Source: Escherichia coli (lineage in GTDB: Bacteria; Pseudomonadota; Gammaproteobacteria; Enterobacterales; Enterobacteriaceae). Taken from it: a DNA stretch of 64,000 bases. The notes beneath the pieces were generated by a model, which was given only the letters and a program-made list of their open reading frames with translations, was not told the DNA's origin and did not search any database. Positions 1 through 64,000 of this stretch are shown in pieces; position 1 is the stretch's first letter; each line of letters starts with the position of its first letter. Made by a program: the position numbers and the translations under genes. The stretch is from NCBI RefSeq assembly GCF_001677475.2, contig NZ_CP015229.1. One strand, given 5' to 3'.

Positions 1-555
1 TTCTTCCCAGGCGGACGCGCCGGAAACCACCAGATTGGGGCGGAATTGCTCCATTTTTACACTGGCCGGACAACGTTGTTGGAGATCACGTAACGAGGCT
101 TCGTTAGCAAGAAGGTAAGGATAGCCATCAGCAAATGACAGGGGTACAGTGTTGTGGCGTTTCACGCGCCGCGTCATTTGTGGCCCCACCCAGCGCAACT
201 GCACTTCGCGGGAGAAAAATCCACTTAGCCATTTGTTGATCGCGTCTGGCGCAATTCGCGCGGTAAAATGTGTGCCCCAAACTTCGGTTGGTGCGTCTTG
301 TGTGGCGAAATCAGCAAAACGAACATATGCGCTACTGCCATCTGGTGCGGTGAGATGCAAGCCATCATGCACAGGTGAAGGAGTAAACCGTACCATCTGG
401 GGAAACTGGCGAGCGGTAATAAACGTACCGTCAGGTTCCGTGATCATAAAGATGCGATCGAAGGCCAGACCACTGACATCTGCCAGGGCATGTGTAAGAC
501 CAATGCCGCGCATCGATTTAACAGGATGAATAAAAAGCCGGGTTAATGTCGCCAC
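1..555 (-). CDS. ycbX: YcbX (MOSC/2Fe-2S protein), N-terminal part; gene runs off the left edge
   Basis: Reverse strand from GTG (complement of 553-555) reads [25 protein letters not shown]..., recognised as the E. coli YcbX N-terminus. It is divergent from rlmL as in K-12. It is absent from the ORF track because it is truncated. Confidence 0.8.
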
Positions 556-798
556 GGTGCGGTCCTCAAATGAAAATAAGCCCTCAACTTTATGACATGA
601 CGCGCTTATTAGCTATAATGCGCAACAATTTTCTTAGCGCCTGTCCCATTAGGCTATTTTATTTGTCAGTTTGGCCCAGGGAAGTGCTCGAAATCCTCAC
701 GTACTTGTGTACGCTCCGGTTTCTCCGCGCTGTCCATGTCCAGACTGACTGCAACAATTACGCCTACTGCGGTAGGCTCTTAGAGTAAAAGTGACGAT

Positions 799-2907
799 AT
801 GAATTCTCTGTTTGCCAGTACGGCCCGTGGGCTGGAAGAGCTGTTAAAAACTGAACTGGAAAACCTGGGGGCCGTTGAATGCCAGGTGGTTCAGGGTGGG
901 GTCCATTTCAAGGGCGACACACGGCTTGTTTACCAGAGCCTGATGTGGAGCCGCCTGGCCTCGCGTATTATGTTGCCGCTGGGCGAGTGTAAGGTTTACA
1001 GCGATTTAGACCTCTATCTCGGTGTTCAGGCGATCAACTGGACAGAGATGTTTAATCCTGGCGCGACCTTCGCTGTCCACTTCAGTGGTTTGAATGACAC
1101 CATCCGCAACAGTCAGTACGGTGCGATGAAAGTGAAAGACGCGATTGTCGATGCTTTCACGCGGAAAAATCTGCCGCGTCCAAATGTTGATCGCGATGCG
1201 CCGGATATCCGCGTTAACGTCTGGCTGCATAAAGAAACTGCCAGTATCGCCCTTGATCTCAGTGGTGATGGTTTACATCTGCGTGGCTATCGCGATCGTG
1301 CTGGTATTGCGCCGATCAAAGAAACCCTGGCAGCCGCGATTGTTATGCGATCCGGCTGGCAGCCAGGAACACCGCTGCTCGATCCGATGTGTGGTTCCGG
1401 TACGTTGCTGATTGAAGCGGCGATGCTGGCGACCGATCGCGCACCAGGCTTGCACCGTGGGCGTTGGGGCTTTAGCGGCTGGGCGCAGCATGATGAAGCT
1501 ATCTGGCAGGAAGTGAAAGCGGAAGCGCAAACTCGCGCCCGCAAAGGCCTGGCTGAGTATAGCTCTCATTTTTACGGTTCGGACAGCGACGCACGGGTGA
1601 TTCAACGTGCGCGCACTAACGCCCGTCTTGCGGGGATTGGTGAACTGATCACCTTTGAGGTGAAAGATGTCGCGCAACTGACCAATCCGCTGCCGAAAGG
1701 GCCGTACGGTACAGTGTTGAGTAACCCGCCATACGGTGAACGTCTGGACAGCGAACCGGCGCTGATTGCGCTGCATAGTCTGCTGGGCCGAATCATGAAA
1801 AACCAGTTCGGTGGCTGGAATCTCTCTTTGTTTAGTGCCTCGCCGGATCTGCTCAGCTGCCTGCAGCTGCGTGCAGACAAACAGTACAAGGCGAAAAACG
1901 GCCCGCTGGACTGCGTACAGAAAAATTACCACGTTGCCGAAAGCACACCAGACAGCAAACCGGCAATGGTAGCGGAAGACTACGCCAACCGCCTGCGTAA
2001 GAACCTCAAAAAATTCGAGAAGTGGGCTCGCCAGGAAGGGATTGAATGTTACCGCCTGTATGACGCCGATCTGCCGGAATATAATGTTGCCGTTGACCGT
2101 TATGCCGACTGGGTGGTGGTGCAGGAGTATGCGCCGCCAAAAACTATTGATGCGCACAAAGCGCGTCAGCGTCTGTTCGATATTATCGCTGCAACCATTT
2201 CGGTACTGGGGATTGCGCCAAACAAACTGGTACTGAAAACCCGCGAACGCCAGAAGGGCAAAAACCAGTACCAGAAACTGGGCGAGAAGGGCGAGTTTCT
2301 TGAAGTTACCGAATATAACGCTCACTTGTGGGTGAACCTGACGGATTATCTCGATACTGGTCTGTTCCTCGATCACCGTATCGCCCGCCGTATGCTCGGT
2401 CAGATGAGCAAAGGCAAAGATTTCCTCAACCTGTTCTCTTATACCGGCAGTGCCACCGTGCATGCGGGATTAGGCGGTGCACGCAGCACCACCACCGTGG
2501 ATATGTCACGTACTTATCTGGAGTGGGCAGAACGCAACCTGCGTCTGAATGGCCTAACCGGGCGTGCGCATCGCCTGATTCAGGCCGATTGCCTGGCGTG
2601 GCTGCGTGAGGCAAATGAACAGTTCGATCTGATCTTTATCGATCCGCCAACCTTCTCTAACTCAAAACGAATGGAAGATGCGTTTGATGTTCAGCGCGAT
2701 CATCTGGCGCTGATGAAAGATTTGAAACGTCTGCTGCGTGCAGGCGGGACGATCATGTTCTCGAACAACAAACGTGGCTTCCGTATGGATCTCGACGGCC
2801 TGGCAAAACTGGGACTGAAAGCACAAGAAATTACGCAAAAAACGCTCTCCCAGGATTTCGCCCGTAACCGCCAGATCCACAACTGCTGGCTGATTACCGC
2901 AGCCTGA
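799..2907 (+). CDS. rlmL: 23S rRNA m2G2445/m7G2069 methyltransferase RlmL (YcbY)
   Basis: 702-aa ORF starting [25 protein letters not shown], with THUMP and two SAM-MTase regions (NPPYGERL motif). Synteny matches K-12. Confidence 0.95.
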
Positions 2908-2918
2908 AAGGAATAGTA

Positions 2919-4826
2919 ATGTCATTAATCAGTATGCATGGCGCATGGCTGTCGTTCAGCGACGCGCCGCTTCTCGATAACGCAGAACTGCATATCGAAG
3001 ATAACGAACGTGTTTGTCTGGTGGGCCGCAACGGCGCAGGCAAATCGACGTTAATGAAAATCCTCAACCGTGAACAAGGGCTGGATGACGGTCGCATTAT
3101 TTACGAGCAAGATTTGATTGTAGCTCGTCTGCAACAGGATCCGCCGCGTAACGTTGAGGGGAGTGTTTATGATTTCGTTGCCGAAGGCATTGAAGAACAA
3201 GCGGAATACCTGAAACGCTATCACGATATTTCGCGCCTGGTGATGAACGACCCGAGCGAGAAAAATCTCAACGAACTGGCGAAGGTTCAGGAACAGCTGG
3301 ATCACCACAACCTGTGGCAGCTGGAAAACCGCATCAACGAAGTGCTGGCGCAACTGGGGTTAGATCCTAACGTTGCGCTGTCGTCGCTTTCCGGCGGCTG
3401 GTTGCGTAAAGCGGCATTAGGACGCGCGCTGGTGAGCAATCCGCGCGTATTGCTGCTCGACGAACCGACTAACCACCTGGATATCGAAACCATCGACTGG
3501 CTGGAAGGATTCCTTAAAACCTTCAATGGGACGATAATTTTCATCTCCCACGACCGTTCGTTTATCCGCAATATGGCGACGCGCATTGTTGATCTCGATC
3601 GCGGCAAGCTTGTGACCTATCCTGGGAATTACGACCAGTACCTGCTGGAAAAAGAAGAAGCCCTGCGCGTGGAAGAACTACAAAATGCCGAGTTCGATCG
3701 CAAACTGGCGCAGGAAGAGGTGTGGATCCGCCAGGGGATCAAAGCACGCCGTACCCGTAATGAAGGCCGCGTACGCGCCCTGAAAGCAATGCGTCGCGAG
3801 CGTGGCGAACGTCGCGAAGTGATGGGTACCGCAAAGATGCAGGTGGAAGAGGCCAGCCGTTCCGGTAAGATCGTTTTCGAAATGGAAGACGTTTGCTACC
3901 AGGTCGACGGTAAGCAACTGGTGAAAGATTTTTCGGCCCAGGTTCTACGTGGCGACAAAATTGCCCTGATTGGTCCGAATGGATGCGGCAAAACCACGCT
4001 GCTGAAACTGATGCTCGGTCAGCTTCAGGCGGACAGCGGGCGTATTCACGTTGGCACCAAACTGGAAGTGGCTTATTTCGATCAGCACCGTGCGGAACTG
4101 GATCCCGATAAAACGGTGATGGATAACCTTGCTGAAGGTAAGCAAGAGGTGATGGTTAACGGCAAGCCACGCCATGTTTTGGGCTATTTGCAGGACTTCC
4201 TGTTCCATCCGAAACGGGCGATGACGCCGGTACGTGCGCTTTCTGGCGGTGAGCGTAACCGCTTGTTGTTGGCGCGTTTGTTCCTCAAACCAAGCAACTT
4301 ATTGATTCTTGACGAACCGACCAACGATCTTGATGTTGAAACGCTGGAACTGCTGGAAGAACTGATCGACAGCTACCAGGGCACGGTATTGCTGGTGAGC
4401 CACGATCGTCAGTTTGTCGATAACACCGTTACAGAATGCTGGATCTTCGAAGGCGGCGGTAAAATTGGTCGTTATGTCGGCGGTTATCATGATGCCCGTG
4501 GTCAGCAAGAACAGTATGTGGCGCTCAAACAGCCTGCGGTGAAAAAAATCGAAGAAGCCGCCGCGCCAAAAGCAGAAACTGTAAAACGCAGCAGTAGCAA
4601 ACTAAGCTATAAATTGCAGCGCGAACTGGAGCAGCTACCGCAATTGCTCGAAGATCTGGAGGCGAAGCTGGAAGCCCTACAGACGCAGGTGGCGGATGCT
4701 TCCTTCTTCAGTCAGCCGCATGAGCAGACACAAAAAGTGCTCGCTGATATGGCTGCTGCAGAGCAGGAGCTGGAGCAAGCCTTTGAACGCTGGGAGTATC
4801 TTGAAGCGTTAAAAAATGGTGGCTGA
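2919..4826 (+). CDS. uup: ABC-F ATPase Uup
   Basis: 635 aa with two Walker A motifs (GRNGAGKST, GPNGCGKTT), two LSGG signatures and a C-terminal coiled coil. Confidence 0.95.
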   Translation: MSLISMHGAWLSFSDAPLLDNAELHIEDNERVCLVGRNGAGKSTLMKILNREQGLDDGRIIYEQDLIVARLQQDPPRNVEGSVYDFVAEGIEEQAEYLKRYHDISRLVMNDPSEKNLNELAKVQEQLDHHNLWQLENRINEVLAQLGLDPNVALSSLSGGWLRKAALGRALVSNPRVLLLDEPTNHLDIETIDWLEGFLKTFNGTIIFISHDRSFIRNMATRIVDLDRGKLVTYPGNYDQYLLEKEEALRVEELQNAEFDRKLAQEEVWIRQGIKARRTRNEGRVRALKAMRRERGERREVMGTAKMQVEEASRSGKIVFEMEDVCYQVDGKQLVKDFSAQVLRGDKIALIGPNGCGKTTLLKLMLGQLQADSGRIHVGTKLEVAYFDQHRAELDPDKTVMDNLAEGKQEVMVNGKPRHVLGYLQDFLFHPKRAMTPVRALSGGERNRLLLARLFLKPSNLLILDEPTNDLDVETLELLEELIDSYQGTVLLVSHDRQFVDNTVTECWIFEGGGKIGRYVGGYHDARGQQEQYVALKQPAVKKIEEAAAPKAETVKRSSSKLSYKLQRELEQLPQLLEDLEAKLEALQTQVADASFFSQPHEQTQKVLADMAAAEQELEQAFERWEYLEALKNGG

Positions 4827-4955
4827 TCGCAAAATAGTCGATTTAAACAGAGACAGCTGACAACGGTAAAATTGCCTGATGAATTGGGTTTATCAGGCAT
4901 GAAAACCAACACTTTGTTCGTCATCTGTAAAATAGCGCATCATTAAGGAGTACCA

Positions 4956-6209
4956 ATGTGCGAACATCATCATGCCGCGAAGCACATCCTGTGCTCGCAG
5001 TGTGACATGCTGGTGGCGTTACCGCGCCTTGAGCATGGTCAGAAAGCGGCATGTCCCCGGTGTGGCACAACGTTAACCGTGGCGTGGGATGCCCCTCGGC
5101 AGCGTCCCACCGCCTATGCGTTGGCTGCACTGTTCATGCTGTTGCTGTCCAACTTGTTTCCTTTTGTGAATATGAACGTTGCAGGAGTTACCAGTGAAAT
5201 TACATTACTGGAAATTCCCGGCGTGCTTTTTTCTGAGGACTACGCCAGCCTCGGCACCTTTTTCCTGTTGTTTGTGCAACTGGTTCCCGCGTTTTGTCTG
5301 ATAACCATTCTGTTACTGGTGAATCGCGCGGAATTACCGGTCCGTTTAAAAGAGCAACTGGCACGGGTGCTTTTTCAACTCAAAACCTGGGGAATGGCGG
5401 AGATTTTCCTTGCGGGTGTGCTGGTCAGTTTCGTTAAACTGATGGCCTACGGCAGCATTGGTGTCGGCAGCAGCTTTCTCCCCTGGTGTTTATTTTGTGT
5501 CCTGCAACTGCGCGCCTTTCAGTGCGTTGATCGTCGCTGGTTGTGGGACGATATCGCCCCGATGCCAGAACTGCGCCAGCCGCTAAAACCTGGCGTCACG
5601 GGGATACGTCAGGGGCTGCGTTCTTGCTCCTGTTGTACGGCAATCCTTCCTGCTGATGAACCCGTATGCCCGCGCTGTGGTACTAAAGGGTACGTTCGGC
5701 GTAGAAACAGCCTGCAATGGACACTCGCGCTGCTTGTAACGTCCATCATGCTGTATCTTCCGGCTAATATTTTGCCCATCATGGTGACGGATTTATTAGG
5801 CTCGAAGATGCCATCGACGATTCTCGCTGGGGTCATCCTGTTATGGAGCGAAGGATCTTATCCCGTCGCTGCGGTTATCTTTCTGGCCAGTATTATGGTG
5901 CCAACGTTAAAGATGATCGCCATAGCGTGGTTGTGTTGGGATGCCAAAGGGCATGGCAAGCGCGACAGTGAAAGAATGCATTTGATTTATGAAGTTGTTG
6001 AGTTTGTAGGCCGCTGGTCGATGATTGACGTTTTCGTTATCGCGGTGCTCTCGGCGCTGGTGCGTATGGGAGGTTTAATGAGTATTTATCCGGCAATGGG
6101 TGCATTAATGTTTGCTTTAGTCGTCATAATGACAATGTTTTCTGCTATGACGTTTGACCCGCGTTTGTCGTGGGATCGTCAACCTGAATCAGAGCATGAG
6201 GAGTCCTGA
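4956..6209 (+). CDS. pqiA: paraquat-inducible membrane protein PqiA
   Basis: 417 aa with duplicated CxxC zinc-ribbon plus TM modules. Syntenic with pqiB. Confidence 0.93.
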   Translation: MCEHHHAAKHILCSQCDMLVALPRLEHGQKAACPRCGTTLTVAWDAPRQRPTAYALAALFMLLLSNLFPFVNMNVAGVTSEITLLEIPGVLFSEDYASLGTFFLLFVQLVPAFCLITILLLVNRAELPVRLKEQLARVLFQLKTWGMAEIFLAGVLVSFVKLMAYGSIGVGSSFLPWCLFCVLQLRAFQCVDRRWLWDDIAPMPELRQPLKPGVTGIRQGLRSCSCCTAILPADEPVCPRCGTKGYVRRRNSLQWTLALLVTSIMLYLPANILPIMVTDLLGSKMPSTILAGVILLWSEGSYPVAAVIFLASIMVPTLKMIAIAWLCWDAKGHGKRDSERMHLIYEVVEFVGRWSMIDVFVIAVLSALVRMGGLMSIYPAMGALMFALVVIMTMFSAMTFDPRLSWDRQPESEHEES

Positions 6210-6213
6210 CAGT

Positions 6214-7854
6214 ATGGAATCTAATAATGGGGAAGCCAAAATCCAGAAAGTGAAGAACTGGTCTCCCGTGTGGATATTTCCTATCGTCACGGCGCTCATT
6301 GGGGCCTGGGTTCTTTTTTATCATTACAGCCATCAGGGGCCGGAAGTGACCCTGATCACCGCGAATGCGGAAGGAATAGAAGGTGGTAAAACCACCATTA
6401 AAAGCCGTAGCGTTGACGTCGGCGTGGTTGAAAGCGCCACACTGGCTGATGATTTGACGCACGTTGAAATCAAAGCGCGGCTGAATTCCGGTATGGAAAA
6501 ATTGCTGCATAAAGATACCGTCTTTTGGGTGGTGAAACCGCAGATTGGTCGAGAAGGGATTAGCGGCCTGGGAACTCTGCTGTCTGGTGTTTATATCGAA
6601 CTGCAGCCAGGCGCGAAAGGCAGCAAAATGGATAAATACGATTTGCTGGACTCACCACCGTTGGCCCCGCCTGATGCGAAAGGTATCCGTGTGATTCTCG
6701 ATAGCAAAAAAGCCGGGCAGCTCTCGCCAGGAGATCCCGTGCTGTTCCGTGGCTATCGGGTAGGTTCGGTTGAAACCAGCACCTTCGATACGCAAAAACG
6801 CAATATCAGCTATCAACTGTTCATCAATGCACCTTATGACCGACTGGTGACCAGCAATGTTCGCTTCTGGAAAGATAGTGGCATTGCGGTTGATTTGACG
6901 TCAGCGGGAATGCGTGTGGAGATGGGCTCATTGACAACGCTGCTTAGTGGCGGTGTCAGCTTTGATGTGCCGGAAGGTCTGGATTTAGGGCAGCCAGTGG
7001 CACCGAAAACAGCTTTCGTTTTGTATGATGATCAGAAGAGCATTCAGGATTCGTTGTATACCGATCACATTGATTATCTGATGTTCTTTAAAGATTCGGT
7101 ACGCGGTCTGCAACCGGGAGCTCCGGTAGAATTCCGGGGTATTCGCCTGGGTACCGTAAGCAAAGTGCCATTCTTTGCGCCGAATATGCGTCAGACATTT
7201 AACGATGATTACCGTATTCCGGTACTGATTCGTATCGAGCCAGAGCGGCTGAAAATGCAGCTTGGCGAAAATGCGGATGTTGTTGAGCACCTTGGCGAAT
7301 TGTTGAAACGTGGTTTACGCGGATCGCTGAAAACCGGAAACCTGGTCACTGGCGCACTGTATGTTGATCTCGATTTCTATCCAAATACGCCTGCAATAAC
7401 CGGTATTCGTGAATTTAATGGTTATCAGATTATCCCGACCGTTAGCGGCGGTCTGGCGCAAATCCAGCAACGACTGATGGAAGCGTTAGATAAGATCAAC
7501 AAACTGCCATTGAATCCGATGATTGAACAGGCAACCAGTACGCTTTCTGAAAGTCAGCGCACAATGAAAAACCTGCAAACGACGCTGGATAGCATGAACA
7601 AGATCCTCGCCAGCCAGTCGATGCAGCAGTTACCGACGGATATGCAGTCAACGTTGCGTGAATTGAATCGCAGTATGCAGGGCTTCCAGCCTGGCTCCGC
7701 AGCCTACAACAAGATGGTGGCGGATATGCAGCGACTTGATCAGGTGTTGCGAGAACTGCAACCGGTGCTGAAAACGCTCAACGAGAAGAGTAACGCGCTG
7801 GTATTTGAAGCGAAGGACAAAAAAGATCCAGAGCCGAAGAGGGCTAAACAATGA
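6214..7854 (+). CDS. pqiB: MCE-domain lipid transport protein PqiB
   Basis: ORF 6154-7854. The start is set at the MESNNGEAKIQKV ATG (6214), giving 546 aa as in K-12. Confidence 0.92.
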   Translation: MESNNGEAKIQKVKNWSPVWIFPIVTALIGAWVLFYHYSHQGPEVTLITANAEGIEGGKTTIKSRSVDVGVVESATLADDLTHVEIKARLNSGMEKLLHKDTVFWVVKPQIGREGISGLGTLLSGVYIELQPGAKGSKMDKYDLLDSPPLAPPDAKGIRVILDSKKAGQLSPGDPVLFRGYRVGSVETSTFDTQKRNISYQLFINAPYDRLVTSNVRFWKDSGIAVDLTSAGMRVEMGSLTTLLSGGVSFDVPEGLDLGQPVAPKTAFVLYDDQKSIQDSLYTDHIDYLMFFKDSVRGLQPGAPVEFRGIRLGTVSKVPFFAPNMRQTFNDDYRIPVLIRIEPERLKMQLGENADVVEHLGELLKRGLRGSLKTGNLVTGALYVDLDFYPNTPAITGIREFNGYQIIPTVSGGLAQIQQRLMEALDKINKLPLNPMIEQATSTLSESQRTMKNLQTTLDSMNKILASQSMQQLPTDMQSTLRELNRSMQGFQPGSAAYNKMVADMQRLDQVLRELQPVLKTLNEKSNALVFEAKDKKDPEPKRAKQ

Positions 7855-8414
7855 AAAAGTGGCTAGTGACAATTGCAGCACTGTGGCTGGCCGGATGCAG
7901 CTCCGGCGAAATTAATAAAAACTATTACCAGTTACCTGTGGTGCAGAGCGGTACACAAAGTACCGCCAGCCAGGGCAATCGCCTGTTATGGGTAGAGCAG
8001 GTCGCTGTACCTGACTATCTGGCGGGGAATGGTGTGGTTTATCAAACCAGTGATGTGAAGTATGTGATTGCCAACAACAACTTGTGGGCCAGCCCGTTGG
8101 ATCAACAGTTGCGCAACACCCTGGTAGCCAACCTGAGCACGCAACTGCCCGGCTGGGTGGTTGCCTCCCAGCCTCTGGGAAGCGCCCAGGATACGCTCAA
8201 TGTTACCGTAACGGAGTTTAACGGGCGCTATGATGGCAAGGTCATTGTCAGTGGTGAGTGGTTGTTGAACCACCAGGGACAACTGATCAAACGTCCGTTC
8301 CGTCTGGAAGGGGTGCAAACTCAGGATGGTTACGATGAAATGGTTAAAGTGCTGGCCAGTGTCTGGAGTCAGGAAGCCGCTTCTATTGCGCAAGAGATAA
8401 AGCGTCTACCGTAA
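7851..8414 (+). CDS. pqiC: lipoprotein PqiC (YmbA)
   Basis: 187 aa with lipobox LWLAGC. The ATGA overlaps the pqiB stop. Confidence 0.92.
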   Translation: MKKWLVTIAALWLAGCSSGEINKNYYQLPVVQSGTQSTASQGNRLLWVEQVAVPDYLAGNGVVYQTSDVKYVIANNNLWASPLDQQLRNTLVANLSTQLPGWVVASQPLGSAQDTLNVTVTEFNGRYDGKVIVSGEWLLNHQGQLIKRPFRLEGVQTQDGYDEMVKVLASVWSQEAASIAQEIKRLP

Positions 8415-8435
8415 TCATAAAGATTTGTAAATATA

Positions 8436-8470
8436 ACCGTCTCCGGTATGTTGCCTGAGGCGGTTTTTTT
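8436..8470 (+). terminator. rho-independent terminator after pqiC
   Basis: Stem ACCGTCTC/GAGGCGGT followed by T7. Confidence 0.75.
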
Positions 8471-8669
8471 GTTTCTAACTTGCGGAAAAAGTTGTTCCTC
8501 TTCACATTTTTTGTACAACCGACATGCCCGTGTAGCTCACAAATATGACAGTGGCGTGAATTTTGCGCATTGACGGCAGTTATGATTCGCGGTATTGCTT
8601 AACTGTGATTGCACATTTAGTAATCACTGTTTTCTTTTCCACCAGAAACCAGTATGAGGGAAACGAGGC

Positions 8670-8837
8670 ATGAAGAGACAAAAACGAGATCGCCTGGAAC
8701 GGGCACATCAACGTGGTTATCAGGCCGGCATCGCCGGACGCTCAAAAGAAATGTGTCCCTATCAGACGCTGAATCAAAGGTCACAATGGCTGGGAGGCTG
8801 GCGAGAAGCCATGGCGGACAGGGTAGTAATGGCCTGA
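8670..8837 (+). CDS. rmf: ribosome modulation factor
   Basis: A 55-aa ORF below the track cutoff, MKRQKRDRLERAHQRGYQAGIAGRSKEMCPYQTLNQRSQWLGGWREAMADRVVMA, recognised as Rmf. Confidence 0.93.
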   Translation: MKRQKRDRLERAHQRGYQAGIAGRSKEMCPYQTLNQRSQWLGGWREAMADRVVMA

Positions 8838-8849
8838 TTCTGTCTCTTT

Positions 8850-8886
8850 AAAAAGAAACCTCCGCATTGCGGAGGTTTCGCCTTTT
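8850..8886. terminator. bidirectional terminator between rmf and fabA
   Basis: AAACCTCCGC-ATTG-CGGAGGTTT hairpin flanked by an A-run and a T-run. Confidence 0.8.
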
Positions 8887-8906
8887 GATACTCTGTCTGA
8901 TTATAA

Positions 8907-9425
8907 TCAGAAGGCAGACGTATCCTGGAACAGACCGACTTTCAGGTCGCTGGCGGTATAGATCAGACGACCATCAACCAACACTTCGCCATCTGCCAGA
9001 CCCATAATCAGACGACGATTAACAATGCGTTTAAAGTGAATACGGTAGGTCACTTTTTTCGCTGTCGGCAGTACCTGACCAGTGAATTTCACTTCGCCAA
9101 CGCCCAGCGCGCGGCCTTTACCTTCGCCGCCCAGCCAGCCGAGGTAGAACCCTACCAGCTGCCACATTGCATCCAGGCCCAGGCATCCCGGCATAACCGG
9201 ATCGCCAATGAAGTGGCATCCGAAGAACCACAGATCCGGATTGATATCCAGTTCTGCTTCAACATACCCTTTGTCGAAGTTACCACCCGTTTCGGTCATT
9301 TTGACCACACGGTCCATCATCAGCATGTTCGGTGCTGGCAATTGCGGGCCTTTAGCGCCAAACAGTTCACCGCGACCAGAGGCAAGAAGGTCTTCTTTTG
9401 TATAGGATTCGCGTTTATCTACCAT
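8907..9425 (-). CDS. fabA: 3-hydroxydecanoyl-ACP dehydratase/isomerase FabA
   Basis: The ORF track gives 238 aa. The start is set at [14 protein letters not shown] (172 aa), as for FabA. Confidence 0.95.
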
Positions 9426-9493
9426 GTTCTCTGTAAGCCTTATTTTATTGAAGCACGCAGGATAGCTAACACGTGTACGCTGAACAAGTCCGA

Positions 9494-11254
9494 TCAGTTC
9501 GGAATAAACCAGTTCAGCCAACGTAATGGCCATGGAAAACGGTGACGTCCTTCCTGTTGCGATGCTTGCGCGATACGTTCCTGGATGGTTTGCATCAGCG
9601 TCGTTTGGCCTTCGCCATCCCACACCAGATTTAATAATAACGGCAGTGCGTCAGTCACATCGTCTACTGCCCAGATGGTGAATTTGCCTTCTTCTACCGC
9701 TTTCACCAGTTCACTGTGAAGACTTAAATGGCGAACGTTAGCTGTGGGGATAATGACACCTTGTTTCCCGGTTAACTCACGTTGCTGGCAAATAGCAAAG
9801 AAGCCTTCGATTTTCTCATTTAAACCACCGACCGGCTGGGCGCGACCGAACTGATCGACTGAACCTGTGATAGCGATACTCTGATTCACCGGCACATCGG
9901 CGAGGGCGCTTATCAGGGCGCAGAGTTCAGCCATCGAGGCACTATCGCCATCCACTTCACTGTATGACTGCTCAAATGTCAGCGATGCTGAGAAGGGGAT
10001 CTGTTGCTCAAGCTGTAGTTCCGACATCAGGAACGCCTGCATGATCATCATCCCTTTCGCATGGATATTGCCGCCAAGCTCCGCTTTGCGTTCGATGTCG
10101 GTGAATTCACCATCGCCAATATGCACAACGCAGCTAATGCGAGAAGGTTCGCCAAAAGCGCGTGGATGACCCGGAAATTCAATGACCGAAAGGGCGTTAA
10201 TTTGCCCGATGCGTTCGCCTTCGGTTTCAATCAGGATTTGCTCCTGAAGGATCTCATCCTGCATGCGTTCAGCGAGGAAACCTTCACGCCATTCACGCTG
10301 CTGCAGCATTAAGTTTAGCTGCTCGCCGGAGAAGGTGTCGCCATCGCACAGGGAGGCGACCTCTTTACACTGGCGGAGGATCCACTGCGGGCTAAGCGGA
10401 AGTGTTTCTTGTTCACCGGTGTAGCGGGCTGCTTCGCGGATAAGTACCGGCCAGGCATCCGCTCCCGGTGCAGGTAAGTGATTATGTCTTGCGGTCAATG
10501 TTACCCAGCGACACCACTGACTTACTGACTCCGCATCGACAATCTGCAGAGTATCTTCAAATTCGCTATAAATAGCCTGCTCTGAAAGCTCTGGTTCCAT
10601 CTCCTGGAAATCAGCCAATGATTCGCGTTCGCCTACCAGAATGACTTTCAGCTTCAATGGCATCGAAGGCACAGAGACGGGGAGAGGGCGCGACTCATCA
10701 AACGCAACCCAGTCAAAACGCTCGCGGTTAACGATATTTTTCAGCCGCATCCACAGCAGAGGTTGCGCCAGCAGTGTACGCAAAGAGATGATGAGAATAC
10801 CGCCATTTGCCTGATGCACCAGACCTGGCTGCAGGGTAATGTCGCCATTAAACTGGCGCAGGCAGCCAAAGAGTTGTTCCGCTTCTACCCAGTCGGCAGC
10901 GACAACTTGCGTTAAAGTCGCAAAATTATCATCTGCACTCACTGCGTTACGTAAGCGGATGGTGTGCCCGGAAACCTCATAGTGACCGCCCACCAGTTGG
11001 CCTGCATCGCTTTGTAGCGCACGCGCGGCATCGGCAATAAGATTCAGATACTCAGACTCTTCCGGGGCCTTCGCCAGCATAAAAGAGGAGGATGCTCGCG
11101 TATGCAGCAGCTGCTCCAGCGCAAATTGCAGCCGCGGTTGAGTATCACTGAATAAAGGATCGTTTTCGTCAATCAAATGTGGCTGAGCAAATATTTCCTG
11201 ATAGCTATCGGTATCAGGAACCAGGTCACGCCATGCAAGTTTCGTAATGGTCAA
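9494..11254 (-). CDS. ycbZ: Lon-protease-like protein YcbZ (LonH)
   Basis: 586 aa with a C-terminal Lon proteolytic domain ([16 protein letters not shown]). Synteny matches K-12. Confidence 0.9.
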
Positions 11255-11439
11255 AGTTGATGTTTTTTAGTCTGTTGTCAAAGCCGCGATTATACCGTAA
11301 CCGGCACTGCAGCACACGTATAAAGCACCGACAATACTCCTGGCATGGGCGTTAAAGCTCACAGGATGGAGATTCTTTTCTTCACTGGCCTAAAAAGCTG
11401 ATATTCTGTAAAGAGTTACACGGTAACATTGAGATCGCT

Positions 11440-11892
11440 ATGAAATATCAACAACTTGAAAATCTTGAAAGCGGTTGGAAATGGAAGTATCTGGTGAAGA
11501 AGCATCGCGAAGGGGAGTTAATCACCCGTTACATAGAAGCCAGTGCCGCCCAGGAAGCCGTCGATGTGTTGCTCTCGCTGGAAAATGAACCCGTGCTGGT
11601 CAATGGCTGGATTGACAAGCATATGAATCCGGAACTGGTCAATCGCATGAAGCAAACCATTCGGGCCAGACGGAAGCGCCATTTTAATGCGGAACACCAG
11701 CATACGCGCAAAAAATCGATCGATCTGGAATTTATTGTCTGGCAACGTCTGGCTGGTCTTGCGCAGCGTCGCGGTAAAACGCTTTCTGAAACGATTGTTC
11801 AGCTGATTGAAGATGCGGAAAACAAAGAGAAATACGCGAATAAAATGTCTTCTTTGAAGCAGGATCTGCAGGCATTGCTGGGTAAGGAATAA
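11440..11892 (+). CDS. matP: Ter macrodomain organiser MatP
   Basis: 150 aa starting [26 protein letters not shown]. Confidence 0.93.
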
Positions 11893-11924
11893 CTGACGAA
11901 AGTCAGTTCAATTTTCTAAAGACG

Positions 11925-11954
11925 AAAAAAAACCCCGCAGCAGCGGGGTTTTTT
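11925..11954. terminator. bidirectional terminator matP/ompA
   Basis: A8-CCCCGC-AGCA-GCGGGG-T6. Confidence 0.85.
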
Positions 11955-11967
11955 ACCAGACGAGAAC

Positions 11968-13020
11968 TTAAGCCTGCGGCTGAGTTACAACGTCTTTGAT
12001 GCCTTTAACTTCGATCTCTACGCGACGATCCGGAGCCAGGCAGTCGATCAGTGCAGCACGCTGTTTCACGTTGTCACAGGTGTTGCCAGTAACCGGGTTG
12101 GATTCGCCCATACCACGTGCGGAGATCTTGTCTGCCGGGATACCTTTGGAGATCAGGTAATCAACAACAGACTGAGCACGGCGCTCGGACAGACCCTGGT
12201 TGTAAGCGTCAGAACCGATGCGGTCAGTGTAACCCAGAACAACTACGGAACCGTCTTTCGGATCCAGGTTGCTCAGCTGGCTGTACAGCTGATCCAGAGC
12301 AGCCTGACCTTCCGGTTTCAGGGTTGCTTTGTTGAAGGTGAACAGAACGTCAGACTTCAGAGTGAAGTGCTTGGTCTGTACTTCCGGTGCCGGAGCTGGA
12401 GCCGGAGCAACTACTGGAGCTGCTTCGCCCTGACCGAAACGGTAGGAAACACCCAGGCTCAGCATGCCGTTGTCCGGACGAGTACCGATGGTGTGTGCGT
12501 CACCGATGTTGTTGGTCCACTGGTATTCCAGACGGGTAGCGATTTCAGGAGTGATCGCGTACTCAACACCGCCAGCGAAAACCGGAGAAACGCCGGTGTC
12601 GTGGTCTTTAAAAGATGCGCCACCAGGTACGTTAGCCTTGGTGTCTGCACGCCATACCATACCACCCAGACGAGTGTAGATGTCCAGATCGTCAGTGATT
12701 GGGTAACCCAGTTTAGCGGTCAGCTGAACGCCCTGAGCTTTGTATGCGCCGTTGATGTTGTCGCCTTTGTACGGCATACGACCTAACCAGTCGTAACCCA
12801 TTTCAAAGCCAACATACGGGTTAACCTGGTAACCACCAAAAGCACCTGCACCCAGTTGGTTTTCGTGGGTCGGACCATTGTTAGGAATAAAACCAGTGTC
12901 ATGGTACTGGGACCAGCCCAGTTTAGCACCAGTGTACCAGGTGTTATCTTTCGGAGCGGCCTGCGCTACGGTAGCGAAACCAGCCAGTGCCACTGCAATC
13001 GCGATAGCTGTCTTTTTCAT
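11968..13020 (-). CDS. ompA: outer membrane protein A (variant loop allele)
   Basis: Start set at [21 protein letters not shown], giving 350 aa. The barrel and OmpA-C domains are clear. Loops 1-3 differ from my recollection of the K-12 allele. Confidence 0.95.
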
Positions 13021-13376
13021 TTTTTGCGCCTCGTTATCATCCAAAATACGCCATGAATATCTCCAACGAGATAACACGGTTAAATCCTTCACCGGGGGAT
13101 CTGCTCAATATTAACTCTACCGATATCTTCGGCTTATGCCGAGCACCCCTGGCGATGTAAAGTCTACAACGTAGTTGAAAACTTACAAGTGTGAACTCCG
13201 TCAGGCATATGAAAAAAAAGTCTTGTATAAGGTACGTTTAATCTTTTTTGTCAGCGACAATTTACAGAAGAAAATCGCGGAAACCGCTTCAGACAAGCCT
13301 CTGCAAGGAAAATTAGTCACGACTGAAAGCATTGGCTGGGCGACAAAAAAAGTTCCAGGATTAATCCTAAATTTAC

Positions 13377-13886
13377 TTAATGATACAAATTAGAGTGAAT
13401 TTTTAGCCCGGAAAGTTGTCTCGTTGCGTGAGAGGATGCGCTTACCGGACGCATAATAAACCCCATAGCGTTACCTTCATTTGCCGCATCAACAAGTTCA
13501 GCATGCTCTTCTTCAGTCAAATCATCTGCCAACCAACCGATCACCACACTGTAATTGCCCGTGCGTAAAGCGCGAACCATTGACTCCACGGTGTGGCAAG
13601 GGGAGAGCTGGTTAATCTGCATTACTTTCGTTAAGGGTAGCCCAGATGCCTGAACCCATTCCCGACTCAGTTTTTGTTGCGGTGTTAACCAGAGTTGCCA
13701 GCGCGATTGCTGACCGAGTTGCTGTAACAATGGCAACAGTAGAAGTTGCGTCATCATGGGCTGATCTTCGCGATAGACAACTTCACTGATAAGCCCGGCT
13801 GTAGTGTTTTCCGTAGAGACACGCGCAATTTTACTTGCTGCGGATGAGAACGACGAAGAACGATGTGCATAGCCTGAAGTGTACAT
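13377..13886 (-). CDS. sulA: SOS cell-division inhibitor SulA
   Basis: 169 aa from [15 protein letters not shown]. Confidence 0.93.
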
Positions 13887-13908
13887 AATCAATCCAGCCC
13901 CTGTGAGT

Positions 13909-13928
13909 TACTGTATGGATGTACAGTA
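13909..13928. promoter_or_regulatory. LexA box of sulA
   Basis: TACTGTATGGATGTACAGTA fits the CTG-N10-CAG SOS box, 23 nt upstream of the sulA start. Confidence 0.85.
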
Positions 13929-14104
13929 CATCCAGTGACGACAAAGATCAACCCTATTTTCGGAAAGAGCCTCGCAAATTTTGTCGTTGGTGACGGGAAA
14001 ACATAAATTAATCTTGCCCCTTAAGAATAAGTTGCCTATTTTCGTAGTTAACGGATCCGTTAATGTGAATCATTCTTTTACGTTATGATTTTAAAAGGAA
14101 TTTT

Positions 14105-14734
14105 ATGAAAAGCCTCTCCTATAAGCGGATCTATAAATCACAAGAATACCTGGCAACGTTGGGCACAATTGAATACCGATCATTGTTTGGTAGTTACAGC
14201 CTGACCGTTGACGACACGGTGTTTGCGATGGTTTCTGATGGTGAGTTGTATCTTCGGGCTTGTGAGCAAAGTGCACAGTACTGTGTAAAACATCCGCCTG
14301 TCTGGCTGACATATAAAAAGTGTGGCCGATCCGTTACCCTCAATTACTATCGGGTTGATGAAAGTCTATGGCGAAATCAACTGAAGCTGGTGCGTCTGTC
14401 GAAATATTCTCTCGATGCTGCGCTGAAAGAGAAAAGCACGCGCAATACCCGGGAAAGACTGAAAGATTTGCCCAATATGTCTTTTCATCTGGAAGCGATT
14501 CTCGGGGAGGTGGGGATTAAGGATGTACGGGCGTTACGTATACTTGGGGCAAAAATGTGTTGGTTGCGACTGCGGCAGCAAAACAGTCTGGTGACAGAAA
14601 AGATTCTGTTTATGCTTGAAGGGGCCATTATCGGCATTCATGAAGCTGCGCTCCCGGTGGCACGCCGCCAGGAGCTTGCAGAATGGGCTGACTCTCTTAC
14701 GCCGAAACAGGAGTTTCCTGCGGAACTTGAGTAA
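14105..14734 (+). CDS. sxy: competence regulator Sxy/TfoX
   Basis: 209 aa starting MKSLSYKRIYKSQEYLATLG. Confidence 0.92.
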   Translation: MKSLSYKRIYKSQEYLATLGTIEYRSLFGSYSLTVDDTVFAMVSDGELYLRACEQSAQYCVKHPPVWLTYKKCGRSVTLNYYRVDESLWRNQLKLVRLSKYSLDAALKEKSTRNTRERLKDLPNMSFHLEAILGEVGIKDVRALRILGAKMCWLRLRQQNSLVTEKILFMLEGAIIGIHEAALPVARRQELAEWADSLTPKQEFPAELE

Positions 14735-16850
14735 TCTGGCGTTGCAGACGACCAATCTCTGGCAGTAATGCAATCAATAACCCAACTTGTTGTACGACCA
14801 GAGGTTCTTTGCTGTCTGCCCGTGGTTCAAGTTGCTGCATCCGCTGTTTCAGGCCAGCTAATGCCTGATTGACGCGTTCTTCATCAGCAGGTTGATGATG
14901 TAACGCGTCATCAACATAGCAAACTGCGTCATCAAGAAACGCCAGAATTTCAGGATTAGTTAACTGCTCCCGGTGAGCACCGAGGGCTGAGATATAGCTG
15001 GTAAACGTATGGTTAAGGCACAGCAACCGAAACGCGGCCTCACTAATTTGCGGGGTAACGTTCGGCTCGCTGGACATATTTGATACCACCGACGCCAGTT
15101 CAGCATCACGGTTGTGTGCATCGCGGCGGGCAATACGATACGCCAGACGGTTATCACGCCCCTGATGGTATTGCTCCAGTATGGCATCGAGATAGCGACA
15201 GTTGGCCTCGGTGGCGCGTTCGAGCATGCGCGGCAGATTGCGAAACTTCCAGTCAGGCCAGATGTAGCTCACCGCCGCCCACGCAATGGCACAACCAATC
15301 AGCGTATCGATTACGCGAGGTAACGCCACTTCAAAACCTTCACCCAGCAAGTTAAAACAAAGTAGCACCAAAAGTGTGATGAACATCGTTGCATGGGCAT
15401 ATTGCACGTTACGGAAGGCAAAAAAGAGCACGCCGGTAATAACCAGTAGCACCAGCTGCCCTTCCAGTGACGGCACAAACCACAGCACAGGAATGCCAAT
15501 GGCGATACCTACCAGCGTCCCAATAATCCTTAACTTCAGGCGGTGGCGAGTGGCGTTATAGTTTGGCTGGCAGACAAACAAACTTGTCAGCAAGATCCAA
15601 TACCCGTGATGCATTCCGGTTATCTGAATGATGGCGTAGCCGAAGCACAACACCAGCGACATTCTTACCGCATGACGGAAGAGGGCGGATTCCGGCGTGA
15701 AGTGACGGCTAAGACGCAGCCAGATATCACTCAATCCGTGCGGGCTGTCATCAGCGAGCTCATTTTCGTCATTATTATGGGGCAGTGCCTGGGCCTGTTC
15801 TGATTCAATTGTTGCCAGTTGGGCATCAATAGCGCGTAAATTGTTCAGCAAAAATCCCAGTGTTTTGAGTAAATCGGCAGGCGCGCCGTTATCGCGCATC
15901 CGCTCCAGCGCAGCATCAATATGCGTAAAAGCGCGCTCAAAATGCGGATCATGTTGATAAGGCTGGCGCAGCAAAATACAGCGTGACAGTTGCTGGCACG
16001 CCTGGCCCTGCATCGACATCAGCCGCTGAAAACGGAACAGCACGTCGCTGTGGCGAAAATGTTCACGCAATGTTTGATACTGAATATGAGAAGAGCTGGC
16101 ACGCTCGTGAATATCCTGCGCGACGAAGTAATAATGCAGCGTGCGACGCGTTCCCCGTTGACCACGATCGCCACGTAAGCGGGTCAGCAGCGAGAGTTTC
16201 GTCTGATTCAATGTCGCCATCAGCTGACCGTTGGCGAGAGCCAAATCGTACAGCGGTGCCTGGCTTTCATCTTCAATATCAGGATCAAACATGCGCGACT
16301 TGAGCTCAAGATAACGCGCCAGTTGTTCATAGCAACGCGCCAGGTTGTCCTGCAGCGGGCGGACCGGGAACAGCAGATGACCAATAAGTGTCAGGACGTT
16401 GTACCAGACGGCACCGGCCAGCAGATACATCGGCTGCTGATACCAGTGCTCATACAGTGATGTTCCCAACATAGTGTAAATGGCGATCAGCAATGCACCG
16501 AAGGCAATTGTTGCATAGCGTTGACCCAGACCGCCGAGCAAAATGAAGCCGCTGGTAGAGAGCGTTAAGCCAATCGCAAATAGCCAGGGCCAGGGAAACA
16601 GCAATTCTACTGAGGCCGAGGCGATAAAAAAGCAGAACAGCGTAATGATGAGGTTACGCAAACGTCCCGCCAGTCGGTCATCGAGATCGGTCAGCGCCGC
16701 TGCCACCATCCCCAGCGTTAGCGGAATCGTCAGTTTTACATCACCCAGCCACCACGGAAACGCTGTGGTTCCACAAAGCGCAATAAAAATACGCGCGTAA
16801 TACAGCCAGGCGCTGTTCCAGGTATAGCGTTTGAGCAAAGGACTTAGCAT
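14697..16850 (-). CDS. yccS: inner membrane protein YccS
   Basis: The ORF extends to 16859. The start is chosen at MLSPLLKRYTWNS (717 aa). The start is ambiguous by 3 codons. Confidence 0.88.
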   Translation of the reverse strand: MLSPLLKRYTWNSAWLYYARIFIALCGTTAFPWWLGDVKLTIPLTLGMVAAALTDLDDRLAGRLRNLIITLFCFFIASASVELLFPWPWLFAIGLTLSTSGFILLGGLGQRYATIAFGALLIAIYTMLGTSLYEHWYQQPMYLLAGAVWYNVLTLIGHLLFPVRPLQDNLARCYEQLARYLELKSRMFDPDIEDESQAPLYDLALANGQLMATLNQTKLSLLTRLRGDRGQRGTRRTLHYYFVAQDIHERASSSHIQYQTLREHFRHSDVLFRFQRLMSMQGQACQQLSRCILLRQPYQHDPHFERAFTHIDAALERMRDNGAPADLLKTLGFLLNNLRAIDAQLATIESEQAQALPHNNDENELADDSPHGLSDIWLRLSRHFTPESALFRHAVRMSLVLCFGYAIIQITGMHHGYWILLTSLFVCQPNYNATRHRLKLRIIGTLVGIAIGIPVLWFVPSLEGQLVLLVITGVLFFAFRNVQYAHATMFITLLVLLCFNLLGEGFEVALPRVIDTLIGCAIAWAAVSYIWPDWKFRNLPRMLERATEANCRYLDAILEQYHQGRDNRLAYRIARRDAHNRDAELASVVSNMSSEPNVTPQISEAAFRLLCLNHTFTSYISALGAHREQLTNPEILAFLDDAVCYVDDALHHQPADEERVNQALAGLKQRMQQLEPRADSKEPLVVQQVGLLIALLPEIGRLQRQITQVPQETPVSA

Positions 16851-16868
16851 AAAGGCCATATTAGTGGA

Positions 16869-17315
16869 TTATTGGAAACGACGACGTGCATTGGCTTCAC
16901 GCGCAGCTTGCGCTGTTTCTACCGATACCACGCGACGACCAACCGGCCATAGTGCAATAGCGGCAATTTTAAAGTTCGCAATGCCGACAGGAATGCCAAT
17001 GATTGAAATACATTGTGCGATGCCCGTTGCAATGTGCATCAGGCATAACCACCAGCCAAAGAAAATCAGCCAGAAAATATTCAATACCGTACCGCCAGTA
17101 TTTAGCAGCACATTTTTGCCAGCCGGGTTCAGTTCATCGACATGAATAGCTTCATTGCCATAAGGCACCAGAGACAGTTTAGTGATCTCCCAGCAGGATC
17201 GTGTCAGCGGTAAGGTAAAAATCAGCACAATACTGACCAGAGTCGCCAACAGCCAGCCCAGAGTGGTGGCAAATCCGCCAAGCACAAAGTTCAGAATGTT
17301 CAAAACGGTACGCAT
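16869..17315 (-). CDS. yccF: inner membrane protein YccF
   Basis: 148 aa and hydrophobic. Synteny matches K-12. Confidence 0.9.
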   Translation of the reverse strand: MRTVLNILNFVLGGFATTLGWLLATLVSIVLIFTLPLTRSCWEITKLSLVPYGNEAIHVDELNPAGKNVLLNTGGTVLNIFWLIFFGWWLCLMHIATGIAQCISIIGIPVGIANFKIAAIALWPVGRRVVSVETAQAAREANARRRFQ

Positions 17316-17437
17316 AAAACCTCGCTTTACTGTGGTTTTCAGTAATGGGCGGCAATTGTAACGTTTTTTTGGGCTGGAGCACGTTTTCTCTGACGGTTAC
17401 ACTGATAAGAAATCATTTCGTGTGGATCTACAGAGTC

Positions 17438-19492
17438 ATGGAACTGAAAGCGACAACGCTTGGAAAACGTCTGGCACAGCACCCTTACGATCGGGCGGTG
17501 ATCCTCAATGCCGGGATTAAAGTCTCCGGCGATCGCCACGAATACCTTATTCCTTTCAATCAATTACTGGCGATTCACTGTAAGCGCGGTCTGGTATGGG
17601 GCGAGCTGGAATTTGTACTGCCGGGCGAAAAAGTGGTGCGTCTGCACGGTACCGAATGGGGCGAGACGCAGCGTTTTTACCATCATCTTGATGCTCACTG
17701 GCGGCGGTGGAGTAGCGAGATGAGCGAAATTGCATCTGGTGTTTTACAGCAGCAACTGGATTTAATTGCCACGCGCACCGGAGAAAATAAATGGCTGACG
17801 CGTGAGCAAACCTCTGGCGTGCAGCAACAAATCCGCCAGGCTTTGTCGGCGTTGCCGTTGCCGGTTAACCGACTGGAAGAATTCGATAACTGCCGTGAGG
17901 CGTGGCGTAAATGTCAGGCCTGGTTGAAAGATATTGAAAGCGCTCGGTTGCAGCATAATCAGGCGTATACCGAAGCCATGCTTACCGAGTATGCGGATTT
18001 TTTCCGCCAGGTCGAGTCTTCACCGCTGAATCCGGCGCAGGCCCGGGCAGTCGTTAATGGCGAGCATTCTTTGTTAGTGCTGGCTGGTGCAGGAAGCGGA
18101 AAAACGTCGGTGCTGGTGGCCCGTGCAGGCTGGTTGCTGGCGCGTGGTGAAGCGTCCCCTGAGCAAATTTTATTGCTGGCGTTTGGTCGCAAAGCCGCTG
18201 AAGAGATGGACGAGCGTATTCGCGAACGGCTACATACCGAAGACATTACCGCACGCACGTTTCATGCGCTGGCGCTGCATATTATTCAGCAGGGCAGCAA
18301 AAAAGTTCCGATAGTCAGCAAACTGGAAAATGATACCGCTGCCCGTCATGAACTCTTTATTGCTGAGTGGCGCAAGCAATGCAGCGAAAAGAAAGCGCAG
18401 GCGAAGGGCTGGCGGCAATGGCTGACGGAAGAAATGCAGTGGTCAGTGCCAGAAGGTAACTTCTGGGATGATGAAAAATTACAGCGTCGTCTTGCCTCAC
18501 GCCTCGATCGTTGGGTAAGTCTGATGCGGATGCACGGTGGTGCACAGGCAGAAATGATTGCCAGTGCACCCGAAGAGATTCGCGATCTGTTCAGTAAACG
18601 TATCAAGTTGATGGCTCCGTTATTAAAAGCCTGGAAAGGTGCGCTGAAGGCAGAAAACGCTGTCGATTTTTCGGGCCTTATTCACCAGGCGATTGTGATT
18701 CTGGAGAAAGGTCGCTTTATCAGCCCGTGGAAGCATATTCTGGTTGATGAATTTCAGGATATCTCGCCGCAGCGCGCAGCGTTGTTAGCGGCATTACGCA
18801 AGCAAAATAGTCAAACGACGTTGTTCGCTGTTGGTGATGACTGGCAGGCGATTTACCGTTTCAGCGGTGCGCAAATGTCGCTCACCACCGCTTTCCATGA
18901 AAACTTTGGTGAAGGCGATCGCTGTGATTTAGACACGACTTACCGTTTTAACAGTCGTATCGGTGAGGTGGCAAACCGTTTTATTCAGCAGAACCCAGGC
19001 CAGCTGAAAAAGCCGCTAAACAGCTTAACCAATGGAGACAAAAAAGCCGTCACGTTATTGGATGAGAGTCAACTTGACGCTTTGCTGGATAAGCTCTCTG
19101 GTTATGCCAAACCGGAAGAGCGCATTCTGATCCTGGCGCGTTATCATCACATGAGGCCTGCCAGCCTGGAAAAAGCGGCAACACGCTGGCCGAAGTTGCA
19201 AATCGACTTTATGACCATTCATGCCAGCAAAGGGCAACAGGCGGATTACGTCATCATCGTTGGCTTGCAGGAGGGGAGTGATGGTTTTCCGGCTGCGGCG
19301 CGGGAGTCGATTATGGAAGAGGCGCTACTACCCCCGGTTGAGGATTTCCCGGACGCTGAAGAACGGCGGTTAATGTACGTGGCGCTGACCCGGGCACGCC
19401 ATCGGGTATGGGCATTATTTAACAAAGAGAATCCCTCTCCCTTTGTCGAAATACTGAAAAATCTGGATGTGCCGGTGGCGAGAAAACCGTAG
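17438..19492 (+). CDS. helD: DNA helicase IV
   Basis: Start set at MELKATTLGKRLAQ (684 aa). It has the UvrD-type Walker A motif AGAGSGKTS. Confidence 0.93.
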   Translation: MELKATTLGKRLAQHPYDRAVILNAGIKVSGDRHEYLIPFNQLLAIHCKRGLVWGELEFVLPGEKVVRLHGTEWGETQRFYHHLDAHWRRWSSEMSEIASGVLQQQLDLIATRTGENKWLTREQTSGVQQQIRQALSALPLPVNRLEEFDNCREAWRKCQAWLKDIESARLQHNQAYTEAMLTEYADFFRQVESSPLNPAQARAVVNGEHSLLVLAGAGSGKTSVLVARAGWLLARGEASPEQILLLAFGRKAAEEMDERIRERLHTEDITARTFHALALHIIQQGSKKVPIVSKLENDTAARHELFIAEWRKQCSEKKAQAKGWRQWLTEEMQWSVPEGNFWDDEKLQRRLASRLDRWVSLMRMHGGAQAEMIASAPEEIRDLFSKRIKLMAPLLKAWKGALKAENAVDFSGLIHQAIVILEKGRFISPWKHILVDEFQDISPQRAALLAALRKQNSQTTLFAVGDDWQAIYRFSGAQMSLTTAFHENFGEGDRCDLDTTYRFNSRIGEVANRFIQQNPGQLKKPLNSLTNGDKKAVTLLDESQLDALLDKLSGYAKPEERILILARYHHMRPASLEKAATRWPKLQIDFMTIHASKGQQADYVIIVGLQEGSDGFPAAARESIMEEALLPPVEDFPDAEERRLMYVALTRARHRVWALFNKENPSPFVEILKNLDVPVARKP

Positions 19493-19495
19493 GAA

Positions 19496-19517
19496 ACAGG
19501 TGGCGTTTGCCACCTGT
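19496..19517. terminator. hairpin between convergent helD and mgsA
   Basis: ACAGGTGGC-GTTT-GCCACCTGT perfect stem. Confidence 0.6.
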
Positions 19518-19523
19518 GCAATA

Positions 19524-19982
19524 TTACTTCAGACGGTCCGCGAGATAACGTTGATAATCGGGGATCAGAATATCGACCGCGTCGTTGAAATGCGGTGACT
19601 GGATAATGAAGTCTGCCGTTGCCACGTTGGTGGCGACCGGAATGTTCCATACCGTCGCCAGACGCAGCAAGGCTTTCACGTCAGGATCGTGCGGCACGGC
19701 ATTTAGTGGATCCCAGAAGAAAATCAATACATCAATTTTCCCTTCTGAGATCAATGCGCCAACCTGCTGGTCACCCCCCATTGGGCCACTCAACATCGCG
19801 TTGACGTTCATGCCGGTCGCGCGGGAAATTAAGTTACCGGTAGTGCCTGTTGCATACAGTACGTGTTGTTCCAGTAACGGTTGATGCCGTTCCACCCAGC
19901 TCATCAGCATTTGTTTGCAGTGATCGTGTGCCACCAGCGCAATATGTTTCCGCGCAGGTAAAGTGCGTGTCGTCAGTTCCAT
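19524..19982 (-). CDS. mgsA: methylglyoxal synthase
   Basis: 152 aa from [20 protein letters not shown]. Confidence 0.94.
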
Positions 19983-20077
19983 AATGTACATCCGTAGTTA
20001 ACTTTCCTACAGATTACTGTAAGCACTTATCGCTGCAAGATAAAGACCGAAAAAGCCTGCGCACAGGCACAAAAATC

Positions 20078-20740
20078 TCAGGAAGATGGTTGTTTTTCCG
20101 CCCATTGCAGAAAAGTATTTCGCGTTTGTGGGTCAGCCAGTTTAAACCAATACTTCAGCCGTTGTTCTGTGAGCACCTGAGACTGCGGTGGAATAGCATC
20201 CAGCTCGGAAACACCCGAAAGCAGCGTACTGTCATCTGCCATCATCGTGGCAAATTGCGGTAGTGAAGCGCGTTTCGCGGATTTGTTATAGCGTTCAACC
20301 TCGACCTCATAATCAATCGTTTTTGCCGTTGAGGTAATGGCGAGAATATCCAGCTTTACCGGAATCGGCGTCGCATCGCCATCCAACAATTCAAGGCGCG
20401 GCGCGGCATCAAAATGGTTAGCTTCCCGCTCATTCTCCAGGCGAGGCAGGCGAAAATTGACCTGGTTGATGAGCTGGGTATTAAAACTGACCACCAGCGG
20501 TGGGGAGATATACAGCCGTTCTTCACTATTGGAAAGATGAATCGTCTTCTCAACGCGAAACACTAACTGATGCGGTCCGTTATCCAGTTCAATGCTGTCC
20601 GCACCGCGCAGCAGAGAGCTGGAAACCTTCTTGCCGTCGAGTACCAGAAGATCGACATCGGTTGAAAGCCGCAGCGTGGTGGCAAAAACGGATACCGGCA
20701 AACATAATGCAATCAAGGTGGTCACGATGCCGGTTTTCAT
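20078..20740 (-). CDS. yccT: periplasmic protein YccT
   Basis: 220 aa with a signal peptide ([20 protein letters not shown]). Confidence 0.9.
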
Positions 20741-20912
20741 AGATAGCTCCTGTCAAAAGACCGCCCGAATAATAATGTGTCAAATTTTTTCTTTAATCAT
20801 ACTTACTAACATATAGACATATTTCCCGCTTTTGCTCTCATTCATTCGTATTAGCTGCATGGTTGGCATGTCGGCTTTGTCGTACACTTTGTTAAACAGT
20901 CTGGAGGAAATA

Positions 20913-21326
20913 ATGAAAGAAACCGATATTGCAGGCATTTTAACGTCCACTCACACCATTGCGCTGGTGGGGGCAAGCGACAAACCCGATCGTCCCAGCT
21001 ATCGCGTGATGAAATATCTACTCGACCAGGGGTATCACGTCATTCCGGTTTCACCAAAAGTTGCCGGCAAAACGCTGCTGGGCCAGCAGGGGTATGGCAC
21101 GCTGGCAGACGTTCCGGAAAAGGTCGATATGGTCGATGTTTTCCGTAATTCAGAAGCAGCGTGGGGCGTGGCGCAGGAAGCGATCGCCATAGGCGCGAAA
21201 ACCCTCTGGATGCAACTGGGGGTGATTAATGAGCAAGCGGCAGTACTGGCACGGGATGCCGGATTAAATGTGGTGATGGATCGCTGCCCGGCTATTGAGA
21301 TCCCTCGCCTGGGCCTGGCCAAATAA
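20913..21326 (+). CDS. yccU: CoA-binding protein YccU
   Basis: Start set at [12 protein letters not shown] (137 aa). Confidence 0.9.
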
Positions 21327-21329
21327 AAA

Positions 21330-21359
21330 ATCCCCGGAAGGCTAAAACCTTCCGGGGAT
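21330..21359. terminator. bidirectional terminator yccU/hspQ
   Basis: ATCCCCGGAAGG...CCTTCCGGGGAT stem with flanking A and T runs. Confidence 0.8.
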
Positions 21360-21370
21360 TTGTTCAGGGA

Positions 21371-21745
<375 letters not shown>

Positions 21746-22936
21746 TTACATGACGCGACAGGCAAACCCTTTCAGATATAGCCCTTCCGGATAGGTAGCG
21801 ATCACCGGATGATCGGCTGCCTGACGGAACTGCTCTATAAATTGTACATCACGACCGGCATCAATTGCGGCATCCGCGATGATTTTCTGAAATAAATCGC
21901 TGGTCATCAGACCGGAACAGGAGAAAGTCAGGAGAATACCGCCTTCATTCAGCAGCTGAATCGCCAGCATGTTGATATCTTTATAACCACGACACGCGCC
22001 CATCAACTGGCTTTTATTCTCAACAAACTTCGGCGGGTCCATCACGATAACGTCAAATTTTTCACCGCGATCGCGATAGGTACGCAGCAATTTAAAGACA
22101 TCATCACGGACAAACTCAGCCTTGCTCAGATCCAGTTTGTTCAGCTCAACGTTCTGCCGTGCAATATCCAGGGCTTCCTGGGAGGTATCAACGCTGACAA
22201 CCTGGCTGCAACCGCCCATCAGTGCCGATACGGCGAAACCACCGGTATAGGAGAAACAGTTCAGTACGCGTTTATTTTCAACGTAGCGGCGGGTAGCCAG
22301 GCGGCTATCACGCTGATCCAGGTAGTAGCCCGTTTTGTGTCCGTGCTGAATATCCACCAGCAGCTTCATGCCGTGTTCTTCAATCGGCAGCAGGGCAGGC
22401 GGCAACTCGCCGGTGACGGGGCCCTGGGTCAGCTCCATCCCTTCTTTTTTACGTACCGCAACATCGCTGCGATCGTAAATCGCACATTCCGGGTACAGCG
22501 TTTGCAGGGCGCTAATTAATGCCGCGCGCTGATATTCTGCGCCAGCACTCAGTAGTTGCAGTACCAGAAAATTACCGAAACGATCGATAGTAATACCCGG
22601 CAGGCCATCAGATTCTCCGGCGATTAAACGATAGCTGTCGAGGCCATCTTTTTGTGCCAGCCAGTCACGCCATTTTTGCGCTTGTTGCAAACGGCGGGTA
22701 AAAAAAGCAATGTCGATAGACTCAGACGGGTCAAACGTCCAGACGCGCGCCCGGATTTGCGAAGCTGGCGAATAAGCGCCGCGTGCTAACCATTTTCCCT
22801 GATGATCAACAATATCGATGGTTTCACCGAGGCTGGCTTTACCTTCCATGCGGGCAACGGCCCCGGAAAAGACCCACGGATGGCGACGAAGTAATGATTT
22901 TTCGCGCCCTTTGGCTAACACTAAACGTACACTCAT
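21746..22936 (-). CDS. rlmI: 23S rRNA m5C1962 methyltransferase RlmI
   Basis: 396 aa starting [23 protein letters not shown]. Confidence 0.94.
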
Positions 22937-23030
22937 AATTTACTTTTCTGTCGATGCAAAGAAATGGGCGTCATTGTCCGGAGTTTTCCATGGATTTGCA
23001 ACGCGTCCATTAAGGATAAGGAGAGCAGCA

Positions 23031-23309
23031 ATGTCGAAAGTCTGCATAATTGCCTGGGTTTACGGGCGAGTTCAGGGCGTAGGATTTCGCTACACCACGC
23101 AGTACGAAGCGAAAAAACTGGGCTTAACCGGGTATGCCAAAAATCTTGACGATGGCAGCGTGGAAGTGGTTGCCAGCGGTGAAGAAGGGCAGGTGGAAAA
23201 ATTAATGCAGTGGTTAAAAAGTGGCGGCCCGCGTTCTGCGCGTGTAGAACGGGTGCTTAGCGAGCCGCATCATCCCTCGGGGGAATTAACCGATTTTCGT
23301 ATCCGTTAA
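23031..23309 (+). CDS. yccX: acylphosphatase YccX
   Basis: 92 aa from [21 protein letters not shown]. Confidence 0.92.
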
Positions 23310-23635
23310 ATACATTTTACCGGTTTAGGCAGGCCAGCAATTTTGGTGGCTTGCTTTGCCGGACCTTTCGGAAACAGTCGGTATAAATAGCGGCTGTTAC
23401 CTTTTTCTTCGCCAAATTTATTCGCCATCGCTTTTACCAGCATACGAATCGCCGGAGAAGTATTGAATTCCAGATAGAAATCACGCACAAAACGCACCAC
23501 TTCCCAGTGTTCTGGCGACAGCGAAATCCCTTCGTTCTCTGCAATCACCACTGCCAGCGGCTCACTCCACTGGCTGCTTTCTTTGAGATAGCCTTCGGTA
23601 TCCGTTTCTATCTCTTTACCTTCGAAGATCAGCAT
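23306..23635 (-). CDS. tusE: sulfur relay protein TusE (YccK)
   Basis: 109 aa from [17 protein letters not shown]. Confidence 0.92.
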
Positions 23636-23725
23636 AATTATTACTACCTTAATCAGACTGGCGGCAGTGTAACAAAAAACAAAGCCCCGCATAAAGCGAG
23701 GCTCGGTAAGTAACCCTGGGCGAGA

Positions 23726-24385
23726 TTAATCGCGGCTGGCGAAGCCCAGAATGCTCAGCAGGCTGACGAAGATGTTGTACAGCGAAACATACAGGCTAAC
23801 CGTGGCACGAATATAGTTCGTTTCACCGCCATGAATGATGTTGCTGGTTTCAAACAAAATAGCGCCAGAGGAGATCAGAATGAAGACCGCGCTGATCGCC
23901 AGATGCAGAGCAGGCAGTTGCAGGAAGATATTCGCAACCATACCAATCAGCACCACCACAATACCCGCCATCAGCATACCGCCGAGGAACGACATATCTT
24001 TGCGGGTGGTCAGCACATATGCAGAGCAGCAGAAGAACACTAACGCCGTTCCGCCCAGTGCCATCGCGATTACGTCACCCATTCCGGCAGACAGATAGGT
24101 ATTCAGAATTGGTCCGAGGATATAACCCAGAAAACCGGTAAAGGCGAATGCGGAGATAATCCCGGTCGGCTTATTCGCCGTTTTATAGGTCAGGAACATC
24201 AAACCATACATACCCACCAGCGTCAGAATCAGACCCGGAGATGGCAGCATCAGCACCGTACTGGCAGTTGCGGTAATCGCCGAAAAGGCCAGCGTCAGGC
24301 TCAGCAGAAAATAGGTATTACGCAGCACCTTATGGGTGCTAAGCAGTGATGTACGGTCATGTGAAGAACTAACAATACGATCCAT
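23726..24385 (-). CDS. yccA: BAX-inhibitor family membrane protein YccA
   Basis: 219 aa, polytopic. Confidence 0.93.
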
Positions 24386-24550
24386 TGAGTCACTCTCTAT
24401 GACAGATGTAATTAATTAAGCAGCATAATGATAATGCGTAAGGGCACCCAGAAGTTTTACCCATCTTTACGCATTTGATCTGGAACAGGTTTAACAGCGG
24501 ATTATCAGGTCATTAAGCAAATATAACGCCCTGAGAATTTCGACAGGCAA

Positions 24551-24582
24551 AAGAAAAAGGGGTTAGCATTTAGCTAACCCCT
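24551..24582 (-). terminator. terminator downstream of the serT 3' end
   Basis: AGGGGTTAGC/GCTAACCCCT hairpin followed by a T-run on the minus strand. Confidence 0.75.
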
Positions 24583-24591
24583 TATCTTATT

Positions 24592-24651
24592 TGGCGGAAG
24601 CGCAGAGATTCGAACTCTGGAACCCTTTCGGGTCGCCGGTTTTCAAGACCG
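24592..24651 (-). pseudogene. serT: 3' 60 nt of tRNA-Ser(UGA) serT; prophage att junction
   Basis: TGGCGGAAGCGCAGAGATTCGAACTCTGGAACCCTTTCGGGTCGCCGGTTTTCAAGACCG is the reverse complement of the CCA end, T arm, long variable arm and anticodon region of serT. The match stops at 24651, where AT-rich phage DNA begins. Confidence 0.85.
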
Positions 24652-24792
24652 AAGAAAAATAAAGAAAAATCAGTATAATACGCAAAATAGCCGAAAAGTT
24701 AATCAGACTTAACACCAAGAAAAATCAAGATGTTAGGGAGTTATTCAGAGTTAATATACCAGGTCTTTTTGCCAGAAAATTTTCTGGATTGT

Positions 24793-25812
24793 CTACTTAC
24801 TGACCACAAGCGGCAAATCCAGTGTTGGCGTGATTTTGGTTTTACGATCGTAAATCAACACCTGATTTTCTGTTTTGTGTCCACTGAAAATTTGTTTGTC
24901 GCGACTGCTGCCTTCGTAATCTGAAATCCCTTTGGCTTTTATGTCATGGAAGTTGCACCCAAACGGAACGCCGGCTTTTTGCTCGGCTGCACGTTTAGCC
25001 TGATTCCACCAGTTGTTCAGCGTCTTGGCTATTACCTTCCCGCCTTTGGTTGTGTTGATCACATACTCGCATGTGCCGGAAGATACATTTCGGGCTAACT
25101 GGATCGCCGTACGTAATCGCGGAGACCATTCCTTGATTTGTTTAGTGCCAGTCTTGTTTTGCTCAATGTAAATCCCTTTATCCATAATATCCTGCCATTT
25201 CAGCTCGAGTACATCACCGAGCCTTGCCGCACAAAGATAGGATATCTCCATTGCAATACGTAACTGTGGAATTGCTTCCGCATATATTGCTGCATACTGT
25301 TCATCGGTGATGTAAACAGTACGGGCTTTAAGTGTGAATTTTCTGACACCTTTGCATGGATTATTTTTCACATACCCACGCTCATATCCCCATCCGTATA
25401 CACGGCTCAGACTTGCCAGTTCATGGTTTGCCTGGGTCTTGCTCTCAAGTCCTCGCTTATCCATGAAAATTCTTACCTGTTCAATTTTTACATTATCAGC
25501 AAGCACTTTTCCGAATACTGCCAACAATGCCCTTTGATGTTGCCGATAATCTTTTTGGGTTCGGGGGGCCAGTTCTGTAAATGCAGGGGAGTCCATAAAC
25601 ATGTGCCATAATTTAGCTACTGTCATTATGTTGTGGAGTTTTGCTTTTTCCAGCTCATAATTTTGCCAGACTTTAGCTACGCTGGTTTCCCGCACTCTTC
25701 CGAGCCCTATAGTTCTTGTGCTTCCTTCGGGTTTCCATACGTAACTGTAACCGTTCGATCTAACACGCGGTGGTAGTGCATTATCTTTTTTGTTTTTTCT
25801 TGGTCTTCCCAT
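24793..25812 (-). CDS. int: prophage tyrosine integrase
   Basis: 339 aa, adjacent to the att junction. The C-terminal catalytic region shows ARLGDV...HDIKAKG...GHKTENQVLIYDR (R..H..H..Y pattern). Confidence 0.88.
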   Translation of the reverse strand: MGRPRKNKKDNALPPRVRSNGYSYVWKPEGSTRTIGLGRVRETSVAKVWQNYELEKAKLHNIMTVAKLWHMFMDSPAFTELAPRTQKDYRQHQRALLAVFGKVLADNVKIEQVRIFMDKRGLESKTQANHELASLSRVYGWGYERGYVKNNPCKGVRKFTLKARTVYITDEQYAAIYAEAIPQLRIAMEISYLCAARLGDVLELKWQDIMDKGIYIEQNKTGTKQIKEWSPRLRTAIQLARNVSSGTCEYVINTTKGGKVIAKTLNNWWNQAKRAAEQKAGVPFGCNFHDIKAKGISDYEGSSRDKQIFSGHKTENQVLIYDRKTKITPTLDLPLVVSK

Positions 25813-26032
25813 TGTTCAGCGCCTCAAAATCGGGTTCAGCGGAAACCAGCTCAGGTGCTTTTGGCATCGTTGTCAGTCCGTGTGGAATATCCCTGCGAAG
25901 AACTATTGGTTCGTTTTTAGGACCGATTACAAATGGGATGCCGTGCAGCCTTAACTGGTGTTGCTGTTTTGTGTATCGCTCGTATTTCGTGATCTCTTGA
26001 ATCTCTGCTGGCGATAGAGTTAATTCGTACAT
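25781..26032 (-). CDS. xis: excisionase-like protein
   Basis: 83 aa, overlapping the int start by 32 nt. Position and size are typical of Xis. Confidence 0.6.
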   Translation of the reverse strand: MYELTLSPAEIQEITKYERYTKQQHQLRLHGIPFVIGPKNEPIVLRRDIPHGLTTMPKAPELVSAEPDFEALNNGKTKKKQKR

Positions 26033-26098
26033 GTGGTCACGTGCCTTACAGCATGACCGCCGCCAATATAATTCGGAGACGGCGATCAGGGGTGAACA

Positions 26099-28549
26099 TT
26101 AAAAATCAACCGGATTCGGGATCAGTTTTTGCCAGATTGCTGAAACGTATTTTGCCTGGTAACGAGCGTCATCAAGTGCATTATGGCGCTCACCTTCGAA
26201 TGGGATAGCTGTTCTGGCATCGAAGTCTATGGCTTTCCCCAGCTCAACGATTGTGCGTACATCGCGATCGTTGCAGTAGCGCCAAGGGCAGGGGATACCC
26301 TGTCGTTCGTATGAACGGCGTAAAATCACGTTGTCGAAGTTGGCCCCATTACCCCAGACCTGAACAAAAAATTCACCGGAGTTTTCGTCGATAAATTCCC
26401 GCAATTGCAGCAGTGCATCATCTAACGGGATTTCATCGGTCAGAATGGCAGATTGCGCCTCGCGTGATTGCTTAAGCCACCATTTTATGGTGTCACGATT
26501 AATGACTCCGCCAGCAGTTTCCAGATCGATGGTCTTACTAAATTCCGGCCCCATATCTCCGGTTTGCGGATCGAAAAATATTGCACCTATTGAGATAATC
26601 GGGGCATCGGGATTTTTTCCCATGGTTTCAAGGTCGATCATAAGATGGTCACATGACCTGCTTGTGGATGTGATATTGTGATAACCGTTCACCTTAATTA
26701 AGGGATCTGTTGCTTCGCCAGTTTCATTATCGCTGGCGTGATGCTGATTGCCTCCAGTGTTCTCCTTGTGTGGATGTTCAGCGCCTTCCATTTCCTCCGG
26801 ATCATTCTCCTGAGCTTCAACCTGATTCTCTTCATCGAATGTTTCCTGGTATGTTGCGTTTCCCATGACCGCGCCACAGTCAGGACAGTTGCCGCCGCTG
26901 CTCTGACCGCAGACGGTGCAGACTTTTTCCGGTTCCTGTTGCACTACTGGTTCGGATTGTTTCGTTTCTGGTTCGTTTTGTTGCGCATTTGGGCTGTTTT
27001 GTTCCGCTTTCTGGTCGTTCTGTGCCGTTTCTTGCTGGTTCTGGTTCACAGAATCGCGGGTTTCAATCCCCTTCACCCATTTCGGATCATTCGGGTCGCT
27101 AATCCCTGCAACAAATTCACCACGTGATGCAGCGAGCAACTGACTGGCGTCAGGCAGGCTGATATTGGCTGCCTGCATAATTTTGTTTACTTCGTCAGCG
27201 GTAACTTTTACCTGATTAACCGGATCTATCTGTGCCTGAGTATCCAGCGATTGCGTGTCCTGGCGAAGTTCAGTTGTATCCGGCTCCATTGCTTCAGTCG
27301 TTGCCTGTTCATCTGCCATTGCGTCAGACGGTTGTGATTTTTCATCATTATTTTTTTCTTCTTCTGTTTCGCGTTTAGCAGCCAGTTCGCGGTTAACTTC
27401 TTCCTGGATATCTTTTTCCGGTGTATGTCGTGCAGCAGCGAGAGTTTCTTCGGTAGGGTTCTCGTGATCAGTCTCCGTTAAGTGGGCGTTGATATACTCC
27501 TGAAGGCGTCCCGGGTAGAGATAAAGTTCAGGGTGAGCACTTCGGATAAGTGCAAAAATAGCGGCACGGGAATAATCCAGAATACCAGGGGTTGCGCGAA
27601 GTGCTGCGGACCATTCTTTGAACGGACTTTCTTTCTTCCGGACGACTTCTTTTGCGCGACGATAAACGCTGCCCGGAATTTCATAAATATTAAAATCCAT
27701 CGGAAGTGTGGCCGCTGCAATCTCCACATCCAGCGTATCGAAGGTGTGTACTAAATTCGGATTGCGATCGGTTTTGTTCCCGCCGCCAGCATTAGCACCG
27801 GAAGCCGTGCGGATGATGCGTGAAACACGATTCCCCTTCATCCACTCTTTTGTAAGCAGACCGCGATCGGTGTAGTCAGCGCCCAGGTATGCTTCGAAAA
27901 AAGCAGTCATCAGTCCCAGGTCTGAATTGCCAGGATTAGGGAAAACTTTGTCAGTGTCACGAACCAGTTTGTGGAGATCGCGAATTTCCAGCGGTTCGAG
28001 TTGCGCTGCTTTATTTGAGATGGCCAGCGCGGTAACGGCGGGAAGTTTTTCATCCTGTGCGTTATGTAATGCGCGCAGTTCGCCCCGCGAAACGTGAGTG
28101 ATCGGTTTTTCGCTGCCGTGCTGAGCAAGCCAGCGAATGGGAAGTATCTGGCCAGAAACCGGGAGTAGCATATTCTCCTCAATATCAGTCATGTCTTCGC
28201 CGTTGACGTTGGTATTGTCAGTGCTGGCTGGTTTATCCTGAACAGAGGGCGCGATAAATACCATTGTGATACCATCTTCCCCGCCTTTTTCGTATCGGTT
28301 GCAGAATTCGGTATCAAACACACCTTCCGGAGGCAGGTCATTCACAACGGGTAAATGGACGCGGACGGGTTTTTTAAAGTCGTCTTCATCATAATCGTTG
28401 TCATCCATTGCGGTAATACAACGGGAGATGGCAACAGATAATTTTTTTGCTGTGGTCCAGTAAAAACCACCTTTAATTCCCAGGCGTTTTCTGACTTTGT
28501 CATTTTTTGCTTCGCAATATAGCGCAAATTCTTCTTTTTCAGTGCTCAT
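26099..28549 (-). CDS. large early protein with C-terminal DEDDh 3'-5' exonuclease domain
   Basis: 816 aa. The C-terminus has DLETMG, NGANFD and HNALDDA motifs (Exo I/II/III). The central region is an acidic/Q-rich linker plus a CTVCG..CPDCG zinc ribbon. Confidence 0.8.
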   Translation of the reverse strand: MSTEKEEFALYCEAKNDKVRKRLGIKGGFYWTTAKKLSVAISRCITAMDDNDYDEDDFKKPVRVHLPVVNDLPPEGVFDTEFCNRYEKGGEDGITMVFIAPSVQDKPASTDNTNVNGEDMTDIEENMLLPVSGQILPIRWLAQHGSEKPITHVSRGELRALHNAQDEKLPAVTALAISNKAAQLEPLEIRDLHKLVRDTDKVFPNPGNSDLGLMTAFFEAYLGADYTDRGLLTKEWMKGNRVSRIIRTASGANAGGGNKTDRNPNLVHTFDTLDVEIAAATLPMDFNIYEIPGSVYRRAKEVVRKKESPFKEWSAALRATPGILDYSRAAIFALIRSAHPELYLYPGRLQEYINAHLTETDHENPTEETLAAARHTPEKDIQEEVNRELAAKRETEEEKNNDEKSQPSDAMADEQATTEAMEPDTTELRQDTQSLDTQAQIDPVNQVKVTADEVNKIMQAANISLPDASQLLAASRGEFVAGISDPNDPKWVKGIETRDSVNQNQQETAQNDQKAEQNSPNAQQNEPETKQSEPVVQQEPEKVCTVCGQSSGGNCPDCGAVMGNATYQETFDEENQVEAQENDPEEMEGAEHPHKENTGGNQHHASDNETGEATDPLIKVNGYHNITSTSRSCDHLMIDLETMGKNPDAPIISIGAIFFDPQTGDMGPEFSKTIDLETAGGVINRDTIKWWLKQSREAQSAILTDEIPLDDALLQLREFIDENSGEFFVQVWGNGANFDNVILRRSYERQGIPCPWRYCNDRDVRTIVELGKAIDFDARTAIPFEGERHNALDDARYQAKYVSAIWQKLIPNPVDF

Positions 28550-28639
28550 TGATAAACCTCATTACAGATTTAAGGGTGAACAAATCCCTGCCATTGCTGG
28601 CATATAAAAATGAAACCGGATATTTATTACTGTGCTGTT

Positions 28640-28831
28640 TTAAAGTCCTGCCGGGACTTCGTTATTATCCATGCGAATAACTTTATCGACCGGATAACAG
28701 TTACCGGGAATTTTTTGTTCTGCTGCGGCAGCCATGCATTCTTTCATTGAACCGTATAAGCCAGTCACCAGCTCAAGAGATTCGCCGGAAACAAGATAAA
28801 CTGTCAGAACGAGTGCAAATGTTGTATTCAT
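28640..28831 (-). CDS. small secreted/membrane protein (DUF1482-like)
   Basis: 63 aa with a hydrophobic N-terminus, translationally coupled to the upstream gene. Confidence 0.55.
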   Translation of the reverse strand: MNTTFALVLTVYLVSGESLELVTGLYGSMKECMAAAAEQKIPGNCYPVDKVIRMDNNEVPAGL

Positions 28832-29016
28832 TGTTTATATCCTTTTTGCCGCAGGTCCAGACGAGCCAGCATTGAAGGAATGCATACTTCATTTAACAGG
28901 TCCTGCTCGAGTGTTCTCTGCTTAATGGCGTCTTCAATAAATGTTTTGTCTCCGGTGATAACGCCAATTTCGAAACGAAGTTCAGACGTACTGGCATTGC
29001 ATGATAACTTTTCCAT
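28828..29016 (-). CDS. dicB: DicB-like cell-division inhibitor
   Basis: 62 aa. FEIGV..F.EDAI..R...LLN..CI.SMLARL.L..KG matches my recollection of Qin DicB. It lies downstream of a DicF-like RNA, as in Qin. Confidence 0.75.
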   Translation of the reverse strand: MEKLSCNASTSELRFEIGVITGDKTFIEDAIKQRTLEQDLLNEVCIPSMLARLDLRQKGYKQ

Positions 29017-29190
29017 TATCGCGTCCTCAACAATGAATTTTGTGATGCGGTGCCTGGTGCCTCCAGGTGACGTTAACCAGTTAACAATTAACGCCGGAGT
29101 ATTTCACGTTACGCCAGTAAAGGACCGCTTTACTGTTTTAACTGTTCCGCGTGCGCTTAGCCGCATTCACCGCATCACAAAATTCACTTT

Positions 29191-29249
29191 AAAAAGGGCG
29201 GACATCAGCCAGCAATGAAAACTGATGCCGCCAAAGGTACCAATCAACA
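29191..29249 (-). ncRNA. dicF: DicF-like sRNA
   Basis: The minus strand reads ...CCTTTGGCGGCATCAGTTTTCATTGCTGGCTGATGTCCGCCCTTTTT. The core TTTGGCGG(C/T)ATCAGTTTT and the GGCGG...CCGCC-T5 terminator match E. coli DicF. The 5' end is approximate. Confidence 0.75.
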
Positions 29250-29573
29250 TGGAGTGTTGCGGCGGGGTTGTCACTCAGGCGTATGGTCAACCTGACAACC
29301 CGGTGTCACCAGTGGGGGTAAGGAAAACCCCGCCATACTTACCGCCGCGCCATTTCGCGGAGTGCCACAACCGGAAGCGCACGGTCGACGAAAATTTAAC
29401 GACAGGCTATCTATGAACCATAAACCTCGCCGTGCGCTTTCGCGTTATGCCCTGACTTTTCAGGGAAATATCCTTTCAGTAAACTGTCAGTGCCGGATGT
29501 TCACCCGTGTCCGGCGCACGCACTCCACCTCACCCGTGGAGAACCCCTTAATTACCAACCCTCAGGAGAGTGA

Positions 29574-29807
29574 ATGTTAAAATCAACTCTTATTGCTAAA
29601 TGCCTTTATCAAAATCGCATGGTAAGCAGCATTTCAATAGGCGAGTCTGCAGTTAAAAGTATTTTCGAAGAGTTCTTTCCCGGGCATGATTTTAATAAAT
29701 GGAATACCAAATTACCGCCAGCAGTTTCAACGCGTATTCTGAAAGCAACTGAAAGAGCAAGTACAATTCGCGTTAACTATTTCATTAAAGATTTGTGGGA
29801 TCTTTGA
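29574..29807 (+). CDS. hypothetical AT-rich protein (opposite to early-left operon)
   Basis: 77 aa with a strong RBS, AGGAGAGTGAATG. It converges on and overlaps the next gene by 23 nt. Confidence 0.45.
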   Translation: MLKSTLIAKCLYQNRMVSSISIGESAVKSIFEEFFPGHDFNKWNTKLPPAVSTRILKATERASTIRVNYFIKDLWDL

Positions 29808-30204
29808 TATCCACAGAGCCTAAAGTATGTGCATATGGATGTGCTATTGTGCGCCCTCGCAGATTTGCATCATTTTCTAAATTCACTGAACGAAACAGGG
29901 CATCAACAAGGCTCTGTACAATGCAAAGGCAATCGAAGACTGTCGCTGTTTCTGTTTTGATTGATGAAAGAACATGGCCATTCACGCAAACAGAAATTAC
30001 CCGTTCATTAACATCGCTTTCCTGCTTTTGATTATCAGAACTATATAGCCCAGAAAAAGCATTGCGCACATTATGAACCATATTATCGATGGTTTCTTTT
30101 TCTACGGTACTCAGGTCAAGAGTCGCCAGTTGAGAACGAACTATATTCGCTGCCATTTCCTGGAATGGTACTGGTAAATCTTTAAATTCCATCGTCAACC
30201 TCAT
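29785..30204 (-). CDS. hypothetical early-left protein
   Basis: 139-aa ORF. A likely alternative start is MEFKDL at 30192. Confidence 0.55.
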   Translation of the reverse strand: MRLTMEFKDLPVPFQEMAANIVRSQLATLDLSTVEKETIDNMVHNVRNAFSGLYSSDNQKQESDVNERVISVCVNGHVLSSIKTETATVFDCLCIVQSLVDALFRSVNLENDANLRGRTIAHPYAHTLGSVDIKDPTNL

Positions 30205-30207
30205 CAG

Positions 30208-30462
30208 TCAGTGGTTTTCAATCTCTCGTGAAACGTTTAATGCCGCGCTTTTTGCCAGAGTGGTAATATCCAGCTCCGCTGACGCCAGTTCTTTAGAGAG
30301 GTGCTCTTTGTTGTTAGCAGCCTGTTTCAGGTCATTAATGGCGCGTATCTTCCCGAACATCCATTCGTAAATTTCATCATCGGTATAGCCTGGTGCGATG
30401 ATGGTGGGTTCTGGTTTCTGCATGTCAGCTCCTTGTGGTTCGCATTGCCTGCTTTTAACCAC
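30208..30462 (-). CDS. hypothetical early-left protein
   Basis: 84-aa ORF with an alternative start MQKPEP at 30423. Confidence 0.5.
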   Translation of the reverse strand: MVKSRQCEPQGADMQKPEPTIIAPGYTDDEIYEWMFGKIRAINDLKQAANNKEHLSKELASAELDITTLAKSAALNVSREIENH

Positions 30463-30515
30463 GTCAGGCGAGGTGGTATCCTCTGAGGGGTCTGTTACTC
30501 GAGAGGAAATTGGTT

Positions 30516-30716
30516 ATGAATACAATCAAGTTTTCTTGCCCAGAATGTGGTGGCGAAGTCTTTGACACATCCTTTAAGCCGCAGGGCTCTGACAGTTTCG
30601 CGGGAGCCATCTGCAAAAATTGTGGTCACCTTGTAACTGAAGATGAGTCCTCGCAGTTCGATGACGAAATCGTTGATAATATCTTCGGCGCACTCACCAG
30701 AGATTTCCTGAAGTAA
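30516..30716 (+). CDS. zinc-ribbon protein (CPECGG...CKNCGH) with acidic tail
   Basis: 66 aa with RBS GAGAGGA 8 nt upstream. It has two CxxC pairs and E. coli-like codon choice. It overlaps an antisense 118-aa ORF, so the strand assignment is uncertain. Confidence 0.45.
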   Translation: MNTIKFSCPECGGEVFDTSFKPQGSDSFAGAICKNCGHLVTEDESSQFDDEIVDNIFGALTRDFLK

Positions 30717-31033
30717 AAGCGCATGCCGTTTAGTTACCGCTCTGATCATTCTTACTTGTCCGGTAATGGCGCTGACATCAGTATAAAGCGCCATTGCTGC
30801 TTCTTTGCCGATCCCAGGATGCCTTCCATTCTGATGTTTGACTTCGCCCACTGAGAAATCCTCTGTTTCCCCTTAACGCCGGGGTAGCGGAACAAAAACC
30901 TGCTGCATAGTTAAAGTTGAACCCTGCCGTCATGTTCTTACGCCTCGGGCTGGCTACTTAACCCCTGACCACTGCCTGGTAACTCGAAGTATTGCCCTGC
31001 GTTTTGTGGGGCGGGGTGGGTTAGTAAAAATAG

Positions 31034-31061
31034 TTTATACAAAAATAAACTAAACAGTCAA
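31034..31061 (-). promoter_or_regulatory. PL-like early-left promoter with palindromic operator
   Basis: The minus strand reads TTGACT-16 nt-TATAAA. The palindrome AGTTTAT-N6-ATAAACT overlaps it. It is nearly identical in layout to the PR-like promoter at 32469. Confidence 0.6.
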
Positions 31062-31116
31062 TATGCAACTTAACTCTTTGGCGAGGATAACCCCTGTTGA
31101 GAGGGGCTTCGGGGGA

Positions 31117-31404
31117 TTAAGGTGTTACAGGGAACTGTCGGCGGGCGTGAACTACGCTAACAATTTCAATGCCTGAAATTGTCACGCGGTATAGAATTAT
31201 GTAATTGGGGTGAGCAACAATTTCACGCAAACCCGGAACTCTGTCGCTTGGCGGGTATAAATACGGATGCTCAGATAATGGCAGGACGCAAGTCCTTAAG
31301 CGTTTCCACAAACGTTCTGCCGCATCTATATCAAAACGAGCAATATAGCTAGTTATATCATCCAAGTCGGCATCTGCGCTTTCGAGCCATAAAACCGGTA
31401 ACAT
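31117..31404 (-). CDS. parE: ParE-family toxin (ParE2-like)
   Basis: 95 aa, MLPVLWLESADADLDDITSYIARFDIDAAERLW..., recognised as the ParE toxin of the O157 PaaR-PaaA-ParE system. Confidence 0.85.
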   Translation of the reverse strand: MLPVLWLESADADLDDITSYIARFDIDAAERLWKRLRTCVLPLSEHPYLYPPSDRVPGLREIVAHPNYIILYRVTISGIEIVSVVHARRQFPVTP

Positions 31405-31596
31405 TTACTGCTTGCTCCGTTCCTTGCGCATGTTAGCAAAGCGTTCAGCCATTCTGCGTTCAACTTCGTCATGTGGGATGGCTGGACGTGGATCAGCAAG
31501 GCTTGCGGCCACTTTTGCACGCAGCCATTCGTTATAACTATTTTCTTGCTCGATGGTTTCAAATTCAGAAACCATTGGTGAAAGGGCTGTGTTCAT
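31405..31596 (-). CDS. paaA: PaaA-like antitoxin
   Basis: 63 aa from MNTALSPMVSEFETIEQENSYNEWLRAKV. It abuts the parE start. Confidence 0.8.
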   Translation of the reverse strand: MNTALSPMVSEFETIEQENSYNEWLRAKVAASLADPRPAIPHDEVERRMAERFANMRKERSKQ

Positions 31597-31631
31597 GGCG
31601 AACCTCGTTTTGTAAGTGCTGGTAATTCTGC

Positions 31632-32027
31632 CTAGGTAACTTTTTGTTGTGCTGCTAGCCACCTTGCAACTATACGATCCATTGTCTCTTTTTTTTCCTT
31701 CATATCTTTAAGTATTTGCTGTTGATCTTCCTCTGGAAATGCCTCAAATGTTTGAAGTAGCTCCTTTTGCTTAGGAGATATTTTTAATATATCCTGTGTT
31801 TTGTCTTCTTTTTCTTCATTTAATGGTAAGAAAAACCAATGTTGGGGAAAACCCGTTACTTCAGATAGTTTATCTAGATTAGCTGCTGTAGGGCTTGATA
31901 TACCACAAACCCACCTTTGGACGGATTGTTGAGCAATACCAATTCTGCGCGCAAGCTCTGCTTGACTCCAGCCTTTTTCTAATAGAAGCATCTTAATTCT
32001 AAGAGCACTAATTTCGAGTACGCCCAT
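31632..32027 (-). CDS. paaR: PaaR-like XRE-HTH regulator
   Basis: 131 aa with the HTH LLEKGWSQAELARRIGIAQQSVQRW. It is the first gene of the three-gene module. Confidence 0.75.
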   Translation of the reverse strand: MGVLEISALRIKMLLLEKGWSQAELARRIGIAQQSVQRWVCGISSPTAANLDKLSEVTGFPQHWFFLPLNEEKEDKTQDILKISPKQKELLQTFEAFPEEDQQQILKDMKEKKETMDRIVARWLAAQQKVT

Positions 32028-32057
32028 CTGATATCTCTTGTTCCAGTATGTATCCCG

Positions 32058-32429
32058 TCAGGCTCGGCGACCTTGTCGCGCCAACCAACGTGCAACAAGA
32101 TCTTCCATTGCCTCTTTTTTATTTCTTAGTTCTTTTATGATCTCCTGCTGTTCATTATCAGGAAAAGCACTAAATATTTGTAGTAATTCCAATTGGTTAG
32201 GGGTTAATGCCATAGATCTTGATGACGAAGATTCTGTTGTGTCTTCAGGTTCCATATCAAGATAACCCCCAGGCATCCCATATGTTTGCTCAATACGTCT
32301 AGCTGCCTTTTCGCCAAACGTAGATTTACCGCTCATTAACTGAGATAAGTAACTTTTCTCTTTAGGCGGCAAAGTCCTGTCTTTGAACCACTCTTTGAGG
32401 CGTAAACGCCGAATCTCTTTTGTTTCCAT
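32058..32429 (-). CDS. cI-like prophage repressor (no S24 peptidase domain), paralogue of PaaR C-terminus
   Basis: 123 aa, divergent from the cro-like gene across a promoter/operator region. The C-terminal segment LTPNQLELLQIFSAFPDNEQQEIIKELRNKKEAMEDLVARWLA aligns with PaaR ISPKQKELLQTFEAFPEEDQQQILKDMKEKKETMDRIVARWLA. Confidence 0.7.
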   Translation of the reverse strand: METKEIRRLRLKEWFKDRTLPPKEKSYLSQLMSGKSTFGEKAARRIEQTYGMPGGYLDMEPEDTTESSSSRSMALTPNQLELLQIFSAFPDNEQQEIIKELRNKKEAMEDLVARWLARQGRRA

Positions 32430-32468
32430 ACATTCATTATCTTTAGTAATTGCAAAACAAGCAAATAC

Positions 32469-32496
32469 TTGACTGGTTTATTTAGTTGCGTATAAA
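32469..32496 (+). promoter_or_regulatory. PR-like promoter/operator
   Basis: TTGACT-16 nt-TATAAA with the GTTTAT...ATAAAC inverted repeat, 36 nt upstream of the cro-like ATG. Confidence 0.6.
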
Positions 32497-32531
32497 CTTT
32501 CGCTTGTTCTAAATGTGCTGAGATAAAAATT

Positions 32532-32819
32532 ATGACGCTAAAGGAATTCATCAAATCATTAAAAATTGGAGAAGCAAAAAAATTTGCGACCAACCTTGGT
32601 GTGTCTCCATCCTTCTTGTCCCAAATGGCATCTGGAACTTCACCTGTGTCTCCTGTTCGTGCGTTGATGATAGAAGCAGAAACTGGAGGACACGTTACAA
32701 GACGCGAATTGAGACCTAATGACTGGGAGCTTATATGGCCCGAATACACTGGAATCACGTCCCCTTCACGTCACAAATATGAACTTAACACCAAAAAGGC
32801 TGATGGGGTTGACTCATGA
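32532..32819 (+). CDS. Cro/YdaS-like HTH regulator
   Basis: 95 aa. LGVSPSFLSQMASG...GGHVTRRELRP is the YdaS-type pattern. It is the first gene of the rightward operon. Confidence 0.7.
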   Translation: MTLKEFIKSLKIGEAKKFATNLGVSPSFLSQMASGTSPVSPVRALMIEAETGGHVTRRELRPNDWELIWPEYTGITSPSRHKYELNTKKADGVDS

Positions 32820-33241
32820 TAATCAAGCATGAACACATCCGCATGGCGATGAATGCATGGGCGCATCCGGACGGTGAAAAAGTTCCGGCAGCTGAAATAA
32901 CCCGGGCTTATTTTGAGCTGGGTATGACGTTCCCGGAGCTATATGACGACAGGCATCCGGAAGCGCTGGCTCGTAATACCCAGAAAATTTTCCGCTGGCT
33001 GGATAAAGACACCCCTGATGCGGTTAAAAAAATTCAGGCGTTGTTACCAGCTATCGAAAAAGCAATGCCGCCTCTGCTGGTGGCCCGAATGCGCAGCCAC
33101 AGTTCAGCCTATTTTCGGGAACTGGTGGAGACGCGGGAACGACTGGTGAGAGACGCTGATGATTTTGTCGCAGTGGCGATCGCTGGTTTCAATCAGATGA
33201 ATCGTGGTGGTCCGGCGGGAAATGCCGTGGTGATGCACTAA
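32816..33241 (+). CDS. YdaT-like (CII-position) protein
   Basis: 141 aa, overlapping the stop of the cro-like gene. Size and position match Rac YdaT. Confidence 0.6.
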   Translation: MIIKHEHIRMAMNAWAHPDGEKVPAAEITRAYFELGMTFPELYDDRHPEALARNTQKIFRWLDKDTPDAVKKIQALLPAIEKAMPPLLVARMRSHSSAYFRELVETRERLVRDADDFVAVAIAGFNQMNRGGPAGNAVVMH

Positions 33242-33263
33242 AAGCACGGTGTTCGGGGGTTTT

Positions 33264-34232
33264 ATGAGCAGCAAGCTTCATGGTCTTGTCTGGGAAGGGT
33301 GCGCCTTCACTGGCATGATCTTATCCAGGGTGGCGGTTATGGCCCGTCTTGCAGACTACAGCAATGACGAGGGCGTGTCATGGCCTGCCATTGAAACTAT
33401 CCGGCGTCAGATCGGTGCAAGAAGTGAATCCACCGTGAAATCTGCTATTGCAGAACTGGCGAAAGAGGGCTGGCTGACGAAGGAAGAGCGTAAGGTCGGT
33501 GGGCGTAACGTAAGCAATATCTATCGGCTTAATGTGGAAAAACTCGAAGCAGCTGCAGCGGCGGCGCGTGAGGCATATAAACCGAAAAGAAAAATTAGCC
33601 CGGCAAAAAATGACCAGTTAACAGTTGACCAGTCAAATATTGCCCCATCAATGGTTGGCCCGTCAAATTTTGATGGATCAACTGTTGATAAAAAACTGCC
33701 GATTAGGGGGACGATGATTGACCCCGATCAGTCATTATTAAAACCTGATCCGTCAGATGAAAGATCTTCTTGTCCTGACGTTTCACTGCCGGACAAAAAA
33801 CAATCATCACCAGTTGAGCGATTTCTGGAGAAACACCCGGATGCGCATACCTGGAATGTGCAGAAGCGACAGTGGGGTACCCGTGAGGATGTCGCCTGTG
33901 CGCAGTGGATTTGGGGACGGGTTGTTGCGTTGTATGAACAGGCCGCCAGTGATGATGGTGAGGTATCACGCCCCAGAGAACCTAACTGGACGACCTGGGC
34001 GAATGATGTGCGCATGATGCGTATGCTGGATGGACGTAGTCACCGGCAGATTTGTGAAATGTTTGGGCGTGTCCAGCGGGATTCGTTCTGGGTAAAAAAC
34101 ATCATGAGTCCGGCAAAACTCCGGGAAAAATGGGATGAGCTGGTTATTCGTCTGGGGCGTTCGCCTGTACAGCGTTGCGTGAATCACATTTCTGAACCGG
34201 ATACCGAAATTCCGCCGGGGTTCAGGGGGTAA
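33264..34232 (+). CDS. replication initiator-like winged-helix protein (YdaU/O-like)
   Basis: 322 aa from MSSKLHG. The N-terminal wHTH (VSWPAIETIRRQIGARSESTVKSAIAELAKEGWL) is typical of phage replication O-like proteins. Confidence 0.65.
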   Translation: MSSKLHGLVWEGCAFTGMILSRVAVMARLADYSNDEGVSWPAIETIRRQIGARSESTVKSAIAELAKEGWLTKEERKVGGRNVSNIYRLNVEKLEAAAAAAREAYKPKRKISPAKNDQLTVDQSNIAPSMVGPSNFDGSTVDKKLPIRGTMIDPDQSLLKPDPSDERSSCPDVSLPDKKQSSPVERFLEKHPDAHTWNVQKRQWGTREDVACAQWIWGRVVALYEQAASDDGEVSRPREPNWTTWANDVRMMRMLDGRSHRQICEMFGRVQRDSFWVKNIMSPAKLREKWDELVIRLGRSPVQRCVNHISEPDTEIPPGFRG

Positions 34233-34274
34233 GTGCTGATTTGAGGTCATGAAGTTATTTTCTCAGGAGAGTTT

Positions 34275-34676
34275 ATGGGGGCTATTTATACCGAAGAACA
34301 GCGGGAAAGGTTACAGCGTCACATCGTTGACCTTGTACGTAAAAACGGGCGTATGACAATGCCACAACTGGCATCGGCAACATATGCTTCACATGATTCC
34401 ATTCGCCGGTACCTGAAGATGCTGGTGAGCCAGGGCGAAGTGTATGTTGTCAGCGGAAAAGGGGTATTCCTTTCAGAGAGAGTTTACCGTGAATGGCTGG
34501 CAAGTTCGGCAAAAAAATCAAGGGTTATCCGCAAACCAGCACAAAAACAGGGTAAGGCCGGAGTACAACCCTACGACCGGCACCAGAACGTAATTTGCCG
34601 GGAATGTCGTAACAGCGAATCAATGCAGCGGGTACTGGCTTTTTACAGGGGTGGATTTCAGGAGCTCGTATCGTGA
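34275..34676 (+). CDS. winged-helix protein (DUF977-like)
   Basis: 133 aa with MTMPQLASATYASHDSIRRYLKMLVSQGEV. Confidence 0.55.
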   Translation: MGAIYTEEQRERLQRHIVDLVRKNGRMTMPQLASATYASHDSIRRYLKMLVSQGEVYVVSGKGVFLSERVYREWLASSAKKSRVIRKPAQKQGKAGVQPYDRHQNVICRECRNSESMQRVLAFYRGGFQELVS

Positions 34677-34981
34677 AAAAGTGGGTGCGTGCCGAGATAC
34701 TGATTCTACGGCAGTGTGCGGGAACAATGACGGTGGAATGCATCGGGATGCTTATTGGTCGTAGTGAGGCTGCGGTCAGAACGAAAGCGCGGGAACTGGG
34801 TATTAGTATGATGTTACGGGGTGATTATCACCAGTCAGCAAAATATCCGCAGAGTGATATTGAGCTGGCGCGACAGCTGCATCAGCGTGGCGTGTCCAGG
34901 AGAGAAATCGCCAGAAAATTTGGAATGCCGCTGCGCACAGTGAATAACTACGTTTATTTCGACAGGAGGGTGTCTGCGTGA
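34673..34981 (+). CDS. HTH protein
   Basis: 102 aa with two HTH-like segments (SEAAVRTKARELGI; SRREIARKFGMPLRTVNNY). Confidence 0.55.
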   Translation: MKKWVRAEILILRQCAGTMTVECIGMLIGRSEAAVRTKARELGISMMLRGDYHQSAKYPQSDIELARQLHQRGVSRREIARKFGMPLRTVNNYVYFDRRVSA

Positions 34982-35223
34982 AAATCCTGTATCAGGATTA
35001 CGGCCCGGTGGGACAGGTGGTTATCAGCAGTACTGTAATGGAGTTCCGGAAGCATAACCGTGTGGTGGATGCAGTGCTGTTAGCCTGTCCGGGGATATCG
35101 GCGAGCCGTGCAGGTGTGTTTTTTATGAAGACGAAGTTATATGGCAGTACAGCGTGGATAAAGAAGGCGTACCGGGTAGCGTTGCAGGAGGTAAACAGTG
35201 AGCGAATCGGCAACCATTCTTGA
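34978..35223 (+). CDS. hypothetical protein
   Basis: 81-aa ORF in the operon with overlapping stop and start. Confidence 0.45.
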   Translation: MKILYQDYGPVGQVVISSTVMEFRKHNRVVDAVLLACPGISASRAGVFFMKTKLYGSTAWIKKAYRVALQEVNSERIGNHS

Positions 35224-35686
35224 TATGTCCTGTGGCAGTCGTATGTTCTGGTTCGATAAGAATGACGACCGGGCGATATTTAGCGATATCAGAAAAGAAG
35301 AGCACACATTATGTGATGGACGACGCCTGATAATTAGCCCTGACCTGATAGCAGATTTTCGTGCATTACCATTTGCAGACGCATCGTTTCCGGTTGTTGT
35401 ATTCGACCCTCCGCATCTTGAGCGTGTTGGTGATAACGCCTGGATGGGAAAGAAATATGGACGGCTGAATAAAGATACCTGGCGTGATGATTTGCGGCAG
35501 GGATTTAAAGAAGCCTTTCGTGTGTTGTGGCCACACGGTGTTCTGATTTTTAAATGGAATGAAACGCAAATACCTGTCCGCCAGATATTGGCACTAACCG
35601 ACGCGAAACCAATCATCAGCCAGCGCACCGGTAAGAACGATAAAACACATTGGATTATTTTTGTGAAGGAAGCGACCAGTGGGTAA
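35198..35686 (+). CDS. orphan SAM-dependent DNA methyltransferase
   Basis: 162 aa with ILDMSCGSRMFW (motif I-like) and FDPPH (DPPY-type motif IV). There is no adjacent endonuclease. Confidence 0.7.
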   Translation: MSESATILDMSCGSRMFWFDKNDDRAIFSDIRKEEHTLCDGRRLIISPDLIADFRALPFADASFPVVVFDPPHLERVGDNAWMGKKYGRLNKDTWRDDLRQGFKEAFRVLWPHGVLIFKWNETQIPVRQILALTDAKPIISQRTGKNDKTHWIIFVKEATSG

Positions 35687-35933
35687 ATCAAAATGCCAGG
35701 TTTATGGCAACAAGATAGAACCGAGTACGGCACTGGCAAACTCCCTTGAGCATGATGCTGAATACACGACGCGAAAAGGTCTGCTGATATACAAAATCTG
35801 GAATGAGAGTTTAACTCGCGACCCTGATTTGGTGATGTTGCGTTCCGGTGAATTTTCTAAATCACCAGTGCGGGTTTCATTTTGTCCGTTCTGTGGTGAA
35901 AGTCTGAAAACGTGGGAGAACAGAAATGAATGA
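35679..35933 (+). CDS. hypothetical Cys-containing protein
   Basis: 84 aa with a CPFCGE motif. Confidence 0.45.
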   Translation: MGKSKCQVYGNKIEPSTALANSLEHDAEYTTRKGLLIYKIWNESLTRDPDLVMLRSGEFSKSPVRVSFCPFCGESLKTWENRNE

Positions 35934-36237
35934 AATTAAAGAAATACCAGTAGTACGTGATGAATATGGCTGCTGGACGCATCCTGAATATGAAAAATTC
36001 TGTGATGGTAGAGAACATATTTCAACGGAAGAGTTTAACGCCTGGATGGAGGAAAATAATCTTCAATGGACCATCAGAACTATGGATGAAGATGATTTTA
36101 ATCTGGACGCAGATGGTCCCGATATTGCCTCCTGGAAACCGGAGCGCCCGGAAGGTGAAGGCTGGTTCATTGGTTCAATTCATGACACTGAAGATGGTCC
36201 GGTTTGTGTATGGCTGAGAAATAAGGTTGAAGCATAA
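35926..36237 (+). CDS. hypothetical acidic protein
   Basis: 103-aa ORF in the operon. Confidence 0.5.
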   Translation: MNEIKEIPVVRDEYGCWTHPEYEKFCDGREHISTEEFNAWMEENNLQWTIRTMDEDDFNLDADGPDIASWKPERPEGEGWFIGSIHDTEDGPVCVWLRNKVEA

Positions 36238-36368
36238 AGGCGATAAACCACCTGACAACAAAACACTGAAAAATTTAAATCAGAAGTGAATTTTATTAAA
36301 TCCTTAACCGGAGGGATTCCTGCACTCTCAGAACATCAGGAGACCGCCCGAAAGGGCGGTAATGAAAA

Positions 36369-36836
36369 ATGGCTGAATTAACCAAATGGCTACAAAACAC
36401 GATTACCGGAATTGAAACGGTAGTAGACGATAAATCGTTTGTATGTGATGAAATAGTATTCAAAATCGATGTGGTTAAAAACGTACTTACCGCATTTAAA
36501 GTCGCGCTGGCATCGCTGGAAGCCGAACCGGTGACATGGCGATATCGCTACGTGAGAAAAGGCGTTACGAACTTTCAGGAGAAGCCGTGGGTTGGTGACT
36601 GGAAATATGTACCGACAAAAGAGGATTGCAACGACAGACCGAACTATGAAATTCAGGCGTTATTCACGGCCCAGCCTGTGCCACTGACACCCGAAGGATT
36701 GATTAAAGCGGTGCGCTTCTATGAACAGGTTAAGAGTGAAAATCCGCCAGTCGAAACCGGAGCATGGAAAGACGCTGTTGACTGGGTGCTCAAAGAGGCT
36801 TGTCAGGCTGTAAACATTGGCATCAAAGGAGAGTGA
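36369..36836 (+). CDS. hypothetical protein
   Basis: 155 aa. Its N-terminus is paralogous to that of the 37032 ORF. Confidence 0.5.
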   Translation: MAELTKWLQNTITGIETVVDDKSFVCDEIVFKIDVVKNVLTAFKVALASLEAEPVTWRYRYVRKGVTNFQEKPWVGDWKYVPTKEDCNDRPNYEIQALFTAQPVPLTPEGLIKAVRFYEQVKSENPPVETGAWKDAVDWVLKEACQAVNIGIKGE

Positions 36837-36837
36837 G

Positions 36838-37029
36838 ATGAACGGACAAATATCAATTGTTCGACCGGGAGCATGTGACGATCGCGAGATACGAATGATT
36901 ATTCGTCTGGCGATGGGGAAAACAATAACTGCTCTCATTACTCCTGAAAATCTCGCATTAGCATTAACAGGAAAGTCAGACCTGCCAATAGAGCTAAAGC
37001 TGCGAAATGTTGAGATTAAGGTGAAATAG
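36838..37029 (+). CDS. hypothetical protein
   Basis: 63 aa from MNGQISIV with RBS GGAGAG. Confidence 0.45.
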   Translation: MNGQISIVRPGACDDREIRMIIRLAMGKTITALITPENLALALTGKSDLPIELKLRNVEIKVK

Positions 37030-37031
37030 TT

Positions 37032-37244
37032 ATGAATACTCTTACCAAAGAATGGTTACAGAACACGATTACCAGCATTGAGTCAGCACGGGATGAAATA
37101 CCATTCGGACTCGATGAAGATCAAAGCAACATGCTTACCGCATTTACATTCCGGCGAGGAGAAGCAACGATTAAGCCGGGTAATGGTATTGAGCAGGCAA
37201 CTCACAGGATGAAATTACCGGAACCGCCGCAGGAGGTGAACTGA
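37032..37244 (+). CDS. hypothetical protein
   Basis: 70 aa. LTKEWLQNTITSIE repeats the N-terminus of the 36369 ORF. Confidence 0.45.
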   Translation: MNTLTKEWLQNTITSIESARDEIPFGLDEDQSNMLTAFTFRRGEATIKPGNGIEQATHRMKLPEPPQEVN

Positions 37245-37639
37245 TGAAAGATGAAGTCGACAATGTTATCACCCTGGTACAGCCAAAATCAGAGGAGGAA
37301 GGACTCCTCAACGTTGTGATAACCGACAGAAAAAGCGGCGAGCAAAAATGCTGTCAGCATATCCGTACAACAATTTCAGAAGTGAATCGTACGATTACCT
37401 GCAACCGGTGTGGATTAGCTTTAGAGCCATTCGAGTTTATTCTCGATCGTGCGAGAAACGGTGAAAACATCGTGTCTGAGATTAAATCACTCTATGCAAA
37501 GCGGGATGCTCTTCGTGAAGCTGTGGCAAAACTTGAACGTGAAGAGAAAAACGCCAAAGCCCGGTTACGAGCAGCCAGGACAGCAATACTGTATGCGGAA
37601 AATGACCTTAAAAATATTGAGCAGGAGGTGAATCGATGA
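37244..37639 (+). CDS. hypothetical zinc-ribbon/coiled-coil protein
   Basis: 131 aa with CCQH...CNRCG followed by a coiled coil. Confidence 0.5.
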   Translation: MKDEVDNVITLVQPKSEEEGLLNVVITDRKSGEQKCCQHIRTTISEVNRTITCNRCGLALEPFEFILDRARNGENIVSEIKSLYAKRDALREAVAKLEREEKNAKARLRAARTAILYAENDLKNIEQEVNR

Positions 37640-37719
37640 CCTGGCCTGAGGCATTCACCACGGTAGGAATTGCGATGGCGGTGGCGCTGGTGGTGTATTC
37701 GATTTGCCGCTGGGGATAA
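37636..37719 (+). CDS. 27-aa hydrophobic micro-ORF
   Basis: MTWPEAFTTVGIAMAVALVVYSICRWG, coupled by ATGA to the previous gene and followed by a hairpin (37733-37760). Confidence 0.3.
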   Translation: MTWPEAFTTVGIAMAVALVVYSICRWG

Positions 37720-37843
37720 ATCGCCGAAAAAAGATCCCGACACAAACATGAGCCGGGATCTTTGATTTATATAGCCTACGAATCCGCCAGTAAGAGAGGG
37801 GGCGGATGGTTTATTCTACCACCGGAATGATGTGGGTAAAAAT

Positions 37844-38143
37844 TTATAAGAAATCGGTTTCATAACTTTGCCCACCATGATAGATACCGACAATAAAGAC
37901 TTTTCTGCCATCAACGGCAAAAGCAATAATCGTTCTGTGGCGGAAATGAGTTACCCGCATCCCCTGGCGAATATCATCGCGTTTATTGCCCCGATGCGGG
38001 AATGTAGAAAACCCATCAAGATAATCAAGAAGCGCATTGGCATAATTGTCAGCAATGACGTTCCCTGCTTTCTCCGTTATATATCTGTGCAGGTTGATTA
38101 TTTGTTGTTCGGCCTCAGGAGTAATGATGACTTCATATGTCAT
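37844..38143 (-). CDS. ParE/RelE-family toxin (second copy, unrelated sequence)
   Basis: 99 aa. The pattern MTYEVIITPEAEQQIINLHRYI...VFIVGIYHGGQ is typical of ParE. Confidence 0.75.
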   Translation of the reverse strand: MTYEVIITPEAEQQIINLHRYITEKAGNVIADNYANALLDYLDGFSTFPHRGNKRDDIRQGMRVTHFRHRTIIAFAVDGRKVFIVGIYHGGQSYETDFL

Positions 38144-38148
38144 GCAGA

Positions 38149-38406
38149 TTACTTCCCGGATCGAATCGCGGCGCGAACCTGTGAAATGGAGCGTCCGTTG
38201 TTTGGATTTTCGCGGATAGAATCAAGAGAGGGGGCGGCTGAATGCGTTAACCACGCTTCGATTGCTTTATCGCGCTCATTCAGTGCGCGAAGCCCTTCAC
38301 GAATGACCTCGCTTTCTGAAGCATAGGCACCGGAAGCCACACGGGCGCGCACCATGTCAGCCATCTCGTTAGTTAATGTAATGCTGAATTGTTGGGTTGT
38401 ACGCAT
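38149..38406 (-). CDS. ParD-like RHH antitoxin
   Basis: 85 aa from MRTTQQFSITLTNEMADMVRARVASGAYASESEVIREGLRAL, 5 nt upstream of the toxin. Confidence 0.75.
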   Translation of the reverse strand: MRTTQQFSITLTNEMADMVRARVASGAYASESEVIREGLRALNERDKAIEAWLTHSAAPSLDSIRENPNNGRSISQVRAAIRSGK

Positions 38407-38541
38407 GGTAAACCTCACGGAGTAGGATAGAACACCATTCGATGATAGCACGTTGCCTGTTGACGACAACAGAAATCAGAGACAATATTGCCGCACGCCA
38501 GCCTGAACAACTGGCACCTGCTGCGCCAGCAGAGACAACCG

Positions 38542-38820
38542 ATGGCGCACGATACCAAATTACACAATTCTGATGATTCTGCCGTCTTTGCCAGCAGGCA
38601 CGGGCGGCGTTCCTGCACTTTCAAATCTGACTGGTTCCAGCATGACCCATGCACTGAAGAACAGGCCGAGTGGCTGATTCAGTGCTACCGCAGACACGGA
38701 TACGAGATTAAGAAAGCCCTCAGCCTCGATTATCGTCACTGGATAATCTCCGTCAGGCTTCCTTACTCTGAACGCCCACCACGTCCATCCCGCACATTCC
38801 AGCAACGCATCTGGAGGTAA
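38542..38820 (+). CDS. hypothetical protein
   Basis: The ORF runs 38488-38820. The start is uncertain (MAHDTK at 38542). Confidence 0.45.
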   Translation: MAHDTKLHNSDDSAVFASRHGRRSCTFKSDWFQHDPCTEEQAEWLIQCYRRHGYEIKKALSLDYRHWIISVRLPYSERPPRPSRTFQQRIWR

Positions 38821-38821
38821 C

Positions 38822-39880
38822 ATGCGGGTATTGCTTCGACCTGTTCTGGTACCGGAACTCGGACTGGTTATCGTTAAGCCAGGCCGTGAATCCATGCAGG
38901 TATTCCATAACGGCAGAGTACTGGTGGAACCGGAACCGAAAAGTATGCGCGGTCTGCCGTCCGGAGTCGTTCCTGCCGTTCGCCAGCCGCTGGAGGAGGA
39001 TAAATCATTACTGCCGTTTTTCAGTAACGCACGGGTGATTCGTGCTGCTGGTGGTGCTGGTGCATTGTCTGACTGGCTGTTGCGCCATATTAAATCCTGC
39101 CAGTGGCCACACGGCGATTATCACCACAGTGAAACCGTCATTCACCGTTATGGCGCTGGCGCGATGGTGTTGTGCTGGCACTGCGACAACCAGTTGCGTG
39201 ACCAGACAGCCGAATCACTCGAGCAACTTGCTCATCAAAACCTGTCAGCATGGATGATTGACGTCATCCGTCACGCAATGAATGGCACACAGGAGCGGGA
39301 ATTATCGCTGGCTGAATTATCCTGGTGGGCAGTCTGCAATCAGGTGGCGGACGCGCTACCGGAGACAGTATTACGTCGTTCTCTGAGGTTACGTGCGGAA
39401 AAAATCCGCTCGGTGTATCGCGAAAGCGACATCGTACCGGGAGAGCAGACCGCCACCAGCATACTAAAGCAGCGCACAAAAAATCTTGCGCCGTTGCCTC
39501 ACTCTCATCAGCAACAGAACCCGCCACAGGAAAAGACGGTGGTCAGCATTGCCGTTGATCCGGAGTCACCGGCTCAGTATCTCCAGCGCCAGAAACCACA
39601 ACGGGAAGAGATGCCCGTATACACGCGCTGGGTAAAAACGCAGAAATGCATGACGTGCGGTAATCAGGCAGATGATCCGCATCACATCATTGGTCATGGA
39701 CTGGGAGGGATGGGAACAAAGGCTGATGATTTGTTTGTTATTCCGCTGTGCCGTAAATGTCATAACGAACTGCACGCCGGGGTAAAAGATTTTGAAGAAA
39801 AACACGGCAGCCAGCTGTTGTTGCTGATTCGTTTTTTAATGCACGCGAGAAATTCGGGTGTCCTGAAGTGGAAAGCATGA
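38822..39880 (+). CDS. DUF968/YdfU-like protein with HNH-like C-terminus
   Basis: 352 aa with C-terminal CGNQADDPHHIIGHG...CRKCHNELH. Confidence 0.7.
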   Translation: MRVLLRPVLVPELGLVIVKPGRESMQVFHNGRVLVEPEPKSMRGLPSGVVPAVRQPLEEDKSLLPFFSNARVIRAAGGAGALSDWLLRHIKSCQWPHGDYHHSETVIHRYGAGAMVLCWHCDNQLRDQTAESLEQLAHQNLSAWMIDVIRHAMNGTQERELSLAELSWWAVCNQVADALPETVLRRSLRLRAEKIRSVYRESDIVPGEQTATSILKQRTKNLAPLPHSHQQQNPPQEKTVVSIAVDPESPAQYLQRQKPQREEMPVYTRWVKTQKCMTCGNQADDPHHIIGHGLGGMGTKADDLFVIPLCRKCHNELHAGVKDFEEKHGSQLLLLIRFLMHARNSGVLKWKA

Positions 39881-40261
39881 ATGACTGAACGCATAGAATT
39901 TGTTTTGCCTTACCCGCCGACGGTAAACACCTACTGGAGACGTCATGGCAATACGTATTTCATCTCGGAAGTCGGAAAGCGTTATCGCCGTGATGTGGCT
40001 CTAATTGTTCGCCAGCAGCGACTGAAATTAAACCTGTCCGGAAGGCTGGCGATAAAGATTATTGCAGAGCCACCGGATAAGCGCCGTCGTGACCTGGACA
40101 ATATCCTGAAAGCACCGCTGGATGCGTTGACGCATGCGGGACTGCTTATCGACGACGAGCAGTTTGATGAAATCAATATTGTGCGCGGTCAGCTTGTTCC
40201 TGGTGGTCGGCTGGGCGTGAAGATTGACGAAATAATGCATGACGGGCAGGTCCAAAAATGA
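39881..40261 (+). CDS. rusA: Holliday junction resolvase RusA
   Basis: 126 aa with PPTVNTYW and DKRRRDLDNILKAPLDALTHAGLLIDD motifs. Confidence 0.85.
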   Translation: MTERIEFVLPYPPTVNTYWRRHGNTYFISEVGKRYRRDVALIVRQQRLKLNLSGRLAIKIIAEPPDKRRRDLDNILKAPLDALTHAGLLIDDEQFDEINIVRGQLVPGGRLGVKIDEIMHDGQVQK

Positions 40262-41079
40262 AACTGGAAGATTTACCGAAATACTATTCCCCAAAATCGC
40301 CAGGCCTGACTGATGCATCCGCCTCGACGTCAAAAGATGCGCTGAGTATCACTGATGTGATGGCTGCGCAGGGTATGACACAGAACCGGGCTGAGATGGG
40401 ATTTTCTGCGTTCCTGGGGAAAATGGGCATTAGTATGAATGACAGGGCGCGGGCAACAGAATTACTGGCAGATTATGCATTAAGTCAGTGCGGTCGTGTG
40501 GCTGCGTTAAGAAAACTTCCGGCAGAGATAAAACCGGCAGTGATGCGCATTATGGCTTCGTACGCTTTTGAGGATTATGCCCGCAGCGCAGCGAGTAAAA
40601 AGCAATGCCCTTGTTGCCGAGGGGAAAAATTTATTGAAAGCGAGGTTTTTACAAACAAGGTTCAGTATCCGGATGGTAAGCCGCCAGTATGGGCAAAGTG
40701 TACAAAAGGCGTGTATCCGTCTTACTGGGAAGAATGGAAAAAAATCCGGGAGGTGGTGAAGGTTTCCTGTCCTGAATGTAAAGGGAAGGGAGAGATTTCG
40801 ACCGCCTGTAAAGACTGCCGTGGGCGTGGTGTAGCCATTCATCGTGAAGAGTCAGAAAAACGGGGTATGCCTGTTATCAGGGACTGCCAGCGTTGTGGCG
40901 GTCGTGGCTATGAAAGACAGCCGTCGACGGAGGCATTTAATGCCATATGTGAGGTGACAAATCAAATAACACGCGCGTCATGGGAAAAAACGGTTAAGCA
41001 ATTCTATGACACTCTGGTGGTTCGGTTTGACATTGAAGAGGCATGGGCGGAGCGGCAGTTAAAAAAGGTAACCAGATAA
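40258..41079 (+). CDS. late antiterminator Q (DnaJ-type zinc-finger class)
   Basis: 273 aa with CPECKGKGE..CKDCRGRG..CQRCGGRG. It lies upstream of a PR'/tR'-like region. Confidence 0.75.
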   Translation: MKLEDLPKYYSPKSPGLTDASASTSKDALSITDVMAAQGMTQNRAEMGFSAFLGKMGISMNDRARATELLADYALSQCGRVAALRKLPAEIKPAVMRIMASYAFEDYARSAASKKQCPCCRGEKFIESEVFTNKVQYPDGKPPVWAKCTKGVYPSYWEEWKKIREVVKVSCPECKGKGEISTACKDCRGRGVAIHREESEKRGMPVIRDCQRCGGRGYERQPSTEAFNAICEVTNQITRASWEKTVKQFYDTLVVRFDIEEAWAERQLKKVTR

Positions 41080-41084
41080 CAAGG

Positions 41085-41184
41085 TTGATTTTTCCGGAAT
41101 CTGTGGTAAATTTTCCCTAACGATGGGCGTTTTATGCCTGACGTTAGGATGATTTTTACAACCCGCCGTTGAGCGGGTTTTTTA
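41085..41184 (+). promoter_or_regulatory. PR'-like late promoter, qut-type hairpin and tR' terminator
   Basis: TTGATT-16 nt-TAAATT (41085-41112), the inverted repeat CCTAACG...CGTTAGG, then ACCCGC-CGTTGA-GCGGGT-T6 (41159-41184). Confidence 0.6.
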
Positions 41185-41305
41185 TTGCCCGAAAAACGGT
41201 ACAGGACGTTAAACGCCCTGGTGGTTATGAATACAGTCTTTCAGCTTGCTGGCTTTTTCGACAAGAGTTATTGGTGTGTCACGTTAACCAGAAAAGGGAA
41301 AAGGC

Positions 41306-41503
41306 ATGCTAAAACAGCAGGATATGACCGAAACCGCCAGAGCCGTGTTTAATGAATTAAGCGTCACCGAACCGGCGACAGTCGGGGAGATTGCTCAGAA
41401 TACTTACCTTTCACGCGAACGCTGTCAGTTAATACTGACCCAGCTTGTTATGGCGGGTCTGGCAGATTATCAGTTCGGTTGTTACAGACGCCTTCCGCAG
41501 TGA
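41306..41503 (+). CDS. small winged-helix-like protein
   Basis: 65 aa with ATVGEIAQNTYLSRERCQLILTQLVMAGL. Confidence 0.5.
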   Translation: MLKQQDMTETARAVFNELSVTEPATVGEIAQNTYLSRERCQLILTQLVMAGLADYQFGCYRRLPQ

Positions 41504-41639
41504 AGGCTTTTTTATTTGTGGTAATGGGCGGCTGGTGGGTGTTAGCGGCACCTGTCAGTCATGCTCTTATGTGTTGATGAGAATTTACCTTTTGGGGCTA
41601 TAATTGAGCCAACCAATTGCTAATTAAAGTAAAATTATA

Positions 41640-42353
41640 ATGGCTGTTGTCTGTTCAGTTATCATGGTTTGCTCCCCAATTAATATTTTTCTTGAAAAGG
41701 ATAAGTTGTCACTTAAGCCCGGCTCAGTCGTTCTGGCCACCAAATGCATCAGGGAGCTGTTCCTTATGCATTATGGCAAAGTTAAAATTGTCGATATAAA
41801 CCATTCCATAGTAAGTCAATATCTGGAAAGTCAGCATAAGCTGACGAGGACTCGTCTGACTGACATTCCGCTTTACCTGTTCCTGGAACCCAACAATCCT
41901 GCGTTGGCTGCGGCTTTAATTACCAGCCAGAGATTTTACGGAGATACCACGGATATGTTTCTTATGATGGCCTGCCTGTCGCTGTTTGAATCAGATGAAC
42001 GGATGTCATTATTTTTAAGTGGATGTTTATCCAGTATAAGTGCCAAAGTCAGAGCGATAATTCAAACAGATATATCTGCAAACTGGATGCTCGGTGCGAT
42101 TGCGTTACGCCTGCATATGAGTGAGAGTTTGTTAAAGATAAAACTGAAAAATGAAGGGCATATGTTCAGTCGCTTGTTGCTGGAAGAGCGGATGCGGGTT
42201 GCTGTAAATATGTTATGTTCCCGGGATGGGTATGGACAGACAGTGGCAGAAAAATGCGGTTATTCAAGTAGGTCCTATTTTATCTCTGTATTTCACCGCT
42301 ATTATGGCTTCCCGCCAGACAGATATGTATCTATGCAAGGGCTTGATTTTTGA
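41640..42353 (+). CDS. AraC-family transcriptional regulator (prophage moron; Psr/PatE-like)
   Basis: 237 aa in a low-GC segment. The C-terminal AraC HTH pair reads MSESLLKIKLKNEGHMFSRLLLEERM...AEKCGYSSRSYFISVFHRYYGFPP. Confidence 0.8.
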   Translation: MAVVCSVIMVCSPINIFLEKDKLSLKPGSVVLATKCIRELFLMHYGKVKIVDINHSIVSQYLESQHKLTRTRLTDIPLYLFLEPNNPALAAALITSQRFYGDTTDMFLMMACLSLFESDERMSLFLSGCLSSISAKVRAIIQTDISANWMLGAIALRLHMSESLLKIKLKNEGHMFSRLLLEERMRVAVNMLCSRDGYGQTVAEKCGYSSRSYFISVFHRYYGFPPDRYVSMQGLDF

Positions 42354-42379
42354 TTTCATCTGATTATTATTTTCGGCCC

Positions 42380-42455
42380 GGCCCTTTAGCTCAGTGGTGA
42401 GAGCGAGCGACTCATAATCGCCAGGTCGCTGGTTCAAATCCAGCAAGGGCCACCA
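42380..42455 (+). tRNA. ileZ: tRNA with CAU anticodon (ileZ-type Ile2/Met-like)
   Basis: 76 nt. The acceptor is GGCCCTT/AAGGGCC, the anticodon loop is CTCATAA, the T loop is GGTTCAAATCC, and CCA is encoded. Confidence 0.85.
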
Positions 42456-42460
42456 CCTTA

Positions 42461-42541
42461 CCGCCATTAGCTCATCGGGAAGAGCAAATGACATGATAAC
42501 AGGGTTGTTGGTGCGGGGTTCGAGTCCTCGATGGCGGTCCA
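42461..42541 (+). tRNA. tRNA-like gene with aberrant anticodon arm (possible pseudo-tRNA)
   Basis: 81 nt. The acceptor (CCGCCAT/ATGGCGG), D arm (GCTC..GAGC), T arm (CGGGG-TTCGAGT-CCTCG) and CCA are all good. The anticodon region folds only as a wobble-rich stem with an 11-nt loop. Confidence 0.5.
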
Positions 42542-42554
42542 TTATCTGCATCAT

Positions 42555-42631
42555 GCGTTGTTAGCTCAGTCGGACAGAGCAATTGCCTTCTAAGCAATCG
42601 GTCACTGGTTCGAATCCAGTACAACGCGCCA
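42555..42631 (+). tRNA. argO: tRNA-Arg(UCU)
   Basis: 77 nt. The acceptor is GCGTTGT/ACAACGC, the anticodon loop is CTTCTAA, and CCA is encoded. Confidence 0.88.
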
Positions 42632-42804
42632 TACTTATTTTCCTGGCTCGCTTTTGCGGGCCTTTTTTGTATCCGCGCCACGCCCGGCGCATATCAAAAA
42701 CCACAGAGCCTTTCAGGGGTGAGCTTACGGGATGGTCAGTGTGACTTTCTCTGTGGGCTGGTCACCCCCGGGCGCAGGCTCACCCACTAAAAGGAAAAGT
42801 CACG

Positions 42805-43230
42805 ATGTTTGGTATTTTTAAAAAGAAAACCCGCAAGGCCATTACCGAAGTGAAGAAGATGGAGAACCGCGACGCAGTGGAGGCGACCGTCTGGGGTGCG
42901 TATTCCATTGCATACGCTGACGGCACCTGTGACGCGAAAGAAATCGCAGTGCTGGAGAAAACCATTGCAGCACTTCCTGCCTTTGCGCCGTTCTCCGGTG
43001 AGATTGCACAAATGAGTGCAAATATCCGCGCCCGTTATGAAGCGTCACCGCGTTCTGCCAATGCCGAAGCCCTTCGTCAGCTGGCTGATGTTGCCGGTAC
43101 TGATGATGCAGTTAATGTGCTGTGCCTGTGTCTGGATATCGCTGACCAGGACGGCATTGGCCCGGATGAAGAAGCGCAGCTCAAGAAAATTGCTCAGGCG
43201 CTGCAGTTGCCGCTGGAGCAGTACCTGTGA
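42805..43230 (+). CDS. TerB-like (tellurite-resistance TerB fold) moron protein
   Basis: 141 aa. ADGTCDAKEIAVLEKTI...DQDGIGPDEEAQLKKIAQAL is a duplicated TerB-type helical motif. Confidence 0.6.
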   Translation: MFGIFKKKTRKAITEVKKMENRDAVEATVWGAYSIAYADGTCDAKEIAVLEKTIAALPAFAPFSGEIAQMSANIRARYEASPRSANAEALRQLADVAGTDDAVNVLCLCLDIADQDGIGPDEEAQLKKIAQALQLPLEQYL

Positions 43231-43379
43231 AAAGTGCGCGCCTTGTGCTGGCTGCCATCCTGCTGTTTCTGGTAGTGGTGGTGGATTTTACCGGACGGCT
43301 GATGTCGGTACTGGCAGATGGTGTGCTGGTGGTGATGGTGCTGGTCGTGCTCCGGCCTTTACTGCGCAAATCTGAATAA
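43227..43379 (+). CDS. 50-aa two-TM membrane peptide
   Basis: The GTG overlaps the TerB-like stop. The product is [50 protein letters not shown]. It is below the track cutoff. Confidence 0.4.
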
Positions 43380-43491
43380 CACCACGCAAAAGGCATCTGC
43401 GGGTGCCTTTGATTGGGTGTTGTTTTTACGGGCCGCTGGTGGCCTTTTTTTGTTTCCATTACACAACGCCCGCATCTGCGAGGTGGGGGTT

Positions 43492-43707
43492 ATGAAATCC
43501 ATGGACAAAATTTCAACGGGCATTGCCTATGGCACCTCCGCAGGCAGTGCTGGCTACTGGTTTTTACAGTGGCTTGATCAGGTCAGTCCGTCACAGTGGG
43601 CTGCGATTGGTGTATTGGGGAGTCTGGTTCTGGGCTTCCTGACTTATCTGACAAATCTGTACTTCAAAATCAGAGAAGACAGAAGAAAGGCTGCGAGAGG
43701 TGAATAA
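43492..43707 (+). CDS. S: phage-21-type pinholin S
   Basis: 71 aa, [36 protein letters not shown]..., recognised as S21 with the dual-start motif MKSM. Confidence 0.9.
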
Positions 43708-44204
43708 TGCCTCCATCATTACGAAAAGCCGTTGCTGCTGCTATTGGTGGCGGGGCTATTGCTATAGCATCTGTGTTAATCACTGGCCCAGGTGGTAACG
43801 ATGGTCTGGAAGGTGTCAGTTACATACCATACAAAGATATTGTTGGTGTATGGACTGTATGCCACGGACACACCGGAAAAGACATCATGCTCGGTAAAAC
43901 GTATACCGAAGCAGAATGCAAAGCCCTCCTGAATAAAGACCTTTCCACGGTCGCCAGACAAATTAACCCGTACATCAAAGTCGATATACCGGAAACAATG
44001 CGCGGCGCTCTTTACTCGTTCGTTTACAACGTGGGTGCTGGCAATTTCAGAACATCGACTCTTCTTCGCAAAATAAACCAGGGTGATATCAAAGGCGCAT
44101 GTGATCAGCTACGGCGCTGGACATACGCTGGCGGTAAGCAATGGAAAGGGCTGATGACCCGTCGTGATATTGAGCGTGAAGTCTGTTTGTGGGGGCAGCA
44201 ATGA
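43707..44204 (+). CDS. R: SAR endolysin (R21-type lysozyme)
   Basis: 165 aa with the N-terminal SAR domain [16 protein letters not shown] and a T4-lysozyme-like catalytic region. Confidence 0.9.
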
Positions 44205-44665
44205 GCAGGGTAACCGCGATTATCTCCGCTCTGGTTATCTGCATCATTGTCTGCCTGTCGTGGGCGGTCAATCATTACCGTGATAACGCCATCGCCTACA
44301 AAGAACAGCGTGATAAAAAAGTCAGTGAGCTGAAGCAGGCAATCGCCACCATCGCTGACATGCAGCAGCGTCAGCGTGATGTTGCTGCGCTCGATGCAAA
44401 GTACTCGAGAGAATTAGCCAATGCGAAAGCTGAAAATGAAACTCTGCGCGCTGATGTTGCCGCTGGTCGTCGTCGGTTGCACATCAAAGCAGTCTGTCAG
44501 TCAGTGCGTGAAGCCACCACCGCCTCCGGCGTGGATAATGCAACCAGCCCCCGACTGGCAGACACCGCTGAACGGGATTATTTCACCCTCAGAGAGCGGC
44601 TGATGACGATGCAGATGCAACTGGAAGGGGCACAGGAGTATATCCGCACTCAGTGCATTAAGTAG
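44201..44665 (+). CDS. Rz: i-spanin Rz
   Basis: 154 aa from [17 protein letters not shown], with an N-terminal TM and a coiled coil. Confidence 0.85.
44421..44603 (+). CDS. Rz1: o-spanin Rz1 (embedded in Rz, +1 frame)
   Basis: 60 aa with lipobox LVVVGC and a proline-rich mature part. Confidence 0.8.
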
Positions 44666-44707
44666 CCTTTTTATCGTGGTAAACATTTCGCAGGGTATGA
44701 GGTATTT

Positions 44708-45058
44708 ATGCCATCACGAATCCCACGCGCCTGCCGTAAGCGTGGATGTGCAGGTACAACCACAGACAGTTCTGGTTACTGCGATAAACATCGTGGCGAA
44801 GGATGGGTACAGCATCAACGCGGACTGAGCCGCCACCAGCGTGGCTATGGCTCGAAATGGGATGCCATACGTGCGCGCATACTGAAGCGTGATAATCATC
44901 TGTGTCAGAACTGCCTGCGCAATGGGAGAGCCGTTGAAGCCAGAACTGTGGACCACATCATTCCGAAAGCTCATGGTGGCACGGATGCAGACAGTAACCT
45001 GCAGAGTCTGTGCTGGCCCTGTCATAAAGCAAAAACAGCGCGCGAACGCATCAATTGA
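44708..45058 (+). CDS. HNH endonuclease (packaging-associated)
   Basis: 116 aa with DHIIPKAHGG...N...CWPCHKAKT. It lies directly upstream of terS. Confidence 0.85.
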   Translation: MPSRIPRACRKRGCAGTTTDSSGYCDKHRGEGWVQHQRGLSRHQRGYGSKWDAIRARILKRDNHLCQNCLRNGRAVEARTVDHIIPKAHGGTDADSNLQSLCWPCHKAKTARERIN

Positions 45059-45206
45059 TAACAGTTCCCATCTGTAGGGGAGGGGCGGGTCAAATCTCTG
45101 CAACCCTGGCTGCTCAGTACCGCCGCCTGACCCTTCTTCACATCGCCGCAGGTTCGAAAACTTTTTTTTGGAAATGTGAACAAACGATTGATAGGTAAGG
45201 CCGATT

Positions 45207-45689
45207 ATGTCAGGACCTCCGAAAACCCCGCCACGCCTGCATTTGATACGAGGCAACCCCTCAAAGCGCCCCGTTAAAGACCACAAAAAAACCGCTAAAA
45301 AGGATGAAAAAGGTCTTCCTAAAATTCCGCAGCATTTAGGGGCTCAGGGGAAGTACTGGTTCAGGCGAATGGCGGAAGAGCTGAATGCGGAAGGGATCAT
45401 TTCTCAGCTTGATGCGCGTGCACTCGAGTTGCTGGTGGAAGCCTACACCGAATATCGGCATCACTGCGAAACACTCGATGTTGAGGGGTATACCTACCGC
45501 ACGGAAACGCAGAGCGGTGATGTACTGATTAAGGCGCACCCCGCGGCGGCAATGAAAGCGGATGCCTGGAAGCGGATCCGGGCAATGCTTGCAGAGTTTG
45601 GTATGTCACCGGCAAGCCGGGCTAAAGTAAATATCGCCGGACCGGATGATGTTGATCCGCTGGCGGAGCTTTTAAAAGCGAGAGACTGA
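45207..45689 (+). CDS. terS: terminase small subunit (P27-type)
   Basis: 160 aa, upstream of and overlapping the terL start. It is homologous in its C-terminal half to the satellite TerS. Confidence 0.8.
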   Translation: MSGPPKTPPRLHLIRGNPSKRPVKDHKKTAKKDEKGLPKIPQHLGAQGKYWFRRMAEELNAEGIISQLDARALELLVEAYTEYRHHCETLDVEGYTYRTETQSGDVLIKAHPAAAMKADAWKRIRAMLAEFGMSPASRAKVNIAGPDDVDPLAELLKARD

Positions 45690-46716
45690 TGGCAAAAGTG
45701 GCTGACGGGATCCGCTACGCCGAACGTGTTGTTGCAGGAGAAATTGTTGCTGGCGAATTTGTCCGCCTGGCCTGCCAGCGTTTTCTTGATGATCTGAAGT
45801 ACGGCGAAGAGCGGGGGATTTATTTCAGTGAACCCCGTGCGCAGCACATCCTGAATTTCTACAAATTTGTGCCTCATGTAAAAGGGGCGCTGGCAGGCCA
45901 GCCCATTGAGTTGATGGACTGGCATGTATTTATTCTCATTAATATTTTTGGTTTTGTCATTCCGCTGGTCAATGAAGAGACCGGGGAAGTTGTCATGCGC
46001 AGCGATGGCAGTGGACGTCCGGTGATGGTGCGCCGGTTCCGGACGGCGTACAACGAAGTCGCTCGTAAAAACGCAAAATCAACTCTGTCATCGGGTATCG
46101 GCCTGTATATGACGGGGGCAGATGGTGAAGGCGGAGCTGAGGTGTATTCAGCCGCAACCACGCGTGACCAGGCCAGAATCGTGTTTGAAGACGCCAAAAA
46201 TATGGTCAGAAAAGCCCGGTCGACACTCGGGCGGTTGTTTGATTTCAACAAGCTGGCGATTTACCAGGAGCAGAGCGCATCAAAATTTGAACCGCTTTCT
46301 TCGGATGCAAACAACCTAGACGGTCTGAACATCCACTGCGCCATTATTGATGAGCTGCATGCACATAAAACCCGCGACGTGTGGGACGTTCTGGAAACGG
46401 CAACCGGTGCCCGTCTGCAGTCCCTGTTATTTGGTATCACCACGGCGGGCTTTAACAAGGAAGGGATTTGTTACGAGCAACGCGATTACGCCATCAAGGT
46501 ATTGCGAGGCTATAACAGCGACGTGGAGGGCGCGGTAAAAGACGACTCCTACTTTGCGATTATTTACACGCTCGATGAGGGAGATGATCCGTTTGATGAA
46601 ACGGTCTGGCAGAAAGCGAATCCGGGCCTGGGCATCTGTAAACGCTGGGATGATCTGCGTCGTCTGGCGAAAAAAGCGAAGGAGCAGGTCTCGGCGCGGG
46701 TGAATTTTTTCACGAA
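45689..46716 (+). pseudogene. terL: prophage terminase large subunit, 5' (ATPase) fragment, interrupted by satellite
   Basis: The fragment aligns with the satellite TerL up to ...RVNFFTK. The frame then reads 55 unrelated codons of island DNA. Confidence 0.88.
46710..46716. repeat. satellite attL core TCACGAA
   Basis: The same 7-mer occurs at 62119-62125, with 12/14 identity when extended (AATTTTTTCACGAA vs AATATTCTCACGAA). Confidence 0.75.
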
Positions 46717-46845
46717 GAAAGTAACATCACGCCGTAACAACAGTGCAGTCTGTCCTGATTTTTTTAGTAACCAAATGAAAGAAAAAGATTTTTTCTTGTT
46801 CGTCGTTTTTGTTTTTTCTGGATGGTTCTGGCTGTTTTCATCATT

Positions 46846-46868
46846 TGTGTATTGCACTGTGTATTGCA
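46846..46868 (+). repeat. tandem TGTGTATTGCA x2 (putative integrase arm-type sites, left end)
   Basis: Copies lie at 46846-46856 and 46858-46868. A similar pair, GTGTATTGC x2, lies at 62023-62043 with the same 12-nt register. Confidence 0.6.
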
Positions 46869-46887
46869 AAAACGGGTTATAAATCAC

Positions 46888-48111
46888 ATGGCGCTAAACA
46901 AACTGAGCGATAAAAAACTTCGTTCCCTGCTTGGACGCAGGAGTGAGAGACAGGAAACCATCGCTGATGGTAACGGGCTTTCGGTACGGGTCAGTAAATA
47001 CGGATGTGTTAGTTTTGTTTTCTTTTACAGACTGGCGGGAAGGGGAACCGCGCCCATCTGGCTGACACTTGGAAAATATCCTGATCTGAGTCTCAAATCA
47101 GCGAGAGAGATGCGCGATCAGTGTCGAACCTGGCTTGCGGAGGGCAGAGATCCACGGATTCAGATAAAAATTGAACGGGAAGCCACCTTGCAACCTGTTA
47201 CCGTTCGTGAGGCACTTGAATACTGGCTTGATAATTATGCAATGGATAAGCGTAGGGGAGCAGAACATATCAGGCAGTGCTTTGGTAAACATATTTATCC
47301 GGTGATTGGTCATGTACCACTTAGTGATTGCTCTATATCTATGTGGATTAAGTGTTTTGACAAAATAAAAAAAGTAGCACCTGTACAGGCCGGAGCTTTG
47401 TTGCGTATATCAAAACAGGCGCTTAAATTTTGTAGGGTAAGAAAATACGCGATTAGTCATGAAATTGATGATCTTGAGGTCTGTGATGTGGGAAAAAAGT
47501 CTGCGCGAAGAAGCAGGGTTTTAACAGATGATGAAATCAGAGATTTATGGCGAAGTATTAATACTGATTATGACAATCACGAATTATCATATGAAAACCG
47601 AATTATTTTACGTTTCCTGGTAGTTTTTGGTTGCCGACTGTCAGAAGTATTACTGTCGTCCTGGGGAGAGTGGGATTTTGATAAGAAATTATGGCGCGTT
47701 CCCGCTGAACATAGCAAAAATGGCAGGGAAATAATCAGACCGATTCCTGATGGCATGTTTAACTGGTTAGTTACGTTAAAAAAAATAACAGGTAACAAAG
47801 AAAATGTGATTGGGTTTGATATGCGTCAGTGTACGGCAAGCGTAACTATCGGTAAGACATGGAAAAGGATGAAACACTCGGAGAAATGGACGGCGCATGA
47901 TATGCGAAGAGTGTTTGCCACAAAACTAAGTGATCATGGTTTTGAACATAATGTGGTTGAACAGTTGCTTGGGCACACATTAGGCGGTGTTGCCGGGGTT
48001 TATAACAGAAGCCAGTATATGGACAGAAAAAAAGAAGCTATGAACTGGTGGTACGACTATCTGAATAAGCAAATTAGTGGTGACGGTAATGATTCAAATA
48101 GTTACGCGTGA
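46888..48111 (+). CDS. int: P4-type tyrosine integrase of the satellite
   Basis: 407 aa from MALNKLSDKKLRSLLG. The C-terminal catalytic region reads GCRLSEVL...HDMRRVFATKL...LGHTLGGVAGVYNR. Confidence 0.88.
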   Translation: MALNKLSDKKLRSLLGRRSERQETIADGNGLSVRVSKYGCVSFVFFYRLAGRGTAPIWLTLGKYPDLSLKSAREMRDQCRTWLAEGRDPRIQIKIEREATLQPVTVREALEYWLDNYAMDKRRGAEHIRQCFGKHIYPVIGHVPLSDCSISMWIKCFDKIKKVAPVQAGALLRISKQALKFCRVRKYAISHEIDDLEVCDVGKKSARRSRVLTDDEIRDLWRSINTDYDNHELSYENRIILRFLVVFGCRLSEVLLSSWGEWDFDKKLWRVPAEHSKNGREIIRPIPDGMFNWLVTLKKITGNKENVIGFDMRQCTASVTIGKTWKRMKHSEKWTAHDMRRVFATKLSDHGFEHNVVEQLLGHTLGGVAGVYNRSQYMDRKKEAMNWWYDYLNKQISGDGNDSNSYA

Positions 48112-48310
48112 AGAACTTGAAAATGATAAAACAATCGACAGGATGATTAAGGAAGATGAATGTGCATGGTTAACCGCTCTTGGCAGGAGACACAGATCGT
48201 TACTTGAAAAGGAAGGAAAATTTCCACGAAAAATATGTATTGGTCCACAAACAAAAGTCTGGCGCTTATCTGAGGTGCTGGAATGGGTAAAAGGTGAATG
48301 GAAACCCTGA
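48089..48310 (+). CDS. alpA: AlpA-family HTH regulator/excisionase 1
   Basis: RMIKEDECAWLTALGRRHRSLLEKEGKFPRKICIGPQTKVWRLSEVLEWV fits the AlpA pattern. The start is uncertain (48077, 48089 or 48143). Confidence 0.7.
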   Translation: MIQIVTREELENDKTIDRMIKEDECAWLTALGRRHRSLLEKEGKFPRKICIGPQTKVWRLSEVLEWVKGEWKP

Positions 48311-48373
48311 GCTAAATTAAATGAGATATAATCAACCCGTCTTTTGGCGGGTTTTTTTATAGGTGATATTTTT

Positions 48374-48652
48374 ATGCAAAAATTTATTTATCCTACACCC
48401 GAAGAACGCATTCAGATTCTGAAAGATCATGGCGAACCGTATGATCGCCGTATACGCGAACATGAGTGTGCCAATCGTACCGGGCTTTCAAGAAGCAGAC
48501 GTTGGGTACTTGAACAGGAGGGAGCATTTCCTGCTCGTGCTCATTTAGGGAAAGTGTCTGTTTCCTGGTTGCTCTCTGATGTGCTCTGGTGGGTTATGCA
48601 TCCGCCAGGAGTAAAGGAAGTAAACAGCCCATACAAAAACGCCAATAAGTAA
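48374..48652 (+). CDS. AlpA-family HTH regulator 2
   Basis: 92 aa with IREHECANRTGLSRSRRWVLEQEGAFPARAHLGKVSVSWLLSDVLWWV. Confidence 0.7.
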   Translation: MQKFIYPTPEERIQILKDHGEPYDRRIREHECANRTGLSRSRRWVLEQEGAFPARAHLGKVSVSWLLSDVLWWVMHPPGVKEVNSPYKNANK

Positions 48653-48662
48653 TTACCGACAA

Positions 48663-48690
48663 CCCCGCACCACGCAATGCGGGGTTTTTT
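48663..48690 (+). terminator. rho-independent terminator
   Basis: CCCCGCA-CCACGCAA-TGCGGGG-T6. Confidence 0.8.
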
Positions 48691-48709
48691 GTATGTGAGG
48701 TAGAAAGTG

Positions 48710-49303
48710 ATGAATAAAAATATTGCCGTGACGGGCAAGGGTGACGCACGTCATGTGAAAAAATTCTGTGATATTCGTGATCTGGTCGTTCTGCGCTTTG
48801 ATAGTGTGAACGTTCGCGTGGTGTATCTGAACGGCGATCCGTGGTTTGTTGGCGCTGATGTGTGTGCGGCGCTGGAAATTAGCAACGTTACCGATGCTGT
48901 TTCAGTTCTGGATAACGATGAGGTAATGACCCTAGCTTTAACCGAGGGTCATTCAGGTAAGCGTGGTGGTGCCAGAAGTTGGAATGTTGTATCAGAATCA
49001 GGTTTTTACAAGTTGATCGCCAGAAGTCGCAAAGCTGTTAATCCTGGCACGTTCGCCCATCGTTTCAGTAATTGGGTATTCAGAAATGTGATACCGGGTA
49101 TCAGAAAAACGGGGGCTTATGGTATCCCGTGGGGCGCATTACAGGATTTTTCCCGCCGCAAAGAGCAATATCAGGTAAGTGCCAGCGAGAAGGGGAGGGA
49201 GCTACAGGCATGTAAGCGCAAAAAGCGTGAGCTAGAGGAAGAAGAAAAAAGGCTGATACGTGAATATCAGCCTGAGTTTTACTTTGGTGAGCGTATTCAG
49301 TAA
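48710..49303 (+). CDS. BRO-N domain (antirepressor-like) protein
   Basis: 197 aa with VRVVYLNGDPWFVGADVCAALEISN...SESGFYKLIARSRKA...FSNWVFRNVIPGIRKTGAY. Confidence 0.75.
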   Translation: MNKNIAVTGKGDARHVKKFCDIRDLVVLRFDSVNVRVVYLNGDPWFVGADVCAALEISNVTDAVSVLDNDEVMTLALTEGHSGKRGGARSWNVVSESGFYKLIARSRKAVNPGTFAHRFSNWVFRNVIPGIRKTGAYGIPWGALQDFSRRKEQYQVSASEKGRELQACKRKKRELEEEEKRLIREYQPEFYFGERIQ

Positions 49304-49461
49304 CCACACGCGGTGCTGATTATACGGTACATCGTGTTAACCGAGAAGCTACCCACCAGCAAGGCAAAATCTTCTGCTAAAAAATGACATATGGCCAGTC
49401 GTCTGGAAAGCATGAAATTTTACAAAAATGGAAAATGAAGATTTTTATTGTGCTGGTGGGT

Positions 49462-49492
49462 AAAAACAAAAAGCGCCCCGTTGCCGGAGCGC
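49462..49492 (-). terminator. minus-strand rho-independent terminator
   Basis: The minus strand reads GCGCTCCG-GCAA-CGGGGCGC followed by TTTTTGTTTTT. Confidence 0.75.
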
Positions 49493-49588
49493 CCTTGCGA
49501 ACAATTAACCTACTGCGCAAAAAAATGAATCTGTGCAGGGGGATTATATCAACCGTGTGACGAAGCGCCACAATTGCCGGATAACAGG

Positions 49589-49617
49589 CAAAGAAAAGGC
49601 CACCCGCTACGGTGGCC
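49589..49617 (-). terminator. minus-strand terminator/attenuator
   Basis: The minus strand reads GGCCACC-GTAGCG-GGTGGCC followed by TTTTCTTTG. Confidence 0.6.
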
Positions 49618-55608: not shown

Positions 55609-56754
55609 ATGAAGAAATTAATCGAACTCCGCCAGCAAAAAACCGCCCTGAAAAACCAGATGCGATCCCTGCTGGAAAAAGCCGACAGTGAAAACCGCAG
55701 CCTGAACGATGACGAAGGCAAACAGTTTGATGAACTGCGTGCAAAAGCCGATTCCCTCGACACAGAAATCTCCCGTCTTGAAGCTGTTGCGGATGAAGAA
55801 CGTAACCAGCCAGGTGTTTGCGTCGAAGAGAAAATTACCAAAGACGAACTGCGCTCTTACATTCTGACCGGGGAAACCCGCAACCTGTCCGGCAGTGTTC
55901 CGGCTGATGGTGGTTATACGGTTATCCCGGAACTGAACAGAGAAATTATGCGTCAGCTTTCTGATGAATCGGTGATGCGTAAAATCTGTACTGTTAAAAC
56001 CATTCACAGCAATGAATTTAAGCAACTGGTTTCTGCCGGGGGCGCGGTCGTTGAACACGGTGAAGAAGGCACTACACGTAACCAGACGGCAACCCCAAAA
56101 CTGAATGAAGTCAGTATCCGCCTGTATCCGATCTACGCTTACCCGAAAACCACTCAGGAAATTATCGATTTTTCCGAAGTCGATATTATGGGCTGGTTAT
56201 CTTCTGAAATTGGCGACACTTTCGTTGATACCGAAGAAACGGATCTGGTTTCTGGTGATGGCGAGAAAAAAGCTAAAGGTTTCCTGGCTTTTCCGCGCAC
56301 TGAGGATAACGACAAAACCCGTCCTTTCGGTACGCTCCAGACGAAAAAAGTTACTGGCAGTCTTAGCGCCGACATGCTGATTGACCTGAAATTTACGCTG
56401 CGCAATAAGTACCGCAAAAAAGCTGTATGGGTGATGAACTCAAATACAGCCGCCTCCGCACAAAAACTGAAAAATGCCACTGGTGATTACATCTGGCGCG
56501 ATCGTTTACAGGCTGGTGATCCTGATTCTCTGCTGGGGCTTCCGGTTGAATATCTGGAATTTATGCCGGACGGTGTGATTGCAGTAGGTGACTTTAAGCG
56601 CGGTTATTTCATCGTTGACCATGAAACCGGTACGCGTACCCGTCCGGATTTCAGCGAACCTGGATTCATTAACATCTATACCCAGAAATATCTGGGCGGT
56701 GGTGTGGTGGATTCGAACGCCATCAAGATTCTGGAAATTCAGGCTGGCAAGTAA
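55609..56754 (+). CDS. HK97-family major capsid protein (with N-terminal delta/scaffold domain)
   Basis: 381 aa with an N-terminal coiled coil and then a capsid fold. The gene order capsid-protease-portal supports the call. Confidence 0.85.
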   Translation: MKKLIELRQQKTALKNQMRSLLEKADSENRSLNDDEGKQFDELRAKADSLDTEISRLEAVADEERNQPGVCVEEKITKDELRSYILTGETRNLSGSVPADGGYTVIPELNREIMRQLSDESVMRKICTVKTIHSNEFKQLVSAGGAVVEHGEEGTTRNQTATPKLNEVSIRLYPIYAYPKTTQEIIDFSEVDIMGWLSSEIGDTFVDTEETDLVSGDGEKKAKGFLAFPRTEDNDKTRPFGTLQTKKVTGSLSADMLIDLKFTLRNKYRKKAVWVMNSNTAASAQKLKNATGDYIWRDRLQAGDPDSLLGLPVEYLEFMPDGVIAVGDFKRGYFIVDHETGTRTRPDFSEPGFINIYTQKYLGGGVVDSNAIKILEIQAGK

Positions 56755-56760
56755 TGAGCA

Positions 56761-56785
56761 AAGGGGGCTTCGGCCTCCTTTTTCA
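56761..56785 (+). terminator. hairpin plus T-run after capsid gene (attenuator)
   Basis: AAGGGGGC-TTCG-GCCTCCTT followed by TTT. Confidence 0.55.
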
Positions 56786-56803
56786 GCTTTATGGAGTACA
56801 CCG

Positions 56804-57364
56804 ATGAAAAACACCGATTTTGAAATCCGTACATCTGAACTGACCGCCAGCGATAAAAAACTGGTGGGTTATGCCGTTCGCTGGAACAGCCTTTCAGAAA
56901 TTATTTGGGACGAATTCCGCGAACAGTTCACGCCGGGGGCTTTTGCTGACTATCTGGCGGCGGGTAATGATGTGCGCTGCCTGTATGAGCATGACTATAC
57001 CCGACTGCTGGGGCGCACCAAATCCGGAACACTGGTACTGACTGAGGACAACACCGGGCTACGTTTTGAACTGACACCGCCTGATACCCAGCTTGGAAAA
57101 GATGTGCTTACGCTGGTGGAGCGTGGCGACATTACAGGAATGAGCTTTGGCTTTCGCGCATTATGCGAAGAGTGGAATATCGCGCAAAAACCGTATCTGC
57201 GCACTGTTACCGCCGCAGAACTCCGTGAAATCACGATAACGTCGATGCCTGCTTATCCCGAATCTGGCGTGGAGATTGCCCACCGTTCGTTGTTTGCACA
57301 GCACCCTGAATTACGCCCGGCAGGAAATAATCGTCATCGCTGGGCTGAACTGGCGGGGTTGTGA
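56804..57364 (+). CDS. HK97-family prohead protease
   Basis: 186 aa from MKNTDFEIRTSELTASDKKLVGYAVRWNS...YEHD...GMSFGF. Confidence 0.85.
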   Translation: MKNTDFEIRTSELTASDKKLVGYAVRWNSLSEIIWDEFREQFTPGAFADYLAAGNDVRCLYEHDYTRLLGRTKSGTLVLTEDNTGLRFELTPPDTQLGKDVLTLVERGDITGMSFGFRALCEEWNIAQKPYLRTVTAAELREITITSMPAYPESGVEIAHRSLFAQHPELRPAGNNRHRWAELAGL

Positions 57365-57365
57365 T

Positions 57366-58580
57366 ATGTGGTGGCCTTTTAGTCGTAAAAAAAGCGATCT
57401 GCGTAACCTGTCCATTGATGATTTTCTGGCGCTGTCCGGCGTACCGAATACCGGATCCGGAGAATATGTTTCTGCCGGGACGGCTGAATCATTGCCTGCT
57501 GTGATGAACGCGGTTTCTGTCATCGCTGAGGCGGTGGCCACGATGCCGTGTTATCTGTATCTGGTACGCAATGATAAGGGCAGGGAGGCGCGGGAGTGGC
57601 TGGACAGTCATCCGGTCGATATTCTGCTGAATGAGCAGCCTAATTCGTGCCAGACACCTTACCAGTTTAAACGCACAATGATGCGTCACTGCCTGCTGAA
57701 CGGTAACGCCTATGCGGTTATTGAGTGGGGGCGGGACGGTCAGCCAAAATCACTTCATCCTTATGCGCCGGGGTGTGTTGTACCGGAACGCACTGGCGCG
57801 CACAAATACCGCTATACCATCACCGAACCCTATACAGGAACGGTGCGCACGTATTTACAGGAAGAAGTCCTGCATCTCCGCTATGCCTCGGATGATGGCT
57901 TTCTGGGACGTTCCCCCGTCACGATTTGCCGTGAGGCGCTGGGGCTTGGCCTTGCTCAACAGCGTCACGGAGCCAGCATTATGAAAGATGGCATGATGGC
58001 GGCAGGGATTATCACGTCAGGCGAATGGCTGGACGGTGTGAAAGGTAAACAGGCATTAGACGCCCTGGAACGCTACAAGGGGGCGAAAAATGCCGGAAAA
58101 ACGCCAATCCTTGAAGGGGGCATGGATTACAAGCAACTGGGGATGAGTAACCAGGATGCGGAATGGCTGGCCTCCCGTCGCTTCTCCATTGAAGACATCG
58201 CCCGGATGTTCAACGTGTCGCCGATTTTTCTTCAGGAATACAGCAACAGCACCTACAGCAATTTCAGTGAGGCAAGCCGCGCGTTTCTGACCATGACAAT
58301 GCGCCCATGGCTGGCGAACTTCGAACAGCAAATTAAGGCCGCTTTGCTGGTGGCTTCTCCCGTACCTGGTACCCGTTATCTGGTTGAGTTTGATTCAGCC
58401 GATTTACTGCGCGCTACTCCAACCGAGCGTTACGCCACGTATGAGAAAGGGATTAAGAACGGGATCATGAATCCGAACGAAGCCCGCGAACGTGAGGGGA
58501 TGCCGCCGCGTGAAGGTGGCGACGAATTCAGCCAGGCATGGAAGCAGACGGTGGAAATTAAAGGTGAAAAAGATGAGTGA
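57366..58580 (+). CDS. HK97-family portal protein
   Basis: 404 aa from MWWPFSRKKS. It is homologous to the prophage portal at 63049. Confidence 0.85.
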   Translation: MWWPFSRKKSDLRNLSIDDFLALSGVPNTGSGEYVSAGTAESLPAVMNAVSVIAEAVATMPCYLYLVRNDKGREAREWLDSHPVDILLNEQPNSCQTPYQFKRTMMRHCLLNGNAYAVIEWGRDGQPKSLHPYAPGCVVPERTGAHKYRYTITEPYTGTVRTYLQEEVLHLRYASDDGFLGRSPVTICREALGLGLAQQRHGASIMKDGMMAAGIITSGEWLDGVKGKQALDALERYKGAKNAGKTPILEGGMDYKQLGMSNQDAEWLASRRFSIEDIARMFNVSPIFLQEYSNSTYSNFSEASRAFLTMTMRPWLANFEQQIKAALLVASPVPGTRYLVEFDSADLLRATPTERYATYEKGIKNGIMNPNEAREREGMPPREGGDEFSQAWKQTVEIKGEKDE

Positions 58581-58872
58581 AGAAAAAATTACACCTGATG
58601 AAGTCAGGGCACATCTTCGCCTTGATGACTTTTCCGGAGAGGGCGAACTTCTGAAAATGTATACCGATGCGGCGCTGGAAGCCTGCCAGAAGCATATCGG
58701 GAAACGTTTTGAAGACGGCCTGGAATTTACCCCGGCAATACGTGTTGGTTGCCTGATGTACATTGCTTTCCTGTACGAGAACAGGGAAGCGGTTTCACCT
58801 GTGGAGCAGTCTGAACTGCCTATGGCTATTTCTGCGCTCTGGTCGGTTTATCGTGATGTGGGGGTGTACTGA
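58573..58872 (+). CDS. gp6-like head-tail connector
   Basis: 99 aa from MSEEKITPDEVRAHLRLDD. Confidence 0.7.
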   Translation: MSEEKITPDEVRAHLRLDDFSGEGELLKMYTDAALEACQKHIGKRFEDGLEFTPAIRVGCLMYIAFLYENREAVSPVEQSELPMAISALWSVYRDVGVY

Positions 58873-59312
58873 TGCCGTGGCAACCATTAAGGCGATGCAC
58901 TGAGCCGGGCTGTAATAAGCGCGTGAAGTCCGGCAAGTGTGAAGAGCACAGGCGGGCTGCATGGCGTGCAGAGGATGCCAGACGGGGACACCGCCGCGCG
59001 CGCGGGTATTCCCGACAGTGGGACAAATACCGCGCCCTGTACCTGAGCAAAAACCCGTTATGCGTGCGTTGTCTGGCTAAGGGGATTTATACGCCAGCTC
59101 TTGTGGTGGATCACATCATTCCCATCAATGGCGGCGGTGATGTTCTCTTCTGGCCTGAGTGGAACCACCAGGCATTGTGCCAGACGTGCCACAACCGTAA
59201 GACGACACGGGAAGACCCAGCCACGAAAGCGAACCGTAAGGCGGGCATGTATCGCGAGCAGGAAGAACGGGCGGCACACCGTAACGACTGGATGTATGGC
59301 GATGATGACTGA
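58872..59312 (+). CDS. HNH endonuclease (packaging-associated)
   Basis: 146 aa with CVRC...DHIIPINGGG...CQTCHNRKT. Confidence 0.85.
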   Translation: MPWQPLRRCTEPGCNKRVKSGKCEEHRRAAWRAEDARRGHRRARGYSRQWDKYRALYLSKNPLCVRCLAKGIYTPALVVDHIIPINGGGDVLFWPEWNHQALCQTCHNRKTTREDPATKANRKAGMYREQEERAAHRNDWMYGDDD

Positions 59313-59600
59313 ACATGAGCAAAACAGGCTGATACGTGGACTGATAAGGCAACGTGACTTATGGAAGACACAGGAGACAGGGCACAAAGCCAACAGGACA
59401 GGGCGCACAGAACGCACCACAGCGAAGCGATTAACCGACCGTGACCGCGAGGTCATGGAATGTTTTCGCAATCGCTGGTGAGGCTGTCAGAGGGGGTGGG
59501 GGAGGTTTTCAGGACGAAACCGTCCCTGCCGGACACCGACCGCCTCCTCAAATTTTTGTGCACGGTAATTTTTTTGAAAATAATTGGGCGAAAAAAGAAC

Positions 59601-59957
59601 ATGGCAAGACCACCAAAAGCCCCCGCTTACCTGGATGAAATCGCGGTCAGGCAGTGGAAGGAAAAATCGCGCCAGCTTTCCGTGCGGGAAGACCTTACCC
59701 CCGCCGACTGGAGCAATCTGGAACTGTATTGTGTTAACTACTCCATATACCGCAAAGCCGTCGAAGACCTTGCGACGCGCGGGTTCAGCATTGTTAACAG
59801 TCAGGGCAGCGAGAGCAGAAACCCCGCCCTGAGCGCAAAGGCTGACGCGGAAAGAATAATGATCAAAATGGCTTCTTTGCTGGGTTTTGACCCGGTAAGC
59901 CGCCGCAGAAATCCACCGGAAACAGAGGAAGAGGACGAGCTTGACCGCCTGGCATGA
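59601..59957 (+). CDS. terS: terminase small subunit (P27-type)
   Basis: 118 aa from MARPPKAPAYLDEIAVRQW. Confidence 0.8.
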   Translation: MARPPKAPAYLDEIAVRQWKEKSRQLSVREDLTPADWSNLELYCVNYSIYRKAVEDLATRGFSIVNSQGSESRNPALSAKADAERIMIKMASLLGFDPVSRRRNPPETEEEDELDRLA

Positions 59958-61602
59958 GTACGCAGAAGGCGTAAAAAACGGCAAAATTACGGCCTGTAAA
60001 CGACTGAAACAGGCCGTTAAACGGTATTTTTCTGACCTTGAAAACCCCCTTTACACGTTCGAGCCGGAGGTCGTGGAGCGGTTTATTGCCTTTTCCAGGG
60101 TGTGTCCGCACGTAAAAGGCGCAATGCGCGGTAGCCCCATTGAGCTGGAGCCGTGGCAGCAGTTCGCCTTTGCGTGCATCCTGGGCTTTAAGGTTAAGGC
60201 CACCGGACGGCGCAAATACACCAGCGCATTCATTGAAGTACCGCGTAAAAATGCCAAATCCACGGTCGCCGCTATCCTGGCTAACTGGTTTCTGGTTATG
60301 GAAAACGGGCAGCAGGATATTTACACCGCCGCCGTGAGTCGTGATCAGGCGCGGATCGTGTTTGATGATGCGCGTCAGATGTGCCTTTTATCCCGACCGT
60401 TACGAAAGCGGGTAAATATTCAGGCACACAAGGTGATACACCCGAAAACCAACAGCCTGTTAAAGCCACTGGCAGCAAAAGCGGCAACCATTGAAGGTAC
60501 AAACCCGAGTCTTGCTATTGTGGATGAATATCACCTGCACCCTGACAACGGGGTTTATTCCGCGCTTGAACTGGGAATGGGGGCGCGTCCGGAGGGGTTA
60601 TTATTTGCCATCACCACATCGGGGAGCAACGTTGTTTCAGCCTGTAAACAACACTACGACTATTGCTGCCAGATACTGGATGGTGAAGAGGTGAACGAAT
60701 CCATGTTCGTGCTGATTTACGAGCTGGATGATGAAAGCGAGGTTGACGATCCGGCGATGTGGATAAAGGCGAATCCCAATATCGATGTTTCCGTCGATCG
60801 TGAAAAACTGGCCTCAACCATCCAGAAAGCGCGGGGTATTCCGTCGCAGTGGGTGGAGATGCTCACCAAGCGATTCAATATCTGGTGTCAGGGGGCTACG
60901 CCGTGGATGGGTAACGGTGCATGGGCGGAGTGCGCCGGAACGTTCGCGGAGGCGGATTTATACGGGCAGGAGTGCTACGCGGGGCTGGACTTATCATCAA
61001 CCAGCGATATTTCCAGCGTGTGCTATGCCTTTCCGGTCGGTAAAAAGATTATGCTGGTTTCCCGTCACTATCTGCCGGAATTTCAGCTACAGAACCCCGC
61101 CAATAAAAACCGCGCCATCTATCGCCAGTGGGTAAAGGCGGGCTGGATACGCACAACACCGGGTGACTGCATTGATTATGACCGTATCCGTGATGACATC
61201 ATGGCGGATGCAGAGAATTTCAATATCAGGCTGGTGGGCTTCGATACATGGAACGCCACGCACCTGAGGACGCAGCTACAGGGCGCAGGATTTGAGGTGG
61301 AGCCGTTCCCGCAAACATACCTTCGTTTCAGTCCGGCGGCGAAATCGTTCGAAGTTTTTGTTAACCGGAAGGTGATTGTGCATCGTGGTGATCCGGTGCT
61401 GGCCTGGTCAATGAGTAATGTTGTGATGCAGAGTGACGCGAACGCCAATATCAAGCCGAACAAGAAAAAATCATCCAACAAGATAGACCCGAGCGTTGCG
61501 GCGCTGATGGCGTTTGGCACATTCCAGGCAGAGCATGAGGAATTTGCATTCGATATGAGCGACAGCCACAAAGAGCGGCTTGCGGCGTTTGATGGTGTGT
61601 AA
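59941..61602 (+). CDS. terL: terminase large subunit (intact, satellite copy)
   Basis: 553 aa, colinear with both fragments of the prophage terL. Confidence 0.88.
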   Translation: MTAWHEYAEGVKNGKITACKRLKQAVKRYFSDLENPLYTFEPEVVERFIAFSRVCPHVKGAMRGSPIELEPWQQFAFACILGFKVKATGRRKYTSAFIEVPRKNAKSTVAAILANWFLVMENGQQDIYTAAVSRDQARIVFDDARQMCLLSRPLRKRVNIQAHKVIHPKTNSLLKPLAAKAATIEGTNPSLAIVDEYHLHPDNGVYSALELGMGARPEGLLFAITTSGSNVVSACKQHYDYCCQILDGEEVNESMFVLIYELDDESEVDDPAMWIKANPNIDVSVDREKLASTIQKARGIPSQWVEMLTKRFNIWCQGATPWMGNGAWAECAGTFAEADLYGQECYAGLDLSSTSDISSVCYAFPVGKKIMLVSRHYLPEFQLQNPANKNRAIYRQWVKAGWIRTTPGDCIDYDRIRDDIMADAENFNIRLVGFDTWNATHLRTQLQGAGFEVEPFPQTYLRFSPAAKSFEVFVNRKVIVHRGDPVLAWSMSNVVMQSDANANIKPNKKKSSNKIDPSVAALMAFGTFQAEHEEFAFDMSDSHKERLAAFDGV

Positions 61603-61682
61603 CGGAATGGATGAGAGAGGACAATGCTCATTTAATGGAATAAATTTTCAGTATTACCGGCACCCACTTTCAGGGATGTTTT

Positions 61683-61838
61683 TGCGGGTTATTTGAGGGG
61701 TGTTTGCGGGTTATTTTGAATGTCTTGCGGGTTACATTCTGGCTGATATTTAAATACGTTGTTTTTTTAACGTATTGATATTAAAGAGTAAAAGATAATT
61801 AGCACGCGAAGATAACCCGCTAACCCGCATAACCCGCA
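61683..61838. repeat. TGCGGGTTA array: 3 direct (21-22 nt phasing) plus 3 inverted tandem copies around an AT-rich palindrome
   Basis: Direct copies lie at 61683, 61705 and 61726. Inverted TAACCCGC copies lie at 61813, 61821 and 61830. The palindrome AATACGTT-N8-AACGTATT lies at 61752-61776. Confidence 0.85.
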
Positions 61839-62022
61839 CTGTTTTGTATATATATACGAAAAATTGCATTCAGGGGGGATCGAAATTTCTACTGCCTCTT
61901 ATCTCTTTGAGTGCTCACCTCGTCAGATTGTTACACACAAGAAATAAAAAATGCTTCGCGATGGTAGGTCGAATCACTGTATCAAAAAACGGTGTGTATC
62001 AGCATTAAAACAATACAGATAC

Positions 62023-62043
62023 GTGTATTGCGCTGTGTATTGC
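62023..62043 (+). repeat. tandem GTGTATTGC x2 (putative integrase arm sites, right end)
   Basis: This pair matches the left-end pair at 46846-46868. Confidence 0.6.
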
Positions 62044-62118
62044 TCGATGATTTATAAAGACTGTTTTTTCATGTTAAACGATTGATATACAGACGATTTT
62101 AAAAAGCTTGAAATATTC

Positions 62119-62125
62119 TCACGAA
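62119..62125. repeat. satellite attR core TCACGAA
   Basis: See the attL core. Confidence 0.75.
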
Positions 62126-62855
62126 ACACATGAATGTGTGGGTCACTGCCGAATCGGCCTGGATGGACATGATTAAGTGGGAGAAGTGCGAATACATCGC
62201 TCCACAGCATGAGCTGAAAACGTATCCCATGTGGGTCGGCGTCGACCTTGCACATAAGATTGATATCTGTGCGGCGGCAAAACTCTGGCGAACGGATAAC
62301 GGGCATGTTCATGCCGATTTTAAATTCTGGCTTCCGGAAGGGCGACTGGAACGGTGTTCACGGCAGCAGGCAGAACTTTACCGGAAGTGGGCGGAGATGG
62401 ATAAGCTCATCCTGACGGATGGTGATGTTATCGATCATGCTCAGATAAAAAGTGACTTACTGGAATGGATTGGTGGTGAAAACCTCAGGGAACTGGGATT
62501 TGACCCGTGGAGCGCGATGCAGTTCAGCCTGGCACTGGCTGAAGAAGGGATACCGCTGGTGGAGGTTCCGCAGACGGTCCGCAATCTGTCAGAGGCCATG
62601 AAGGAAACGGAATCACTGGTCTATGCCGGACGTTTCCACCACAGCAATCACCCGGTCATGAACTGGATGATGTCTAACGTTACGGTGAAACCGGACAAAA
62701 ACGACAATATCTTCCCGAATAAATCCACGCCGGAAGCCAAAATCGACGGCCCTGTTGCGATGTTTACAGCAATGAGCCGGATGCTGGTCAATGGCGGTGA
62801 ACCGGAGCCGGATCTGTCTGAACACCTGATCAGTGTTGGTATCCGCTCGCTTTAA
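62126..62855 (+). pseudogene. terL: prophage terminase large subunit, 3' (nuclease) fragment
   Basis: HMNVWVTAESAWMDMIKWEKC... aligns with satellite TerL FNIWCQGATPWMGNGAWAEC. The fragment is in frame with the 5' fragment when joined at the core. Confidence 0.88.
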
Positions 62856-62866
62856 CTGAGGGCATT

Positions 62867-63049
62867 ATGTTTCTGATAATTCTCACGCCACTGGTGGGCG
62901 TGCTGGGGGCGCTTTTGCTGTCGTATGGCACATGGCTGATTTATCCCCCGGCAGGTTTTGTTGTTGCCGGGGGGCTGTGCCTGTGCTGGTCGTGGCTGGT
63001 TGCGCGATATCTCGACCGTACACAGCCGTCTGTCGGCGGAGGTAAATAG
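62867..63049 (+). CDS. small two-TM membrane protein
   Basis: 60 aa, hydrophobic, between terL and portal. Confidence 0.5.
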
Positions 63050-64000
63050 TGTTCTTTTCGGGATTATTTCAACGAAAAAGTGACGCGCCGGTGACCACGC
63101 CAGCAGAGCTGGCGGATGCCATCGGGTTGTCCTACGACACCTATACCGGAAAGCAGATCAGCAGTCAGCGGGCCATGCGACTGACGGCGGTGTATTCCTG
63201 TGTCAGGGTGCTGGCTGAGTCTGTTGGTATGCTGCCCTGCAGTCTCTACAAAATCAGCGGCACCCTTAAAACACGGGCGGTGGATGAACGACTGCATAAG
63301 CTGGTTTCGGCAAAACCTAATGGCTACATGACGCCGCAGGAATTCTGGGAACTGGTCATTGTCTGCCTGTGTCTGCGGGGGAATTTTTACGCCTACAAGG
63401 TAAAGGCACTGGGGGAAGTGGTGGAGCTTCTCCCGATAGATCCGGGCTGTGTGGAACCGAAGCTGAACAGCCAGTGGCAGCCGGTTTATCAGGTGACGTT
63501 TCCGGATGGTTCCGTGGATGTGTTGACCCAGGATGAAATCTGGCATGTGCGCACCCTGACGCTGGATGGACTTGTCGGTCTGAATCCCATTGCGTATGCG
63601 CGTGAGGCCATTTCACTGGCAGCGGCAACCGAGGAGCACGGCGCCAGGCTGTTTGGTAACGGCGCTGTGACATCCGGTGTGTTGCGTACAGAACAAAAGC
63701 TCACGCCGGATGCTTATGAGCGCATGAAGAGGGATTTTGAGGAGCGTCATCTTGGGCTGGGTAATGCGCACCGTCCGATGATTCTGGAAATGGGGCTGGA
63801 CTGGAAGCCGGTGGCACTGAATGCCGAGGACAGCCAGTTCCTGGAAACCCGCAAGTTTCAGCTGGAAGAAATCTGTCGCCTGTTCCGCGTTCCGCTGCAT
63901 ATGGTGCAGAACACTGATCGCGCCACCTTCAACAATATTGAAGAGCTGGGGCTTGGCTTCATTAACTATTCCCTTGTGCCGTATCTGACCCGTATTGAAC
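63049..64000 (+). CDS. prophage HK97-family portal protein (runs off right edge)
   Basis: The GTG overlaps the previous stop. The product [15 protein letters not shown]...AMRLTAVYSCVRVLAESVGMLPCSLY is colinear with the satellite portal. It is not in the track because it is open-ended. Confidence 0.8.
   Translation, partial: MFFSGLFQRKSDAPVTTPAELADAIGLSYDTYTGKQISSQRAMRLTAVYSCVRVLAESVGMLPCSLYKISGTLKTRAVDERLHKLVSAKPNGYMTPQEFWELVIVCLCLRGNFYAYKVKALGEVVELLPIDPGCVEPKLNSQWQPVYQVTFPDGSVDVLTQDEIWHVRTLTLDGLVGLNPIAYAREAISLAAATEEHGARLFGNGAVTSGVLRTEQKLTPDAYERMKRDFEERHLGLGNAHRPMILEMGLDWKPVALNAEDSQFLETRKFQLEEICRLFRVPLHMVQNTDRATFNNIEELGLGFINYSLVPYLTRIE

What the first reader, a model, noticed from the sequence alone, without database searches (positions are those of the whole stretch)
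61683..61838. Symmetric TGCGGGTTA repeat array at the satellite right end
**Seen in sequence.**
- Three direct copies of TGCGGGTTA are spaced 22 and 21 nt apart, about two helical turns (61683, 61705, 61726).
- An AT-rich spacer follows, with the perfect palindrome AATACGTT-N8-AACGTATT.
- Then come three back-to-back inverted copies TAACCCGC (61813, 61821, 61830).
- The array lies in 520 bp of ORF-free DNA between terL and attR. It is distinct from the rep iterons and from the GTGTATTGC arm-type repeats.

**Inference.** Six sites for one DNA-binding protein arranged to loop or wrap DNA. Candidates are a TerS recognition (cosB/pac-like) site, an excision-directionality (AlpA) array in the att arm, or a second origin or partition-like site.
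Basis: seen in the sequence. Interest (0 to 1): 0.6.

Follow-up and report, generated by a model that had tools for sequence, protein, structure and literature searches.

The report
Orphan replication-origin unit in a phage satellite
The repeat array is real and is a spare replication-origin module of the type used by one family of phage-satellite initiator proteins, but this satellite encodes a different initiator, so the module is probably a leftover or works only with an outside partner.

Summary
There are three TGCGGGTTA repeats 22 and 21 nt apart, a 72% A+T spacer, and three abutting inverted copies. No other exact copy occurs in the 64 kb window.

The island is a capsid-forming PICI inserted in a prophage terL gene. 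The same 9-mer is the iteron found directly downstream of DUF927-type Rep genes in related islands. In EcCIEDL933 a homologue of this array lies next to that iteron cluster, in the usual PICI ori position. In 042-like islands it sits at the right end, as here.

Two islands have a DUF927 Rep whose last ~110 residues differ. Both repeat clusters there use GTTGTCCCA instead, while the architecture and the TA-tract flank are kept. The array is therefore a Rep-iteron origin unit, arranged like a PICI/SaPI ori and, when detached, like P4 crr.

This island's Rep is a different type (AAA_25) with its own AAAGTGGGG iterons at 53337-53530. No DUF927 domain is present in the window, so the array is non-cognate here, most likely left by a Rep-module swap.

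The TerS/cosB, AlpA att-arm and partition readings fail their tests. I rate it a new variant of a known kind, of moderate interest.

The parts
61683..61734 (+). Three spaced direct iterons, TGCGGGTTA at 61683, 61705 and 61726. The extended unit is about TTTGCGGGTTATTT, with a 21-22 nt period.
   Evidence: The same 9-mer and spacing occur in 32 distinct related arrays. Diversity at repeat positions is 0.013, against 0.15 between the repeats.
61735..61812 (.). A+T-rich spacer (72% A+T), the candidate DNA-unwinding region. It holds the window-specific palindrome at 61753-61776.
   Evidence: the least stable 30-bp window of the island is here, -28.8 kcal/mol against a mean of -41.1 (sd 3.7). An A+T-rich spacer is present in all related arrays.
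61768..61780 (-). IHF-consensus match TATCAATACGTTA (WATCAANNNNTTR) inside the spacer.
   Evidence: The ATTGATAT core is conserved in the 32 related arrays. By my reading of the sequences printed, the spacers of the GTTGTCCCA-type arrays also match the consensus (AATCAAACGGTTA, AATCAATGGATTA), though in the opposite orientation. Binding by IHF is inferred, not shown.
61799..61812 (+). Conserved box TTAGCACGCGAAGA directly before the abutting repeats. Its role is unknown.
   Evidence: At least 90% column conservation across the 32 arrays, in both the right-end and the rep-adjacent contexts.
61813..61838 (-). Three abutting inverted iterons: TAACCCGC(T) at 61813, then TAACCCGCA at 61821 and 61830.
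   Evidence: They are conserved in relatives. In the variant islands they are replaced by TGGGACAAC x3 at the same position.
61839..61866 (+). Conserved flank CTGTTTTG-(TA)5-CGAAAAATTG. It travels with the array in both genomic contexts and is a second low-stability tract.
   Evidence: it is retained at 93-100% in most rep-adjacent arrays and with the TA tract but a diverged tail in the EDL933 type, and the TA repeat varies from 5 to 8 units. It is kept next to the GTTGTCCCA-type arrays. It is among the ten least stable windows of the island.

Best explanation
**What it is.** The array is one complete iteron-type origin unit: a set of iterons, an A+T-rich spacer and an inverted set of iterons. 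It belongs to the replicon of DUF927-type PICI initiators, which are Rep helicases related to SaPI Rep and SCCmec Cch.

**Where it sits in cognate islands.** Those islands always have two such units.
- Unit 'A' lies directly 3' of rep.
- Unit 'B' lies either next to A (EcCIEDL933) or 7-10 kb away at the right end, beside a cos-like segment (E. coli 042). The window array is a B unit.

**Inferred mechanism.**
- The C-terminal origin-binding domain of Rep binds the six 9-mers.
- The three spaced sites lie on one helical face.
- The spacer, probably bent by IHF, brings them to the three abutting inverted sites.
- The spacer and/or the adjoining TA tract melts for helicase loading.
- When B is detached from A it would act like the P4 cis replication region (crr), or as a Rep-titrating control locus.

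**Status in this window.**
- The island's Rep module is of another type (AAA_25) with its own AAAGTGGGG iterons at 53337-53530.
- The array therefore has no cognate protein here.
- It is most likely a leftover of a Rep-module exchange in a 042-like ancestor.
- It would be dispensable for this island's own replication and active only if a DUF927 Rep is supplied in trans.

**Shown versus inferred.**
- Shown: the sequence anatomy, homology, co-occurrence and covariation.
- Inferred: binding, melting, IHF involvement and present-day activity.
For: 1. **Same iteron as the DUF927 ori.**
   - In E. coli 042 the island is 93-98% identical to the window island outside the rep module.
   - There the same GCGGGTTA motif forms a cluster directly downstream of the DUF927 rep gene, as well as the right-end array.
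2. **Exclusive association.** Among 62 viral-collection loci holding the doubled 9-mer, the rep-adjacent cluster always follows a DUF927-type Rep C-part (93-100% identity) wherever the flanking sequence reached the rep gene. It never follows another Rep type.
3. **Adjacency in the model island.** In EcCIEDL933 and 12 similar loci, a homologue of the window array (about 80% identity, including the spacer, the TTAGCACGC box and the TA tract) lies next to that cluster. This is the canonical PICI ori position (ori position per PMC6092414).
4. **Covariation.**
   - L175 and L201 encode DUF927 Reps that are about 90% and 66-92% identical (per 50-column window) to the 042 Rep over alignment columns 151-600.
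   - They diverge in the last ~110 residues: 25/50, 17/50 and 4/20 identical to 042, against 47/50, 42/50 and 20/20 to each other.
   - In both islands, both clusters use GTTGTCCCA instead.
   - The architecture is kept: spaced direct repeats, an A+T spacer with an IHF consensus, three abutting inverted repeats, then GTTTTGTATATATATA.
5. **C-terminal domains set iteron specificity in this family.**
   - The P4-like Rep of L047 carries the P4 alpha origin-binding domain (PDB 1KA8, E 3e-24) and has TGTTCACC iterons.
   - The DUF927 Rep matches a staphylococcal pathogenicity island protein (8TCH, E 4.5e-14), which I take to be a SaPI Rep, and the helicase 5DGK, which I know as SCCmec Cch.
6. **Always present with the cognate Rep.**
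   - In a sample chosen by TerL, the right-end array is present in 16/16 DUF927/GCGGGTTA islands, against 8/26 islands with other Reps.
   - One contig that seemed to lack it was merely truncated.
7. **Architecture.** It matches the published PICI ori: two iteron sets flanking an A+T-rich region (PMC6092414). The spacer is the least stable duplex of the island.
8. **Non-cognate status here.**
   - The window Rep is AAA_25 type.
   - Its AAAGTGGGG iterons occur only at 53337-53530, and no DUF927 or C-terminal-domain homologue exists anywhere in the window.
   - Identical or 96-97% identical Reps of the non-DUF927 types occur in islands without the array (L141 and L143 against L047; L174, L180 and L181 against the window).
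Against: **Signs of continuing function in non-cognate islands.**
- The six repeats are as well conserved in islands with non-cognate Reps (7 distinct sequences, diversity 0.011 against 0.14 for the intervening bases) as in cognate ones.
- The array co-occurs with at least three other Rep types: AAA_25, P4-like and D5_N/Pox_D5.
- This is not what a long-abandoned relic should look like. Either the swaps are recent, or the array retains a function that does not need the island's own Rep.

**Confounded association.**
- The association with DUF927 is confounded with late-module lineage.
- Inside the TerL >=97% clade it is 11/11 against 7/9 (p = 0.19).

**Competing context.** At the right end the array always abuts a cos-like segment, so a role coupled to packaging cannot be excluded.

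**No direct data.**
- No binding or replication experiment exists.
- The covariation was seen in the rep-adjacent arrangement, not in a right-end copy.
Confidence: 0.75

Rival explanations
1. The array is a functional cis element in this island despite the foreign Rep. It might be an origin fired in trans by the DUF927 Rep of a co-resident satellite. Alternatively it might be a decoy that titrates a rival satellite's Rep, giving cross-replication or competition between satellites.
For: - The repeats are equally conserved in non-cognate islands.
- The array is retained with AAA_25, P4-like and D5/Pox Reps in 8 of 26 sampled islands.
- It is also retained in non-capsid islands L003 and L046.
Against: - For the seven host genomes of non-cognate islands that I checked, the collection scan returned no second contig with a DUF927-linked cluster. 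This is weak evidence, because that collection holds only predicted viral regions.
- Near-identical Reps occur in islands without the array, so it is not required by them.
- The rest of the window island is 93-98% identical to a cognate island, so a recent swap is sufficient to explain the pattern.
Confidence: 0.15
2. The array is a packaging recognition site, cosB-like, bound by the island's P27-family TerS or a TerS partner beside a cos cleavage site.
For: - In right-end copies the array abuts a segment that aligns with the HNH-terS intergenic (cos-type) regions of the island and of the surrounding prophage.
- Inverted repeat sets around an IHF-like site resemble the lambda cosB layout R3-I1-R2-R1 (my own knowledge; lambda cosB is described in PMC6739421).
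Against: - Capsid-forming islands with 93-100% identical TerS and 99-100% identical TerL lack the array (L141, L143, L148, L119, L126).
- L141 has the cos-like segment plus Chi without the array.
- Two islands with the 75-76% TerS variant have it (L117, L159).
- Islands without a P27-type TerS have it.
- In the experimentally packaged EcCIEDL933 it lies next to rep, far from terS and from any cos-like segment.
- EcCICFT073, whose cos1 and cos2 were mapped genetically, has no such array (PMC6092414, PMC6739421).
- The repeats covary with the Rep C-terminus.
Confidence: 0.04
3. The array is an operator or activator array, bound by AlpA or another regulator, that controls a promoter at the TA tract or sets excision directionality in the attR arm.
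For: - The abutting repeats sit directly upstream of TGTATATATATA.
- In EDL933-type islands a gene (hypothetical protein, then ssb) starts about 30 nt further on.
- The array is in the arm opposite int, where lambda Xis sites lie (my own knowledge).
Against: - No sigma-70-like promoter was found in 61500-62200.
- The TA tract varies from 5 to 8 units, which would shift any -10 element.
- No gene follows the array in the window.
- The array is 275-440 bp from the att core here and at variable or internal positions elsewhere. It is associated with at least five integrases and with AlpA proteins only 34-100% identical.
- Covariation is with Rep, not with Int or AlpA.
Confidence: 0.04
4. The array is a partition (centromere-like) site, or a binding array for a host protein.
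For: Clustered short repeats around an IHF-like site also occur in plasmid centromeres (my own knowledge).
Against: - No ParA/ParB-like gene is annotated in the near-identical 042 island or among the other annotated related islands I fetched.
- The motif is absent from the plasmid and phage collections.
- It matches no host-factor consensus that I could recall.
- It changes to GTTGTCCCA together with the Rep C-terminus, which a host factor would not require.
Confidence: 0.02

Closest known systems
PICI/SaPI replication origin (Ubeda et al. for SaPIs, from my own knowledge; Fillol-Salom et al. 2018, PMC6092414, for E. coli PICIs)
   Same: - Two sets of short iterons in opposite orientation flank an A+T-rich, presumably melting, region.
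- The iterons are specific to one Rep type.
- The homologous unit in EcCIEDL933 sits in the canonical position directly 3' of rep.
   Different: - Here the unit is detached, 8.3 kb downstream of rep at the island's right end beside a cos-like segment.
- It is a second unit in addition to the rep-adjacent one.
- In this island it does not match the resident Rep.
Satellite phage P4 bipartite origin, ori plus crr, bound by the alpha protein (my own knowledge: Flensburg and Calendar 1987; Ziegelin et al. 1993; the origin-binding domain is PDB 1KA8)
   Same: - There are two separated clusters of the same iteron in one small satellite replicon.
- They are recognised by the C-terminal origin-binding domain of a primase-helicase-type initiator.
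- In 042-like islands the two clusters are 7-10 kb apart.
   Different: - The initiator family differs (DUF927, SaPI-Rep/Cch-like, rather than P4 alpha).
- The iteron sequence differs.
- Each cluster here is itself a complete inverted-set unit.
- A cis requirement for the second cluster has not been tested.
- In the window only the distal cluster remains.
Auxiliary iteron clusters of iteron plasmids, such as P1 incA and F incC (my own knowledge)
   Same: Extra initiator-binding repeats lie outside the minimal origin and could titrate or handcuff Rep.
   Different: - Those loci are tandem direct repeats without an internal A+T spacer.
- Copy-number control has not been studied in PICIs.
Lambda cosB (R3-I1-R2-R1) and the PICI-specific cosB recognised by Rpp-TerS (PMC6739421)
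   Same: Inverted protein-binding repeats surround an IHF-like site close to a cos-like sequence.
   Different: - Presence does not follow TerS or TerL.
- The array is absent from EcCICFT073, where the PICI cosB was defined.
- The repeats covary with Rep.

Membership tests
PICI/SaPI-type iteron origin | Two sets of short iterons in opposite orientation flank an A+T-rich region. | tested here: met
   There are 3 direct and 3 inverted 9-mers around a 78-bp spacer of 72% A+T. That spacer holds the least stable duplex window of the island.
PICI/SaPI-type iteron origin | The origin lies immediately 3' of the rep gene. | tested here: not met
   In the window the array starts 8.3 kb after the rep stop (53336) and lies after terL. 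The homologous unit is rep-adjacent in EcCIEDL933 and 12 other loci.
PICI/SaPI-type iteron origin | The iteron sequence is specific to, and changes with, the initiator's DNA-binding domain. | tested here: met
   GCGGGTTA clusters follow only DUF927-type Reps. Two islands with a different Rep C-terminus have GTTGTCCCA in both clusters.
PICI/SaPI-type iteron origin | The cognate initiator is encoded by the same element. | tested here: not met
   The window Rep is AAA_25 type with AAAGTGGGG iterons. tblastn found no DUF927 or C-terminal-domain homologue in the 64 kb.
PICI/SaPI-type iteron origin | The unit supports Rep-dependent replication of a plasmid. | not testable with these tools
   This needs the ts-plasmid assay of PMC6092414, using DUF927 Rep and 61670-61870.
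P4-like bipartite origin (ori + crr) | A second cluster of the same iteron lies at a distance in the same replicon. | tested here: inconclusive
   Met in the 042, L048, L065 and L233 type islands, which have both A and B. In the window only the distal cluster is present.
P4-like bipartite origin (ori + crr) | The second cluster is required in cis for replication. | not testable with these tools
   A deletion experiment is needed.
cosB / TerS recognition site | The site is present wherever the cognate TerS/TerL is used, and varies with TerS. | tested here: not met
   Six islands with the same TerS type lack it, and two with the variant TerS have it. Islands without a P27-type TerS also have it.
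cosB / TerS recognition site | The site is adjacent to the cos cleavage region. | tested here: inconclusive
   A cos-like segment follows the array at 61866-61975. That segment occurs without the array (L141), and the array occurs without it (EDL933 type). The cleavage site has not been mapped.
att-arm recombination-directionality (AlpA/Xis) site array | The array holds a fixed position in an att arm and is associated with one integrase/RDF pair. | tested here: not met
   The array occurs with at least five integrase types and attachment sites: the prophage terL site, pepT/roxA-phoQ, cspD-clpS, rcnR-thiM and tRNA-Pro near yejM. It is internal in EDL933-type islands.
Plasmid-type partition centromere | Partner ParA/ParB-type genes are present in the element. 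| tested here: not met
   None is annotated in the near-identical 042 island or in the other annotated related islands I fetched.

The most novel reading that the evidence does not exclude
Detached B units are working cis elements that link satellites to one another. An island carrying an orphan TGCGGGTTA origin could be replicated by the DUF927 Rep of a co-resident satellite. Alternatively it could soak up that Rep to suppress the rival. This would be a layer of origin sharing or competition among satellites of the same helper.

A related reading is that in cognate islands the B unit beside the cos-like segment couples Rep-driven replication to packaging through an A-B DNA loop, as in P4 ori-crr.
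Probability: 0.15. Interest if true: 0.6.

Novelty: new variant of a known kind. Interest (0 to 1): 0.38.

Why it matters
- **A two-part origin in a model satellite.** The DUF927-type replicon of E. coli satellites appears always to have two iteron units. This includes the model capsid-forming island EcCIEDL933. The second unit can sit many kilobases away, next to a cos-like site. This gives a concrete, testable P4-like ori/crr arrangement for PICIs and defines the likely recognition sequence of that Rep family.
- **Modular evolution leaves foreign origins behind.** Rep modules are swapped while a foreign origin unit stays in place. This matters for anyone engineering these islands as delivery vehicles, or predicting which satellites can replicate together.
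- **This particular island.** Here the practical message is modest. The array is probably not needed by the island's own replication, excision or packaging machinery.

Tried and rejected
- **Species-representative genomes.** A scan for the doubled 9-mer returned 42 hits in unrelated phyla and none in Enterobacteria. About 17 would be expected by chance in 596 Gb, by my arithmetic.
- **Rfam.** A scan of 61500-62200 gave only a chance miRNA hit at E 0.53.
- **Promoter and terminator scan.** Nothing was found.
- **Phage and plasmid collections.** There was one 75-nt hit in a 2.2-kb record from an EDL933-derived strain and no plasmid hit.
- **Literature search for the motif.** Only primer sequences and other unrelated matches turned up.
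- **Rpp hypothesis.**
  - I asked whether the array is the PICI cosB bound by Rpp-TerS.
  - EcCICFT073 has lambda-type cosN at L112 ~25560 and ~26300 and no array.
  - The DUF1441 protein of the BH100 island has no detectable PDB relative, which would include RppC.
- **Lambda-type cosN reading.** I first read the downstream segment as a lambda-type cosN. The alignment shows instead that it resembles the HNH-terS intergenic regions.
- **Shared Rep N-terminal ~130 residues as binder.**
  - There is no Pfam or NCBIfam hit, and the single-sequence AlphaFold model was useless (pLDDT 42).
  - N-terminal types are shuffled independently of iteron type, and identical Reps occur with and without the array. 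I dropped this idea.
- **DUF927 Rep structure.** It could not be submitted for prediction because it is not a window sequence.
- **Second scan for the variant iteron.** Most hits were chance matches. Only L190 (the same contig as L175) and L201 were relevant.

Full report
**1. The observation**

- TGCGGGTTA lies on the + strand at 61683, 61705 and 61726, with spacing of 22 and 21 nt.
- The spacer 61735-61812 is 72% A+T. It carries the palindrome AATACGTT-N8-AACGTATT at 61753-61776.
- Three abutting inverted copies follow: TAACCCGCT at 61813, then TAACCCGCA at 61821 and 61830.
- No other exact copy exists in the 64 kb. About 0.5 would be expected by my arithmetic.
- The array lies in the 527 bp between the island's terL stop (61602) and the C-terminal fragment of an interrupted prophage terL (62130-62855).

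**2. Context**

- Window ~46710-62120 is a capsid-forming PICI. Its genes run int, two alpA, bro, icd-like, DUF4222, rep, ssb, perC, capsid, protease, portal, connector, HNH, terS (Terminase_4) and terL.
- It is inserted in, and co-oriented with, the terL of a lambdoid HNH/P27-type prophage.
- The att core is about TTC(T)CACGAA, at ~46708-46719 and ~62113-62124.
- This 'helper-embedded' configuration has been described (PMC10111431), and capsid-forming PICIs are known (bioRxiv 10.1101/2022.09.08.507074).
- A 93-98% identical island sits in the same site in E. coli 042. It differs only in the rep module and a short early segment.

**3. What the repeats are**

- *Same motif next to rep.*
  - In the 042 island the motif occurs twice.
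  - One site is the right-end array. The other is a cluster directly after the DUF927-type rep gene, with two abutting direct copies, a 45-bp A+T stretch and four spaced inverted copies. I call this 'unit A'.
- *Adjacency in EcCIEDL933.*
  - In the experimentally studied capsid-forming island, unit A is immediately followed by a homologue of the window array, 'unit B'.
  - The homology covers the spacer, the box TTAGCACGC-AAGA and the TA tract.
  - Both units lie between rep and the next gene, where PICI origins lie (PMC6092414).
- *Exclusive association.*
  - I scanned a viral-contig collection for the doubled 9-mer and obtained 62 loci.
  - Unit A always follows a DUF927-type Rep C-part (93-100% identity) wherever the flanking sequence reached the rep gene, and never another Rep type.
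  - Unit B is either contiguous with A (13 loci) or at the right end of the element.
- *Each Rep type has its own iterons directly after its gene.*
  - AAA_25 has AAAGTGGGG (window 53337-53530).
  - D5_N/Pox_D5 has TGTCTACC (BH100, EcCICFT073).
  - The P4-alpha-like type has TGTTCACC.
- *The C-terminus is the origin-binding domain.*
  - The P4-like Rep ends in the P4 origin-binding domain (PDB 1KA8, E 3e-24).
  - The DUF927 Rep matches a staphylococcal pathogenicity island protein (8TCH), which I take to be a SaPI Rep, and the helicase 5DGK, which I know as SCCmec Cch.

**4. Covariation**

- Two islands, L175 and L201, have DUF927 Reps that stay similar to the 042 Rep over alignment columns 151-600 (L175 about 90% identical; L201 66-92% per 50-column window).
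- Both Reps switch to a different sequence in the last ~110 residues. That C-terminal sequence is shared between the two.
- In both islands the A-like and the B-like clusters use GTTGTCCCA.
- The B-like half keeps the whole layout:
  - two or three spaced direct copies;
  - an A+T spacer with an IHF-consensus match;
  - three abutting inverted copies;
  - then GTTTTGTATATATATA.
- A change of repeat sequence in both units, together with a change confined to the Rep C-terminus, is what one expects if that domain reads both units.
- This is the main reason I call the window array a Rep-iteron origin unit.

**5. Constraint**

- I aligned 32 distinct B units.
- The repeats, the IHF-like core, the TTAGCA(C/A)GCGAAGA box and the TA-tract flank are the conserved blocks. 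The TA run varies from 5 to 8 units.
- Among 22 right-end units, diversity is 0.013 at repeat positions. It is 0.15-0.16 between the repeats and in the spacer, and 0.30 in the left flank.

**6. Status in this window**

- The window's Rep shares only its first ~130 residues with the DUF927 proteins. The rest is an AAA_25 helicase type with its own iterons.
- No DUF927 or C-terminal-domain homologue is present anywhere in the 64 kb.
- In a sample of 80 islands chosen by TerL, and so not by the array, the right-end array occurs as follows.

| Rep type | Islands with the right-end array |
|---|---|
| DUF927 with GCGGGTTA iterons | 16/16 |
| AAA_25 | 4/12 |
| P4-like | 3/8 |
| D5/Pox | 1/5 |
| DUF927 with the GTTGTCCCA variant | 0/1 |

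- Overall this is 16/16 against 8/26, p = 4.5e-6. After removing duplicates it is 11/11 against 7/23, p = 1.3e-4.
- The contrast is confounded with late-module lineage. Within the TerL >=97% clade it is 11/11 against 7/9, p = 0.19. I therefore treat it as supporting evidence, not decisive.
- A DUF927 contig that seemed to lack B was truncated. The complete island in strain MB06102 has it.
- Reps identical or 96-97% identical to the non-DUF927 ones occur in islands without B, so those replicons do not need it.
- The simplest history is a rep-module exchange in a 042-like ancestor that left B behind.
- Against a long-dead relic: the repeats are as intact in non-cognate islands as in cognate ones. 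A trans-acting or competitive role therefore stays open.

**7. Alternatives**

- *TerS/cosB.*
  - The array abuts a segment (61866-61975) that aligns with the HNH-terS intergenic regions of the island and of the prophage. The idea therefore deserved a test.
  - Islands with the same TerS and TerL lack the array. L141 has the cos-like segment plus Chi without it.
  - Islands without a P27-type TerS have it.
  - EDL933 has it next to rep.
  - EcCICFT073, where the PICI cos sites and cosB were defined, has none (PMC6739421).
- *AlpA/att arm.* The array occurs with at least five integrases, at variable distance from att or inside the island.
- *Promoter.* None was detected, and no gene follows the array in the window.
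- *Partition.* There are no par genes in the annotated related islands I fetched.

**8. Comparison and novelty**

- The unit has the published PICI/SaPI origin architecture (PMC6092414).
- What I did not find described is threefold:
  - the DUF927 replicon has two units;
  - the second unit can be detached to the right end, as with P4 ori/crr;
  - detached units persist in islands with unrelated Reps.
- My literature searches were limited.
- I rate it a new variant of a known kind, with moderate interest.

Noticed in passing
window 61866-61975 (compare 59478-59590 and 45070-45175): Directly after the array lies a segment that aligns with the HNH-terS intergenic (cos-type) regions of the island itself and of the surrounding prophage. 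The shared features are a G-rich box, about 35 nt of spacing, then CCGCCTC-TCAAATTTTT. The window copy is the most diverged at the core (GTGCTCACCTCGTCAGATTGTT). It may be a second or decayed cos site. Three sequence variants of this segment are shuffled among islands with near-identical TerL.
   Followed up: partly
L003 ~17290, L046 ~16303, L048 ~16294, L141 ~11826, L233 ~15175; window ~61960-61968: In relatives the cos-like segment is followed within about 30 nt by a Chi site (GCTGGTGG). In the window the corresponding bases are degenerate (GATGGTAGG). A Chi site next to a cohesive end could protect linear or rolling-circle island DNA from RecBCD.
   Followed up: no
window 51927-53336 and 53337-53530: The island's own replicon is a 469-aa Rep with an AAA_25 helicase core, followed by six AAAGTGGGG iterons around an A+T stretch. 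Rep genes of this satellite family are mosaics. A shared N-terminal ~130 residues (42-75% identical, no family hit) is fused to four unrelated helicase/origin-binding parts, each with its own iteron.
   Followed up: partly
window 45689-46720 and 62130-62855; att core ~46708-46719 and ~62113-62124: The capsid-forming island interrupts the terL of an HNH/P27-type lambdoid prophage and is co-oriented with it. This is the helper-embedded PICI configuration (PMC10111431). The island carries its own complete terS/terL/HNH set while splitting the helper's terL.
   Followed up: partly
window 46846-46866 and 62023-62043: GTGTATTGC-N3-GTGTATTGC is present near both island ends.
   Followed up: no
window 61847-61856: The TA dinucleotide run beside the abutting repeats varies from 5 to 8 units among otherwise near-identical relatives, which points to replication slippage.
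   Followed up: partly
L047 7190-7420: The P4-alpha-like Rep of a related capsid-forming island has TGTTCACC iterons. From memory this is the type I iteron of satellite phage P4. Its C-terminus matches the P4 origin-binding domain structure 1KA8 (E 3e-24).
   Followed up: partly
L112 26650-26820 (EcCICFT073 right end); similar motifs in L047 ~15535-15560, L141 ~11500 and L175 ~11955-12065: Repeated (TAACCCGT)TGATATTTTCG-like elements lie in the right-end non-coding DNA of several islands, about 50 nt apart. Their function is unknown, and they are distinct from the TGCGGGTTA array.
   Followed up: no
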